Positions 1-64,000 of a stretch of DNA of 64,000 nt are shown one piece after another; positions within the stretch are counted from its first letter, which is position 1; the number at the start of each line of letters is the position of its first letter. Origin of the DNA: an uncultured Nitrospiraceae bacterium. GTDB taxonomy: Bacteria > Nitrospirota > Thermodesulfovibrionia > Thermodesulfovibrionales > UBA6898. Below the pieces are notes generated by a model, which worked only from the letters and a program-made list of their open reading frames with translations, was not told the DNA's origin and searched no databases. Where the stretch lies: assembly GCA_963811165.1 (NCBI GenBank), contig CAWEQH010000001.1, forward strand, positions 576,001 through 640,000, read 5' to 3'. The position numbers were made by a program, and so were the translations under genes.

Positions 1-1668
1 CACAAGCCTGGCGGTTTTGTAAAGCTCTTTCAGTCTCTCTTCGCTCACTTTGCCCAAAATCCTCACGTTTTTTGATTGCAGGGCCGAAATGTCCTTGGGC
101 GGATTCGCGCCGACCACGTTAAATACGATCTTCGGGATCTCCCGCCGGATGAGGGGAAGAACCTCAGTGCAAAACCAGGAGACGGCGTCCCTGTTGGGCG
201 TGTGGGCGAAGCCGCCGACAAATAGTAAATCCATACGCTTGCCGAAATCACGATCCGGTGCCGGTACATTTTCGTAGAAGAAAAGAGGGACCGTCAGAAC
301 CCGCTTGTGTGGAAAATCCTCCTTGATTATCTTCTCCTCCACCTCGCTGAATGTCAACAGAACGTCACTGCTGGAAAATATAAAGTCCTCTTTCTTTTTA
401 TAAAGCCCCGCTTTAGCGAGAATTGTTTTATCATTTTTCACCTGAGCCTCCCGCTTGAGCCTCAAGTAATGGAGGTCAGAACACTGGTAAATGATCGTGG
501 CTTCAGTATACTTTTTGACAGCCTCCAAAAATTTTATTGCAGGATCGGGCTTGTAAAAAAAGACATAGTCATTCTCCTGCCCATTGTTCCGCAGCCAGCT
601 TTCCCAGTTGTTCCGGTACCACTCGCCGTCCAGAGTTTCAATCCCGAGGTCGTTGAGTTCGGACAAATACGGTTCCACGCGTTTGAAATCGGCAGGCAGG
701 AATTTTACGTTAAGCCCCATCTTTACCAGCAGGGATAGGTACATGAAGTTTGTCCGTGAGCCGGCAAACATGTCGTAATGGGGAACTGTGTAATCCACAA
801 ATAGAAGGGTCTGTTTTTTAGCGCCCTTGCCCCGATTCGTTTCGGCTGTCGATTTATCTACTGCATCAGCTGAAAGAAAGTGCCTGCTGCCCTTTGTGTT
901 CCCTCCCTGCCAGAAGGCCAGCAAGCTTTCTTCTCCACAGGCCCGTTTCTGACCACGACGCGGGCTCGCGGTACAGTGTTTTTGATGAACTCGTGCTTGA
1001 GGAGTTCATAGTTCTCCCTTACGTATGCAAAAAGCTTCTGTTCCTCTTCCATAAGCGGCTGCAAGATCCGGAGTTCTGCGTCCGTAACGGTCAGAGGCTT
1101 ATCTTTGGGAGTGACGTTGATGCGTACGTTTTTCAAACGTGCGCCCAACAATTCGGAGAGGGTCGAAAGAAAATCGTCATAGTGCTCCAGCGAAGCGACA
1201 TAAACATGATTACGCTGAATATTGTCTACTGCGTCCTTAAACCTGCCGTTATGACTGAAATGCCAGCATGCCATATTGACCTGTTTGGTGCGGATTTGGT
1301 GTTTGACAAACGCCGAGAGATCCTCAAACTTAAGCTTATGATGGGCGGTCAGAGTGCTAACCCTGTGGTAATGCCACAAGGACATGAGCCGCTCGGCGGG
1401 ATCACGAAGAATAGCTACGGCCGGATAGTCAATGCCTTTATCAAGTATTTCTGTCAGTGAAATATGACCCGATATATAGTTATATTTCCTCAGTTCGTTG
1501 CTAGTCGCTTTCAAAACGGCGACGGTCTGCTTCATTTCCGAATCTGACCGAAGCGGCCTTTCCGAAGTGCCTCTCAAGCTCATGGTGCAAAGAGAGCCCC
1601 GCAGTCTTGGGGATATGAATGAAGACTAGGTTTTGTAAGCAACCCCAGCGTTGGCCAGCCGACATCAT
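1..1668 (-). CDS. Sulfotransferase-family domain apparently fused to a GT4-type glycosyltransferase (frameshifted; runs off the left edge)
   Basis: Manual translation: ATG at 1668 overlaps the upstream stop, then LVFIHIPKTAG (PAPS-binding motif) and ORF 858..1583 with SGH and LRDPAERLMS. Below ~857 the minus strand reads LFVDYTVPHYDMFAGSR...DLHYLRLKRE...LLFVGGFAHTPNRDAVSWF...VVGANPP (GT4-like). Several 1-nt frameshifts. Confidence 0.75.
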
Positions 1669-2813
1669 CTTTCCTTTAGCTTCAATATAATTTCGTGCGC
1701 CCGGCGCAGAGGCCCGGTCACACGCCAGCTGGAAGAGTTAAGTAGCTCCTCGACCTGCCTGGTTTTCTCTGCCAGTTGTTCTTTGGTCTTCTCCAGCAGT
1801 CTTTCTCGTTCAGCGAGATTCTCCCGGCAATCATTTCTTATTACCGACATCATCTTCATTTTGTAATCGTAAATGCATATTGATTGGACGTCGAACAACT
1901 TTGCGATTCTTGCTGTTTCCTGTAATGTTTCATGATTGATATTGGCCGCGTCAGGCCTTTTTCGTAAAAAGACGATCTGCTGGTCCACATCGAGCTGAAA
2001 AGTTGTTATATGTTCATATAGGGAACTCCATTGATTAACGAGCAGATCGGGTGAAAGAAAAGCCTCTCCATATGTGATTTCAGCATCCGAAGAATAAGGA
2101 ATAAAGACAAAGCCGGTCTTTCCGTAAAGATCCTCTTCCAATTCACAGTCTCGGGAAAAAGATGTCTGCAGCCTATAAAAATATCGCTCAGATTCGGGGG
2201 ATCTGAGCGGCTCCTTCTGGAGCTGACGTATGATATCAAAGCGGCGCGGCTGCCATACAGTCATCGCAAGCATTCCACCGGGCCTGAGGATCCTGAAATA
2301 TTCATGCATCCATAACGTCACGGCATAATACGAAAGGTGAGTAAAAACGGAATATCCCTCGATTATGTCGAAACAGTCATCTTCATAGGGGGTTAGGGGA
2401 AGAGGGTTGATTAATTGAAAGTTCAGTTCACCCCTGAAGCAGGAGTTGCAGATGTCAATACTCCGGGGAGATACGTCGCACCCCTTGAGGTTGGATGGAG
2501 TTATATCTTTCATGAAAAACCGTATAATCCTGCCCCAACCGGAGCCGGCGTCGAGCAGCTTTGTCTGTTCGCCTATTTTTCCATTCTGTGACACGTAAGT
2601 ATCTTTAATGGATTTGTAATACTGATATGGCTCATGAACATTATTTTCGAGGGTCGATCCAACAAAATAACATTGGGTTGCTTTATCCGGGACAAGAGGA
2701 AAAGCAATTCCATCAACCATGGGATCGATCGCCGATTTTCTGATTATTTCTTTCCAGTCTTCGTCGGGCGTAGAATTATACTTCCTGAATATTTTTTCAG
2801 CATTTGAACTCAT
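1665..2813 (-). CDS. Class I SAM-dependent methyltransferase with C-terminal coiled coil and SWxxTxPLR tail
   Basis: LLDAGSGWGR (motif I), YSVFTHL, LRPGG; C-terminal LAERERLLEKTKEQLAEK...SSSWRVTGPLR. Confidence 0.85.
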   Translation of the reverse strand: MSSNAEKIFRKYNSTPDEDWKEIIRKSAIDPMVDGIAFPLVPDKATQCYFVGSTLENNVHEPYQYYKSIKDTYVSQNGKIGEQTKLLDAGSGWGRIIRFFMKDITPSNLKGCDVSPRSIDICNSCFRGELNFQLINPLPLTPYEDDCFDIIEGYSVFTHLSYYAVTLWMHEYFRILRPGGMLAMTVWQPRRFDIIRQLQKEPLRSPESERYFYRLQTSFSRDCELEEDLYGKTGFVFIPYSSDAEITYGEAFLSPDLLVNQWSSLYEHITTFQLDVDQQIVFLRKRPDAANINHETLQETARIAKLFDVQSICIYDYKMKMMSVIRNDCRENLAERERLLEKTKEQLAEKTRQVEELLNSSSWRVTGPLRRAHEIILKLKER

Positions 2814-2855
2814 AATATTTTCCTCTCCGAACTAGTTCGATGTGTCACCTTCATC

Positions 2856-3941
2856 TCACGACGTTACGACATGCAATGTTTTTTCAAGGTACGCTTCGCC
2901 CCACCTCAGATCCGGTTCCAGATAGTTGGTCTCGGCCCACTCGTTCCAAGACTTGATGAAGACAACCCTCCGGTCATGGCTGCGGGCAGCTACAAGGCCA
3001 ACAGCTTCACGAAGGTGTTTGGCGTAGAGCTCGGGTCTAGAGCCTGCAAGGACAAAGCCGTTGACTCCGGAGCGGGGTGTGTTGTCCCAGTTTGGGACCA
3101 CGCAAGGGTAGAACTCCGGCCGGCGCGTCTTTTCCGGAAAGGCGTTCCTGACGAAGGTTTCATAGGAGTAGATCTGTGGCAACTCCGGTTTATCGTTGGG
3201 GAAAGTCCGGGCAATCTTCTCGTTGAGGGACTTGATCCCCTGGTATGCAAGCATTGCCACTGGAGGATTCGTTGTGCAGGCGTCATAGCTCTCCTCAGGT
3301 ATCTTCCACGGATAATCCGTAATGGCGATGAAATAGAATCCCGGCACGCCCTCTTTCTCCGCCAATTTCCGCCAGGTATTTATGAAGAGTCCCGGCTCCC
3401 AGAGATCAAAAGGGCGATAGATGCAGAAGATATTTCTGTCGTCTATCTTCATGTAACGGGGGTCGCGGAAGGCATCAATCATGGCATAAAAGTGAGAGAT
3501 GAAATCCTCTACGCCTGGATACGTCTGTTCGATCAGGATACGATCCGGGCAACCGTGCCAGATGCCCGACCATGTATGGTTGGCCCAGGCAAGACAAAAG
3601 GGAAAGTCAGGGTTTCCTGACTTCAGCACTTCATTGAAGGGCCTCTCCAACAGTCTTTTGCCGCCGAACCAGTAATGCCAATAGCAGAACCCCTCTATCC
3701 CGTATCGATGGGCCAGCTCCGCCTGGGCAATCCGGGACTCAGGCACCCGTAAGTCGTAGAAGCTCAGGTCTGCCGGGAAATTCGGCTGCTCGTGTCCGGC
3801 GAACAGAGGCTTTGCCCTGGCGACGTTCGTCCATTCGGTGAATCCTTCGCCCCACCATTCATCGTTTTCCGGGATCGGATGGAACTGGGGAAGATAGAAT
3901 GCGATCAGACGGGCTTTGAGATCAGAATTCTGTCGTATCAT
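2856..3941 (-). CDS. WbsX-family / GH99-like domain protein
   Basis: IAFYLPQFHPIPENDEWWGEGFTEWTNV, FYDLR, FCYWHYWF, WANHTW, WDNTPR, WNEWAE motifs. Confidence 0.9.
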   Translation of the reverse strand: MIRQNSDLKARLIAFYLPQFHPIPENDEWWGEGFTEWTNVARAKPLFAGHEQPNFPADLSFYDLRVPESRIAQAELAHRYGIEGFCYWHYWFGGKRLLERPFNEVLKSGNPDFPFCLAWANHTWSGIWHGCPDRILIEQTYPGVEDFISHFYAMIDAFRDPRYMKIDDRNIFCIYRPFDLWEPGLFINTWRKLAEKEGVPGFYFIAITDYPWKIPEESYDACTTNPPVAMLAYQGIKSLNEKIARTFPNDKPELPQIYSYETFVRNAFPEKTRRPEFYPCVVPNWDNTPRSGVNGFVLAGSRPELYAKHLREAVGLVAARSHDRRVVFIKSWNEWAETNYLEPDLRWGEAYLEKTLHVVTS

Positions 3942-3965
3942 AAACTCCCTGTTGATGACATTCGA

Positions 3966-5072
3966 TTATTTTGCCAATAAGCGGTCTGCCAGCCATCTGA
4001 GCGAGGCTGTTAACTCCCAACTCAGGGAGCTTTCCAAGGCATGTATCTTCTGGTCTTTTTCGGCTAAACGTCTGTCCTTTTCGGCCAGACGTTGGTCTCT
4101 ATCGTCCAACTGACGGTGCATTTCAGCCAACTGACGGTCCATATCAGCCAGTTGGGTCAATTGCCGGTTAATCAAGTCCAGAGTTTCTTTTCGATTCCAA
4201 AGATCGGTCGCATCGTAGCGGTAGAATCGCGCATAAGAAAAAAAGTCGTTCCACAGTCGGGCTACCGTCTCCCGATTTGAAGGGGAGTCCAGTGGATCAC
4301 CCTCAAGCATGCGCTGAAAAAGTTCATAGAGTTCTTTTACGGGCCGGGGCGCTCCGCATTTATTGAGGTCCTCTGCCGTCGAAGCGCTGTGCCTCAAATC
4401 AGATCTTACAAAGGAAGCCATCCTCTCCCGAAGCTCGCTATCGTCCCGGGGCCACGAGATAGCCAGACCTTCTGAGACGCGTCTCAACTCCATCTCCCAT
4501 TCGTCAAGGAAGAGGTCATAGGAGACGAAAACCTTCGATATTTTATCTATTGCCCGAAGAGCGGTGATGTTGTAATTGAACCATATGCCGAAGCCTTTAT
4601 CGAGGGAAAACCCGTCTCGTTTCTGAAGTGAGCGCGCGACATCAAGGGGGTTTCTCACCACAAAAACTATGGAGAGATCAACCCCGAGATCAGTGAGAAC
4701 TTCTTGCCAAAGCTCAATAAATATCTGCGAACGCGGATCTTTCCAGCCCCACAGAGGAATGCCGGAGAAGTTAGCCCTGATGAGCGAGCTGATCTCATCT
4801 CTAAAAGGCTTCACCTCCGAAGCACCTTGCCATCCGGAAGGAAAAGGCAGAGCCGTATCCCATTTTCTCTTCATCTCTGCCAGAAGTCGTTCCTGCAGAT
4901 TATTGAAATCAATTCTCTCCCAGAGTCCTTCGGGATTATAGTCCCGGGCAGAGTAAAGGTCCGACTCTTCTCCAAGATATACACCCAACAGATTAATAGC
5001 CCGCGCGATCACAGAAGTTCCGCTCCGGTGCATGCCTAGGATGCAGATGGCTTTTTGTCCTTTACTGTTCAT
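3966..5072 (-). CDS. Sulfotransferase-family (P-loop-like) protein with heptad coiled coil and SWxxTxxLR tail
   Basis: ILGMHRSGTS, WGWKDPR, RNPLDVARSL; C-terminal heptads (RQLAEMH, QRLAEKD, RRLAEKD) then SLSWELTASLR. Confidence 0.85.
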   Translation of the reverse strand: MNSKGQKAICILGMHRSGTSVIARAINLLGVYLGEESDLYSARDYNPEGLWERIDFNNLQERLLAEMKRKWDTALPFPSGWQGASEVKPFRDEISSLIRANFSGIPLWGWKDPRSQIFIELWQEVLTDLGVDLSIVFVVRNPLDVARSLQKRDGFSLDKGFGIWFNYNITALRAIDKISKVFVSYDLFLDEWEMELRRVSEGLAISWPRDDSELRERMASFVRSDLRHSASTAEDLNKCGAPRPVKELYELFQRMLEGDPLDSPSNRETVARLWNDFFSYARFYRYDATDLWNRKETLDLINRQLTQLADMDRQLAEMHRQLDDRDQRLAEKDRRLAEKDQKIHALESSLSWELTASLRWLADRLLAK

Positions 5073-5319
5073 CTTATTAGCGGGGGGAAATCACTCTTCT
5101 TCGAACTTTAAAATAACTTTTTTATCAATCATGAAATAAACAAAAAAAAGTTCTCCTCATGAAAGTTAGACACAATTATTATAACATAGCGCTGTTTATT
5201 GAAAGTTTTGTTAGCAAAAATTGCTTCATCGAGAAACGGACCAATTCGAAAGAAGAAATTCTTGGAGGGAGCATGAGGGGCGTGAAGTGTTTGTTGCAGC
5301 GGTCGCTGATAACTGCGCA

Positions 5320-5349
5320 TTGACTAGCGGCGCCTCGTCATGTTATAAG
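5320..5349 (+). promoter_or_regulatory. Putative sigma-70 promoter of the radical SAM gene
   Basis: TTGACT-N18-TATAAG with TG extension, just upstream of ATG 5355. Confidence 0.4.
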
Positions 5350-5354
5350 AATAA

Positions 5355-6389
5355 ATGTCTCAAAAAGCAGATTCCTACCAGTTAATAGATACAAAAAAAA
5401 GATTTAGAATAGACATAAAAAAAAGATTTAGAACTGTTCTAAATAAAGACGTTATAAACGTAAGATACTACACCGCTTTCGATGTCTGCAACTTCTCCTG
5501 TGAGTATTGTGTCGCGGGACAAAACAACAAGGCACGAATAATACATAATTTTGATAAACGCAAATATATCGAAATCGTGGAAGCAATCAAGAAGTTGCCT
5601 TTTTCAATGAATATAAGAATAGGGGTAGGAGGGGAATTTTTCCTGAGTCCGGATTTGATCGAAGGGGGAAGACGGCTTTCATGGTCCAGAAATGTAGAAC
5701 ATTTGAATTTAATCACAAATTTGAGTTTTGATTATGCTAGGTATGCTGATCTGCTAAGAGGCTACGACCGCAAAAAAGTTGCAATCGTTGCGAGTTACCA
5801 TCCAACCCAGACAGAGAACAAAAAAAGATGGCTCGAAACCGCCCTCCATATAAACAAGGAATATGATTTTGCTGTGATATTAGTGGCCTACCCGCCTCTT
5901 TTAGGGGATTTGCCTATTATTGCCAGAGAATTGAGGCAGGCGGGTCTCGACGTATTTGTTCAAGGATATATCGGGAGCTACAACAATAAAGTGTACCCTC
6001 TTTCGTACACGATGGAAGAAAAAGAACTTCTTAAAGACATAATGTATAGCCGTCACGATTATGAATTTTTTGTAAACTGCAAAAAACCGGGATTATGCAA
6101 CGCCGGATATAAAAGCCTATATATCGACAGAGAAGGGAAAGTATTTTCCTGTGGAATGGGAAAAGGTGTTAAACTCGGGAATCTGACGGAAAGCCCGGAG
6201 ATCCGCTTCTTCGACGCTCCACGCCCATGCGTTCATGAAACCTGTTTTTGCGATACGGAATATATAAACACGGTCATTTTTGAACAATATTATTTTATGC
6301 TGGGGGGAAATCAGCATAAATATGCTTATAGATTTAAGCAGCTTTCAGAACATATCAAAGAACTGGACGAATGGAAGATCGCTTATTGA
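5355..6389 (+). CDS. Radical SAM protein with Cys-rich C-terminal (SPASM/twitch-like) domain
   Basis: CNFSCEYC (CxxxCxxC), GGEF, C-terminal CNAG...FSC...C-x3-C-x-C. Confidence 0.85.
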   Translation: MSQKADSYQLIDTKKRFRIDIKKRFRTVLNKDVINVRYYTAFDVCNFSCEYCVAGQNNKARIIHNFDKRKYIEIVEAIKKLPFSMNIRIGVGGEFFLSPDLIEGGRRLSWSRNVEHLNLITNLSFDYARYADLLRGYDRKKVAIVASYHPTQTENKKRWLETALHINKEYDFAVILVAYPPLLGDLPIIARELRQAGLDVFVQGYIGSYNNKVYPLSYTMEEKELLKDIMYSRHDYEFFVNCKKPGLCNAGYKSLYIDREGKVFSCGMGKGVKLGNLTESPEIRFFDAPRPCVHETCFCDTEYINTVIFEQYYFMLGGNQHKYAYRFKQLSEHIKELDEWKIAY

Positions 6390-6476
6390 TATCTCTTCTA
6401 TTCGCTCTGACCTTCTTTCGATCCAGAAGCGGGCCTCAACGATGGGAAAAGCGCTCATTGCATGGCGGACAGTTTG

Positions 6477-6507
6477 AAAAAAAAGGCAGGGTTATTCACC
6501 CTGCCTT
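6477..6507 (-). terminator. Rho-independent terminator downstream of the S74 gene
   Basis: AAGGCAGGG-N7-CCCTGCCTT stem, followed on the minus strand by a U-run (A8 at 6477-6484 on +). Confidence 0.75.
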
Positions 6508-6533
6508 AGAATAGCCTCAAAAAAACGTTTTAT

Positions 6534-7437
6534 CTAATTGCCGGCAGTCAGAGATGGTCCAACGCTTCCAAACATATCTTTTGATTTGATCTTCGTGACC
6601 TGTGCTTCAAGTTTATTCAACTTTTCCGAGAGTTCGGCAATTGTCTTGTTCTGCTCCTGAACAACTTTCGTCAATACTGCCACGATGTCCATGGTGCTTA
6701 AGGTCTTTCGGTCAGGAGTCGCCACGAGGTCCGGAACATCCTCTGCGATAAAACCGACATGTTTATAACCGGGGATATCCTTGTATACAAAGGTAACAGG
6801 ATTCATTTTCTTGACGGCCGCGATAGCCTTTTCGGCACTAAGTTCTTGAATATTGTCTTTGTATTCTTCTGCTCGATGACGTAAACCATGTAGCTCCATC
6901 CGAACCTGCTCCGTTGGTCCCTACATTAAAAAGATGATGCAGCGTGGATGTGCCCGTGCCCACCCCGACTTTCCCACTGGGAAATAAAACACTGCTCCGA
7001 CCAGCAATTGATATCATATCCTGAGGACCTGTCATATTATAATGTCTTATCTTAAATGTAGCGCTCGGCAAATTGAAGAGATTTGAACCAAAATCAAAAA
7101 TTTCCCATCCTGGGTTTGAAGGATCTTGCGGACCTATAGCCTGCCATCTCGGGGCAAAATCAGTTGCCGAGCTTCCTATCAAACTGATCCTGCTGTTCGT
7201 TTGATTAGTCACAAGTTGAACATGAGACGCTCCACCGGTATGCCCCATTACTTGAATTTGGAATGCGTTGTTTGCGTCTGTTCCGCCGGCAAACACTTCA
7301 CCGGTGTCGCTGACACTAAACACAGTATTCGTTCCCCCCGAATCCTTCACGATCAGTTTGTCCGCGCTGAACGCAGCCGCCGCCAGCAAAAAGATAAGAG
7401 CAACAACTGTCAATACAACTGCAAATGACTTTTTCAT
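6534..7437 (-). CDS. Secreted fibre-like protein with peptidase S74 intramolecular chaperone domain (one frameshift ~6870)
   Basis: Signal peptide MKKSFAVVLTVVALIFLLAAAAFSA; GKVGVGT strand motif; across the shift SSSR/EYKDNI...NPVTFVYK...HVGFIAEDVP...IVAVLTKVVQEQ plus coiled coil. Confidence 0.85.
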
Positions 7438-7863
7438 CTCTTTTCTCCTTTCAAAGAAATATTTATAACAAACATTGACTTTCGATGTCCCGTCGATTTT
7501 CCTTAGTTGAGTTGCCTCCTTTGTTGATCATCCGTAATATTTCTTCCCGATATAAATCGGCCCCATTAAACGTATATTATCAATTTTTGCGCGATTTATC
7601 AAAATAAAACTATCCACGAGCAGTTCCCTTTCTGTCCGCCCGCTTTGGGCGATACCTGCACGTGTTTATGTTTGGGTTGGCGATAAAGCCGATATTGTAG
7701 TCCGCCGCCACCTCGGGCGTTGATAGAAGGAGGATATGCCCCGAAGACTGTCGGACCACGGACTGAAATTTTCGCTAAAAATCAAGGCCTTTTTGGTGAT
7801 ATTATGAAATGCGCATAGCATGTCCGTTTCTGAAACAACGCTAACGTCAAGTTACGTTTTCCC

Positions 7864-10034
7864 TCACAGCACTATCACATTCCCGATGATTACGGTCCCC
7901 TTGCTGATCGTGAGTGTCCCGCTAATAGTCGTAGAACCGGTTTGGGACTCGAAGGCAGGGTCATAACCGCCCAGCAGACTTACGGTAATGCCCAGAGGCA
8001 GGTTAATGACGGGGCTTCCGGCAAGAGGAGTTTCCGGACTCGTCGTTTGCAGGCGAATGTCATCCCAGTTGCCGCAATCTCCTGCGGCCGTCTGGATGTC
8101 CGCATAGGTTGCCACAATTGCGCTGCCCTGCGCGAGCGCGACAGGATCGTTGCCGCGCAAGGGAATATCCAAGGTCGTCAAGATGGCAGGGTCATTGGAT
8201 GCAATGCTCAACTGTCCGGTTCTTGCCCCTGCCCCTATGGGAGTAATAGAGACACTGCAGCTTGACAGGGACGGTATCGCATGACCTGAACAGCCGTCAT
8301 TCGCTATTTCAAAATCGCCGCTGATCGACACAGTGCCTATGGTGAGGTCGGCGGTGCCCTGATTCACTATGAGTATGGTGCATGAAGTAGCAGCCGGATT
8401 TTGAAACATGTCAAATGTGCATGCATTGGAGTCGTTGACGAAATAGGCTGACGGCGGCAGGCCGGCAATCTGAGGGTACATCGCCCCTTGCTGAGTAATT
8501 AATAAAGGCGTATTGGTATGCGGCGGCTACATCGGCAGGCCAAACCCGTAGGTATTGTTAGGCGAAGAAGGCTCATCCGGCAGCGGAAGGGCTGACTTCT
8601 GAATAGCTTCCTCTATCTGGTCAGGCGTTAGCCCAGGCATTGCGCCTGCCAGTAGTGCTACAGCCCCTGAAGCATGCGGCGCAGATTGCGAGGTCCCGGA
8701 ATATAAAGCATATTCGGAGGTAGTGGTGCCTGAAAAAATGGAACCTTCCGGGATAGAGGACCGGATGTTTGAACCGGGAGCAACCACATTCGGGAAGTTG
8801 ATCCCCGTAAAAGTGGGGAAGTCAGGCCTGGCAGAACAGGCGGAAGGGCCCCAGGCGCTATAGCCTGCGATGACATTACTCGGGCTTGCGCAACCAATGC
8901 CAATGCAGTCTGTTGCGCCTACAGCGAAGACCCCAGGATTGTTGGCTGGGCTGAAGCTCGATGGAGAAATGACGGGCGTCGTGGGAACATTCCCGGCAGA
9001 AAAGACGACCTCTATCCCGGCAGCCTGCAGATTAGATATCACAATAAAAAAGTAGTGTCACATGCATTTTGAGAAGTGTCTATCTGCCATGAGTTGTTTA
9101 CAACATCCGGCGCAGGTTCGCAGACACAGCCGGTATCTGCAGGGTCGCAGCCAGGGCAAAGGGCCCACCCCAATGCACTGATAATGTCGCTGTCTTGCGC
9201 GTTGCCGGCATCGTTGAATATCTTTGCCGATATCCACTTCGCCCCCGGGGCCATCCCTATCGCATTGCCTGAAGCGGTTCCTCCGGCCATGATGCCCATC
9301 GTATGTGTGCCGTGGACATGAGTATTGTTCAGGTCGAGACAGGTAAAGTCCGAAGATTGGCATGCTACGGCCTTAAGGCCGTAAGGAGTCGTAGTATGAT
9401 TATAAGGTTACCAGCTTGGGCAATTGGGAGGAGTGCTGCATGCCCCTCCTCTCCACCGGTACTTCAAATCCGGGTGGTTCACATCGACCCCTGTATCAAG
9501 ATTGGCCACTACCGCGCCGACACCTGTGATTCCCGCGGCCCAGAGGGCGGGCGCGTTCACCCTGTCGATGTTCCAGCGGGGTGTGCCCGGCAAGGCAGGG
9601 ACCATGGGCGTAAGCTGGACAACGGCATCCAGTTCAATGCTCGCTACCTGCGGCGAACCCGAGAGTTCGTTTATAGTTGAAGCCGGGACAGTGACGGCAA
9701 TCGAATTCGTTATCCAAAGAGGCTTTATCTTCTTACCGCTTCTGTTTTGAAGCAATGCCTTGATCGGTCCCTGCGTCTTGTCCGCCTTGTCCTTAAGCGC
9801 AGCGGCAATCGCTTCTTCTAATTGCCCTGCCCTCCCGCGTACGACTCGCGGGGACTAGAGGAATTTGTTTAACGTCTACCTTATCGGCAAGATTAATGAT
9901 GATAGCTACCTCCTGATTGGGAGGAGCTGTTTGTAATACCGATTGAAGTTCAGGGCTTATAATAGCTGCCTCACAGACGGATAAGATAAACGAGAAGAAA
10001 ATGAAAGAAAGAAACAGAAACACAAACGCCTCAT
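7864..10034 (-). CDS. S8 (subtilisin-like) serine peptidase with prodomain, Ig-like domain and C-terminal extension (multiple frameshifts)
   Basis: Fragments 9793..10023, 9408..9755 (LDTGVD), HGTHTMG at ~9300, 9039..9299 (VVNNSW), 8527..9042 (FSAGN, GTSQSAPH), 7864..8481 (NQGTADLTIG...SNDP). SD AGGAG precedes ATG 10034. Confidence 0.85.
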
Positions 10035-10110
10035 TTTGTTCACTCCTACAGTGCTGTCTTACATATATATTTTAGCAAAATGGTCCAACCTCATAACAAT
10101 CCCAACATAG

Positions 10111-10150
10111 AAGAAACCAAGGCCGCAGGGAGTATGTCCTGCGGCCTTGG
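10111..10150 (-). terminator. Rho-independent terminator after the multicopper oxidase gene
   Basis: Perfect 13-bp stem CCAAGGCCGCAGG-N8-CCTGCGGCCTTGG followed by TTTCTT on the minus strand. Confidence 0.8.
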
Positions 10151-10179
10151 CGTGAACTGTCCTGATACAGGCTAGTCCA

Positions 10180-13100
10180 TTACGGGGCGGTTACGTATCC
10201 CGCAATCTGGCCTGTATTAATTGAAAATACGTTTAGTTGGCCAGTCAGCAAGGGATCCATCCCGGCTGCGGGCACGTCATTCGAAACAGCAGTTGCTATT
10301 TGCGTCCAGGCGGTGTTGCCTGTGAGGCTGTCGCCGTTAATGCTTGCCTTATAGATGTTAGTGTTGGCGGCGCCCTTGGCAACGACCTCAAGTTTGTTTG
10401 ATTAGCGTTCCAGGTGATACCAGGACGAGTCGAAGTGGTGCCGGCAGGAAATACCTTCCAACCGCTGAACGACGAGCCGTTGTTATTGACGTTACCGACA
10501 AGGATCTGATTGGTGCTGTTTCTCAAAAGCGAACTGGACCTTTCCGGTATTATCAATCGCAATTGCCGGAGCAGAAGCGACGACGCCTGCAAGTGCGGTC
10601 TGGGAGGCACCTGTACCGTTGTAGTTCATGGAACCTACCCATGCGGTGGTACCGGCCAAGATCGCATATTGCAGCTTGTTAGTTACAGGGTTCCAGGCGA
10701 TTGCCGGAGCGGCAGTATTACCCGCCCCGACCAGGGTATATCCGCTGAACCCTGAGCCGTCGGCATTCATATTCGCAACCCAGAGATTGTTAGAGCAGAT
10801 CCCTTAACTGCGATTATGAGCTTCTTGTGTAGAGGGTCCCAAGCGATTGCGGGAGCAGTCGATGAGGTCCCTGGGGACAGAGGGGCAAAATCAAAGTTGA
10901 GTACGCCGTCCACATTCGCCGTCCCTACGTAGATCTTGCTGTCCGCTCTCCTGATGGCAACATGGTATTTGCCCAACGTGGGGTTCCATGCGACCGAAGG
11001 AGCGGAGGCCGAGTTAACCGGGGCGATCTGGAAGACAATCGGCCGCATCATGTCGAATTCTTCGTGGGCCAGGATGTGGCAGTGCCACACGTATTCAAAG
11101 CCGAAGTCGGTCAGCGTGTTGGTTGTCTGGGCCACTGCGGGGACGCCCACCGGCGGCGCTATCGGCAGGAAGTTTGTGGTGGAACCCACAGGCGTCGAGG
11201 GATCCAGCGGCCGGATTTCGTGCGGCTCAGTGAACGGCAGCACCGGCTGGGTCGGCTTTAAGGCAATAAAGATGTCCTCAAAGGGGTTGGTCCTGATGGC
11301 TTCCCTCCAGCCCAGTTCATCAGGATAGGGCGGCTTTACCGTGTTGGCATAGTCGACCCTGTTTATTACCTGAAGGTCGAAGAGGTGGAAGTGCATCACA
11401 TGGGAATCGACGCCGAGGTGCGTAATGCGCCAGAGCACGATTTCGCCGTTGTTGAGGTACTCGGTCGGCGGGTCTATGAACTTCGAGATACCCACAACCG
11501 GGCCTGTGCCTACCGTCGGCGTAAGCGGGTTGGGGGTCGAACCGAGGAAGATGTTTATCCGCCCGTAGTCCGGATCAAAACCCTCGGTCAGGTTCTTCCC
11601 GTAGGAGCAAGGGCGCCGGTAAGCAACGCCGAAGCAGTGGCGCCGGTGCCGTTGGTCCCCGGTGCAGCGATGAGGAAGACCAGAGGCTCATTGACGCATC
11701 CAGAGCCCGCATTTGTGACCGTGATCGAGCCGACGAGGCCGGCGGTTGCCACGGTAACCGAGCAGGTCGCGCCGGTGCCGCCGCCGCCCGTAATGGTGCA
11801 GGTAGGGGCTACCGCGTTAACCGCGGTGTTATAGTTCGAACCTGGCTCCATAATTATGATAGCGGTAACTACACCGCCCGATATCGTTGCCGCTACGGTG
11901 GCCTGTACGCCGCCGGCAAGGGGCGCGCCCAAGGTGACCGTAGGCGCCGAGGTGAACCCGGTGCCTGCCGCGACGAGCGTGACCGCGCCGATGGGGTTAA
12001 TCCCCGCAGTCGCGGCGGGCAGCGTGGTGCATCCGCCTGCGCCGGGGACTATCTGAACCGAAGGAGCTACGGTATAACCTGCGCCGGGCAGTGTCGTCAC
12101 GATCCTGGCGACGGTCTGACCCTTACCGGTTATATTCAGGCTGTCCATGTATCCCTGGCCATAAATATTGGCAGTCGCGAAGCCGGGGAAGGCCGCATTA
12201 TACGCCAGCTGCGGCACTATGGTTTTTCCTGAACTGCTGCAAAGGCCTTCGGCAACACCGTCCTCAGAGCGGTGAACGTCGCCCCGAATGGGCCGCTCAG
12301 GGTCGGCGGGTTGAAGGACCCGGTAGGAGAGTGATCGAAAGCCGGCGTTGCCGTGACATCGAAGTTGAGGGTCGACGTCTTGGTTCCCGCGATCCGGATC
12401 TGCATGAGGGTTCTGATGTTCGGGCCGAAACCTGCTGGTGTCGGGTACGCGCCCACCGGGAACTTATCAGGAGAGTCGGTGTAGTAGTCATAGGACGAAT
12501 TGAACATTGCATAGGCGTCGGTGCGTCGTTGTACACGATAAGCATGTCGCCTGCCGTGTAGTGGGAGAAATCGACAATAACGTCAGCCCGCATCGCGCCC
12601 ATCAGGTAGAGCGTATGGCTGGTGACGCCTGCAAAGGGGAGATTCTGCCGGACATACTCATAGTCGACCGGATTCTGCGGCCAGACCGCAAGCTGCGCCA
12701 GGAACCCGGCTTCATTGCCTATCTGGAGCCACGGGGGGCCTATAGTGGTCAGGATCAGGCACGCCTCCGTCCCTGCCGTCTGTCGGCCAGGTCGGCGGAT
12801 CCTGCGCCCACTGCGGCGGGGACCATTGCGACCTCTGTGCAGAGGTTTTCCCAGGTCTGACCCGAGGGTGGCGTTGCATAATTGTAACCGAGGGACCCTG
12901 CTTTGCATATGGTGCCCGCAAGGTAGCCTGCGCCGCCAAAGTTCGGACCGGTAAACGTGAAGCCGGTGACCGCGCCGGTTCCATCCAGTATCGGCGTTGC
13001 TGTGGCGACCGTAGTCGGAACGTGGCCGGCAACGTCGGTGATGGTCGCGGTGAGACCAGGGGCACATCCTGCGCCTGGTCTCAGGACAGAGATGCCGGTG

Positions 13101-15080
13101 ACGCCGCCGCCGCGTACCACAGTCGAGGCGATAGGCATCGTGGTGCAGGCCCGGTGAAGGTAACATGGGCATGCCGACGGCCGCGCTATAGAGCTGGAGG
13201 TTGAAGCTGCGGTCGTTTCCTGCGTCCAGTATCCTGAAGCGGAGTGCGTCAGGCGGCAAGTTGACGAAAGGGAAGGCCGTGCCGTTGACGACCGCCGTGT
13301 CCTGAAAGGCCTCGGCGTGACTGACGGGCTCGGCAGGGTGAGATACTTCGGAATCGCCGCCGGAATCATGAAGGGGCCGTAGTCCCACCTGCCGGTATCG
13401 GTGTACCCTCTCGGGTCAAAGATGTTCTCGATCGGCATGTACTCGTGGGGCATCCAGAGGTTCCCACCAGACAGCCGAGGCTATTGTTGGTATAGTTCAC
13501 CCAGAGAGGGTCTACCGCGAGGTTATCTCGTTGGACTGGAACTCAGCCGGGAACGACCTCGTGGCGGGATAGGCGTTACGAATGGCATCCGTCGACGCAT
13601 CTGCCACAAAGGTCTTGTCCTGAATGACCAGCGGGATTCCGTAGCGGTATACCCCATTAGGGGTACCATTGTCAGGCAAGATCTTGGTGGGGCTGATCCC
13701 CGCGGCGGTGAAGACGCCAGAATTGTTGGTGCCGTCGATCAGATCATCCTCGGCGTCGTCGACGATCAGATAGGGTGCGGCCATGCCGTCATAAACAGTC
13801 AACCTCGTAATGCCCCAGGCATGGTCGTGGAGGAAGACACCGGGGACTCTGCTGGTTCGTATAATACAGGGTCTCAACACCGTCGTCGGCTGAAGGCGTA
13901 ATGCACTTCGCGCCGCCTACGCGGAGAGGGCCCGTCACCATGTCGGGGACATCCTGGAAGTCCGGACCTTTCTTCATGCCCCAGGGATATCCCGGGATGG
14001 CGGTCCCGGTAATCGGGTCTCCCACAGGAGTGAACCATTCGCTGGGAGGTCCGTCGTTGCTGCCCGGGGTGTGGCCGCCATGGAGGTGAATGGAGATGCG
14101 GTTCTGCGTGAACTTGGCACAGGTCGAGAGCCCGTAATCACAGGCCGCTCCTGTCAAATCCTGGGGCCCCATTCCCCAGCCCATGACCGTCTCGTCCACA
14201 GGGAAGGGGAGCGCTCCGCGCCGCCTGTGCTGAGCGGAAGATGGTTTTCGAACCTGAAGCGCACCGGCTTGCCGTTTACCGCGCTTCCAAGAGGATAACC
14301 ACCAATGAATCCGGTGCTCCCGGCCGGCTTGTCTGGATGATAGGTGCGGGCTATGATCGCCGGTCCCAGATACTGAGGTGTGCCGCCGGCGTTAGGATCT
14401 GTTGCGTGATCACCCTTAATGTAATAGCCCCGGAGCGTTGTCGGAGGCAGGTCGGTGTGCATCTGGCGTGAATACTGCGCTACGCCGAGCTCATAGTAGT
14501 CCGAAGCAGGGGCAATACCCGTTGTCGGAAAGCTTGCCGTGTCGGGAATGGCAATCGGGATGAACTCTCCGAGGTTGTTTTGGTTGCACGTACCACCGGT
14601 AACATAAGGGGGCGTGCCGGTACCCGGCGTGCATCCCTGAAGTCCCAGTCCGGGCAGCGAGTCAACGAACTTCCTGATACTCGGGCTCTGGGCAAAGTTC
14701 GGGAGGGTGTAGTCGACGACCGGGTTAAACCCGATCCCTGGCGGGAAAAGCGGGTTGGCCGCGACCGCCGGACCGACAACCTTAGACGGATAAGGCGGCC
14801 TAACCGGCCCGCTCGGCATCTGATTGATAGCCTCAGGAATCGGTCCGCGGAACCGTTGTCCGCTGGCCTTTATCGCGTTCAGCATCTGTTGAGTCCACTG
14901 CAAATACTCATTGTGTCTATCGAGGTCAGTATTCACTCCGCTCTGAAGCGATGGCGCTACCGTCCCCTTTGGCGGGTGGCCTCTTTCCCCTTCCTCTGCG
15001 TTGCCCCTGACAACTCCCCATAAAAAGAGAGCTGCTGTGAGGAGCACGCCCATTACAACGATAATTTTTCGTCCATACAT
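10180..15080 (-). CDS. Very large exported multicopper oxidase, Geobacter OmpB / Leptothrix MofA type (many frameshifts)
   Basis: All four copper motifs across fragments: HLHGGH (~14080), FLHDHAWG (~13825), HVMHFH (~11390), WHCHILAHEEFDMM (~11070). Also IRKFVDSLPGL and IPLVIQDKTFV; N-terminal signal peptide; stop TAA at 10180. Confidence 0.88.
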
Positions 15081-15727
15081 TATGTTTATCCTCCTGCTTT
15101 TAAATGTTTTCCTTCATTGCTCTAAGCCCTGACACCATCATAATTCATAACTTCGTCTCAACATCCCCTTCCCTTTGTCGATTCTCCGACAATTTGATTG
15201 CTAAGAGTTCTATCTGGAAATATGCGTCTAGTGTAACTATTTACTCCCCCCATCAAGAGACCACTTGAGTGGTATCCGAATTTATTAAGTATATTTAATG
15301 ATGCCAACCAACGTTTAATATACTTATCTATTTAGAAATTTCAATATAAAAATATATAAAATATAAAAACTTTGCATTTATTCTCCCGCCATCCGCGAGA
15401 AGTCTGAATAATTTTAACCAATTAGGGGATTTTCAACAATAAGTCTTAGTCCGAAATTAATGGAGGATTCATTAACTTTGATGTAAGTCATTTCCCTACA
15501 AAAGTCGGGTTTAAATTCGTCACCCATGATCCTCAATAATCAGTAACAAGCTGTTATAGCTGCTTTTTTAGCTAAGCAGGGAAAAGCTATGCAGGGCGTA
15601 GTTGAAATTAACCTGGAAAAAGGAGATCAAGCGGAAAGTCATAATAGAAAAAATTAATAGATGAAAAATTAATCAAAGGACCACTTATCCCCCCAAGGCA
15701 CGTATGGATGTCATGTTGCAGAAACGC

Positions 15728-17505
15728 TCAGTAAATAACCCGATCGCTCCTTCTGATAAGTTCAGGTTTCGGTCCTTTCTTGAGCTGAACGATATAGCAT
15801 CCCTTGGAGGCATAGCGTTGACCCGGACCGAAGCTCAGGCGCTCATACGGAGCAATCTCCTGGTCCTCCATCATTCCGATGACATCCAAAAAGTAGTCAC
15901 GGTAATATTTTCCCCTTATATCCATGAGCGCCCGGTCCAGGACCTGGATAACGTCGTGTGTCCGCGCGGTAATCTGCTGAATATCGTCCTGAGCCGGCTT
16001 TCTCGTCAAGGTCTCGATGTGGCCTACAAACGTTGCCTCATCCTGGCGCAACCTGAAAGGGTAGGTTACGTAAGACTTGCGCAATTTGAAAGGGTAGGTT
16101 ATGTACGTGAAGTCACGGGCCTGATCCTTCAATTCCCAAACACTCTTCCCAAGATAGCTCGATGAAACAAAAACCATTCCCGGCCTGTCGTTACCGACAG
16201 CCGCCATATATTCAAGAGCGGTCAGGGCCTGGGGACCGTCCCAAAGGACGAGCACGGCAGGTTTTTCCTCAGCCAATGCCTTCCGCAAGGAGGCTGCAGT
16301 CAGCGCTTCCCCTGCCTTGAGGGTGACCGACACGGGGGGGCGATGTCCCGCTTCCTGCAATGTGTTTTGAAACCCGGCCGCCAGCGCCCGGCCTTCACTT
16401 GAATCGCGAACGATCTGGAGTATCACCCCGCCTTTTGCCGGTTCGTCCTCTACCGTATTGAGATATCTGGCCGCTCCTTCGCCTTCCTGATAATATCCCC
16501 TCGACAGATACCAGGTATACCAGTCATTTTCGGAAATGACCGGTAAATCGGTAAAAGGGAAGAGTTCCGGGATCTTATTTGCCTCGCAGAAATCGTGTAC
16601 CGGCTTCCAGTCACCGCTTGTAATTCCCCCTATCAGCGCAAATACAGGATTGTTACGATGGTATTCTTCCAGCTGGATGCGCCAGGTCTCCCGGGGACCT
16701 TTGAGCACCCAGAGTGCCAGTGACAGATCCCGGTATGCCTGTTCCGGACCGGCGTATTGTCCCTGGGACACCGATGATTCCTGCACAGAGCGGTTCATGC
16801 CTTCCTCAACCTTTTTGAAATATGCATTGCTGTTCCAACTCACTATGTAGTTCTCTAAGGGACGCAGCATCGCCTTGCGAACTTCGGGGCTCACATCCTC
16901 GGAGACGACCGTCGCCAAGTGCAGCGTCGAAGCCGAGACCCCGGGAGAAAATTGAGATGAAAGCGATTTGAGGTAGAAGATGAGCACTGCCATGTCCTTA
17001 TCATCAAGCAGATAACGGGGCATGACCTCGCTCAGGACCCGGCCTGTGGGGTCTATGCCGCCCCTGATTACGTCAGCCAATGTTTCATCCGTATACGCCG
17101 GCCGATATAAAAGCGGCGTGGGAGCTTTTTGAAAATAGCCTGTATAAAATTCTATCTTGTACGGATGGAAGAGCTTCTTCCCGGTTGTAGGGGGCGTGAT
17201 AACACTGCCCTCGATAGAGCCGAGCCCGCTGCGCAGATGGCAACTCACGCAGCTGAAGGCTGTTCCTGCAACAGGGATTTCCCCATTTACCACGGCCTCC
17301 ATCGGTTCACCCGAGGGAAGGATCCGTCACGATACATCCGTTCCCCAAGGCGTACTGCCTTTTCATTGGCCATCCCGGGAACAGGGAGGGGCTTTACGTC
17401 ATCTGCCCATACAGGCCCGGACCAATAAAGCGCGAGCAGGGTAATAAAAAATCGCAGACCGATCAATGCCCCGCGTGCTGTCTTTGCGATATATGTTTTC
17501 ATCAT
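15728..17505 (-). CDS. Monoheme cytochrome c fused to a periplasmic-binding-protein-like domain (frameshift ~17300)
   Basis: Signal peptide and LGERMYRDG in 17287..17505; CVSCH, MPRY and a long alpha/beta C-terminal region in 15728..17302. Confidence 0.8.
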
Positions 17506-18083
17506 TTGGCCATCCTTTCATATTCGGCCAAAAGGTCGGAAGTCCCGATGAGACCGTAGATTCTGAGCCATCGTTTGTCAGCCGAAGAATACAGCAGGGC
17601 CAGCGGCAAGTGGGACATCTTATTCATGGTGTAGGCCTCCAGGACCTTTGTCACTCTTTCGATATCTCTCTTGGAACCCGTCAGGAATTCCCACCCTGGT
17701 TTTGCACCATACCGTTTAAGGTACTCGGTCAGCCTTTTCGGGGTATCATTTTCAGGATCAATCGAGATGGAAATGAGCAACACATTCTTCGGATCCTGGC
17801 CGACCCTCTTTTGGAAATTTGCAAAGCCGGCTGAAAGCACCGGACAGATCGTGGTGCAGGTGGTAAAGATAAAATCCACCAACACTACTTTCTTCGAGTT
17901 CAGCAGCTCAATGAGCTTCACCTTTTTCCCCTGTTGATTCAGCAGCGTCACGTCCGGAACGACATAGTCTTTGAACGTCCTCGTGTACTTTTCCTGTGTC
18001 CCGGCGCTGACTATCTCTGCTGGAAGTAATAGCGTAAGTGCAGCCAACAAAACCGGGAAATACCATATCTTGAGTTTTGGCAT
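17502..18083 (-). CDS. SCO1/SenC family copper chaperone
   Basis: FIFTTCTTICP (CxxxC), SISIDPENDTP, W.FLTG, conserved His (MSH). Confidence 0.92.
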   Translation of the reverse strand: MPKLKIWYFPVLLAALTLLLPAEIVSAGTQEKYTRTFKDYVVPDVTLLNQQGKKVKLIELLNSKKVVLVDFIFTTCTTICPVLSAGFANFQKRVGQDPKNVLLISISIDPENDTPKRLTEYLKRYGAKPGWEFLTGSKRDIERVTKVLEAYTMNKMSHLPLALLYSSADKRWLRIYGLIGTSDLLAEYERMAK

Positions 18084-18290
18084 TGCAAAACCTCCATTAT
18101 ATTTTTACACTGACTTTTTTACTCTATCATAAAAAATCACGGGTGGCTAGCAAACGAAAAGGTGGGTAGTGGGTCGTTTAAACTGACCACTACAAAAGGT
18201 GCAGCCTCATCTTATCCCTGCAACCAATTCCCTTTTTGTCGCCCTTGTCTTGAAGTGTTACGTCTGATATGATGGCTGTATTACATCCTC

Positions 18291-19280
18291 ATGAAAAGGA
18301 GTTTTATGAAATCAAGATTCGCAGTTTTCATGGTCTTGCTCTTTCTCTCACTGTCTTCTCTGAGCTATGGGACTGATTGGTGTCAGGAATATTTGAATAA
18401 AGGAGAATATGACAAAGCGATTGATGCATGCACAGCCATGATTCAATCGCCGGCCCCTCAGACATATCGTAGCTTCTACAATCGCGGGTTTGCCTATTCC
18501 AAGAAGGAACAATACGACAAGGCCATTGCGGATTACACCACGGCAATTGAGCTGGCCCCCCGAAACGGGGGCATTTACGAGGCACGGGCATACGCCTACG
18601 AGGGCACGAAGCAGTACGATAAAGCCATTGGGGATTGGAGTAAAGCCGTTTCAATCGCTCCCTCAGAATATAATTACCTCCATCGCGCAGGTCTCTATCG
18701 CAACAGTGGGCGATATCGTGAGGCCATAGCGGATTACGGCAAGGTCATACAGTTGGACCCCGAAAAGGCCGCAGGCTATTGGTTTCGCTCAGTTGCCTAT
18801 TACGAAGAGGGATCGTTCGGGGACAGCGTCCGGGACAACAGGAAATTGATAGAAATAATGCCGAAGACAATCCATGATGTGAAATTGGATCTTCTCTATG
18901 TGCGTCTTTTAAATTCCGCAGGGAAGCTTTCTCAAGGCGAATACGACAAAGTCCTCGCAGAACTCCGGAGCTATGTGGCCTCTCACGACGTTTCATCCGA
19001 CGACGAAAAGTGGTGGCGGGCCATTTCAAAGTATTACCTGGGGATGGGTGACGTGACGGATATCCGATTGCTTGAGGAAGCGCGCAATGGCAGGACTGAA
19101 GAAACGGTGCAACACAGGCTTTGTGATGCATATTATTCGATCGGCGAAAAAAAACTTATGGAAGGGGACAGAAAAGGGGCAGAAGGGTCCTTTAATAAAA
19201 GCATAGAAACGGGCGTAAATTCATATTCATCAAGATATGCAAAGGCGATGCTGATGCTGATGCATGAGGGAAAGCTGTAG
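18291..19280 (+). CDS. Exported TPR protein (NlpI-like C-terminus)
   Basis: Signal peptide; repeats YNRGFAY..YDKAIADYTTAIEL; C-terminal LCDAYYSIGEKKL...FNKSIETG. Confidence 0.8.
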   Translation: MKRSFMKSRFAVFMVLLFLSLSSLSYGTDWCQEYLNKGEYDKAIDACTAMIQSPAPQTYRSFYNRGFAYSKKEQYDKAIADYTTAIELAPRNGGIYEARAYAYEGTKQYDKAIGDWSKAVSIAPSEYNYLHRAGLYRNSGRYREAIADYGKVIQLDPEKAAGYWFRSVAYYEEGSFGDSVRDNRKLIEIMPKTIHDVKLDLLYVRLLNSAGKLSQGEYDKVLAELRSYVASHDVSSDDEKWWRAISKYYLGMGDVTDIRLLEEARNGRTEETVQHRLCDAYYSIGEKKLMEGDRKGAEGSFNKSIETGVNSYSSRYAKAMLMLMHEGKL

Positions 19281-19462
19281 TTCCGTTCCCGTGTATCTTT
19301 GCTTTTGTCCTTACGGAAACGTGACCGGTCGGTCCAAACGCAGACGAAAAAGTCTGTCCCCCTTTTCCCGCAGACAGGTTGAACTAAAGCGCCTGCCTCC
19401 ACGGCCGAGGGGGGAACCCCATCCGTCTATGCGCTACGCCAAGAATACGTCGCAGAAGGTGT

Positions 19463-20317
19463 CTACTCGAAGGGGGCGGTGGTTACGTCAAGTTTTATTG
19501 CCTTATCGATAGCCTTTGCCGCCTCTTCATTTCGGCCCAGAGCTCGAAGGCTTACGCCTTTATAATACCAGGCATACACTTCCTCTTCATGGCCCAGGCC
19601 GAGGCTTATCGCCTTATCGTACGCCTTCACCGCTTCTTCATGCCGTCCCAGAGTTCGAAGACTTGAGCCTTTCAAATACCACGCGTGAGGAGTTAACTCC
19701 TTCCTCAGGCCGAGGCTTATCGCCTTATCGAGGGCCTTTGCCGCCTCTTCATTTCGTCCTAATGCTTGGAGGCTTAAGCCGTTTGAGTACCATGCATATG
19801 CCTCGTCTTCCTTCTTAAGGCCGAGGCTTATCGCCTTATCGAAAGCCTTTGCCGCCTCTTCATGTCGTCCTAATGCTTGAAGGTTTAACCCGGTTGAATA
19901 CCACGCATATGCCTCGTCCCTTTTCTGCAAACCGAGGTTTATTGCCTTATCGAAGGCCTTTAACGCCTCTTCACGTCTGCCCAAACTTCCAAGGCTTGCC
20001 CCCTTCTCATACCAGGCATATGCCTCTAAATCTTTCCTGGGGCCGAGGCTTATCGCCTTATCGAATGCCGCTATCGCTTCTTCGTATTTGCCGGCCTGGC
20101 TTAACCCTACTGCCTTGTTATTCCAGTCCGTTGCATTGTCCTCTGCAAAAGCCGGCGCGGCTGCTGAACCGGATACTATGAAACAAGACAGCAAAAATGC
20201 CATTGCAGTAAAATAGTAAGTGCTTTTTCTCGCTGCCGCGTTCCTCGGTTCTTTCACCGGACGGCCAACTTCGTGAGAATTGAGTATAATCATTATCGTC
20301 CTCCCTAAAAGGTCCAT
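19463..20317 (-). CDS. Exported TPR protein with 37-aa tandem repeats
   Basis: Hydrophobic leader, then ~5.5 repeats of AxDKAIsLGL....AWYxxGxxLxxLGRxEEAxK. Confidence 0.85.
   Translation of the reverse strand: MDLLGRTIMIILNSHEVGRPVKEPRNAAARKSTYYFTAMAFLLSCFIVSGSAAAPAFAEDNATDWNNKAVGLSQAGKYEEAIAAFDKAISLGPRKDLEAYAWYEKGASLGSLGRREEALKAFDKAINLGLQKRDEAYAWYSTGLNLQALGRHEEAAKAFDKAISLGLKKEDEAYAWYSNGLSLQALGRNEEAAKALDKAISLGLRKELTPHAWYLKGSSLRTLGRHEEAVKAYDKAISLGLGHEEEVYAWYYKGVSLRALGRNEEAAKAIDKAIKLDVTTAPFE
19495..20085 (-). repeat. Intragenic 111-bp tandem repeat (~5 copies)
   Basis: GGCCGAGGCTTATCGCCTTATCG and close variants recur at ~19598, 19708, 19820, 19932 and 20041 (period 111). Confidence 0.85.
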
Positions 20318-20366
20318 TATTTCTATAGATTATATAAAAACGTGATACGAAATCAGCAGAAATACC

Positions 20367-21137
20367 TCAACCGCCGTATCTCTTTATCGTTCCCGCAACA
20401 TCGGCGCCGGACTCATGAATCTGGCCGTGGTCCAGCCAGACGACTTTGTTGCAGAGGTCTTCTATGTCGGTCAAATTGTGAGAAACGAGAAGCATCGTTG
20501 TCCCCTTTTCTTTGAACGCACGAATTCTTTCGTTGCACTTTCTTTTGAAATGTGCATCGCCCACGGCGAGGATTTCATCGATGATGAGTATCGCCGGATC
20601 GACTTCGGTCGCGATCGAAAACCCGAGTCTGGCTATCATCCCGGAAGAATATGTTTTAAGGGGGCTGTAAATAAAACCGCTGAGCTCGGAAAAATCCACT
20701 ATCGCCTCGAACTTGTTGTCGATCTCCTTTTTTGAAAGTCCGAGGATCGAGGCATTGAGGTATATGTTTTCTGAGCCGGTCAGCTCCATGTCAAAACCCG
20801 CGCCGAGCTCTATAAGAGGTGCGATTTTGCCGCTTACAAAAACGCTTCCCGCTGTGGGCTTCATCACCCCGGCGACTACCTTTAAGAGCGTGCTTTTCCC
20901 TGCACCGTTAGCACCGATAATGCCGAGGGTCTCCCCTTTGCCGACCTCGAAGCCTACATGCCTCAAGGCCCAGAAATCCTCATAATTGGTCTTCCTGCCT
21001 TTTAGTTTCTGTATGAGAAATTCCTGGAGCGTCTTCGGTTTTTCCCTGGAAAGACGGTAGCGGACCGCAACGTCCGCAATCTTTATTGAGAGATCACTCA
21101 TCCCCGTGCCCCCAAATATTTCTCCGCCCGCGATCAC
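20367..21137 (-). CDS. wzt: Glycan ABC exporter ATP-binding subunit, no C-terminal carbohydrate-binding domain
   Basis: GANGAGKST, LGAGFDMELTG, YSSGM, ILIIDEILAVGD; alternative start at 21101. Confidence 0.92.
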   Translation of the reverse strand: MIAGGEIFGGTGMSDLSIKIADVAVRYRLSREKPKTLQEFLIQKLKGRKTNYEDFWALRHVGFEVGKGETLGIIGANGAGKSTLLKVVAGVMKPTAGSVFVSGKIAPLIELGAGFDMELTGSENIYLNASILGLSKKEIDNKFEAIVDFSELSGFIYSPLKTYSSGMIARLGFSIATEVDPAILIIDEILAVGDAHFKRKCNERIRAFKEKGTTMLLVSHNLTDIEDLCNKVVWLDHGQIHESGADVAGTIKRYGG

Positions 21138-21949
21138 AGATGATAAACCACCCTATCTTTATATCTGTCGTAAAAAATCCAGCCTGTGGACAATGCTCCC
21201 AGGGCGAACAATGACGCGAACAACAGTTTTTCATAAAAAAAAGGGACGTCCATGTATAAGACACCCCTGAAGACGCTTATAAAATAGTACATGGGGTTCA
21301 ACTCAAAGATTATCCTGAATCGTTCAGGGACTATCGACTCGGGGAAAAACACAGGGGTCATATACATCATGGCGAGCAGAACGACTTCATAAATGTATTT
21401 CGTGTCATGAAAAAAAACGGTCAGCGTCGAGAGGATGAGTGAAACCCCGTAACAAAATATCCCTACAAGGACGATTACCAATGGAAGCATGATAATACGG
21501 CCGCCGACAGAGGTGCCCGTCAGATAAAAGATTAAAAAAAGAGGGACGAGGGAGAAGACGAAATTGACAACTGCCGACATCACGACAGACAGTGGGAAGA
21601 TGGCCTTCGGAAGATAGATCTTCTTGATGAGATTGCTGTTAGTCAGCAGGCTTACGAGCGCCGATGACGTGCTCTGCGAGAAGAAGTTCCATAGAATGAT
21701 CCCGGAAAGGAGATAGGATGTGTAGTTTTTGGTCGCCACCCGAAAGAGTTCGGAAAAGACCATATTGAGTATCAGCATCATAAACAGAGGGTTAAGCATG
21801 ACCCAGAGAAATCCGAGAACAGACCTCTTATAGCGCACTTTAATGTCCCGCATGACGAGGTTCCTCAGAAGTTCCTTGTATCTGAGGATGTCAAATATTT
21901 CGCTTTTATATGTCACCATGCCTTGCCTCGGTTTGATATTATACAGCAT
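21134..21949 (-). CDS. wzm: Glycan ABC exporter permease
   Basis: RDIKVRYKRSVLGFLW..LNPL, TPVFFP, LNP; six TM segments; 4-bp overlap with wzt. Confidence 0.92.
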   Translation of the reverse strand: MLYNIKPRQGMVTYKSEIFDILRYKELLRNLVMRDIKVRYKRSVLGFLWVMLNPLFMMLILNMVFSELFRVATKNYTSYLLSGIILWNFFSQSTSSALVSLLTNSNLIKKIYLPKAIFPLSVVMSAVVNFVFSLVPLFLIFYLTGTSVGGRIIMLPLVIVLVGIFCYGVSLILSTLTVFFHDTKYIYEVVLLAMMYMTPVFFPESIVPERFRIIFELNPMYYFISVFRGVLYMDVPFFYEKLLFASLFALGALSTGWIFYDRYKDRVVYHL

Positions 21950-22068
21950 CCGCCCCGTCTTGTTCGCCTTGTCCGTGAATCTGTGAAACCCTCCCCGGGC
22001 TGTGCTAAAATCTTACATGGCCCGAGAGTTCAAAATGGTTTTATTTTTCCTGAAAAGGCCCTGAACCA

Positions 22069-23172
22069 TTGAAGATAGGTATTAATGCAACATTCCTGAG
22101 CGAAAAACCTACCGGATTAGGGGTTTTTACACAAGAGATATCCCGCCATATCTCTGCGCTTAACAGGGACTTCGTCGTATTTTCACCGGTCGCCCTGGAA
22201 GGAGTTTCGGAAGTTTTTATCCATAAAGTCCCGCCTTCGGTCAGGGGTTCTCTGAGGTTTCGCGATAACCTGCTGCGGTTTGTGTATCTAAACGGTCTCT
22301 TCCCCATGCTTTGCCGGAAGAGCAAAGTTGATGTCCTGTTTTGCCCGATGATAGAGTTTCCCTTTGTACCACTTGTCCCGCTTGTTGTGCAAGTCCATGA
22401 CCTGCACCCGATACAATTTGCCGCGCAGTTCAAGCGCGCTGCAGTTCACTTCAGATTATCACTGAAAAGGTTGGAGAAAGTCGCCGGAAGGGTGACCGTC
22501 TCGTCCGAGTTTGTAAAAAAAGTTCTCCTTTCGGCAACAAACTTGGGAGAAGACATGATCGACGTAGTCCCGCTTGCCTATAACCGGGAGAGGTTTTATC
22601 CAAGAGGCCAGGAGGGAAGAGCCGGGTTCCTGGCAAAATATTCCCTCAATGGCCCTTACATCCTTGCGGTGGGAAATCTCTTTCCTTATAAAAATATTGG
22701 CAGCCTTGTTGAGGCATTTCTCAGGATTAAAGGTAAGGTGGCTCATTCATTGGTCGTTGTCGGCAGAAAGGAATTTGCGGCATCGCAATTGGCCGATGAC
22801 GAACGGGTACTGTATACCGATTATGTCCCGGACGAAGACCTCCAGAAATTTCACTCCTATGCTGATCTTCTCATACACCCCTCCCTAAGCGAAGGCTTCG
22901 GACTTACTCCTCTTGAGGCGATGGCCTGCGGTACGCCGGTCATATGCTCTGACCGCGCATCATTACCGGAAGTAGTCGGAGACGCGGGGCTGCTTTTTGA
23001 TCCGGACGACGAGACCGCCTTGGGGGAATTGATACTGAGGGTGCTCGGCAATGAAGGACTGAGAAGAGAACTCTCGGCAAAAGGGCTGAAAAGGGCTCAA
23101 CTATTTTCCTGGGAGAAGACCGCCTCGGGCATCCTTGATTCGTGCAGGAAGGCGCTAAAAGAGAACCGGTGA
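22069..23172 (+). CDS. GT4 glycosyltransferase (mannosyltransferase-like)
   Basis: [36 protein letters not shown]. Confidence 0.9.
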
Positions 23173-24280
23173 AGATACTCCATCTGCTGTACGAAAGCAA
23201 GGGCGATTATTTCGGGATCGGCGGTGTCGGAACGCGCGCATACGAGATTTACGGCCGCCTCAAAGGCAGGCACGAAATTACGCTTTTGTGCAAAAAATAT
23301 CCTGGCGCACGCGACAAAGAGATAGAAGGATTGGCACATATCTTTGCGGGTACCGAAAGCAGGAGTCTCACCAGGACGCTGTTGTCCTACGCATACAGGG
23401 CGGCCCGCTTTGTCTCGGAGAAGGGGAAAGATATGACCTCATAATTGAGGAATTCTCCCCGGCCGTGCCGACCTTTCTCCATGCCGTTACGAAAAGGCCG
23501 GTTGTGCTGCAGGTCCAGGGATATACGGGGTCCCTTTATTTCAGGAAGTACAACCCCCTCTATTCTTCGGTCCTTTTTCTTTTGGAGCACCTGCGGCCGT
23601 TGCTCTATTGCAACTTTATATTTATAAATGATGAGACCGCGGGCAGGCTCTTTCTCGATAACAAAAAGCATAAGACGGTCATCCCAAACGGCGTGGCCCC
23701 CGAACTCTTCGGCCTCCCGTTTCGGCGAGGGGATTACATACTTTACCTGGGCCGTATACATGTACGGCAAGGGGCTCGACCTGCTTTTGGCTGCGTATAC
23801 TGAATTTTGCAGTTCTTTCCGTAACATCAAACTGGTCGTGGCCGGGGACGGCAGGGACATGGACAGGTTAAGGTCAGCGGTGATGGCACTGCCGAGGGCG
23901 TAAGGGGGAACATCGAACTTCCCGGTTGGGTCTCGGGAGTAAAGAAAAGCGAAATTATCGGTGATGCCTCTTTTGTCGTCTTTCCTTCCAGGCATGAGGT
24001 CCAGCCCATATCGGTCCTTGAGGCTATGGCCTGCGGGAAGTCTGTTTTAGTGAGCGATATCCCCGCATGCTCTTTTGTCACGCAAAACGGGGCAGGGGTC
24101 TCCTTCAAGTCAGGGGACCCGGCCTCGCTGGCCCTCTCTATGAAAGATCTCGCCGAAAGCTCCGCACGTGAAGAAATGGGGATCAAGGGAAGGGAATGGG
24201 TCAAAAATTTCACATGGGACAGGATCGCAGCTCAATATGAGAAGTTCCTTGTCGAGACAGTCGAATCTTACTCGGAGTAA
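23169..24280 (+). CDS. GT4 glycosyltransferase (frameshifted)
   Basis: GTG start overlapping the previous stop; fragments KILHLLY..GIGG, IPNGV, LYLGRI, KGLDLLL, PSRHEVQPISVLEAMACGK, FTWDRIA. Confidence 0.82.
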
Positions 24281-25472
24281 ATGATCGCCTTGATCTTCTC
24301 CTTGTCTTTTATCTTGGCAGCCAGTTTTGCCGATTTTCTTGTCTGCGGAATTTCCGATCAGCACCCGGTAGAGCATCCCTTTGTCTTTCCCGGAGCCCTT
24401 GACCACAAAGGCATCGTATCCTTTCCCCTTAAATTGTTTCGTCAGCGCGGCGGCATTGTCTCACTCTTAAACACACCCAGTTGAACGGAATAGTCTTTTT
24501 CCCTGAGGTTTTCGCTTTACCCGAAGGAGTGGGCGCTGTGGGCAAGGCGCGGCGGTCCTTTTTTCGCAGGCAATATGGGGGCCGGTGAGGGCGATGCAGG
24601 GGCTGTTTTCCCGGCAGACGGGCAAGCCGCAGGGGCCGTCTTATTTTCAGCGCCGGTCTGTTGTTTTTGCTGTTCATTTTCCGGAGCAGGCGACGGAGTC
24701 GAAGAATGAGCGGGCGCCGCATTCGGTCTTCGGCTTCATGCGGTAGTCGATGGGTTTATGGGGACGGCCTTTTTAGTCCCCAAATCCCGGTATCAGCCCG
24801 CTGTAAAAGAGGGCGCCTGCACGATAACGACAATTACCATGGCCGCTCCGGCGATGACCGCAGGGAGGCTCGCTTCTTTTTTCTGCGCCTCAGCGCTTCT
24901 TTGGAAATTAGGCATCCGCAGGCTCCGGAATTTTTTTTCCCCGTAAACCATTTCTTTATCAGGCTCTTCGTCAAGCTCCGGTATACCCGACAACTGAAAA
25001 ATCGGAGCCTCATGTCCGGGGCCTGTTTTACGGCAGGACCTCAATCGGGAAGGCAGTCTCTTCGCTTTCAGGGGCACGTTCCTTTTTCCTTGACGTGCAG
25101 TACGATGGGGGGCCTTGAATTGAGGACTTTCGCGGTTTTTTCAAGGAGCTCACCGGCGGTGAAAGGGACGGTAATCACGTCCGGCGACACGAAGGCAGAA
25201 GAGAGTCAATTCCATTTTGCTCGCGGGGATATCAATAAGACGAGGGGGACCTTTTGCAGTGACTCGAACCCGCGGATCGTCCTGCACATATCAAGCCCTG
25301 TTTCATCGGGGTTTATGAATATGAGGGAAGGGCTGACTTTCTGCGCCATTTCCGTGCCGACGTCGCCGCCGGGGACCGCAAAAAACCAGATTCCCTTCCG
25401 ATCGAGGGTAGAAGCGATGAGCTGCTCCGTTTCGCTGTCGGAGTCAATTACAAGGATCGTTTTGCTTGCCAT
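24268..25472 (-). CDS. Pseudo-receiver / linker / TM / SPOR-domain protein (frameshifted)
   Basis: N-terminus KTILVIDSD...PSLIFIN...VPLVLL...ITVPF (receiver fold); TM AVIAGAAMVIVVIV/AGALFYSG at ~24790-24870; C-terminus YSVQLGVFKS..NAAALTKQFKGKGYDAFVV..LYRVLIG..AKLAAKIKDKEKIKAIIYSE*. Confidence 0.78.
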
Positions 25473-25511
25473 AGTAAATTCCCTTTCAATGGGTTATCGT
25501 ATCCCGAGACC

Positions 25512-26529
25512 TCAAAGAGGTTCCCAGTACTTCGAAGGCATATGTTGCGCCAGTTCAGCGCACCGTTCATCCTGCAAACAGAGGGTCTTCCACGCAAGAT
25601 ACCCTGCAGGGGCCGTATTCTCTCAGTGCGTCCTGCAAATATTCACGGAGGCCCCGGATCAGGCTGCCGCCGCCTGCAAAGACGATATTGTTTTTATCCT
25701 GACCTGAATTCAGGATCGAACCTCGCGATCATCTCGGTGGTGGTCTCGGTGAGCGCCGGAAGAATGCTTTCGGAGGCCGCTTGATCTCGTGTTTGATATC
25801 GTGCATGACGGGTTTGCCGTCGACCGGTATCCCTCGCGGACCTCTTCGGCCGTGTCCCTTACAAAGCTGTAATTTTTTTTGAACCGACGCACCATGTTCT
25901 TGTTGAACTTCGAGTTGGGATATTTCTCGATCAGATAGCTGAACAGCTGGTCTTCTATGTAATCGCCCGCATTCAGTATGGTCTTCTGGGCTTCCTCTGT
26001 AGGGATCGCCCCGTGCATGATGCAGAAATCGGTCGTACCCGCGCCGATATCGATGACGAGCGAATGTTCAGGAGGTTCATCCCGTAGGCGACCGCAAAGG
26101 GTTCGGTCACACCATCAATGCGTGGACGAATTCCGTCACCGCCTTTCTGATGGCGAGTTGTTCACCTTCAGGGTATCGGCCGAACGCCCACGACCGCGTG
26201 TATCTTTTGTTCCGGTTTGGGGCCTGCGAGTTCGATCAGATGCTTCATGATCTCTTTCACGGCCTCTTCGTTTTTGCCGATCCCTTCCTTTATCACACCA
26301 TGCTCAAGAGCCGGCAGACGTCGAGGGAGAGCCTGTTTTGGAGCGCCTCGGCGCCGAAGAGCACCGGCTTGCCGACGACCTGCATCGAGATAAAGTCCTT
26401 GGGCCAGCCCACGAAACTCTCGATCCATTCCCTCTTGTCGTTGCCGGCCGAGATCGCGGACCTCGATGTCCCGAGGTCGATCCCTACGAACAGGATGTTA
26501 TCTTTTTTCTGCGGATCCGTTTGCCTCAT
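25512..26529 (-). CDS. MamK-like actin homolog (frameshifted)
   Basis: Reassembled: LFVGIDLGTSRSAI...SFVGWPKD...LEHGVI...AVVGV...TEPFAVAYG...VIDIGAGTTDFCIMHGAIP...AGDYIE...YSFV...DGKPV..DI...FDPEF..NNIVFAGGGSLIRGL...VEDPLFAG..GAL..AQHMPSKYWEPL*; colinear with MamK as I recall it. Confidence 0.85.
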
Positions 26530-27556
26530 AGCTCATTTCTCCTTTATTTAGGTAATCCAGTATCCCGGCCTCAAGATAATGGGCGATATTCTCCCTGTGC
26601 CCCGGGGTGTTCAGCATCTGTTCCTCCTCTTTGTTGCTCAGGCATGAGACCTCCGCCAGCACGGCCGGTATGTCCACTCCAAGCAGCACGACGAAAGGCG
26701 CCCTCTTGACCCCGAAGTCGTAGGCGTTTCCGTTGTCTTTCTTGAAGTTCAGAAAAAGCGTTTTTTGTATGGAATATGCAAGGCCCCTGGACTCCTGCGT
26801 CTTCATCCTCTCCCCCAGCTTTTCGATGATCTCCTTGAAATCGCTCAGGCCATACTGGGACCCGGCGTTTTCCTGTTCCGCAAGCCTTTGCGTCTTGGTA
26901 TCGGCAGAGGGACCGAAAAAGTAGGTCTCGATGATATTGATCGGTTTGTGGGGAATATAATTGAGATGAATGGACAGGAAGAGGTCCGCCTTTTTTGATA
27001 CTGCCATATCGACCCTTTTATTGAGGGGCACCGTAACGTCCTGGTCTCGGGTCATCAACACGTTAAACCGGCCGTATTTGTCTAAACGTTCCTTCAGCCT
27101 CCTTGCGATGTCTAAAGTGATGTCCTTCTCAAGAGTGCCCATTACTCCCTTTGTGCCGGAGTCTGCGCCGCCGTGCCCCGCGTCTATCATGATCGTCCTT
27201 ACCCCCAGGCCGAAGGTGCGGCTGACCGACATATCGGGATTGGTGATAAATGCCCGGAAATCGGCCGGATTTGATTTGGGGCCGGGAGTGAGAATTTTTT
27301 GACTTATCTCGCTTGCGGTCAGCTGTTTTTCCGAGAAGAACGAGTTTGAGACGTAGGAGCCGTGGACCAGGATAGCGACCGTTGAGATAAGCAGGGTCAG
27401 GAAAAACTTATTGAGGAGAAAAGGTTTTTGCCGTGATGCAACGCCGTCGCCCTTGCCGATGATCCGCAAATTTTCTTCATAGACGCCCCGCAGCATCTCC
27501 TGCCGGACCTTAAGATCGTTTTTCTTCCGCGAAAAAATAGAGATCATGACGTTCAC
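26498..27556 (-). CDS. N-acetylmuramoyl-L-alanine amidase (Amidase_3, AmiC-like) with N-terminal TM
   Basis: IMIDAGHGG, EKDITL, LFLSIHLN, AEQEN, APFVVL, LAEVSCLSN. Confidence 0.92.
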   Translation of the reverse strand: MNVMISIFSRKKNDLKVRQEMLRGVYEENLRIIGKGDGVASRQKPFLLNKFFLTLLISTVAILVHGSYVSNSFFSEKQLTASEISQKILTPGPKSNPADFRAFITNPDMSVSRTFGLGVRTIMIDAGHGGADSGTKGVMGTLEKDITLDIARRLKERLDKYGRFNVLMTRDQDVTVPLNKRVDMAVSKKADLFLSIHLNYIPHKPINIIETYFFGPSADTKTQRLAEQENAGSQYGLSDFKEIIEKLGERMKTQESRGLAYSIQKTLFLNFKKDNGNAYDFGVKRAPFVVLLGVDIPAVLAEVSCLSNKEEEQMLNTPGHRENIAHYLEAGILDYLNKGEMSYEANGSAEKR

Positions 27557-27849
27557 AACACTTTACCAATTTGCGGGAAAAAATTCAATGGTGAAGCTCT
27601 CTTATAGCAGGCATGTCACTTGTCCTGTGCCCTCTGCAGCAAAAAATGTATCTTGTTCCAGGCCATGTTGTTAGCGCCTGTGCTTGCCCGCTATGTATAT
27701 GTAATAGTAATGGCGCCGAGGGGAACCCTCTCCCAGGTTTTTCTCGCTCTTGCCTATCCCGAAGCCGAAATTCAAGAAATTCAGTCTCTGTCGTCCATTA
27801 ATTCATATTCTTCAACTATAGAGTATTCATCCTGAATCCGGAAAACAAT

Positions 27850-28899
27850 TTAAATTATGACCTGCATCTTCTTCAGGCCAAAGGCAGTTAGGTTCGTTAA
27901 GAGGAAGGATAGCATATAAATGATAATCACTAGAAAAGAGAATAACAAATAATCTTCTAAGAGATTTAATTGAAGGTATCTAAAAAGAGGTAAAGTCTGA
28001 GTTAATAAAATATGATGAATTAGAAATGCTCCATAAGAATATACACTGAAAAAATTAACAATCTTCTTAAGAAATAAAATATCAAAAAAAGAAGAGACAC
28101 ATGATAAACATATGAAAATGCAAATACCTTCTATAGCCGTCCTATAAAGGATAGGCATATTCGTTTCAACAGCCAAGAAAAAGAATATTCCTGCTATTCC
28201 TATTATGAAAACTTTTGACAATCCATGAGAGGGGTTATAGAAATAAACAAAACTCATGCCAAAGGCAAATTCGACTAACCGAGACAGCGGAAATCTGAGA
28301 ATTTCCATATTCAGACAATAAAATCTTTCCGTCAAGATCATTATGAATACACAAAACAGAAAGGTGATCAATTGATTTGTCAAAAATAGACGCCGCAAAA
28401 AAGGAAAAATCATATACATGATGATGATAAAGCCTAAAAACCATTCTCCCAGCAAATAAAAATTATTTACTCCATACCGCAAAAAACCATCTAGCCCCGC
28501 GATTGTAAGCAAGAAAGTTGCCAAATGTGCTTTTACAGGAACCGCTTGATATTTCAAGAATAATATTGAAAAAGTTATCACATAAGTAACCCAGAAAAGA
28601 GGATAAATGGAAAAAAACCTTTTTTTAAAAAAAGCCTTTGCCTCAAAGGTGTCTTTTGTGCTTACCATTAGTGAAGCTCCCGATAGAATAATGAAGAGTG
28701 ACACTCCTATAAGTCCCCAAAAAGAGTGATCCAAGCTAAACAGCGATTGAGGCCAGAAGACGATATTGTTCGTAATTCCCATTTCCAGGGCATGATAATT
28801 GTAATGAAAAATTATTATCAGTAATATTGAAATCGCTCTTAAAAAGTCAAGGTAGAAAAGTCTTTTCCCCTTCATCGTATGTAGTTTGACATTATCCAC
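27850..28899 (-). CDS. Acyltransferase family 3 (polysaccharide O-acyltransferase)
   Basis: LDFLRAISILLIIIFH, GVSLFIILSG, KRFFSIYP, YSYGAFLIH; ~10 TM; AT-rich. Confidence 0.88.
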   Translation of the reverse strand: MDNVKLHTMKGKRLFYLDFLRAISILLIIIFHYNYHALEMGITNNIVFWPQSLFSLDHSFWGLIGVSLFIILSGASLMVSTKDTFEAKAFFKKRFFSIYPLFWVTYVITFSILFLKYQAVPVKAHLATFLLTIAGLDGFLRYGVNNFYLLGEWFLGFIIIMYMIFPFLRRLFLTNQLITFLFCVFIMILTERFYCLNMEILRFPLSRLVEFAFGMSFVYFYNPSHGLSKVFIIGIAGIFFFLAVETNMPILYRTAIEGICIFICLSCVSSFFDILFLKKIVNFFSVYSYGAFLIHHILLTQTLPLFRYLQLNLLEDYLLFSFLVIIIYMLSFLLTNLTAFGLKKMQVII

Positions 28900-29911
28900 G
28901 AAGAAACTTTTTGATCTTCATTAAGAAGAAGTCCTTTTCCCAAACAGAGGTCATAATACTGTAAAGGTATTTATTATCGACTTTCACGGTTTTCATAATT
29001 TGTTTTCTCTTGCTCATCATGCTTGGAAAAAAAATGACAACGTCTCTTTTTGCCTTAAGATAAACCCTCAGTTTCCTATGCTTTACTGCAAAATAGATAA
29101 ACTCAGATATGATGCCAAGGATAAATTCCGGGAAACACCTCAAGAAAAGAACAAATGAGATATTCTTGATTCTCACAAATTCGCTGTTCCTGAGGGTATA
29201 ATAAACAGCCATATCGCTCATATGACCTATCGATGAGCGAACCTTATGATAGACTACCGCGGTAGGTACGTAGAGGACCTGCCAACCTGCAAGCTGAGCC
29301 CTGAAGTTAAGATCGGTATCTTCGTGGATCAGGAAAAAATCTTTGTCAAGAAAACCGATCTCATCGAGCATTTTCCGCCTGTAAAGTGCAGCACCTGCAC
29401 AAGCACCGAAGACATATTCCTGGCTGTTATAGTTGAGGCTGGCTTCCCCTTCTCCTCGTTTAAAGCCCTTCAGCGATGTTGAGTATCCGTCACCCGCACT
29501 ATCTATGTTATCTGTTCCAAAAACAATCATTTTAGAAGCGCAGATGCCCGTATCGGGACGCGCTTCCATCACTCTAACAAGATTATCGATCCATTCCCTG
29601 CCGGGTTCGGTGTCATTATTAAGGAGGGCTATATATTCGGCTTCCGTATACGCTAACCCCGCCAGATTACCACCAGCAAAGCCTGAGTTACCGTTTAAGG
29701 GGATTAATTTTACAGGATTTAAAGTGCTCATTTCTAAAAACTTTCGGATTTCATTTATTGAATTATCTGACGAGCCATTTTCAACAATGATAACCTCAAA
29801 GTCCTTAAAGCTCTGCTCCTCAATAGCTCTCAGACAATCTATCGTCAGGTCGCTCCCATTGTAATTGACAATAATTATGCTTACTTTGGGCATCTGCCTT
29901 GGTTGATGCAT
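28892..29911 (-). CDS. GT2 glycosyltransferase
   Basis: VSIIIVNYNG, GFAGGN, LLNNDTE, EDTDL. Confidence 0.9.
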   Translation of the reverse strand: MHQPRQMPKVSIIIVNYNGSDLTIDCLRAIEEQSFKDFEVIIVENGSSDNSINEIRKFLEMSTLNPVKLIPLNGNSGFAGGNLAGLAYTEAEYIALLNNDTEPGREWIDNLVRVMEARPDTGICASKMIVFGTDNIDSAGDGYSTSLKGFKRGEGEASLNYNSQEYVFGACAGAALYRRKMLDEIGFLDKDFFLIHEDTDLNFRAQLAGWQVLYVPTAVVYHKVRSSIGHMSDMAVYYTLRNSEFVRIKNISFVLFLRCFPEFILGIISEFIYFAVKHRKLRVYLKAKRDVVIFFPSMMSKRKQIMKTVKVDNKYLYSIMTSVWEKDFFLMKIKKFLRG

Positions 29912-29961
29912 GTCTGAATAATGAAGATAGGGAGCCCGATCTCATTCATACGGGTTTGCAC

Positions 29962-32503
29962 TTAATACGAGGAAATTAAATATGAAACGTCATCGCTTTC
30001 GCTCTTAATGAATACCTTAATGATATTAAAGCCAGTATCTTTAGAAATTACTTCCTTTAAAACTGATCCCCCAACTTTAAACTCCCATCCCGAATTCAGA
30101 CAATCAGCCCTATCAAAATGCTTTTCCACATCCGGACGCGGCATCCCAAGCGTTGCCTTTCCCACAAGTTCAGCATTGGCATAAATGAAGATCTCCTTTA
30201 CGGGGTCATTGATTCCTTTGCCTATAGCCCACCCGAAAATGGAGAGACCGCCATCCTGTGTCATCCAAACAGAATCAATGTTTCCCATAGGGTAATGGGT
30301 AGGCATCAAATTGTTCATCTGCGGAATATTCTTTTTTGTAACCACATAAATATCCTGAAATCCGCGTAATTCTTTCTCCAGAAAATAAATATTGGCAATG
30401 CCTATTTTCTTGCCCAATCCCTCCACCCAATCTCGTTTTACAAAGGTAGATCCATATTCCTTTGAAGACAATGACCTGCTTTCGCTCCAATTAAAAAAGG
30501 TGAACCCTGACGGATCGATCTGAAGTCCTTCAGGGCACAACGATTCTCCATGCGTTGAAAAGATAAGGATTCCGTCATCGTCCAAAACGTTATAGAGAGT
30601 CGATAGCCACTCTTCAAAACGGTTTGCGGGAAGATGAGAAAATAGAGATCCTACATAAATTATCTCAAAGTTTCCGGGAAATACCAGGCGTGAAGGTTCT
30701 GTTTCAGAGTAAAACCCATTTACCATAAAATATTTCTTTTGAAAATCTACCGCGTCCTTGTAGATATCGCTTACCCATACTTTGGTGGACTCGATCTCTT
30801 GAATCAAGAACCTCGTAACCCTTCCGTAGCCGCATGCAAAGTCCAAAAAGGTTCTTACTTCTCGAAACGACTTTCCGCTAAACCGTATAATATTTTCAAT
30901 GCTCTTAAAACATTCTCTGCCTATTATGAAATAGAGATATTTTGCCGTATCCTTCTGCTCGGTGCTATTTCTCGAAGTGATATACATCTCATCTTCCGGA
31001 CTTATTACATCAACAAAAGTATTGGGGTTCTTCGCTGCCGTTTCGATGTAGGCATTCGCTAATTTTTCCTCTCTGTCAGTGAACAAATGTTGATTGATGA
31101 CATGCCTGTCATTAGATCCTTTTGTCTTCTCCATACACTGTCTAATAAATCCTTTTATCTTTTCCATGCATTGTTTGTTAAAAGTCTCTTCCCAGCTCTG
31201 GCTCCAATGAACGTTGGCTCCGCTTACACGGCTGTCATAATTTTCAATATTCTTTATTGCCCTCACGAGTCCATTTTCTATTCCTTCTGTTGTGGGTTCA
31301 GCCGGGATAATATTTGTCGAAGATTTCCCTAAGACGTTCTGCTGTTTTATTAGCAAAGGTATTTGTTATAACAAGCATCCCCGCTGCAGCCATTTCTAAA
31401 GGTACAATGCTTGGGTGTGGTGAAAGCATCAAACTAAGGCCAATATCAAACCCCGGCAGCACCTCTTTATATTCGTTCAGACTCAGCTTCGGCAACAGTT
31501 TCATAGATACATTGTCATGAAGGATTATCTTCTTGTTCTCTCCCTCTACACTGCCGATTCCATAGAACTCCCAGTTATCAACATCAAAATAACCACTTCC
31601 GATTACATTGGACAATGCGATCATTCCAAGCTCAAACATGTTTCGTGATGCATGTTCCTCAGGGCGTGCATAAAACAATAATTTCTTTTTTGCCCTACTC
31701 GCCATCTTGGTCTTGTCTAATTGAAATTTCAGAATCGCGTTCTCAATAGCAACAGACGATTCCTCACCGATTTGATGCCCGTCTCTAAATACTCCTAATC
31801 GATTCTGACTGAAATATTCTCTCAGTATTTCCGTAGAAAACACCGCGTAATGAGGAAGATTATAGCTTTCCATCGCCAAAGCCGCAAATGATCCCATCGG
31901 GTAAAATATAGGTTCGAATTCCTGGCTGAGATATAGAAAGTTATGAGAATTGAGGTATTTTATAGCGTAATTTGCGATATGAGCCGTCCACCAGCTGGTC
32001 GCCATGAAAACATCTTTTCCGCTCACATTTATTGGCTTTGACCTGAGGACAGCATATTCAACTTCAACATAATCAAAGAACCCTTCAAGTCCTTCGTATT
32101 TCTTAATCTCCTCTTTCCACACATCGGGTTCAAACTTACACTCATCGATAATTACCATTCTGACTTTAAATCCTTCTGCTGTCAGCTTTTTCGCAAGATT
32201 AAAGACCGATAGATATCCACCAAAGAAATACTTAAAATTGATGATGGAAATCAGCATATTCACCCGTTCTGGTTCGCTGTCCACAATTTCAAGATTTAAG
32301 GGTGCAATCTTCTGTCTGATGAAATTGATGACAGGATAATCCCGAAACGCTGAAGAATCTGCAGAATGATTTGTGCTGTCCACCACTTTTTCCCTTGCCT
32401 TCTTAAGAAAAGCCCTGAATCCGTAATTTCTTATATATAAAAAAGATTTTTGTGCAGTTAGTTTATTGAATAGCCTCAAAAATTTCAATACAGTTTCCGC
32501 CAT
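29962..32503 (-). CDS. WsaF-like glycosyltransferase fused to a SAM methyltransferase and a C-terminal Ig-like module (frameshift ~31320)
   Basis: AGGAG before ATG 32503; FFGGY, ATSWWTA, FYARPE..RN.FELG, SLMLSPHPSIVPLEMAAAG; the GT C-terminus (NIIPAEPT...WSQSW) continues in the next frame, then LDFACGYGRV, SLFSHL, GWA..RPDV. Confidence 0.75.
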
Positions 32504-32516
32504 TGATCTGCTTCTC

Positions 32517-35164
32517 CTACGATTTCTTAATGCATCTATAATATGCATTCATTAATCTATTTGCAAAAATACTCTTAAGCAGCAGGGAATCCATCCCAAG
32601 CGTGGTACAATCCTTATTAAGGAGTTTATCCTTTACGATCTGAAGAAAGATGCTTAACACTGACTTTTCAAAGCTGACAAATCTCTCTATGATTCTTCTT
32701 TTTTCCCCTGAAACATTGCTGCAACGCAGACGGAGCACATGAGCAATCATAACCCTTCGGGGATAATGATTATAATATTCGGCTTGATTATGCTTCAGCA
32801 AAGCTAAAATATCATTGAACCACCTTCTTATCGTTAACCTTTCTTTAAGGTTCTTCAGAAGTTCGATAAGTTCTTCCTGTGAGACCTTATTCTGTTTGAC
32901 ATAATGGCCCAACACATTACCTGAATGCTGATAGTAATCATAAAGGGGTTTATCGTGATATTTTATTTTTCCCATAGCAAGTGCAACGCAGGCAATAAAA
33001 TGATCATGATAAAAATCCCCTATTTTCGCAGGAAAGGGCAATAAGACATTCAGAAGCTCCTTCCGAAAAAGAGAGGCTGCTCCGGTAACCGTATTGGTAA
33101 GTATGAGAAGATCAAGTTCACTGAAATTATTCTTCCTTGTCGTCCAATACGTATTGTATATAACGTTCCCTTCTGTATCCACAATATTCATATCGGAATA
33201 CACTAAAGTTGTATCCTTATCAAAAAGAGCCATCAGGGTAGATAACTTGTCCTCATGCCAGTAATCATCCTGATCAGCGAGGGCCACAAAAGATGTCCCT
33301 TCCGGGACATAGGACAGACACCTCTCAAAGTTATGATAGAATCCCAGATTAGATGGGTTTCTGTATAATATAAAGCGCCTGTCTCCTGCAACAATATCTT
33401 TAACCTTTTCAAATATTTCAGGTTCAGAACAATCATCATTAATTATGCATACCCATTTTTTGTATGTCTGGCATATGATTGAATCTATCTGTTTCTTGAA
33501 GTATCTCAATGAAGGATTATAAGTAGTCATGCATATGGCAATTATAGGCTGCCCATATGACTTATCATCTATAGTGCGCATGGACGATGCAGCCGGGCTC
33601 ATTTCCGGCTCGAGAGTGAGGCTTCCCATTGAAGATGTACATTTGTTTCCATTATAAAGCTCTGTTCTAATATCAAGGGTTATCTGGCGTGGAGAATCGA
33701 TTTTAGTAAAGGGAATGATTACCCAAAACTTAGTCATGATACTATTTCCTTTACCATCTTCTTGAAAATGTGTCGGGGGGCCACTATCTTTAAGAAAAGA
33801 AAAGTGAGAAACCGGATACTCACCACCGGCAGCAAGGACAACAATTTTTTTTACCCATTGAGACGGATGGTAACACCAGCCATGCAAAAAAAAGGCATTC
33901 CCTGCACCAACAATAAACGGCATTGAAAGGTTAGTTTCTATATGATAGGTCAGCTTCTCCTCAATAAATGTCTTTTTTTTTTCATCAGATTTGCCGGGAT
34001 AAATACTATGAGATCAAAAACCCTCTTAACGAAATGTCTCCTAATAGAATTCGCAGGTAGAAGTTTGTCCCGGATCCTGTAAAATAGCGACAACGTCTTC
34101 CATCCGCGTGAGCTATAAATGCTCTGCAGAAGAAAATCTTTATCCTTTACTAAAGACTCAATGTTGGTTATTCGCTGGTCTCTTTGATCAATATGGTATG
34201 CGAGGTTGGTAATATACTGGTCTTTTCCCTTTATCACATCCCGCAGATTTTTCGCATAAACTTCAAGCTCTTTTATATGCCTACCTTTATCATTTTTATC
34301 TTTTTCAAGCTCCCTCAAATATACATTCTGTTCTCTGAGAGCTTCAAGATTCTTGACGTGAACATCCTGATGACGGGCATGACATTCTCTTAAAATATTA
34401 TCCATTCGCCCCTTGAAATGCATCCATGAGCTCCAACTGACATATTCTTTGTTTCTTTCGAAAACTATAGAAGCAAACTTCTGGATGTCATATCTGCTTT
34501 CAAGGTAATTCTCGATGGAAGCAGCGTAAATATTATATTGGCAAGTAACTTTCTTCAGGTGCAGGAATTCATGGTTTCTTGAAATTAGAGTAAGCATTCG
34601 CCAATCTTCGTGTGTATGAAGATCCTCTTCGAACCGCCATTTGGTGAGCACATTCTTCTCAAACATAAGACACATGAACGGGATGTAGTTTTCGAACAAT
34701 AACCTTTCCCTGTCAAAGTCCTCGGAATACAGCCTTTCCTTTTTCTTGAGAACATATTCATCCGGAGCTGCTTGGATTTCATGAAAGGCGAGATACGAAT
34801 CGGCATAAGCAACTTTATAATAATTGCCCTTGCTGAGTTCGCTGACAAGTGTATCAACATGCTCCGGATAAAACTCGTCATCATCATCGAGAAACCCTAC
34901 GTATTCGCCTTTCGCGCTTTCGATCCCGATATTCCCGGCGTGCGCCCTGCCCATGTTTTTTTCGAGCCTCTTATAATTGAGCGATACGTCCCCGAGAATG
35001 CCTTTTATCTCTTCGATATCGAGGTCGCAGCCGCCGTCATTGACAAGGACGACCTCAATCGGCCGGTAGGTCTGCGCAGCAATGCTCTCTAGCGCCCTTT
35101 TGAGAAGTTTTGGCCTGTCTTTTGTCCTTACGATTATGGAAACTAAAGGTCTGTTTTCGTCCAT
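32517..35164 (-). CDS. Multi-domain GT2 / coiled coil / GT2 glycosyltransferase (frameshift at A10 tract 33973-33982)
   Basis: VSIIVRTKDR, FLDDDD, HEDW, coiled coil and SSRGW; after the tract KTFIEEKLTYHIETNLS runs in frame into ORF 32517..33923 (MTTYNP, ALADQDD, NTVTGA, HD). Confidence 0.75.
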
Positions 35165-35289
35165 TATTATCCTAAATTCCTCATAGCTACCTCTTCCGAT
35201 CTTTTCCCCGGTAACCATTATTATATTTGATAGCGAGCTAAAATTTCTATGAAGGTTCAGGCCAGCCGGAGAGAGACTAAAGAGAGAGT

Positions 35290-36696
35290 TCAGTATGCCC
35301 CTTCTCTTTTTATGACGATCCGAACGGTCTTCAGAAGGATCACGACATCCAGCCAGAGGTTCCAGTTCCTGACATACCATGAATCGAGTGATATGCGGTA
35401 CTCATAACTCGTATTGCTCCTGCCGCTCACCTGCCAGAGTCCGGTGATGCCCGGCAGCACACAAAAACACAACTCGGCCATATCCTTATAATGAAAGTCA
35501 ATTTCATCCTGAGTCACGGGCCTGGGTCCGACGAGGCTCATCTCGCCTTTGAGGACGTTAAATATCTGAGGCAGTTCATCGAGGGAGGTCGTCCGAAGGA
35601 ATCTTCCTATCCTCGTGACCCTGGGGTCATCGCTCAGTTTCCAATGTTTTTCCCACTTCTCTTTCGTTTCCTGATCTTTTTCGAGGAGTGCGGCGAGTTT
35701 CTCCTCGGCGTCTTCATACATCGTCCTGAACTTGTAGCATCTGAAGAGGGTCCCCTTCTTCCCGATCCGCTCCTGAGAGAACATCGCCTTCCCCCTCGAA
35801 TCGAGCCGTATCAGTACGGCTATAGCCGCCATTGGGACCGAAAGGAAAGGCAGCATCAGGACGCCCATGACAATATCAAAACACCTCTTGACAAAGATGT
35901 TTAGGGGGTTTGAGAGGTTGTTTTTCATCTCGAAGGCGAAGGCCTCTTCATGAAAAAAATGCTGAAGGTCCGTTCCCGTGACTGCAATCCCGAATATGTC
36001 GGGAACGAAGAGGATACGTTCGACCTTGTGCTGCAGGCTGTTGATGAGGCCCTGGAGCCGCTCCTTGCCCGCGCCGGGCATGGCGATGAAAAGGTCGTCG
36101 ATGCCGCACCGGTTGATATACGTCGCCGCCCGATCGGTCCCCTTATGGATTTTAATGCCTTCTATCTCCCGGCCGAACTTAGCCGGGTCGTCGTCGACAA
36201 ACCCCTTGATCTCGTATCCGTAATTCGGTTCTTTCTTTAGGGCCCTCAGGATCAGCTTCCCTGTCTCTCCCGCACCGAGGATAAGGACCCTGCGCTTAAG
36301 CAGGCCGAACCGTCTTAACGCCTTTTTGGTGATGGTCCTGATCAGAGGGAGCAAAAGGACCGAGATGATTCCCATCACGACGACGATGGTTCGTGACATC
36401 ACATCGCCGAGTTTCCCGACCGACACCACGGTAAAGACACCTACCGTCGAAAAAAAAGATACCTTCCATAGCGCCCTTATCTCGTCCCAGAAAGAGAACC
36501 TCTTTGTGTAGAGGCCCTCATAATAAAATAGAAAGATCCAGACGGCAAAGACCCACCATATGTCTGCAAACCCCCTGAAGGAAAGGCTTGGGGGGAAGCC
36601 CGCGTAAAAGAGGGGTAGTGCCTTGAGCCTGATGAGGACCGCAAGACCGAATATGACCAAAATGGCTGCGATATCGACAAAAAAAACCGTGAGCAC
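35290..36696 (-). CDS. wbaP: Undecaprenyl-phosphate hexose phosphotransferase (WbaP family)
   Basis: N-terminal TMs, GAGETG, KRCFDI, KFRTM, DDPRVT, SLDELPQ, SLVGPRP, PGITGLWQVSGR. Confidence 0.9.
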   Translation of the reverse strand: MLTVFFVDIAAILVIFGLAVLIRLKALPLFYAGFPPSLSFRGFADIWWVFAVWIFLFYYEGLYTKRFSFWDEIRALWKVSFFSTVGVFTVVSVGKLGDVMSRTIVVVMGIISVLLLPLIRTITKKALRRFGLLKRRVLILGAGETGKLILRALKKEPNYGYEIKGFVDDDPAKFGREIEGIKIHKGTDRAATYINRCGIDDLFIAMPGAGKERLQGLINSLQHKVERILFVPDIFGIAVTGTDLQHFFHEEAFAFEMKNNLSNPLNIFVKRCFDIVMGVLMLPFLSVPMAAIAVLIRLDSRGKAMFSQERIGKKGTLFRCYKFRTMYEDAEEKLAALLEKDQETKEKWEKHWKLSDDPRVTRIGRFLRTTSLDELPQIFNVLKGEMSLVGPRPVTQDEIDFHYKDMAELCFCVLPGITGLWQVSGRSNTSYEYRISLDSWYVRNWNLWLDVVILLKTVRIVIKREGAY

Positions 36697-36727
36697 CTCG
36701 GCAGCGGACTTGACTCTGTGTATGGCC

Positions 36728-37465
36728 TTAATAATTTCCTCCCGAAAGTGTTGCAGTGACCCTGCCCACCGCCACTTTAGTCTGCATCTTGACGGGGACG
36801 TGTTTCCCGTCGTCGGTGAGCCAGATATACATGTCTCCTCTTTTGTTGAAGATGCCCTCCGACTTCAGGAGCGGTCTTATGACGATAGTATCGAAGTCCC
36901 CGAGGCCGGTGCTGATCCGTTCCTTCCTGAGGACCTGGACCTCCACGTTCCAGAGCTTCTTGTTGTCCAGGATGTCCACATAGACGGATTTACCCACTTT
37001 CGCATTCAGAGTTCTGACATAGTAAAAGCTGGAAAGCGGGTCAAATGTGTTGTCCCTTATCTCTATCTCCTTTTTCTCGCCGCTTAAGTGGTCCGTGAAT
37101 GAGGCCCGGTGCCTGGTGTTGTCGAAGACGACCTCTTTGTTTCGCCTGTGATTGCCTTCCCTGATCTTCACCCTGTAATTTCTCGGTGTGCCGAGGACCG
37201 CCGGATGCCGCGGCGTTGAAAGTTCCGACTCGATCCTGTCCTCTACCGTATAAAATACGGAAACCCAGTCAGCCGACCGGGCGGTCGAGACGATTGTCGT
37301 TTTCTCATCTCCATTGCTGATCTGAAGCGTTGCCGTCCCGGTTTTTATTCCCGCCCACGTAAGGTCGTACACGAGCTTCTCCGGAACACGGAAGCCCGCG
37401 GCAAAGGAGAGCGAGGGAAATATAAAAAAAAACATCAACAGGCCGATTCCCGTGAATTTTTTCAT
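36728..37465 (-). CDS. DUF3108-like exported protein
   Basis: Signal peptide, EKLVYDLTW.GI, DPLSSFYYVR, IWLTDD..HVPVK. Confidence 0.75.
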   Translation of the reverse strand: MKKFTGIGLLMFFFIFPSLSFAAGFRVPEKLVYDLTWAGIKTGTATLQISNGDEKTTIVSTARSADWVSVFYTVEDRIESELSTPRHPAVLGTPRNYRVKIREGNHRRNKEVVFDNTRHRASFTDHLSGEKKEIEIRDNTFDPLSSFYYVRTLNAKVGKSVYVDILDNKKLWNVEVQVLRKERISTGLGDFDTIVIRPLLKSEGIFNKRGDMYIWLTDDGKHVPVKMQTKVAVGRVTATLSGGNY

Positions 37466-37542
37466 ATGAGGATTTCTGCCCCGGCAGGCGACTTCATGAG
37501 ACCTCCTGGAGTATTACGGAATTTTTCTGCTATATTAATACT

Positions 37543-38283
37543 ATGTTTATTATTCCTGCAATAGATTTAAAAGACGGCGTCTGCGTTAGGCTTGAGCAGG
37601 GCAGGAAAGAAGCCGTGACCGTGTATTCGAAAGATCCGGTCCTGACCGCCAAGAGGTGGGAGTCTTGCGGCGCCAGGCTGCTTCACGTCGTCGACTTAGA
37701 CGGGGCTTTTACGGGAAACCAGAAGAATCTGGAGAGCATTCTTAGGATAAGAAGGCACATAAAGATGACGATGGAAGTGGGCGGCGGCATAAGAGACATA
37801 ACAACCGTCGAAAAACTCATCTCTTCGGGTATAGACCGCGTGATCATAGGTACTTCCGCAATCGAGGATTCCTCATTTGTCGTAAAAGCCTGCAGTAAAT
37901 TCCCGGGCAAGATCCTTGTGGGAATAGATGCGAAAGACGGGAAGGTCGCGGTCAAGGGATGGGAAGAAGTGAGCGCCGTCGGCGCAAAGGAACTTGCAAA
38001 AAGGGTCGAGACCGTCGGCGTTGCCGGCATCATTTATACCGACATATCGAGGGACGGCATGCTCACGGGACCTAATGTCTCGGCGCAGGAGGAGATGGTC
38101 GCTACGGTCAATGTCCCGGTGATCGCATCCGGAGGCATAGCGACGATAGAAGACGTGAAACTCCTCCTGGGGATAAAAGGCCTTTGGGGGGCGATAACGG
38201 GCAAGGCCATCTACTCGGGATCCCTCGACCTGAAAGAGGCGATAAAGCTTAGTGAAGAACAAGGTCCGGGGAGCAAGGGTTAA
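37543..38283 (+). CDS. hisA: ProFAR isomerase
   Basis: [41 protein letters not shown]. Confidence 0.96.
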
Positions 38284-38294
38284 GGGTTACTGAG

Positions 38295-39164
38295 ATGCTT
38301 GCAAAACGGATCATCCCCTGCCTGGATGTGAAGGACGGCCGTGTGGTCAAGGGCGTCAGCTTCGTAAACCTTCGCGATGCCGGCGATCCTGTCGAAAACG
38401 CCAAATTTTACGACGAACAGGGCGCCGACGAGCTGATCTTCCTCGATATCACCGCCTCTCATGAAAAGCGGAAGATCATCCTCGATGTGGTCGAGCGGAC
38501 CGCCGAAGACGTCTTCATGCCCCTGACCGTAGGGGGCGGGATAAAGACCCTGGACGATATCAGAGACCTCCTTAACGCCGGTTGCGACAAGGTCTCTATA
38601 AACACCACAGCGGTAAAAGACCCCTTTTTCATCAGCAGGGCCGCCGAGAAATTCGGAAGCCAGTGCATTGTTGTGGCCATCGATGCCAAGAGGGTAACGG
38701 GCCGCATGTCCGATCCGACGGGTGAGGGCTGGCTCGACGATCCTTCCCTGAAAGACGTACGCCTGGAACTGCCAACCCCTCCCGGCCCCACCTCATCAGG
38801 GGAGAGCGATGCGTTGGTGTGGGCGATCTCGACGCACGGCGGCAGGAAGATGAAGCTCATCGACGCGGTCAAGTGGGCAAAGAAGATGGAGGAACTCGGC
38901 GCCGGGGAGTTTATGCTTACCAGCATGGACAAAGACGGGACCAAAGACGGCTATGACATCGAGTTGACGAGGGCGATATCCGAAACAGTCTCGATACCTG
39001 TCATCGCCTCAGGCGGCGCAGGGACGCTTGAGCACCTCTACGACGGACTTGTCTACGGCAAGGCCGATGCCGTACTTGCGGCTTCGATCTTTCATTTCAG
39101 GGAATTTACGGTGCGTGAAGCTAAGGAGTACCTTAGGTCAAAAGGCGTGCCGGTAAGAATTTAG
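38295..39164 (+). CDS. hisF: Imidazole glycerol phosphate synthase cyclase subunit
   Basis: [47 protein letters not shown]. Confidence 0.97.
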
Positions 39165-39169
39165 CACTG

Positions 39170-39472
39170 CAAAATTCTTTACGCTCCCCCTCGGTCGCAA
39201 CCTAAAATTATCAAAGGGGCACGGCAGAATATGAGCGATCAGCTCTCAGCGGTATACTCAGGACAAAAATCCCCTTCGAAACTTCCAGGTGAGTGGTGAC
39301 GCCCGCAGGGTGAAAGATTTTAGGCTGTCTGAGCCCGCCGCAGGCGAGTTCCTAAAATCTACCGAGGACGACAATGCGAACCGCTCGGGAAGGTTCGTCG
39401 GGCGCCCTTCTTACGGTTACGCTTCTTGGAGCGAGCAAGAAGGGTAACTGGGGTTTGGGGCAATGCCCCAAC
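39170..39472. repeat. Structured interspersed repeat pair (partial inverted copy plus forward copy)
   Basis: TCCCCTTCGAAACTT, GACGCCCGCAGGGT, CTGTCTGAGC..GCGAG and terminal GGGGTTTGGGGCAATGCCCC are shared with 40012-40390. Confidence 0.7.
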
Positions 39473-39551
39473 ATGAAATGATCGACTCTTGATATTGCCG
39501 CCCGATGTGATACCCTGTAATCATAAGTCAGACAATCTAGGAGGAACAATT

Positions 39552-39731
39552 ATGAGGATGGAACTCGAAGGCTCGCTTTTGAAATTTACGCCTGAAAACG
39601 ACAGGGAAAAAGAGGAACTGAACCAGCTCTGGACAATAGTAGTGGGATGCGTTAGCGAAGGGAAAAAATTGGTCCCCGTCGGTCAGTACCTGCCGGGCAT
39701 AAAGGAAGTTGCGGTATTCAACATAGAGTAG
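39552..39731 (+). CDS. Small hypothetical protein (59 aa)
   Basis: Strong SD AGGAGG before ATG 39552; MRMELEGSLLKFTPEN...FNIE. Confidence 0.7.
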   Translation: MRMELEGSLLKFTPENDREKEELNQLWTIVVGCVSEGKKLVPVGQYLPGIKEVAVFNIE

Positions 39732-39970
39732 AAGACAAGAAAAAAATCGGGGTCGTCGCCTATTCAGGCTATAAGGGAGAGGAGGCGCCCCGATCTTTTT
39801 TGCTCGGAGAGGTCAAAGTAAATGTCGTCTCTGTGATAAGGGCGTGGGTGGAAGAGTCGCTTGATGCTAGGAGGCGGAAGAGATTTTTCAAGGTCAAAGG
39901 GAGCGACGGATTTATCTATACGCTATATTACGACGAAGCGCATGCCGAATGGTTTTTGGCCGGGAAATGA
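39728..39970 (+). CDS. Small hypothetical protein (AYSGYKGEE.P motif); start codon not resolved, absent from the ORF track
   Basis: Open frame VEDKKKIGVVAYSGYKGEEAPRSFLLG...RAW...FFKVKGSDGFIYTLYYDE...W. Confidence 0.6.
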   Translation, partial: VEDKKKIGVVAYSGYKGEEAPRSFLLGEVKVNVVSVIRAWVEESLDARRRKRFFKVKGSDGFIYTLYYDEAHAEWFLAGK

Positions 39971-40011
39971 ACAGTTTGGAAATTCCTTTCTCCTTACTCA
40001 CTCCTCGCTTT

Positions 40012-40390
40012 ATTTCGGGGCCTTGCCCCGCACCCCAAGCGCTTTTCTGAATGCGTCAGAAAAGTGCCCAAAAGAGCGCACCCCGCGGAAAATCCTTTTC
40101 GATCTGCTCGGTCGGTCTCGCTAAATTCCGGAGCTCAGACAGTCTACAATTTTTTACGCTCGACCTCGGTCGCAAATCGGGATTTTCCAAAGGGGCCCCG
40201 TAATACCCTAAAAAAGCAGGTACATAAGTAAAGCCTCCTTTGCAGGTCATTCCCCTTCGAAAACTTAGGCGAGCACGGACGCCCGCAGGGTTAAACATTT
40301 CCCCATGTTCGAGCACCGATGGCGACCTTCTTTGGGCTACCTTGCTTGGTCGTCAAGAAAGGTAGCTGGGGTGCGGGGCAAAGCTCCGGT
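40012..40390. repeat. Back-to-back pair of the same interspersed repeat family
   Basis: Inverted copy 40012-40200 (CCCCGCACCCC, GCTCAGACAG, TACGCTC..CTCGGTCGCAA..AAAGGGG) and forward copy 40251-40390. Confidence 0.7.
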
Positions 40391-40408
40391 TCGAAGGTAA
40401 ATCCTTCT

Positions 40409-41653
40409 TCAGATTTTTTCGCGTATCTTTCGTATGCGCTCGACGATTGGGGGATGGGAGTAATAAAATTTTGCATAGAGCGGATGGGGGTGAAGGTTTG
40501 AAAGGTTGTCTTTGGAGAGTTTGATGAGAGATGTGGCGAGGCTGCCTGGGTCCCCCGTCAGCTCGATAGCGAAACGGTCCGCTTCGTCTTCGTGCCTTCT
40601 CGAAAAAAGGGTCATGAGGGGCGTGAAGGGAAAGGCCGCTATCCCAAAGATAAACCCGAGGACGACCAGTTCCGCAAAGAATGCTTCACCCTTGATACCG
40701 AACATATCTGAAAGGATATTCGACCTTAGGACCAGAAAGGACAGATAGGCGCCGGCCAGGGACATAAGCTCGAACAGAATGATCCGCTTTAAGACGTGCT
40801 TCTTTTTCCAGTGTCCCGCCTCGTGGGCAAGTACCGCAATGATTTCGGACTGCGACATCATTTCCATGAGCGTATCAAACAGGACGATCCTTTTTACCCT
40901 GCCTATCCCGGTGAAGTAGGCGTTTGTATGGCGGCTCCTTTTCGATGCGTCGATAGTGAAGACGCGGGTTACGCGGATGCCGACCTTATTCATAAGCTCC
41001 CTGATCTTTTCTTCAAGTTCACCGCCTTCAAGGGGGGTGAATTTGTTGAAGAGCGGTTCGATGACGTAAGGGGAAATATACATGAGGAAGATGCTCAGGA
41101 CAAAGAAGAACCCCCATGCAAAAAGCCACCAGTACCCGGGGCTGTGCTGCACGATGGAAAACCCTCCGAGGGACACGATCCCAAGGATGACCGCGGACAA
41201 CAACAGAGATTTTGCCAGGTCGGCGACCCAGAGTTTCCAGGTCATGGTATTGAACCCGTATTTGTTCTCTATCCTGAATGTCGAGTAAAGGCTGAAGGGG
41301 ACGGAAAGAAGCGTAGTGACGAATGCCAGCACGAGAAAAAATACGGTCCCTTTTACGACGAAGGGCAGACCAAGTGAACCGATCCACCGGTTGTAAATAC
41401 CGAGGACCCCGCCGAAGAGGAAAACAATCATGGCTATATTGCCGAAGACCGACTCGATGAACGAAAGTGAACTTCTCTCGATCGTGTAGGCATATGTCTT
41501 CCTGAGCGCCTGCTCATCGATATATCCTTCGAACCCCTCCGGCACGCGAGTGCCGTATTTTTTCATATACTGGAGGTTCAGGAATTTGAGCCAGTACTCA
41601 AACGCCTGCACGAGGAGATAAAGGATCAATAAAATGAGTCGGTATTTTTGCAT
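40409..41653 (-). CDS. M48 family (Ste24-like) membrane metallopeptidase
   Basis: NAYFTGIG, KRIVLFDTL, HEAGH, E.EAD, YSHPP. Confidence 0.93.
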   Translation of the reverse strand: MQKYRLILLILYLLVQAFEYWLKFLNLQYMKKYGTRVPEGFEGYIDEQALRKTYAYTIERSSLSFIESVFGNIAMIVFLFGGVLGIYNRWIGSLGLPFVVKGTVFFLVLAFVTTLLSVPFSLYSTFRIENKYGFNTMTWKLWVADLAKSLLLSAVILGIVSLGGFSIVQHSPGYWWLFAWGFFFVLSIFLMYISPYVIEPLFNKFTPLEGGELEEKIRELMNKVGIRVTRVFTIDASKRSRHTNAYFTGIGRVKRIVLFDTLMEMMSQSEIIAVLAHEAGHWKKKHVLKRIILFELMSLAGAYLSFLVLRSNILSDMFGIKGEAFFAELVVLGFIFGIAAFPFTPLMTLFSRRHEDEADRFAIELTGDPGSLATSLIKLSKDNLSNLHPHPLYAKFYYSHPPIVERIRKIREKI

Positions 41654-41760
41654 CCTATGGTTGCCTGAATGAGATTATTATAGCATCCGAAGGCGAGGAT
41701 CTCCGAAAATGGTCTTTTGTTCGGTTATAATAAACGATAACGCTGAAAGGAGTTTTAACA

Positions 41761-42186
41761 ATGGCCACTGTCAAAAAAGGAGATACTATCAGAATACATT
41801 TCGTGGGCAAACTCGACGACGGCACGGTCTTCGATACGTCGGAGGGCGGTGCTTCACTCGAAATAAAGGTGGGGGGAGGAGAATTCCTCCCGGGCCTCGA
41901 AAAGGGCCTCGTCGGCATGAGCACCGGCGAGAGCAAGACAATCCGGGTCGCCGCAGGGGAGGGATATCCGTACCACAAGGAGCGGGTCTTCGAGTACGAC
42001 AGGTCCAGGCTGCCCGAGGGCGTGAGCGCTGAAGTGGGCCGGCAGTTCCAGATGTTCCGCGCCGACGGACAGCCGGTTATGGTCACTATCGCCGGGGTGA
42101 ATGAAAAGACGGTCACGCTCGACTGTAACCATCTCCTCGCCGGAAAAGACCTGACGTTCGAAGTCACTCTGGAGGAGATCGTATAG
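41761..42186 (+). CDS. FKBP-type peptidyl-prolyl isomerase (SlyD/FkpB-like)
   Basis: GKLDDGTVFDTS, LPGLE..L.GM, D.NHLLAGKDLTFEV. Confidence 0.92.
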   Translation: MATVKKGDTIRIHFVGKLDDGTVFDTSEGGASLEIKVGGGEFLPGLEKGLVGMSTGESKTIRVAAGEGYPYHKERVFEYDRSRLPEGVSAEVGRQFQMFRADGQPVMVTIAGVNEKTVTLDCNHLLAGKDLTFEVTLEEIV

Positions 42187-42198
42187 AAGCTTTTCCGA

Positions 42199-43221
42199 AT
42201 GGTAAAAAGAATAAACCTCAAATCGCTCCCTAATGACGGCCTCTTTCGATATATTGAAGACAGCGGCCTTCCCCGTTTTCGCGCGGGCCAACTGATCAGC
42301 TGGATCTACCGGAAGTACGCTTCCGATATCGCAGGCATCACCGAGTTTTCGAAGGAACTCAGGTCCTCGCTTGCCGTCGGGGCATATATAAGCGACCTGA
42401 GACTTGCCAGGCGGCTTAAGTCTTCGGACGGCACGGAAAAATTTCTCTTCTCTTTAGAAGACGGGGAAACGATCGAAAGCGTACTCATCCCCGATGACGC
42501 ACGGCTGACACTCTGCATATCCTCCCAGGTCGGCTGCGCGATGGGCTGCAAGTTTTGTCTGACCGGGAAGCTCGGTCTGATCAGAAACCTCAGGGCCTTC
42601 GAGATTGTCGACCAGGTGATCGCGGTAAACAGGCTGATCCTCCCCGGAAAGATCACGAACATCGTCCTCATGGGCATGGGAGAGCCGCTTGCGAACCTGA
42701 ATGAGGTTGCCGAAGCGCTCTGGAGGATCACCGAATATATAGGGATATCAAAGCGGAGGATAACCCTTTCGACTGCAGGACTTGTCCCGGGGATAGCGCT
42801 TCTTGCCGAAAAGGCGCCGGAGGTGAATCTCGCGGTTTCGCTGAACGCTTCGTCCGATAAGATACGGGAAGAGATCATGCCGGTAAACAAGAGGTATCCG
42901 CTTAAGTCCCTCATCGGCGCCTGCAGGAAGTTTCCTCTGGGGCCGCAGAGGAAGATAACGTTCGAATATGTCCTGATCGGGGGTGTAAACGATTCTGTAG
43001 GGGACGCTCTGCTGCTTGCGAAACTGCTCAGGGGCCTAAGGTGCAAGGTAAACCTCATACCCCTGAACCCTCATGAGGGAAGCGCTCTGAAGCGGCCGTC
43101 CGATACCGTCGTGCACGAGTTCCAGAAGGCCCTTGTCCGTAACCACCTCACCGCTTTTATCAGGGAGAGCAAGGGGCAGGACATCCTTGCGGCCTGCGGA
43201 CAACTCAGGGCAGAACATTGA
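42199..43221 (+). CDS. rlmN: Dual-specificity RNA methyltransferase RlmN
   Basis: CISSQVGCAMGCKFC, MGMGEP, EYVLI.GVND, AACGQL. Confidence 0.96.
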   Translation: MVKRINLKSLPNDGLFRYIEDSGLPRFRAGQLISWIYRKYASDIAGITEFSKELRSSLAVGAYISDLRLARRLKSSDGTEKFLFSLEDGETIESVLIPDDARLTLCISSQVGCAMGCKFCLTGKLGLIRNLRAFEIVDQVIAVNRLILPGKITNIVLMGMGEPLANLNEVAEALWRITEYIGISKRRITLSTAGLVPGIALLAEKAPEVNLAVSLNASSDKIREEIMPVNKRYPLKSLIGACRKFPLGPQRKITFEYVLIGGVNDSVGDALLLAKLLRGLRCKVNLIPLNPHEGSALKRPSDTVVHEFQKALVRNHLTAFIRESKGQDILAACGQLRAEH

Positions 43222-43294
43222 GAAGCGCTGCGGCATATTTCTCTTTACTTGACGGCAGGCCTTCTGATAGCGTAAAAAAAGTGGAAAAAAAAAT

Positions 43295-44017
43295 ATGCGC
43301 CGGGAGGCAAATGGTGTGATAAGACCGAAGATACTTCTTCTTGTAATTATTGTCTCCCTTTTTGCGGCCTGCGCCACGACGGACAGAGCGAACAAGGCGG
43401 AGGCATACCATAAGCTCGGCATCGCATATCTCAACGAAAACAAGATCCAGCAGGCCTTCGTCGAATTCTATAAGGCCTATGACCTCGATCCGCACAACAA
43501 GGAGGTCCTCTTTGCAATAGGGACCCTCTATCTCCTTCATCTCGACGAGACGGAAAAGGCGATCTCGTATTTCGAAAGAGCAGTGAAGGAGGACCCGCTT
43601 TATTCGGAGGCCTTCAACAGCCTGGGCTACGCGTATGAGAAACTGGGCAACTTCGAGAAGGCGATATCTTTTTACAAGAAGGCCCTTTCGAACCCGCTTT
43701 ATCCTACCGCGGAAAAGGCTTACGTAAATATGGGCAATTCCTATTACGGGCTTGGTAATTATGATGCGGCCTTGCAGTCGTATAAGGAAGCGATCATGAG
43801 GTCGCCGGAGCTTGGCATCGCCTACTGGAGGATGGCCCTCTGCCTTAATGCGATGGGCAGATACGGAGATGCTGCGACAGCGGTTTCCGAGGCGGTGAGA
43901 CTGGACTATGCCGGCGACCGGGGAAGGGCGGTCGAAGACCTGAGCCTGAAGAAGCTGAAGGCAAGGGGCCGTGAGGAACGTGAGATAAGCGACTACCTGG
44001 AAATACTCAAGTACTGA
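43295..44017 (+). CDS. TPR lipoprotein, PilF/PilW/Tgl-like
   Basis: Lipobox FAAC, TPRs, ALSNPLYPT motif, position right after rlmN. Confidence 0.75.
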   Translation: MRREANGVIRPKILLLVIIVSLFAACATTDRANKAEAYHKLGIAYLNENKIQQAFVEFYKAYDLDPHNKEVLFAIGTLYLLHLDETEKAISYFERAVKEDPLYSEAFNSLGYAYEKLGNFEKAISFYKKALSNPLYPTAEKAYVNMGNSYYGLGNYDAALQSYKEAIMRSPELGIAYWRMALCLNAMGRYGDAATAVSEAVRLDYAGDRGRAVEDLSLKKLKARGREEREISDYLEILKY

Positions 44018-44109
44018 CCCTGTGCCGATTCTATCTTAATTACACCACCAATTACATACAATTGCGTATCCCTAAATCCCCGGTGGCGGATAGTGTTGAA
44101 AAATTTCTA

Positions 44110-44138
44110 TTGACAAGACACGACTTTTTTGAAATAAT
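44110..44138 (+). promoter_or_regulatory. Sigma-70 promoter
   Basis: TTGACA-N17-AATAAT with TG extension, 21 nt before ATG 44160. Confidence 0.65.
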
Positions 44139-44159
44139 CGAATCAAGAGGTATTGTAAT

Positions 44160-44630
44160 ATGAGTAAACATGTGTTGATGCTCCCTGTTTTCGTCTCGCT
44201 ATTAGTATTTTCCCCAGGCAGTGTTTTCGCCCAGGAAAGCCAGAAGGATATTCTCTCCGGCAAAGACTCCGGCAGCAAAGAGGTATGCGTCCTTATCAAA
44301 GACAACCTCAAAAGAGGTGTCGATGCGAAGGCGGTGACGAAAACGAATATTCAGCTCGGGCATAACGTCTGTTACGTAGTCAAGTGCGCTATAGAAGGAG
44401 GCGGCGAGCTGAAGCTGATCATTACCGGCGCGTTAGAGGCCGGCAGTACTTCAGACGTTGTTTCGAAATGTTGTGTCGATGCCGGGGCCGAGCCCGGGAT
44501 GATTGCACAGATACTTGAAAGTGTGGGAGAGGGTCTCGGGTATTCCCCCCTCGGGGACGAGATGATCCCGATGGACCCTGTCTCAACAGGAACTAAAGGA
44601 GGCAGTTCTATAAGTCCCTCCTCTTTTTGA
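44160..44630 (+). CDS. Exported Cys-containing hypothetical protein
   Basis: Signal peptide ending VFA; helical repeats with 5 Cys; GLGYSP tail. Confidence 0.7.
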   Translation: MSKHVLMLPVFVSLLVFSPGSVFAQESQKDILSGKDSGSKEVCVLIKDNLKRGVDAKAVTKTNIQLGHNVCYVVKCAIEGGGELKLIITGALEAGSTSDVVSKCCVDAGAEPGMIAQILESVGEGLGYSPLGDEMIPMDPVSTGTKGGSSISPSSF

Positions 44631-44684
44631 TCTCTTCGCCAAATCCTCACCTCGTCCAGTCGCAACACTCTTATCGTACAATCG

Positions 44685-45218
44685 CTAATCCTTCAGATGG
44701 GTTTCCACGAACTGTGCGAGGACCTCATGTATCTTTACCGGAGGAGACACGCCGAAATAAAAGTCGAGTATGACGTGCGCCAGTTCATGCGCTAAGACGC
44801 CTAGCCTTACGTCGTCGACCGAAATATAGACCGTCTTATCCCTTGGGGAATAAAAGGATATATAATCTACGGCCGCACCGTATCTGTTTTTATAGACTCT
44901 CTGGACCTCCCTGTCATTCGAGAGAAGGACGATCCTGAACTTCAGGTCCCGTGGGAACATATCAAGGATCGCCTCGACCCTTTCGACCAGAACGTCTACC
45001 TTGTTCCTTACCTCGTCGTCGGATGTGATGCTCCTTCTGTTTCTGAGGAGGTATGAGAGGCTCCCGAAAGAAACCTCTCTATTGAACTTCCGCAGTTGTT
45101 CCTCTTTATCGTAGGTGACGATCGTGTACTGCGTCTTTAACTCCGACGCGAAAGCTGCGGCGGCGGATGCGACGAGTAGGAATCCGGCAAGGACTGTACT
45201 TAACAAGCCAGGCAGCAT
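44685..45218 (-). CDS. Exported protein with HExxH zincin-like motif
   Basis: Signal peptide; LAHELAH followed by HEVLA. Confidence 0.7.
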   Translation of the reverse strand: MLPGLLSTVLAGFLLVASAAAAFASELKTQYTIVTYDKEEQLRKFNREVSFGSLSYLLRNRRSITSDDEVRNKVDVLVERVEAILDMFPRDLKFRIVLLSNDREVQRVYKNRYGAAVDYISFYSPRDKTVYISVDDVRLGVLAHELAHVILDFYFGVSPPVKIHEVLAQFVETHLKD

Positions 45219-45220
45219 AA

Positions 45221-45811
45221 CTAATTGTCATTCTTTAACTTGAAATTGCGGAGTATCTCCCCGATCCTCCGGTTTTTGGCAGCGGCCTCATCGAGTTGTC
45301 GGACAGCCTCCGGTCCGTTCGAGGTTTTTGCATCTGAGATGTGCGTTTCAATCTTGTCCGAGAGGTCCCTTATTTCTTTCAGATGCAAGGAGAGACCGGC
45401 GTTGAATTCATTAAACATCTGCGCGAGTTCCTTGGCTTCGTCTTTGGCCCTCAGTCTGATCTCGACATCGAAGTTGCCCTTCAGCATCTCCTCAAGGGAC
45501 TTTTCAAACCTAAAGACGGGTCCGGCGAACCGGTGAGTGAGAAACATTGAGGCCAGGACAACGAGCAGTCCGCCCGCGAAGATAAATATCCAGTTTGCGC
45601 TCAGGGCCTCTTTCAGAAGAATTACCGGGGTCTTCCCCAGTCTGAGATCGTAGTTCTTATACGCGATCGTCAGCGTATCGGCCGACAGGAGGCTGAAGAT
45701 GATCGTAAAAAAAAAACTTCCGGCAACAACCAAGATAAAGACGCTGAAGATATATCTCCCCTGGAGGTCTTTCTTTATGAAATAATTTCTTCTTCTGTAC
45801 GGTTTTTTCAT
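45221..45811 (-). CDS. Two-TM HAMP-domain protein
   Basis: RRRNYFIKKDLQ, two TMs, THRFAGP...LRAKDE..ELA..FN (HAMP); short C-terminal helix, no kinase or MCP domain. Confidence 0.78.
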   Translation of the reverse strand: MKKPYRRRNYFIKKDLQGRYIFSVFILVVAGSFFFTIIFSLLSADTLTIAYKNYDLRLGKTPVILLKEALSANWIFIFAGGLLVVLASMFLTHRFAGPVFRFEKSLEEMLKGNFDVEIRLRAKDEAKELAQMFNEFNAGLSLHLKEIRDLSDKIETHISDAKTSNGPEAVRQLDEAAAKNRRIGEILRNFKLKNDN

Positions 45812-45827
45812 GCCAGTATCTCCCGTG

Positions 45828-46562
45828 CTACTTCTTGATCAATATTTTTATCGTGGCCTTCTTCCTGAGGTCGCCGATCCAATTGTTAATCATCTTTTCT
45901 CTTTTTTCATCCGCCAGTATTTTCCTCAAGCCTTCCCTGTCAAGCCCTGCCGGGCGCGCCGAAGGCCTCTCCATACTGTCGAGCCTTACCACGACGTAGC
46001 CCCCGCCTGTCTTTATCGGTTCGGTATGGTCCCCGGCTTTAAGCGCCACCACCGGCGCCCTCAGATCACCGGAGAGGTCTTCAAGGTACAGGGTCTTCTG
46101 TTCGCCGCCCGTGAAATTGCCTCCCTTTGCTTTTTCAGGACTGTCGAAACTAAAGAAGGTAAGCCGCATCTTCCTGTTTAAAAAAGAGATGTAGTTGTTA
46201 AGCTCATCATCGCTCACCGAAACCTGCAGTAAGGAGAACTTTCTGTCCATGAGAATTTTTACCAACGACTGCTCATAGAAATTCTGTATCGCCCTTCTAA
46301 ACGACTCTTCCTTGTCGATTCCTTCCTTTTGAGATTCCTGGATGAGCAGTTCGCGTGTTATAAGGGAATTTATGAAGTTTTCCCTGTTTAGGGTGCGCAC
46401 AGACTGCGAGGAGATGAGAGCTGAGAACTCATCTGAGGTAATGGTTTTCCCGTTGATGATAAGGGCGGCCTTTTTTTCAGGGGTCTTTGCGGGCATCAGC
46501 GTATAGCCGATCAGGGCCGAGATTATCAGCAAAATTACGACAATGTAGTAGATATATTTCAA
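45828..46562 (-). CDS. SurA N-terminal / parvulin-like chaperone
   Basis: N-terminal anchor, INGKTITSDEF, LITRELLIQE, LKAGDHTEPIKT, WIGDLRKKATIK. Confidence 0.75.
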   Translation of the reverse strand: MKYIYYIVVILLIISALIGYTLMPAKTPEKKAALIINGKTITSDEFSALISSQSVRTLNRENFINSLITRELLIQESQKEGIDKEESFRRAIQNFYEQSLVKILMDRKFSLLQVSVSDDELNNYISFLNRKMRLTFFSFDSPEKAKGGNFTGGEQKTLYLEDLSGDLRAPVVALKAGDHTEPIKTGGGYVVVRLDSMERPSARPAGLDREGLRKILADEKREKMINNWIGDLRKKATIKILIKK

Positions 46563-46691
46563 GAAGACCTCAACTTCAAAAAAGTATAACAGACCGGCCG
46601 GAAAAAGTCATTCGAGCGCCAATGCTTGTAAAATGCTATTATTCCTGACAATTTGCGGCGATATAAAATCAATCCCCCTACGCGGGTAGGG

Positions 46692-46720
46692 TTGACGGAA
46701 AGTCTATCACACCTTAGAAT
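46692..46720 (+). promoter_or_regulatory. Sigma-70 promoter of the EPS export operon
   Basis: TTGACG-N17-TAGAAT. Confidence 0.65.
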
Positions 46721-46840
46721 ATACAACGATGAAGCTTATTTCGAAAAAAGAACGGATAACGGATGAAACCGGTGTTTCCTGCTGACATTTCAGAGAACTC
46801 TACGGGTTTTTCGTGAATCCCGAATGTTCCGAAAATAAAT

Positions 46841-48418
46841 ATGATAAAATGGGCTCCGAGTTGCATAATCAGTTACATAATTTATTTCATCCTTAGTGCC
46901 CTCCTGTTTCAAAATCACATCTGTTTCGCCGGACAAAAAGAAGAAAGTGTCGGCAATAAAGTCTCCCGAAACGAGGTCGAGATCTCTGTTTTTACGACGG
47001 AAGAGGAGGCGGAAAAACTCGCCGAGAAGATCAGAAGCAGCGGTTTCGAGACCCTGGTCCGCACACATCAAACAGAAGACGACAGAACAGTATACGGGGT
47101 TTTCGTAATAATACATAAGGAATCTCCAGTCGCACAAAAACCTCCTTCCCCTGGGGGCGGGAGTGAATCGGTGCCTCCTCCCGTCTCTGGAAGCCCGGTC
47201 GGGGTGAAGAGGACCCCCAAGGATATCTTTGCACGTTCAGGGAGCTATTTCCATGCAGGGTTGACCGTTACGGAGATCTACACGGACAATGCCTTTAATA
47301 CAAAAACCGACAAGAAAAGCGACTTAAGTACGGTGCTCTCCCCCGATGTATGGATATCGGTGCCGCGCGTGAATGAAAAGCCGGCCGGCCTTGATTTTAT
47401 TGCACCCCGTTCTTTAGGGGGGTTGTCTCTTGGCAGGGAAAGGGCCGAAGGGGAAAGACGCTACCAGGCCTTTTTGATATATCAGTCGGATATCCCCGTG
47501 CATTCCGCGAACTCCCCTTCCGGCAACACGTTGACCCATAATGTACAAGGCGGCCTGGCCTATAATTTTCCCTTCGGTCTGTCCCTTGAAGTGAACGACG
47601 AATTTTCGAGATATTATGAGACGCCGGATACGTCGGGGCTGGTGGCGCCGGGCGAAGTGGACACATATAACAGCAATCTTTTTTATGCGCTCCTGTCATA
47701 TGACACAGGAAGTAACCTCAGGTTACGCTTCGATTACTCCCATTTCACCCTGAACTATGATGCCCAAAGGAACGAACTCAGAGACCGCGTGGATAATTCT
47801 TTTTCCACGTATCTTTTTTACAAGCTCCGGCCGAAGACCTCGCTTTTTTTTGAATATATTTTTACCGATGTCGGATATACGGACGATACTACGCTCAACA
47901 GCAAGGAACAGAATTTCTTTCTGGGTGTGGAGTGGAAAATCACGGCAAAATCAAGGGGCAGCGTCAAGGCAGGTTACAGCCTCCGGGACTTCACAGTTTC
48001 GGGAACAAACAATAACAAGACCTTCGTCTTTGAGGGCAAGATCGATCATAAATTTACCCCCAAGACCTCCCTGACGGTCACCGCATCGAGGAGGACGGAC
48101 GAGACCAACATCCCCTCTACCTTCTTCGTGCTTACGAACGAGGTAGAGTTGCAATATCAACAGATGGTGACCTCCAAGATTACGGGATCTTTGGCTCTTG
48201 GGTACAAAAACGAGAGTTACGGTGCCGATCTGACCCTTGGGGCTTTGACGGCAAAGAGAAAAGACAACCTTTACCAGCTCTCTCTGGGGCTGCAATATGA
48301 ATTCAGAAAGTGGCTCAAGGCTGGGATCTCCTACATATACGCCACCAGGGACTCCAATTTTTCCAATTTCAATTATTCAAGCAATACTGTTTTGCTGAAG
48401 CTCACCGGTTCTCTCTAG
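46841..48418 (+). CDS. Outer-membrane beta-barrel protein (polysaccharide-locus type) with N-terminal SPOR-like domain
   Basis: VFTTEEEAEKLAEKIRSSGF (SPOR-like); YTDNAF; amphipathic strands; RDSN..NYSSN end. Confidence 0.8.
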   Translation: MIKWAPSCIISYIIYFILSALLFQNHICFAGQKEESVGNKVSRNEVEISVFTTEEEAEKLAEKIRSSGFETLVRTHQTEDDRTVYGVFVIIHKESPVAQKPPSPGGGSESVPPPVSGSPVGVKRTPKDIFARSGSYFHAGLTVTEIYTDNAFNTKTDKKSDLSTVLSPDVWISVPRVNEKPAGLDFIAPRSLGGLSLGRERAEGERRYQAFLIYQSDIPVHSANSPSGNTLTHNVQGGLAYNFPFGLSLEVNDEFSRYYETPDTSGLVAPGEVDTYNSNLFYALLSYDTGSNLRLRFDYSHFTLNYDAQRNELRDRVDNSFSTYLFYKLRPKTSLFFEYIFTDVGYTDDTTLNSKEQNFFLGVEWKITAKSRGSVKAGYSLRDFTVSGTNNNKTFVFEGKIDHKFTPKTSLTVTASRRTDETNIPSTFFVLTNEVELQYQQMVTSKITGSLALGYKNESYGADLTLGALTAKRKDNLYQLSLGLQYEFRKWLKAGISYIYATRDSNFSNFNYSSNTVLLKLTGSL

Positions 48419-48486
48419 CATTTCGATACTGCTCAAATGTGTATTTCTTCCCCAATTTATTCTATAATTCACTATAGGTTCTGGAA

Positions 48487-49281
48487 ATGAGAAACTACTT
48501 ATTACCCTTACTAGTCGTTGTTTTCCTCTGGAACGCCGGTATTCTCTTTGCCCAGGACTACAGGGTGGGCGAGGAAGATGTGTTGAAGATCACCGTGTAC
48601 GACCATCCGGATCTTACGACTGTGGCGCGGGTCAGCGGCGACGGACTCATCACCTTGCCGCTGATAGGCGCAGTAAAGGTTACGGGGCTGAGCACCGCCC
48701 AGATATCCCAAAAGCTGACCGATCTCTTGGCAGACGGGTATATCGTCGACCCCCATGTGTCTGTCTTTGTGGAGGAGTTTAGAAGCAGAAAGACCATTAT
48801 CATGGGGCAGGTGAACAAGCCGGGTGTCTATGCATTGAGCGGGAATACTACGTTTCTGGAATTGCTGTCCAAGGCCGGCGGTCTTACCAAGGAGGCCGGA
48901 GACAAGGCCATCATAAAGAGAAAGATCCTTTCGCCCGTCAAACAAGAGAGCATCATCACGATCGATCTTAAAAAACTCCTTGAGGAGGGAGACACCTCCT
49001 CTGACGTGATGCTCGTGGACGGCGACAACATTTACGTGGCGAAGGCGGGCGTTTTTTATATCACGGGAGAGGTCAAGAAACCCGATGCGTATAAATGCGA
49101 GGAAGGCACTACAGTGATCAAGGCTGCGACGATGGCCGGAGGTTTCACCGACAAGGCCGCCAACGGGAGGATAAAGATCATTCGAAGGGTGCAGGGGAAA
49201 GAAAAGATTATCGAAAAGGCGGAGATGGATGAGCCGGTCCTGCCCGACGATATCATCGTAGTTCCGGAGAGTTTTTTCTGA
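48487..49281 (+). CDS. Polysaccharide export protein (Wza/EpsE-like, SLBB domains)
   Basis: YRVG..DVLKITVY, GLITLPLIG, GQVNKPG, AGG, VPESFF. Confidence 0.9.
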   Translation: MRNYLLPLLVVVFLWNAGILFAQDYRVGEEDVLKITVYDHPDLTTVARVSGDGLITLPLIGAVKVTGLSTAQISQKLTDLLADGYIVDPHVSVFVEEFRSRKTIIMGQVNKPGVYALSGNTTFLELLSKAGGLTKEAGDKAIIKRKILSPVKQESIITIDLKKLLEEGDTSSDVMLVDGDNIYVAKAGVFYITGEVKKPDAYKCEEGTTVIKAATMAGGFTDKAANGRIKIIRRVQGKEKIIEKAEMDEPVLPDDIIVVPESFF

Positions 49282-49295
49282 ACGGGACGGATAAA

Positions 49296-51488
49296 ATGGA
49301 AGACAGAGAGATACATTTAAGGGACTACCTGAAAATTATCGCCAAGAGAAGGCAGACGGTATACACGTTTTTTGGCGCGGTGTTTGCCGTATCCCTGTTG
49401 CTGACTTTTTCCGCCACCCCGATTTACATGGCCACGACTAAGGTCCTGATAGAAAGGAGCGAACCGGGCAACCTCGGGCCTATGAACATGTATTACTCAA
49501 CGTATGACCCCGATTTCTACGAGACCCAGTACCAGCTTATAAAGAGCGCCTCCGTTGCCCGGAAGGTAGTCAAGATGCAGTCCCTGGACAAGAGCTATGA
49601 GTCTTACTTCAAGAAGGAACAGAGTGCCTTTAATATTGTCGGCGGGACCATCGGATGGTTTAAAGAGATATTTACCATGGTCCTGAATGTCACCGGCATA
49701 ACCGGCCCCGAACCGCGTCCTGCCGTCAAAAAGGAATCTGAAGGGGAGGTTGATGCGAAGGTCGATGCGATCGCAAGGACGATAAGCGCTTCTCTCATTG
49801 TGACACCCATAAAAAACAGCAAGCTGGTAAACATCGGGTACATGTCTTCGAACCCGGAGTTTTCGGCCCTGATAGTAAACTCCGTCGCGAAGGCATACAT
49901 TGAAGACCTTCTCGATATGAAGATGAGCACGTCCCGTTACGCGATGCGGTGGCTTACCGAAAAGGCGGAAGAAGAGAGGGCGAAACTCGAAAAATCGGAA
50001 CAGGCGCTTCAGGATTACCAGAGGATGAAAGATATTGTAACCCTGGAAAACAGGATCGCAATGGTCCCCGAGAAGCTCTCCGAAGTCGCCACGAAGATAG
50101 CCTCTGCCGAATCGAAGAGGAAAGAGTTGGAAGCCCTTTATGCCAAGGTCAGGGAGGTGATGCAAAACCCGGATAAGGCCGATACGATACCGGTGATCGC
50201 GTCCGATCCCACCGTCCAGTCGCTGCGTGTGCAGATACTTAAGGCGGAGCAGAATATCGGCGACATGTCAAAGAGGTTCGGGCAGAAACATCCGGCGATG
50301 ATTACGGCCGTGGCTGACTTGAAGGTCTTGAAGGAAAAGAGGGCACAGGAGATCAGGAGGGTCGTGGAGTCGATCAGGAACGAGTACGAGCTCGCAAAGG
50401 CAAACGAAGAAAATTTTCACAAAATGGCATCGCAGACAAAGAGCGAGACGCTGAACCTGAACGAAAAATTCATTCAGTACGAAGCCCTCAAGAGGGATGC
50501 GGAAACGAGCAAACAACTCTTCGACGCCATCATAAAGAAGATCAAGGAGCAGGACATAACCCAGGATATTCGGACCGTGAACGTCTGGGTCGTCGAGAAG
50601 GCCGAAGTCCCGAAGGCGGCCGCGAAACCGAACAAGCCCCGCAATGTCCTTCTGGGGTTTGTAATCGGGCTGCTTGGAGGGATTGGACTCGCCTTCTTTG
50701 TGGAGTATCTTGATAATACGATAAAGTCGGCGGAAGACGTTGAGGCGAAGTTGGGGGTCCCGGTCCTCGGGATCGTTCCGCTCCTGAAGACCGGCGAAAG
50801 CAAGATGGAGGAGATACTCCTGAAAGAGCCCCATTCCGTCTTCGCGGAAAACTACAAGGTCCTCAGAACGGCGATATTGCTTTCTTCTGCGGTTACCCCC
50901 CCGAAAAATATCCTTGTGACGAGTGCGGCGCCCGGCGAAGGCAAGACGGTTACGTCGGTCAACCTTGCGATGACGATTGCACAGGCAGCACACTCGGTCC
51001 TCCTTATAGACAGCGATCTAAGGAAACCGCGCATCCACAAGATCTTCGGGCTGGACAATTCCAAAGGCCTGAGCACATATCTTGCCGGCGCTTCCGATAT
51101 GAACATCATTTTCAAAGAAAAGGCCTCGAACCTTAATATTATCCCTTCCGGTCCGCTCCCCCCGAACCCTTCCGAACTCCTTAGCTCTGGAAAGATGTAC
51201 GAACTTATGAGGGCCCTGAATGAGAAATTCGATATTATCATCTGGGACGCGGCTCCTCTGCTGACAGTCACGGACAGTCTCGTCCTTAGCAAGCTCCTCG
51301 ATGGGACCATTATAGTGACAAGGGCGGGACAGACTACGTACGAAAGCGTCAGCAGGGCGCTGAAATCCGTGAATGACATCGAAGCCCATTTCCTTGGCGT
51401 AGTCATTAACGGACTCGACGTGAGAAAGAACGAGCATTATTACCGATATTACAGTTACGGGTATGGTGACAAGGACGCCTCCGTGTAA
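49296..51488 (+). CDS. wzc: Polysaccharide co-polymerase / tyrosine autokinase (Wzc-like)
   Basis: Two TMs, coiled coils, PGEGKT, DSDLRKP, DAAP, C-terminal Tyr cluster YYRYYSYGYG. Confidence 0.9.
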   Translation: MEDREIHLRDYLKIIAKRRQTVYTFFGAVFAVSLLLTFSATPIYMATTKVLIERSEPGNLGPMNMYYSTYDPDFYETQYQLIKSASVARKVVKMQSLDKSYESYFKKEQSAFNIVGGTIGWFKEIFTMVLNVTGITGPEPRPAVKKESEGEVDAKVDAIARTISASLIVTPIKNSKLVNIGYMSSNPEFSALIVNSVAKAYIEDLLDMKMSTSRYAMRWLTEKAEEERAKLEKSEQALQDYQRMKDIVTLENRIAMVPEKLSEVATKIASAESKRKELEALYAKVREVMQNPDKADTIPVIASDPTVQSLRVQILKAEQNIGDMSKRFGQKHPAMITAVADLKVLKEKRAQEIRRVVESIRNEYELAKANEENFHKMASQTKSETLNLNEKFIQYEALKRDAETSKQLFDAIIKKIKEQDITQDIRTVNVWVVEKAEVPKAAAKPNKPRNVLLGFVIGLLGGIGLAFFVEYLDNTIKSAEDVEAKLGVPVLGIVPLLKTGESKMEEILLKEPHSVFAENYKVLRTAILLSSAVTPPKNILVTSAAPGEGKTVTSVNLAMTIAQAAHSVLLIDSDLRKPRIHKIFGLDNSKGLSTYLAGASDMNIIFKEKASNLNIIPSGPLPPNPSELLSSGKMYELMRALNEKFDIIIWDAAPLLTVTDSLVLSKLLDGTIIVTRAGQTTYESVSRALKSVNDIEAHFLGVVINGLDVRKNEHYYRYYSYGYGDKDASV

Positions 51489-51596
51489 ATCCTGCCGGCT
51501 GTTTGACGTCATTTTTTTTCGGGGGATCATAAAGTTGAGACCATGGCCCGTCGGTCCGACAGGGGCGAATGAAAAGACGAGGAGCATGAAGAAGAA

Positions 51597-53936
51597 ATGA
51601 GCAGTGCCATATTCTGGATATTTTTGTTCCTTCTGATTTTTTCGCCTCTCGCCTTCGGCACGGTCGAACTATGGTCATTGTCCGTGATGGAATCCCTATC
51701 TTTTTCGGCCCTGGTATTTTTCCTCGCCGGCAAAAAGGGGAAGGGGGCCGTATGCCTATACGAGGTGCCGGGGCTTCTCCCCTTGTCCCTCTTTCTGGGG
51801 TATATCCTTCTGCAACTTGTCCCAATGCCTCCCGGCCTGCTGAAAATTGCCTCGCCCGGCACCTATGCTCTCTACAAAGAGACGCTTTGGAGCGCGGACC
51901 CGTCAGCATGGGGTTCCCTCTCTATATATAAAAAAGGCACTTTAACGGAATTCTTCAGGCTGGGCTCATATGCCGCGTTTTATGTCCTGACTGTTCAGTT
52001 GCTTACAAGAAAGGAACTTCTGAAAAAGACTGTCGGGACCGTCGTATTATTTGCATCGGCCCTTGCTTTTTTCGGGATGCTGCAGCATTTCCTCTGGAAC
52101 GACAAAATATATTGGGTAAGAGAGTTGACCGCGGGCGGGCATCCTTTCGGCCCCTACGTAAACCGCAATCATTACGCTGGGCTCATCGATATGCTCCTCC
52201 CCTTGGTCGTGTCCCTTTTTATTTATTACAGACCCCGGCACCTACGCACTTCTCTTAGGGAGCGGGCGGTAGAGGTGTTGGGCAATTCCCGGACGAATCT
52301 GCACGTTCTCCTGGGACTTTCAGGTGTGCTGCTTGCAACGTCTGTCTTCCTGAGTCTCTCAAAAGGAGGCATCATAAGCCTCTGCCTTTCGCTGTTTTTC
52401 ATGGCCGGCATGATAAGGAATAAAGACCGGGAAGGGAGGGGCTGGATCCTTGTATTTTTCACCCTTATGCTTGTCTTATATTCGGTAGGGTGGTTCGGGT
52501 GGGACAGAATTTTCGAAAGGTTTTCGGCCTTAAGAGATGCCCGGGGTGCCATAGCCGAGGCAAGGCTTGAAATATGGCGGGACAGCCTCGGCATTGTAAA
52601 AGACTTCCCGCTGACCGGGACGGGGCTGGGCAGCTACCTAAGGATCTATCAGAAATACCGCTCTATAACGACGGACAGCATTGTCGACCACGCCCATAAC
52701 GATTATCTTGAAGGTTTTGCCGAGGGCGGTGCTGTTGCCGTCGCACTCTTTGGCTGGTTTGTCGCCGCGGCTCTCTATCAGGCGTACAAGGGGTTCCGGA
52801 GACGGCGCGACCGCTATTCAACCTTCCTTTTTATCGGCGCTGTCTCAGGAGTCGTGTCGGTGCTCATCCACAGTCTCACGGATTTCAATCTCCATATCGG
52901 AGCGAATGGACTCTACTTCTTTTTTCTTATCGGTCTGGCTGTTTCTGCCGCACACACGAGGATGCATGACGGACTGAATGATACATTTCTCGGAAAGGCG
53001 CGGCCCTTCCTGCTCAAAGGCCTGCTCATCCCTTTGACGGCAGTTTTTATTGCGGGTGCAATTTTTATTACGGGGATCCTCTCGGCCCGGTTCAGCCTGC
53101 TCGCCTTTGCGGGGAAGAACGATGGGCCGCAGGCGGCGAGGGAGGAACTCCTGGCACGGAGAAACGCTCAAAACAAGGCGTCTTTGTTCGACCCGGCAGA
53201 AGGGGGATATCCCTATGCTGCTGCGGGCATGGAATGGTCCCTTGGAAACAAGGGCGCTGCAGTAGAACAATACAGAAAGGCCGTATGCCTCGACCCGGTA
53301 AACGGAGCGTATCTCCAGGCCCTCGGTCTTCACCTGCCGAAGTCAGACAACGGCGCCGGGACGGAACGTCTTTTGCAAAGCGGGATAACGTGCGACAGAA
53401 TGAACCCCTCGATATACAAAAGGTATGCGCTATGGCTCATTTCGAAGGGCGAAAAAGGAAAGGCATCGAAACACTTCAGTGCTGCCGTGGCCCTGGAGCC
53501 GACGAAAACAAGAGAGTATATCGCCCTTCTTGTCCTCTATGGCTGGACGGACAGGGAGATACGGGGGAGCCTGCCTGAATTGGTCAGGCCCCATCTGCTT
53601 TTTGCGGATTATCTGGACAAAACGCAGCATCAGGACATGGCTGACGAGGAGTATCGTTCCGCACCGGATTATGTGAAATACGAAAGGGAGCCCGACGCCT
53701 CCTATTTTTATCCGTCGCGCGAGTACTTCGTGAGGAGGGGAATGTATGATGACGCCCTCGGTGTCATGAGGAAGGCAGCAGAGACGCTGCCCAATGATGC
53801 GGGTATAAGGATGTCCCTGGCAGAGATCTATGAAAAGGCAGGCATCGCCTACAGGGCGGCGGAAGAATACAGGAAGACACTCGTCCTCGATCCCGGAAAC
53901 CCCTCGGCGAGGGAGAAACTCGGGAAGGTAAAATAA
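51597..53936 (+). CDS. O-antigen ligase/Wzy_C-family membrane protein with C-terminal TPRs
   Basis: GPYVNRNHYAG, SKGG, R.EIW, GTGLG, HAHNDYL, HSLTDFNL; TPR tail. Confidence 0.87.
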   Translation: MSSAIFWIFLFLLIFSPLAFGTVELWSLSVMESLSFSALVFFLAGKKGKGAVCLYEVPGLLPLSLFLGYILLQLVPMPPGLLKIASPGTYALYKETLWSADPSAWGSLSIYKKGTLTEFFRLGSYAAFYVLTVQLLTRKELLKKTVGTVVLFASALAFFGMLQHFLWNDKIYWVRELTAGGHPFGPYVNRNHYAGLIDMLLPLVVSLFIYYRPRHLRTSLRERAVEVLGNSRTNLHVLLGLSGVLLATSVFLSLSKGGIISLCLSLFFMAGMIRNKDREGRGWILVFFTLMLVLYSVGWFGWDRIFERFSALRDARGAIAEARLEIWRDSLGIVKDFPLTGTGLGSYLRIYQKYRSITTDSIVDHAHNDYLEGFAEGGAVAVALFGWFVAAALYQAYKGFRRRRDRYSTFLFIGAVSGVVSVLIHSLTDFNLHIGANGLYFFFLIGLAVSAAHTRMHDGLNDTFLGKARPFLLKGLLIPLTAVFIAGAIFITGILSARFSLLAFAGKNDGPQAAREELLARRNAQNKASLFDPAEGGYPYAAAGMEWSLGNKGAAVEQYRKAVCLDPVNGAYLQALGLHLPKSDNGAGTERLLQSGITCDRMNPSIYKRYALWLISKGEKGKASKHFSAAVALEPTKTREYIALLVLYGWTDREIRGSLPELVRPHLLFADYLDKTQHQDMADEEYRSAPDYVKYEREPDASYFYPSREYFVRRGMYDDALGVMRKAAETLPNDAGIRMSLAEIYEKAGIAYRAAEEYRKTLVLDPGNPSAREKLGKVK

Positions 53937-53944
53937 GCACCGTT

Positions 53945-54625
53945 CTACTCTCCCGCAAAAAAGTTATGATGCAGGAGGATGAACCGGTTTCTGGAGACCG
54001 TTATCAATCCGTCTTTTTGCCATTGTCCCAGCACCCTGGTTACCGTCTCGCGCGTAAGCCCCGCCATATCGGCCATTTCCTGATGCGTCAGCTTCAGGTT
54101 GATGATCGTCCCCTCCGGGGTATTTTTGCCGTTTTCTCCTGAAAGGATGGTAAACAGCATCTTCATCCTCTGGGGCGCCTCCCTGAAATTCAATATGTGG
54201 ATCCGTTTCCACGACTCGCGCAGGCGCGAGCAGAGTATGTGGAGAAGGTTCTCCAGCACCTTGCTCTGGCTGTACAGGAGGGCGTAGAAATTTTCTTTTG
54301 AAATAATGGCTATCAGGGATTCCTCCATCGCCATTACCGTTGCGCTGGACGTCTTTCCGTCTATAAGCGAGAGTTCGCCGAAAAACCTTTCCGCCTGATG
54401 GATGGCGAGGATAATCTCCTTCCCCCCTGCCGTCGTCTGGACTACCTTTACCTTCCCCAACAATATGATATACATGAATGCATTTGTTTCTTCCTCAAGG
54501 AGGATCGTCTCGTTTCTGGCAAACTCCTTAACGATGATCCGATTGCTGATCTGGATCAGTTCCTCGTCGGTGAGAGAGGAAAAGAGCTCGATATTTTTCA
54601 GGAAGTCGATCTTTACATTTTCCAT
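53945..54625 (-). CDS. Crp/Fnr family transcriptional regulator
   Basis: FFGELSLID, LTHQEMADMAGLTRETVTR helix-turn-helix; no FNR cysteines. Confidence 0.93.
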   Translation of the reverse strand: MENVKIDFLKNIELFSSLTDEELIQISNRIIVKEFARNETILLEEETNAFMYIILLGKVKVVQTTAGGKEIILAIHQAERFFGELSLIDGKTSSATVMAMEESLIAIISKENFYALLYSQSKVLENLLHILCSRLRESWKRIHILNFREAPQRMKMLFTILSGENGKNTPEGTIINLKLTHQEMADMAGLTRETVTRVLGQWQKDGLITVSRNRFILLHHNFFAGE

Positions 54626-54695
54626 GCCTGGTACTAAAAGGTTACCGCAAAGATATCGGAAATGTAAACGGTTGTCCCCTGAGGCGGCCTCCCGT

Positions 54696-54711
54696 TGTGA
54701 TTCGGATTACA
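54696..54711. promoter_or_regulatory. CRP-type operator
   Basis: TGTGA-N6-TTACA, 9/10 match to TGTGA-N6-TCACA, between the divergent crp and sigma genes. Confidence 0.6.
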
Positions 54712-54842
54712 GTAATTTGTCTCTTTTGTCGTGTAACCTGAAGACGGTATGAAGTCTGCGCAGCCTGAAAAAGGGGGCCGCTTGGAGGGTAAACGCGCAG
54801 AGGTTCCATAATATAAAAAATGAAAAGGACGGCAGGGAAGGG

Positions 54843-56234
54843 ATGAGAAGAAACAATATTTGTCAGGAAGAGACCGAGCAAAGGGATGAACGCGGCGCCA
54901 TAGTCTGCGACGAAGTTGAGGAATTTTCGGATATGTTCGACGCCGGCGGGACAACAGAGGATATCGCGCTTTCCGAAGATGACGACGCCTACCTCTCCGG
55001 AGTGGAATGGGATATCGCGGAGAATCAAAATAACTTCGGACGGACCACAATAGGTGAAAGCGGCGAGAGCCTTGTCCAAAAGTATTTTCATTCGATGGGT
55101 GATCTCCGCGTGCTCACAAAAGAACAGGAGACCGCCCTCGCAAAGGAGATCGAGGAAGGCAGAAAATGCATCAGCAGGATAGTGAAATCCCTGCCATTGT
55201 ATAGCCGCGTCGAAGCGGGTCTCAATGTCCCGCAAGAGGAAAAGGACGCAAAGGCAATGGACCTCTGCCTGGAAATTCTCGAAGGTCTTATGAAAGGGGC
55301 GGGGAGGTCCGACAGACCGGTGAACCGCGACGGGGTATTTCCTGGACAACCGGGTTCGGTTTCAGACAAGGAAAATGCAGGAGCGTCAGTGCATTGCGCG
55401 GTCATGAAGGAGGTCCATAACGAATGCCAGCGTATCGGATCGAAGGTGAAGACCGACGTCGGGGAACTGAAGGGCCGGTGGGAAGTGATAGCGAGCGCCA
55501 GGGAGTCGATTGCCAGGGCCAAGGACGAATTGATTACGAGGAACCTGAGGCTTGTCATCAATGTCGCCAAGCATTATTCCGGGAGGGGGCTTCCTCTTTT
55601 GGACCTTATCCAGGAAGGCAATATCGGTTTGATGAAGGCGGTAGACAGGTTCAAATACGAAATGGGTTTCAAGTTCAGTACCTACGCCACCTGGTGGATA
55701 AGACAGGCGATATCCCGTGCCCTCATCGATCAGTCAAAGACCATCCGTGTGCCGGTGCATATCATGGAGTTTTATAACAAGGTAAGCCGTGTGACGGCGG
55801 AACTGAAGCAGGAGCAGGGAAGGGAACCGGGGACGAAGGAGATCGCAAAAAAAATGGGGATCCCGATGAAAAAGGTAGAAGAAGTCAGAAAGGCCATGCA
55901 GACGCCGGTCGCCCTGCAGACCCCGATAGGCGACGAAAATTCCGATCTCGAAGACTTCATCAGCGACTGCAGCACGCCGTCTCCGGATCTGGATGTCGAG
56001 AAGAAGGAGATATCAAAACATGTGCTGAAGGTCTTAAAGACGCTTTCTCATCGTGAGGAGAGGGTGCTTAGAATGAGGTTCGGTATCGGGGCGGAAAGGG
56101 ACCACACACTCGAAGAGGTGGGGAAACGCCTCTCCATAACCCGTGAGAGGGTGAGGCAGATCGAGGTGCAGGCGATGAAAAAACTGAAGCACCCGAGCAG
56201 GCTCCGCACGCTGAAGTCCCTGGCCGTGTTTTGA
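54843..56234 (+). CDS. RpoD/RpoS-like sigma-70 factor (alternative paralog)
   Basis: NLRLVINVAKHY, DLIQEGNIGLMKAV, FSTYATWWIRQAI, TIRVPVH, TLEEVG..TRERVRQIE; no canonical region 1.1. Confidence 0.92.
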   Translation: MRRNNICQEETEQRDERGAIVCDEVEEFSDMFDAGGTTEDIALSEDDDAYLSGVEWDIAENQNNFGRTTIGESGESLVQKYFHSMGDLRVLTKEQETALAKEIEEGRKCISRIVKSLPLYSRVEAGLNVPQEEKDAKAMDLCLEILEGLMKGAGRSDRPVNRDGVFPGQPGSVSDKENAGASVHCAVMKEVHNECQRIGSKVKTDVGELKGRWEVIASARESIARAKDELITRNLRLVINVAKHYSGRGLPLLDLIQEGNIGLMKAVDRFKYEMGFKFSTYATWWIRQAISRALIDQSKTIRVPVHIMEFYNKVSRVTAELKQEQGREPGTKEIAKKMGIPMKKVEEVRKAMQTPVALQTPIGDENSDLEDFISDCSTPSPDLDVEKKEISKHVLKVLKTLSHREERVLRMRFGIGAERDHTLEEVGKRLSITRERVRQIEVQAMKKLKHPSRLRTLKSLAVF

Positions 56235-56282
56235 GGGTCAATAGCCCCTTCCCTGATTGCGTCTCAAGCATCCTCCGGCTCA

Positions 56283-56834
56283 TTATCGCCGGAGGATGCC
56301 TTCCAGTATCTCATCAAGGTTACTGCATAGCCTGAACCCGTTACCGCTATAGGTGCGATTCCATGGGAACAGTAACCCCGTTGCCAATGCACCGTTTTCA
56401 ACAGCCTTCTTAAGGACATCCGGGGAATCGTCTACGACTACCGTAGTCAGCTCATTAAACAGGCTGGTCTTATCGAACGAAAGGTGAAGTTCGTCATGCA
56501 CCAGCCCATGCGTGTTAAGCCATCTCTTGGTCTGCGGCATGAAATCAGGGGACCGATGGCTGGCTATCGTGATGTGAAACCCATCCTGCGCCAGGGCCTC
56601 AAGGAATTTCTTTGATTCGGGGTAAGGCAGGTATCCGGCGTCGTCTTGGTTAGAGTGGATGGCATTGATCGCCCTGTAGAAATCTTCCTCAGTGCAGTAT
56701 CCTTCCCAGATATCCCAGTGGCTCCATCTATCGGGCGTCGGAAAGTCCTCGTTCACCTTCCGCAGTTCCAAGTAAAAGGCATCACAAAATTGCCATAAGG
56801 TATTGTCTATATCGATGATTGCCGTTTTTGTCAT
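56283..56834 (-). CDS. HAD-superfamily 5'(3')-nucleotidase-like protein
   Basis: IIDIDNTL, ASHR, VVDDSP, PWNR. Confidence 0.8.
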   Translation of the reverse strand: MTKTAIIDIDNTLWQFCDAFYLELRKVNEDFPTPDRWSHWDIWEGYCTEEDFYRAINAIHSNQDDAGYLPYPESKKFLEALAQDGFHITIASHRSPDFMPQTKRWLNTHGLVHDELHLSFDKTSLFNELTTVVVDDSPDVLKKAVENGALATGLLFPWNRTYSGNGFRLCSNLDEILEGILRR

Positions 56835-57150
56835 TGTTTTTTCCACTGCAATATTATAACCAACCGCAGCGAAGTTTAAGTAGACCGTCATCCGGTTTCT
56901 GAAATGTTTTCTCACAGTACCTATCAGCAGGCTGCCAGTACGCCCGTGCGAGGGGTACTTCCTGTATCTAACACCCCAGGGTTTTTACGAGAGGGCAAGA
57001 TTTCCCTTGGAAAGTGATGTTCCGCATCGAAGCAAATTGTGCGGAGTCCGTGTAGAACTTCGCACAATTCTGAGGGATGTGTGCAACAGGGAAGAGCCTC
57101 CCGATTTCAGAAAAAGTCTTTCTGGATTACAATTATCTTTTTGTCTGAGG

Positions 57151-57930
57151 TTAACTCTTCACCCTTTTCTGCTCGTACATCGCTTTGTCCTCCTGAGATA
57201 GCAGTTCATCAAGCGAGCAGGGATATTCTGGATCGTAGCATGCCAAACCAACACTTAGCGATAAATCATAGCTGCGGCCTATTCTTGTGTTGCTAAACTC
57301 AATTTTTTTCTGTAAACGTGAAGTAACTCTCTCGATATTGCCTCCATCTGCTACAGTTGGAATCACTACAAACTCATCTCCACCAATGCGAGCAATGATA
57401 TCGGAATTGCGAAAAGTTTTTCTAAGGATACGGGCGACCTCGCCTAACACTCGATCACCTTCTTGATGCCCCATGGTATCGTTAATTACTTTTAGACCGT
57501 CAAGGTCGACATACACTATGAACATTCCTGTCTTCAACCGATAGGCCATCTTCAACTCATGTTCAGCTAAGGCAAAGAATCCTCGTCGGTTATAAAGGCC
57601 TGTAAGTTCATCGGTAATCGACAATACCTTCATCTCTTCCCCTCTCTGTTTGATAGCTCTAAAAAGAGGAGATATCAGTACTACTCCAGTCAACATTAGG
57701 AGGGATGTGATGAGCCCAATTAGTTCAAATGTCATGTTCGGGAGATTTGACTGATCACCGGGAATGAACGGGACTAATGAAATTATACGCCGGATTCCCA
57801 TAAGAAAGATCGATAAAGAGATCAATATCCATGATATACGTCCTCCGGTAGTTTTTATCAATCTCAGGGCAAAAAAGACCGTTAATAATTGAATAACAAC
57901 CGATATTCCAACAACAAGTTCTATATACAT
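57151..57930 (-). CDS. Membrane-bound diguanylate cyclase
   Basis: Three TMs, DELTGLYNRR, INDTMGHQEGD, RNSD I-site, GGDEF. Confidence 0.92.
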   Translation of the reverse strand: MYIELVVGISVVIQLLTVFFALRLIKTTGGRISWILISLSIFLMGIRRIISLVPFIPGDQSNLPNMTFELIGLITSLLMLTGVVLISPLFRAIKQRGEEMKVLSITDELTGLYNRRGFFALAEHELKMAYRLKTGMFIVYVDLDGLKVINDTMGHQEGDRVLGEVARILRKTFRNSDIIARIGGDEFVVIPTVADGGNIERVTSRLQKKIEFSNTRIGRSYDLSLSVGLACYDPEYPCSLDELLSQEDKAMYEQKRVKS

Positions 57931-58286
57931 ACTTTCCCAATTTCGAAAAAATAGCAGTATCAATTATCAGTCGTAATCAACTCCATTATAGCAGGATAGG
58001 TGTGTTCTGCATAAAGAAATTAGCGTCTATTCTAAGTCTACGGACTCGAATTTCTGGATGAACACCTCGTCCCGGAATGCTGCCATGGAATGAGGGTTTG
58101 TAAAGATAACTGATATATCGTCGAGACGACGCGAGTGTCGGTTTGTCGGTGGACTGTGGAGCTATTACCGACCGGGACGCGCGTTTACTTCTGAGAGAAG
58201 TCGACGATGCTGAGCGCCCCGGCTATTGTATTTACCTTCGTTATTGTATTAATCTTTTTAAGAGACGCAATGCCGGTTGGTTATGC

Positions 58287-59474
58287 ATGTATAAAGAATA
58301 TTTCGGCCTGAAAGAGACCCCTTTTTCAATAGCACCCGATCCCCGCTATCTTTATATGAGCGAGGGGCATAGGGAGGCGCTGGCCCATCTTGAGTACGGC
58401 CTCCGCGGCGACGGAGGTTTCGTCCTTCTCACCGGGGAAGTGGGGACGGGGAAAACGACCGTCTGCAGACGCCTGCTCGAAAAGCTCCCCGACGATTTGG
58501 ACGTAGCATTTATCCTAAATCCGAGGGTCACGGTCGAGGAGCTTCTGGGGACTGTCTGCGACGAACTTGGTATTAAATATCCTGAAGGCAATATAAGCGT
58601 GAAGATATTTGTCGACAGGATCAACGAATTTCTTATCGGGACCTATGCCAAAGGGCGAAGAACGGTCCTGATCATAGAGGAGGCCCAGAACCTCCGCTTT
58701 GACGTGCTGGAGCAGTTGAGACTGCTGACCAATCTCGAGACGAACGAGCGAAAACTCCTTCAGATCATCATGGTGGGGCAGCCTGAGCTCAGGGACATGC
58801 TGGCGAAGCCCGAACTCAGGCAACTGGCGCAGCGGATTACCGCGCGCTATCATCTCGGTCCGCTCTCCGCGAAAGAAGTGGCCTGTTACGTATCGCATCG
58901 CTTATCGGTTGCGGGCGGATCCGGCACGTTGTTCCCGGCGCTCTCAATGAGAACCCTCTTCCGTCTTACGGGCGGCATCCCCCGGCTCATCAATGTCCTT
59001 TGCGACAGGGCCTTGCTCGGGGCCTATGTCCAGGGGAAGGACGGTGTCGATACTGCGACGCTTACGAAAGCAGCCCAGGAGGTCTCCGGCAATGCAAAGC
59101 CCGGGTTGTCAATAGCCGGATATGAGAAGTTGCTTGCCGGGGTGATGATTATCGTCATCGCTGTTGTCTTGTCTGCGGCGTATTATTATCTCAGGAGCGC
59201 ACGACCGGAAGGTGCCGCAGGATTTTTGAATCAGGAGCATGTGAGCGGGCGGCCCTCCGATAGTCCGCGTCTCGATACCGTGTGGTGGTTCGACCGACGG
59301 TCTTTCCCGTGGCGGGACAAAAATGAGCAGAGGGGTATCATGCCGTCGGACGATCAGTGGGCGGTGCCGGAGCTGCCGCACGGGCATTCCTCGGTCGACC
59401 AACAGGGCCGTGAACTTATTGATGACGGTGCTGACGGGACTCGGCAGACTGCTGCCCGGCACGCGGGGGACTGA
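58287..59474 (+). CDS. ExeA/GspA-family AAA ATPase
   Basis: YFGL.E.PFSIAPDPRYLY, GEVGTGKTT, EEAQNL, GQPEL, QRI, GIPRLIN; TM near the C-terminus. Confidence 0.9.
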   Translation: MYKEYFGLKETPFSIAPDPRYLYMSEGHREALAHLEYGLRGDGGFVLLTGEVGTGKTTVCRRLLEKLPDDLDVAFILNPRVTVEELLGTVCDELGIKYPEGNISVKIFVDRINEFLIGTYAKGRRTVLIIEEAQNLRFDVLEQLRLLTNLETNERKLLQIIMVGQPELRDMLAKPELRQLAQRITARYHLGPLSAKEVACYVSHRLSVAGGSGTLFPALSMRTLFRLTGGIPRLINVLCDRALLGAYVQGKDGVDTATLTKAAQEVSGNAKPGLSIAGYEKLLAGVMIIVIAVVLSAAYYYLRSARPEGAAGFLNQEHVSGRPSDSPRLDTVWWFDRRSFPWRDKNEQRGIMPSDDQWAVPELPHGHSSVDQQGRELIDDGADGTRQTAARHAGD

Positions 59475-59476
59475 TA

Positions 59477-60091
59477 GTGTCTTATATCCTGGAGGCATTG
59501 AAGAAACTTGAAGAAAAACGCCGGAGTGAAACCGTGCCGTATTTTCTGTCTGAAGAGTATTCGGACCGGCATAAACGGAAGAAAAAATTTCCCTGGAGGT
59601 CCCTCATTGTCTTTGGACTCTTTCTGAATCTGGGAATCTTTCTCTGGTTGCTCCATCCATGGAGTTTGGGAGGGTCTCCTGAAACCGGGGTGGAGAAGGT
59701 AGTCCAGAGGGTGCCGGTCCAAAGACCGCGGGATAGGGGCAGGAAAAGTATGCAGCCGATAACGAAGACTGAAGTTCCCTCCGCCGGATATGGGGATATG
59801 GTGTCGGTTGCCTCATCTCAGGCGTCCCGTCCCGCTTCTGACGACACGCGCAGGAACACAAAGATAGTCGGCATGAAAGAGCTGCCTTTGTCCGTCAGAC
59901 AAAGACTCCCTGACCTGTCCATCTCGGGTCATTTTTACGACAGCAGACCGTCTGCTCGCGTGATGACCGTCTGCGGCAAAATTCTCCATGAAGGCGATGC
60001 TCCTGCGCCCGGTGTAATACTGGAACGAATTACACCCGACGGGGCGGTTTTTTCCTACGATGGATACCGTTTTCATGAGGGTGTTTTTTAG
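59477..60091 (+). CDS. GspB/ExeB-domain protein
   Basis: MSYILEALKKLE, TM, ELP..VRQ.LPDLSISGHFY, LHEGD, I.PDG..F. Confidence 0.88.
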   Translation: MSYILEALKKLEEKRRSETVPYFLSEEYSDRHKRKKKFPWRSLIVFGLFLNLGIFLWLLHPWSLGGSPETGVEKVVQRVPVQRPRDRGRKSMQPITKTEVPSAGYGDMVSVASSQASRPASDDTRRNTKIVGMKELPLSVRQRLPDLSISGHFYDSRPSARVMTVCGKILHEGDAPAPGVILERITPDGAVFSYDGYRFHEGVF

Positions 60092-60305
60092 GCTGGGTGA
60101 TTCAATAGTGCAGAACGTGTTCAAGATTCTTCATAGACGGCATGAATCAAGCGGACTGACGTGGAATCAGGAGATAGGCCGTGATAAAATGTGGGCAGAT
60201 CAGGAGGTAATGATATACAATGTCCTTGACTCGGTTTGATATGGGTCAGCGAGCAGCGAAGTTTTCATGGGGCAGTTCGATCCATTCACAAGAAAGAGGG
60301 AAAAG

Positions 60306-61778
60306 ATGTTTATCGTCATGATAACGCCGGAATGCGCACCGGTTGCCAAGGTAGGGGGGCTTGCCGATGTCGTCTACGGGCTCACCCACGAACTCGAGAT
60401 GCGCGGCAATGACGTAGAGATCATCCTTCCGAAATACGACTGTATGCGCTATGACCATATATACGGACTAACCCGGGTTTTTGATGATCTTTGGGTGCCT
60501 TTCTACGACCGCTCGGTCCATTGCTCGGTATTTTTCGGGTTCGTCTACGGCAGAAAATGTTTTTTCATCGAACCCCATTCCGAAAAGAACTTTTTCAACA
60601 GAGGCGTGTATTACGGGCATCACGACGACCCGGAGCGGTTTGCCTTTTTCAGCAGGGCCGCGCTCGAGTTCATGCTCAAGGCAAACAAACGTCCCGATGT
60701 CATCCACTGTCATGACTGGCAGACCGGCATTGTACCTGTTTTGCTGTTCGACATCTACAAACACCTTGGTATGACCCACCCCCGCGTCTGCTATACGCTC
60801 CATAACCTCAAGCATCAGGGGGTGACCGGGGAATTCATACTGCACGCCGCCGGACTCGGCAAGGCCGACTATTATCTCCATCCGGACAGGCTGCGGGACA
60901 ATTTCAATGCTTCCGCAGTCAACCTCATGAAGGGCGGCATCGTCTACTCGAATTTCGTGACTACCGTCTCTCCGAGTTACGCGTGGGAGATCCAAAACAC
61001 CTCCCTGTCCTATGGCCTCGGCCAGACCCTTCACGTACACGCGCAGAAATTGGGCGGCGTCCTCAACGGTGTCGACTACGAGGTATGGAACCCCGAGATA
61101 GACAGGCACATCCCCCGCCGGTACTCAGCCGCTACCGTCGAGGACAAATATAAAAACAAGGATGTCTTGCGCCACAGACTTCTTTTAACCCAGGCGTATA
61201 AGCCGATCGTGGCATATGTGGGCAGGCTGGACCACCAGAAGGGCGTTGACCTTATCAGGGACTCGCTCTTCTATGCGCTGGCCAACGGCTGCCAATTTGT
61301 CCTTCTCGGTTCAAGCCCTGATCACGGGATCAATAACTACTTTCTGCACCTTAAGCGGCACCTTAACGACAACCCCGACTGCCATCTTGAGATCGGGTTC
61401 GACGAAGAGCTCTCACATCTTATTTATGCAGGATCGGACATGATAATTCTGCCGAGTCTGTTTGAACCCTGCGGATTGACGCAGATGATCGCGCTGAAAT
61501 ACGGGACTGTGCCTGTTGTCCGGGCCACGGGAGGGCTCAGGGACACTGTTTTTGACGCGGACTACTCGCCGAGGCCTTACCATGAGAGAAACGGATATGT
61601 CTTCAATGACTTCAACTTCAAGGGGCTGGAGTCGGCGCTCCACCGGGCCATCGGCATGTGGTATACCTACCCGCAGTATTTCAGGGAACTTATGGTCAAC
61701 GGGATGAGATGCGACTTTTCCTGGAACCATCCGGGGCAGCACTACCTGAACATATACGAGTATATCAGGGACAAGTAG
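60306..61778 (+). CDS. glgA: Glycogen synthase
   Basis: ECAPVAKVGGLADV, HCHDWQ, NGVD, QKG, PSLFEPCGLTQ, TGGL.DTV. Confidence 0.95.
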   Translation: MFIVMITPECAPVAKVGGLADVVYGLTHELEMRGNDVEIILPKYDCMRYDHIYGLTRVFDDLWVPFYDRSVHCSVFFGFVYGRKCFFIEPHSEKNFFNRGVYYGHHDDPERFAFFSRAALEFMLKANKRPDVIHCHDWQTGIVPVLLFDIYKHLGMTHPRVCYTLHNLKHQGVTGEFILHAAGLGKADYYLHPDRLRDNFNASAVNLMKGGIVYSNFVTTVSPSYAWEIQNTSLSYGLGQTLHVHAQKLGGVLNGVDYEVWNPEIDRHIPRRYSAATVEDKYKNKDVLRHRLLLTQAYKPIVAYVGRLDHQKGVDLIRDSLFYALANGCQFVLLGSSPDHGINNYFLHLKRHLNDNPDCHLEIGFDEELSHLIYAGSDMIILPSLFEPCGLTQMIALKYGTVPVVRATGGLRDTVFDADYSPRPYHERNGYVFNDFNFKGLESALHRAIGMWYTYPQYFRELMVNGMRCDFSWNHPGQHYLNIYEYIRDK

Positions 61779-61847
61779 GGACTGCCGGGACGATGAGGTC
61801 TGTGAAAGCAGTCTGAGATTTCGGATTTGTAAGAAAAAGGAATTCCC

Positions 61848-62693
61848 ATGCGGCCAATAAGGGAAAAGATTTTCGGGACGGCCATTTTTCTTATATTCTC
61901 GTTCCTTCTGAATTTTTGTGTCTCTCCGGCCGCAGACGCCGGGGAGGTTATCAGGATAGGGGGAGTGGGCGGCGCCCTCGGAACGATGAGGATACTCGCC
62001 TCGGCCTTCATGAAGTCATATCCGGGAATAAAAGTCGTCGTGCTCAAAAGTATAGGCACCAAGGGCGCACTTAAGGCAGTGCCCGACGGGGTGATCGATA
62101 TCGGTCTCCTCGGCATGCCTTCAAAGGACAAAGGACTCGTATCGGGCGCAACGGTGATCGATTATGCAAGTACCCCATTTATTTTCGTTGCCGGAAGGGG
62201 AGTAGAAAATAAAGGCCTCACTATCGAGGAGGTGGCGAGGATTTATCAGGGAGACATCAGGAACTGGCCTGGGGGTGAGAAAATTCGTACGATAATGCGC
62301 AGGACCGATGATTCCGACAACCGTATTGTGGAAGGCATTTCTCCGGGCATAAAAACGGCGCTCGAAGAATTGCTGTCAAGCCGGGGACTTTTGTTTGCGG
62401 TCACCGATCAGGACAACCTGAACATTATTGAAAAGACGCCCGGTGCTCTCGGATACACGACGCTGGCACAAGTGATCTCCGAAAAGCGGCGGGTGAAGAT
62501 CCTCTCACTCAACGGTGTTGTGCCAGGTGTAAGGACGCTTGGTGACGGCAGCTATCCGGTTTCTAAAACGTTCTCCATGATGACGAAACAGGAACCTTCC
62601 GGCAAGGTCCTCAGGTTCGTCAACTTTGTCATGTCTGAAGAAGGTGCGAAGATATTGAAGGACAACGGAAACGTGGCCATTAGAAATAGGTGA
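61848..62693 (+). CDS. PstS-like periplasmic solute-binding protein
   Basis: Signal peptide, IRIGGVG, SIGTKGA, IY.G.I.NW, PGALGY, GSYP. Confidence 0.82.
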   Translation: MRPIREKIFGTAIFLIFSFLLNFCVSPAADAGEVIRIGGVGGALGTMRILASAFMKSYPGIKVVVLKSIGTKGALKAVPDGVIDIGLLGMPSKDKGLVSGATVIDYASTPFIFVAGRGVENKGLTIEEVARIYQGDIRNWPGGEKIRTIMRRTDDSDNRIVEGISPGIKTALEELLSSRGLLFAVTDQDNLNIIEKTPGALGYTTLAQVISEKRRVKILSLNGVVPGVRTLGDGSYPVSKTFSMMTKQEPSGKVLRFVNFVMSEEGAKILKDNGNVAIRNR

Positions 62694-62703
62694 TCGACAA
62701 CCT

Positions 62704-64000
62704 GTGACGAAGGAGACCTCAACAAATATCAGCAGAGTGCTTACGTGGGCGGTCGGGATCATCTTAGGCATGCTCGCCTTCGTCCTTCCCGCGGGGTACT
62801 ATTTGATCTCTTACCAGAATATGACCGGGAACCTCGAAGCCCTGGTCGATGACATCTCCCTGGAACTTTCTCAGGTGATAACGGAAAACCCCGATGTCTG
62901 GGAATATCAGCAGATACGATACCTGGGGTACCTGTCGCAAAGATCACGGCGGGGGCACGAAGAGGACAGGCTCATTCTTAACAATGAAGGAAAGATCATC
63001 GCAGAGTATTCAGACCCGTTGTCTCCGCCGCTGGTAAAGCGGTCTGCCGAACTGTACGATTCGGGGACAGTGGTGGGAAGACTCGAGATCTCCCGCTCGA
63101 TGCGGCCGATACTGAACCGCACCATCATCCTGACACTGATTGCCGTGCCTCTTTGTTGGGGGGCCTTTCTGATCATACGTAAGATACCCCTTAACGCCAT
63201 AAAGGATTCGGAAGAGTCGTTGAGGGCGAGCGAAGCGAGATTCCGCAGACTCTCACAGGAATTTCATGTCCTTCTCAATGCCACCTCTGACGCCCTGCTG
63301 CTGGTGTCCCGGGACTTGACGGTGATATGGGCCAATAAGAGCGCCTCCGGCCTTCTTGAGGGAGGGGGAGGGGACACTGATCTTACGGGAAGGTATTGCT
63401 ATGAAGTAATGCATAAGCGTTCCGGCCCCTGTCCGGACTGTTACCTCAGGAGGAGCCTTTCGACGGGCGATACCGAGAGTTTTTCCTACTCGTCCCGGGA
63501 CGGGAGACTTCTGGAGGCGCGCGCCTTCCCGATAAAAGAGGAAGATGGAGAGATGTACAACGCTTTGGCCGTGATCACCGACATTACGGAAAAAAACGCG
63601 CTCCAGGCCGAGGCCACGAGGGCCGCTCATCTCGCCTCGCTTGGAGAACTGGCAGCGGGGGTCGCGCATGAGATCAATAATCCCATAAATGGCGTTATCA
63701 ACTATGCCCAGTTGCTGGTCAACAAGAGTCCGCAAGGAAGCAGGGAGAACGACCTCGCCGGCAGGATCGTACATGAAGGCGACAGGATCGCGAGGATCGT
63801 CGGAGGCCTTCTTTCCTTTGCGCGGGAGAGTAAGAATGAGAAGTCCGCCTGCCACCTGCAGAAAATAATAGACGACACGGTGATGCTGGTTGCTGCGCAG
63901 CTCCGGCATGACGGCATCAGCGTGCAGGTAAATGTGCCGGAAAAATTGGAGGAGGTAATCGTAAACCCGCAGCAGATCCAGCAGGTCTTTCTGAACATTA
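62704..64000 (+). CDS. Membrane PAS-domain sensor histidine kinase (partial; runs off the right edge)
   Basis: Manual translation from GTG 62704: two TMs, PAS-like segment (CYEVMH..C..C), H-box LGELAAGVAHEINNP, QIQQVFLN. Confidence 0.88.
   Translation, partial: MTKETSTNISRVLTWAVGIILGMLAFVLPAGYYLISYQNMTGNLEALVDDISLELSQVITENPDVWEYQQIRYLGYLSQRSRRGHEEDRLILNNEGKIIAEYSDPLSPPLVKRSAELYDSGTVVGRLEISRSMRPILNRTIILTLIAVPLCWGAFLIIRKIPLNAIKDSEESLRASEARFRRLSQEFHVLLNATSDALLLVSRDLTVIWANKSASGLLEGGGGDTDLTGRYCYEVMHKRSGPCPDCYLRRSLSTGDTESFSYSSRDGRLLEARAFPIKEEDGEMYNALAVITDITEKNALQAEATRAAHLASLGELAAGVAHEINNPINGVINYAQLLVNKSPQGSRENDLAGRIVHEGDRIARIVGGLLSFARESKNEKSACHLQKIIDDTVMLVAAQLRHDGISVQVNVPEKLEEVIVNPQQIQQVFLNI

Follow-up and report, generated by a model that had tools for sequence, protein, structure and literature searches.

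The actin gene in the window (the whole stretch of 64,000 nt analysed here) represents a non-magnetosome lineage of the MamK family that is co-inherited with the amidase gene immediately upstream. The pair and the features associated with it are:

26498..27556, minus strand: N-acetylmuramoyl-L-alanine amidase (Amidase_3), intact, upstream of the actin gene
26539..26544, minus strand: Shine-Dalgarno-like AAGGAG inside the end of the amidase coding sequence, 9 nt ahead of the ATG of the actin gene
25512..26529, minus strand: amidase-linked MamK-family actin (intact allele on contig C3: 342 aa)
24268..25472, minus strand: receiver-like domain without the phospho-acceptor Asp, membrane helix, Pro/Ala-rich linker and SPOR domain (C3 allele: 406 aa)

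The first possible start of the amidase gene is a GTG at 27556 and the likely one an ATG at 27547. Its 3′ end overlaps by 32 nt the start of the actin gene, which runs from an ATG at 26529 to a TGA at 25512–25514. The AAGGAG in the end of the amidase gene would fit translational coupling of amidase and actin. An Rfam scan of the window returned no matches, and a promoter scan found one site where 2.1 were expected by chance. The actin had been called an orphan in a preliminary description of this DNA. That holds in the sense that no magnetosome genes lie nearby, but the gene is the middle one of a conserved operon. The description mentions neither this coupling to a wall amidase and a SPOR protein, which is the main feature of the gene, nor the probable assembly origin of its frameshifts.

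In the window, the actin gene is spread across all three frames. Relative to the C3 allele (P0001), which is an open frame of 342 aa, it has 11 single-base deletions and no insertions, and the lengths agree (1018 + 11 = 1029 nt, or 342 aa plus a stop), which bears out the protein of about 340 aa that had been reassembled earlier. The third gene is also frameshifted, with 21 bases missing and 5 extra relative to C3. The assembly (3.66 Mb in 10 contigs, 95.44% complete) carries the region twice more, on two small contigs, C2 and C3. C2 is 95–98% identical to positions 1–34858 of the window and near-perfect at both flanks, while C3 matches parts of the same segment with 81–97% identity. As the flanks of C2 match almost perfectly and C3 shares the module region, the three copies were read as probable strain variants of one locus, and three true paralogs in one genome were rejected. 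Over the amidase and actin genes, C2 is just ~80% identical to the window, a pattern that points to an allele acquired by recombination from another species; it is frameshifted there too.

The frameshifts in the window are very probably an assembly artefact in a strain-variable region. With 11 frameshifts in the actin gene and 26 indels in the third gene, the window copy alone, as distinct from the module, might be taken for a genuine pseudogene in this strain, and the public runs, which come from relatives only (the best ~93–95% identical to the window), do not represent the window strain itself. However, several lines of evidence make a pseudogene improbable. All 11 lesions in the actin gene are single-base deletions, and comparison with C3 revealed 45 synonymous and 18 non-synonymous codons (pN/pS ~0.12) and no new stops. 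C3, the relative L010 (96% identical) and contigs of the public runs X1 and X2 all give 11 gaps when aligned with the window actin. L010 has none relative to C3, X1 and X2 each span the gene in one piece, and in X1 all 11 missing bases are restored at the same places. Between the window and C2, there are 0–2 gaps per kb in identical stretches, climbing to 9–17 per kb at 24–28 kb, where the contigs diverge, and unrelated neighbouring genes in the window are also frame-broken.

The window gene was confirmed as a real MamK-family actin, not MreB. The motifs previously described as MamK-like are all present in the frames (SFVGWPKD, EPFAVAYG, DIGAGTTDFCIMHGAIP, FDPE, NIVFAGGGSLIRGL and LAQHMPSKYW). 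When scored with NCBIfam models, P0001 passed the cut-off for MamK (NF040964; 409.2 bits, cut-off 400) and failed those for MreB (NF010539; 92.1 bits, cut-off 293) and BeeR (NF053558; 232.6 bits, cut-off 530). Other amidase-linked actins scored 372.7–440.4 bits with NF040964, seven above the cut-off and two below it. The best PDB sequence matches of P0001 were MamK (E = 2e-88; MreB, 7e-16), and the predicted structure (pLDDT 89) was also closest by fold to MamK, with a TM score of 0.90 to the filament subunit 5ljv. These scores and matches, together with the tree described below, agree with the earlier judgement that the protein is MamK-like rather than MreB-like. Its nucleotide motifs are invariant in all 32 amidase-linked actins aligned. 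A Glu that we take to be the equivalent of MamK's catalytic Glu is kept in 29 of the 32 and replaced in three, and 19 positions are specific to the lineage (e.g. W35, K122 and Q196). The 120 nearest database proteins listed are 80–96% identical, and those that are named come from Nitrospirota. Further clusters returned by an ESM Atlas search were solely MamK- or MreB-named. A canonical mreB (530 bits) is found elsewhere on contig C1, and FtsZ is also encoded elsewhere in the genome. At two loci (L048 and L166), the actin frame extends to 1138–1174 aa, with the stop lost by a frameshift or the genes truly fused.

Matches to P0001 with E ≤ 1e-40 were found in 79 of the 301 genomes of the class. 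They form two separate groups, one of 55 genomes with 63–100% identity and one of 24 with 43–47%, and no genome has both. The module amidase, scoring at least 390 bits, is present in exactly the same 55 genomes, plus a contig-end fragment in one more (G287). In 54 of the 55 carriers, actin and amidase genes are adjacent on one strand, and in the remaining one they are on different contigs; as the genomes are related, these counts show tight linkage and not independent events or a probability. Some amidase match was found in 286 of the 301 genomes, mostly a housekeeping paralog of ~250 bits.

The association extends beyond this phylum. A profile search found the actin in 30/401 genomes of the phylum of an Aminicenantes record and in 5/6 genomes of a small phylum, and in these two samples the amidase gene lies directly upstream in all 35 loci that include upstream DNA. 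MamK-family hits were found in 15/301 genomes of the phylum of a deltaproteobacterial record, three of them amidase-linked, and Sumerlaeota are also represented, according to a record title. Among loci found by pattern search, those with an actin of at least 60% identity have the amidase upstream in 70/70 cases with enough upstream DNA, as do three further loci with actins that are 49–51% identical. The amidase is not upstream in nine non-cluster loci (39–48% identity, mostly planctomycetes) or in 13 magnetosome loci. Records titled as Chloroflexota (L043) and Clostridia (L055) were not counted as additional phyla, because they nest among Nitrospirota/Desulfobacterota and Aminicenantes rows. 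The third gene is not universal, with the receiver in 44/72 and SPOR in 42/67 loci that have enough downstream DNA (~60%). No activator gene is conserved beside the pair in the 80 clustered loci or the phylum-sample loci. We conclude that coupling of the genes shows shared function, which is not proof of direct contact between actin and amidase.

The genes flanking the pair vary between genera. In the window, the module is inside a surface-polysaccharide region (1–6400 and 20370–36696) that includes glycosyltransferases, WbsX, WsaF, an ABC-2 exporter and a sugar transferase, and where the GC content drops to 0.38–0.42 at 27–35 kb. Among the other loci, only those of the closest relatives (L010–L013 and L058) have such surroundings. 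Genes for a subtilase, a large multicopper-oxidase-like protein, a periplasmic-binding protein with CxxCH and a SCO1/SenC protein are located at 7867–18083 on the minus strand, and the multicopper-oxidase-like gene is fragmented in the window, C2 and C3. At 6537–7437 on the minus strand, an exported protein is followed by a small ORF for a Peptidase_S74 (endosialidase chaperone) domain; the two are probably one frameshifted gene, and no phage genes were seen nearby.

A Pfam scan of 56 ORFs in the window found no mam, mad or man gene, as noted previously. When proteins of magnetosome clusters were used to query the genome, the sole non-actin best hit inside the window was a TPR protein (43295–44014, plus strand, after rlmN), which was the best match of a MamA-like query at 33% identity and looks generic. 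In the 95%-complete genome, the best family match to the MamM profile scored 124.7 bits (cut-off 350); true MamM of relatives score 364–425 bits and the second CDF ~195–235. MamI was not found in the genome by a search in which control sequences gave no signal either. The genome was queried with the ORFs of eight Nitrospirota magnetosome-cluster loci, and the results cover three of these; for these three, ORFs conserved in at least five other clusters gave either no hit or generic paralogs of no more than 33% identity, MamK excepted. The cluster MamK queries match the C3 actin allele with 42–44% identity. The window actin was not found to be encoded in or with a magnetosome cluster (mamA/B/E/I/M/P/Q).

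Within the class, the search for MamM covered 79 of the 301 genomes, those with an actin match. A MamM-family match with E ≤ 1e-45 was present in all 24 genomes with a magnetosome-type MamK (23 over the cut-off) and in none of the 55 amidase-linked carriers. The amidase-linked actin was absent from all 24 magnetosome-type genomes, including two in the window's family, where 26 of the 35 other genomes carry it; as 16 of the 24 belong to one family, there are too few independent events for this to be taken as exclusion. Of the two possibilities offered in the preliminary description, a homolog in a non-magnetotactic organism is supported by these results. The alternative of a dispersed mamK in a magnetotactic organism lacks such support, as MamM, MamI and cluster orthologues were not found, and no magnetosome cluster was found elsewhere in the genome.

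Five supported groups emerge when 47 rows are placed in an unrooted tree: the amidase-linked actins (100/98 support), Nitrospirota-type cluster MamK (100/100), planctomycete actins (100/100), coiled-coil-linked actins (100/99) and a proteobacterial-type set that includes tandem copies from Desulfobulbaceae (100/100). The trees were made after reducing 78 rows to 65, 47 and 41 by removing near-duplicate rows and rows on long branches (L081, L087, L088, L126, the second L096 copy and the Mad28-like rows were among those dropped). They do not include BeeR, saltatorellin or Magnetospirillum MamK, and the stand-ins (P0232, P0234 and P0240) are named by their sources as Magnetococcales or Nitrospinota, with gene context unverified. 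The amidase-linked actins are separate from the four planctomycete rows, saltatorellin itself being absent from the tree. An outgroup of one MreB plus two Mad28-like rows left a polytomy at the base, and an outgroup of six MreB placed the root weakly (76/13, 90/59) between the amidase-linked group and the rest. In the latter tree, MreB is a separate group (100/100), and the window actin falls outside it, so a grouping with canonical MreB, raised earlier as a possibility, was not recovered. AU tests did not reject constraints joining the amidase-linked group with the proteobacterial-type group (p = 0.34) or with Nitrospirota MamK (p = 0.14), or joining Nitrospirota MamK with the proteobacterial-type group (p = 0.13). 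As judged from these trees, the amidase-linked lineage is distinct and not nested in a magnetosome MamK branch, though it may be sister to either MamK group. Its relevance to the origin of MamK, proposed in the preliminary description, is plausible but unproven, given the weak root and the alternative placements that survive the AU tests.

We also considered whether the actin is a true magnetosome mamK, either as a scattered copy in a cell that makes magnetosomes or as what remains of a cluster since lost. The actin does pass the NCBIfam MamK cut-off, there are magnetotactic genomes in the same family (G151 and G167), a cluster could be missing from an assembly that is 95% complete, and the tree joining it with Nitrospirota MamK survives the AU test. 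Set against these are the absence of MamM from all 55 carriers, the failure to find other cluster orthologues in this genome, the separation from Nitrospirota cluster MamK in the unrooted tree, and an identity of just 35–50% to those proteins, which have two insertions that the actin is without. This explanation is very unlikely and already largely refuted.

Other MamK-family actins were found outside magnetosome clusters. Four genomes of the coiled-coil-linked and proteobacterial-type groups (G525, G583, G436 and G312) have no MamM over the cut-off, and their actins pass the MamK cut-off. Tandem pairs of MamK-family actin genes split by a small gene are present at L110, L113, L125 and L126 (G525 and G583) and in P0229 and P0237. 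They group with proteobacterial-type MamK, have relatives named Desulfobulbaceae or Desulfurivibrio, and come from genomes without MamM over the cut-off; on sequence evidence, they are another non-magnetosome lineage. A further lineage over the NCBIfam cut-off (L115–L119, L121, L123 and L124) is found behind charged coiled-coil-like proteins, with no MamM over the cut-off in the two genomes tested (G436 and G312). A record titled as Geobacteraceae (L087:686-1759) includes a long-branch MamK-like gene flanked by response-regulator genes, and this actin falls among Nitrospirota cluster MamK in a quick tree.

The amidase model comprises an N-terminal helix (residues 3–29), a basic stretch, a hydrophobic helix (44–67), a linker and the catalytic domain, with AlphaFold pLDDT of 40–83 over residues 1–70, so that the topology is modelled with modest confidence. 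A hydropathy scan found the hydrophobic helix in 37/38 amidases. As no Tat, AxA or lipobox pattern was present in any of 33 amidases, we infer an uncleaved single-helix membrane anchor with the N-terminal helix in the cytoplasm. Export by the Tat system was rejected, the Tat pattern being found in 0/33. The N-terminal helix has hydrophobic residues at positions 18, 19, 22, 23, 27, 29 and 30 and an invariant Asn26, and its pattern (with a looser variant) matches 30 of 34 further loci. The catalytic domain aligns with AmiC, AmiB and AmiA, regulatory insert included, and has the features of autoinhibited amidases of this type. The zinc ligands and catalytic Glu (His125, Glu140, His194 and Glu299) are invariant (33/33), as are Glu226-Asn227 of the blocking helix (33/33). 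In AmiA/B/C-type enzymes, the blocking helix of the regulatory insert holds a zinc-binding Glu (PMC10268282).

The third protein has a membrane helix in 42/42 cases and an Asp at the phospho-acceptor position in only 1/42, and its SPOR part weakly resembles FtsN and RlpA. The genome also has three further SPOR genes and, distinct from the module enzyme, a housekeeping amidase.

By analogy with a known cytoskeleton–hydrolase pair, the actin filament probably binds the cytoplasmic N-terminal helix of the amidase and sets where the wall is cut, with the SPOR protein, where present, reading the product. The actin would polymerise in an ATP-dependent manner, as MamK does. As the filament has no evident membrane-binding tail, the bitopic amidase would serve it as anchor and cargo alike, the contact being made via the amidase helix I-L-x-x-V-Y-x-x-N-L. 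Because the blocking helix is present, the amidase would need activation before it could cut. The third protein, in Nitrospirota and some Desulfobacterota, would use its SPOR domain to bind the peptide-stripped glycan made by the amidase. Through its pseudo-receiver, on the cytoplasmic side, this protein could also connect to the filament and so mark or reinforce the zone of cutting. The outcome would probably be remodelling of the wall at particular sites, affecting shape, curvature, outgrowth or cell separation, as a supplement to MreB, FtsZ and the housekeeping amidase. The best reading is that the module may be an accessory cytoskeleton-guided wall-remodelling system that works like bactofilin–LmdC, where the lmdC and bacA genes overlap by 17 bp and the BacA filament binds cytoplasmic residues 1–38 of LmdC (PMC10945521). 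The amphipathic N-terminal helix could instead bind the membrane or oligomerise the amidase.

The main rival to helix binding holds that the pair cooperates without contact, with the actin positioning other cargo or working alongside FtsZ/FtsA in division or cell separation. The amidase and SPOR protein would then be a co-expressed FtsN/AmiC-like accessory set. The module amidase is indeed closest to the division amidases AmiA/B/C, the third protein's SPOR part has its weak likeness to FtsN and RlpA, and SPOR domains bind amidase-made denuded glycan and target septal glycan (PMC6895207). However, cooperation without contact leaves unexplained a cytoplasmic helix, with its invariant Asn, that the amidase retains across phyla. 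The genome has its own FtsZ, housekeeping amidase and other SPOR genes, and an amidase match is found in 286/301 genomes whether or not the module is present. We regard this rival as unlikely, though not negligible. With no secretion, pilus or junction gene conserved beside the pair in the 80 clustered loci, it is decidedly improbable that the amidase opens wall holes for a trans-envelope structure (an appendage or cell-cell junction) and that the filament spaces or places these, even if the distribution is patchy and cassette-like (55/301 and 30/401 genomes) and Nostoc AmiC2, which drills wall pores, is among the structural matches of the amidase. A mobile-element system of a ParM-like segregation actin and a lysis amidase would suit the patchy distribution and apparent cross-phylum transfer but is scarcely credible, as no match was found in 72,556 plasmid records, the neighbours of the pair are glycosyltransferases and other chromosomal genes, and the amidase, unlike endolysins, has a membrane helix and a blocking helix.

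The window-type actin resembles MamK (PDB 5JYG, 5LJV and 5LJW; NF040964) in its fold, in ~41% identity over the full length, in having all nucleotide motifs and the C-terminal P..YW, and in scoring above the family cut-off. Unlike MamK, it belongs to a separate lineage whose carriers have no detected magnetosome genes, and it is paired with a wall amidase rather than with mam, mad or man genes; it also has 19 lineage-specific positions and lacks the insertions of Nitrospirota MamK. The proposed actin–amidase pair is like BacA–LmdC (PMC10945521) in having overlapping genes, hydrolase then cytoskeleton, and a bitopic hydrolase with a short conserved cytoplasmic N-terminus. The two systems are not homologous, one having an ATP-binding actin and an Amidase_3 enzyme and the other a bactofilin and an M23 endopeptidase; the N-terminal element is a predicted helix rather than a β-hairpin, and binding is demonstrated for BacA–LmdC and proposed for actin and amidase. 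Saltatorellin (10.1101/817700) and BeeR (PMC11929497; PDB 8R2N) are likewise MamK-related actins of non-magnetotactic bacteria, but BeeR has a disordered N-terminal extension of 30–50 aa where the window-type actin has ~8 disordered residues. Planctomycete MamK-like actins are on another branch and have no upstream amidase. The amidase shares the Amidase_3 domain, zinc ligands and blocking-helix Glu with the AmiA, AmiB and AmiC enzymes that act with FtsEX–EnvC (PMC10268282) and differs from them in its predicted uncleaved anchor with a cytoplasmic motif and in having no activator gene conserved alongside. A bitopic SPOR protein beside an actin recalls FtsA–FtsN, though here the actin is MamK-type, not FtsA, and the SPOR protein has a pseudo-receiver. 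MreB and Mad28 share only the actin superfamily, and identity to two Mad28-like proteins, so named by inference from their loci, is just 21–25%.

Non-magnetotactic relatives of MamK have been published, namely saltatorellin (10.1101/817700), BeeR (PMC11929497), Salactin (PMC10746226) and unnamed homologs (PMC7449369). The word amidase does not occur in the accessible text of the saltatorellin, FcmB, Mad28 and Salactin papers, nor is an amidase mentioned in the first part of the BeeR paper. Searches combining MamK with N-acetylmuramoyl-L-alanine amidase returned nothing, and those combining MamK, actin, amidase and SPOR returned unrelated papers only. The amidase–actin module is undescribed in the literature searched; the searches found no description of an amidase-linked MamK lineage, but as supplements and most subscription papers were outside their scope, a prior mention is possible. 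In the text consulted, Awal et al. 2023 (PMC10653835) count mamK among the signature genes of magnetotactic bacteria, and Uzun et al. 2020 (PMC7449369) report that MamK forms two clades and that 227 of 2798 MamK-like metagenome hits were kept after a check for other mam genes. The amidase-linked lineage is likely to account for some of the hits discarded there. According to the part of Uzun et al. 2022 (PMC9376291) consulted, no cluster genes were found in non-magnetotactic Nitrospirota, and this result stands because the window-type actin is not nested in Nitrospirota MamK.

These findings name a conserved candidate cytoskeleton–hydrolase module in uncultured anaerobes of several phyla. They also indicate that annotation as MamK family is not a marker of magnetotaxis, as 55 genomes of the class have the amidase-linked actin without MamM and 24 have the magnetosome type. 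Because the family includes several non-magnetosome lineages, a better-rooted tree could test how MamK arose. We tentatively raise, as a rather doubtful proposition, that the amidase-linked actins are the earliest MamK branch and keep an ancestral job, in which an ATP-driven filament grips an anchored amidase and steers wall cutting, perhaps switching the enzyme on, without FtsEX–EnvC. If so, the amidase-linked actin would add another functional class to the bacterial actins, and magnetosomes would have recruited their MamK later, perhaps on two occasions, from a cell-wall cytoskeleton.
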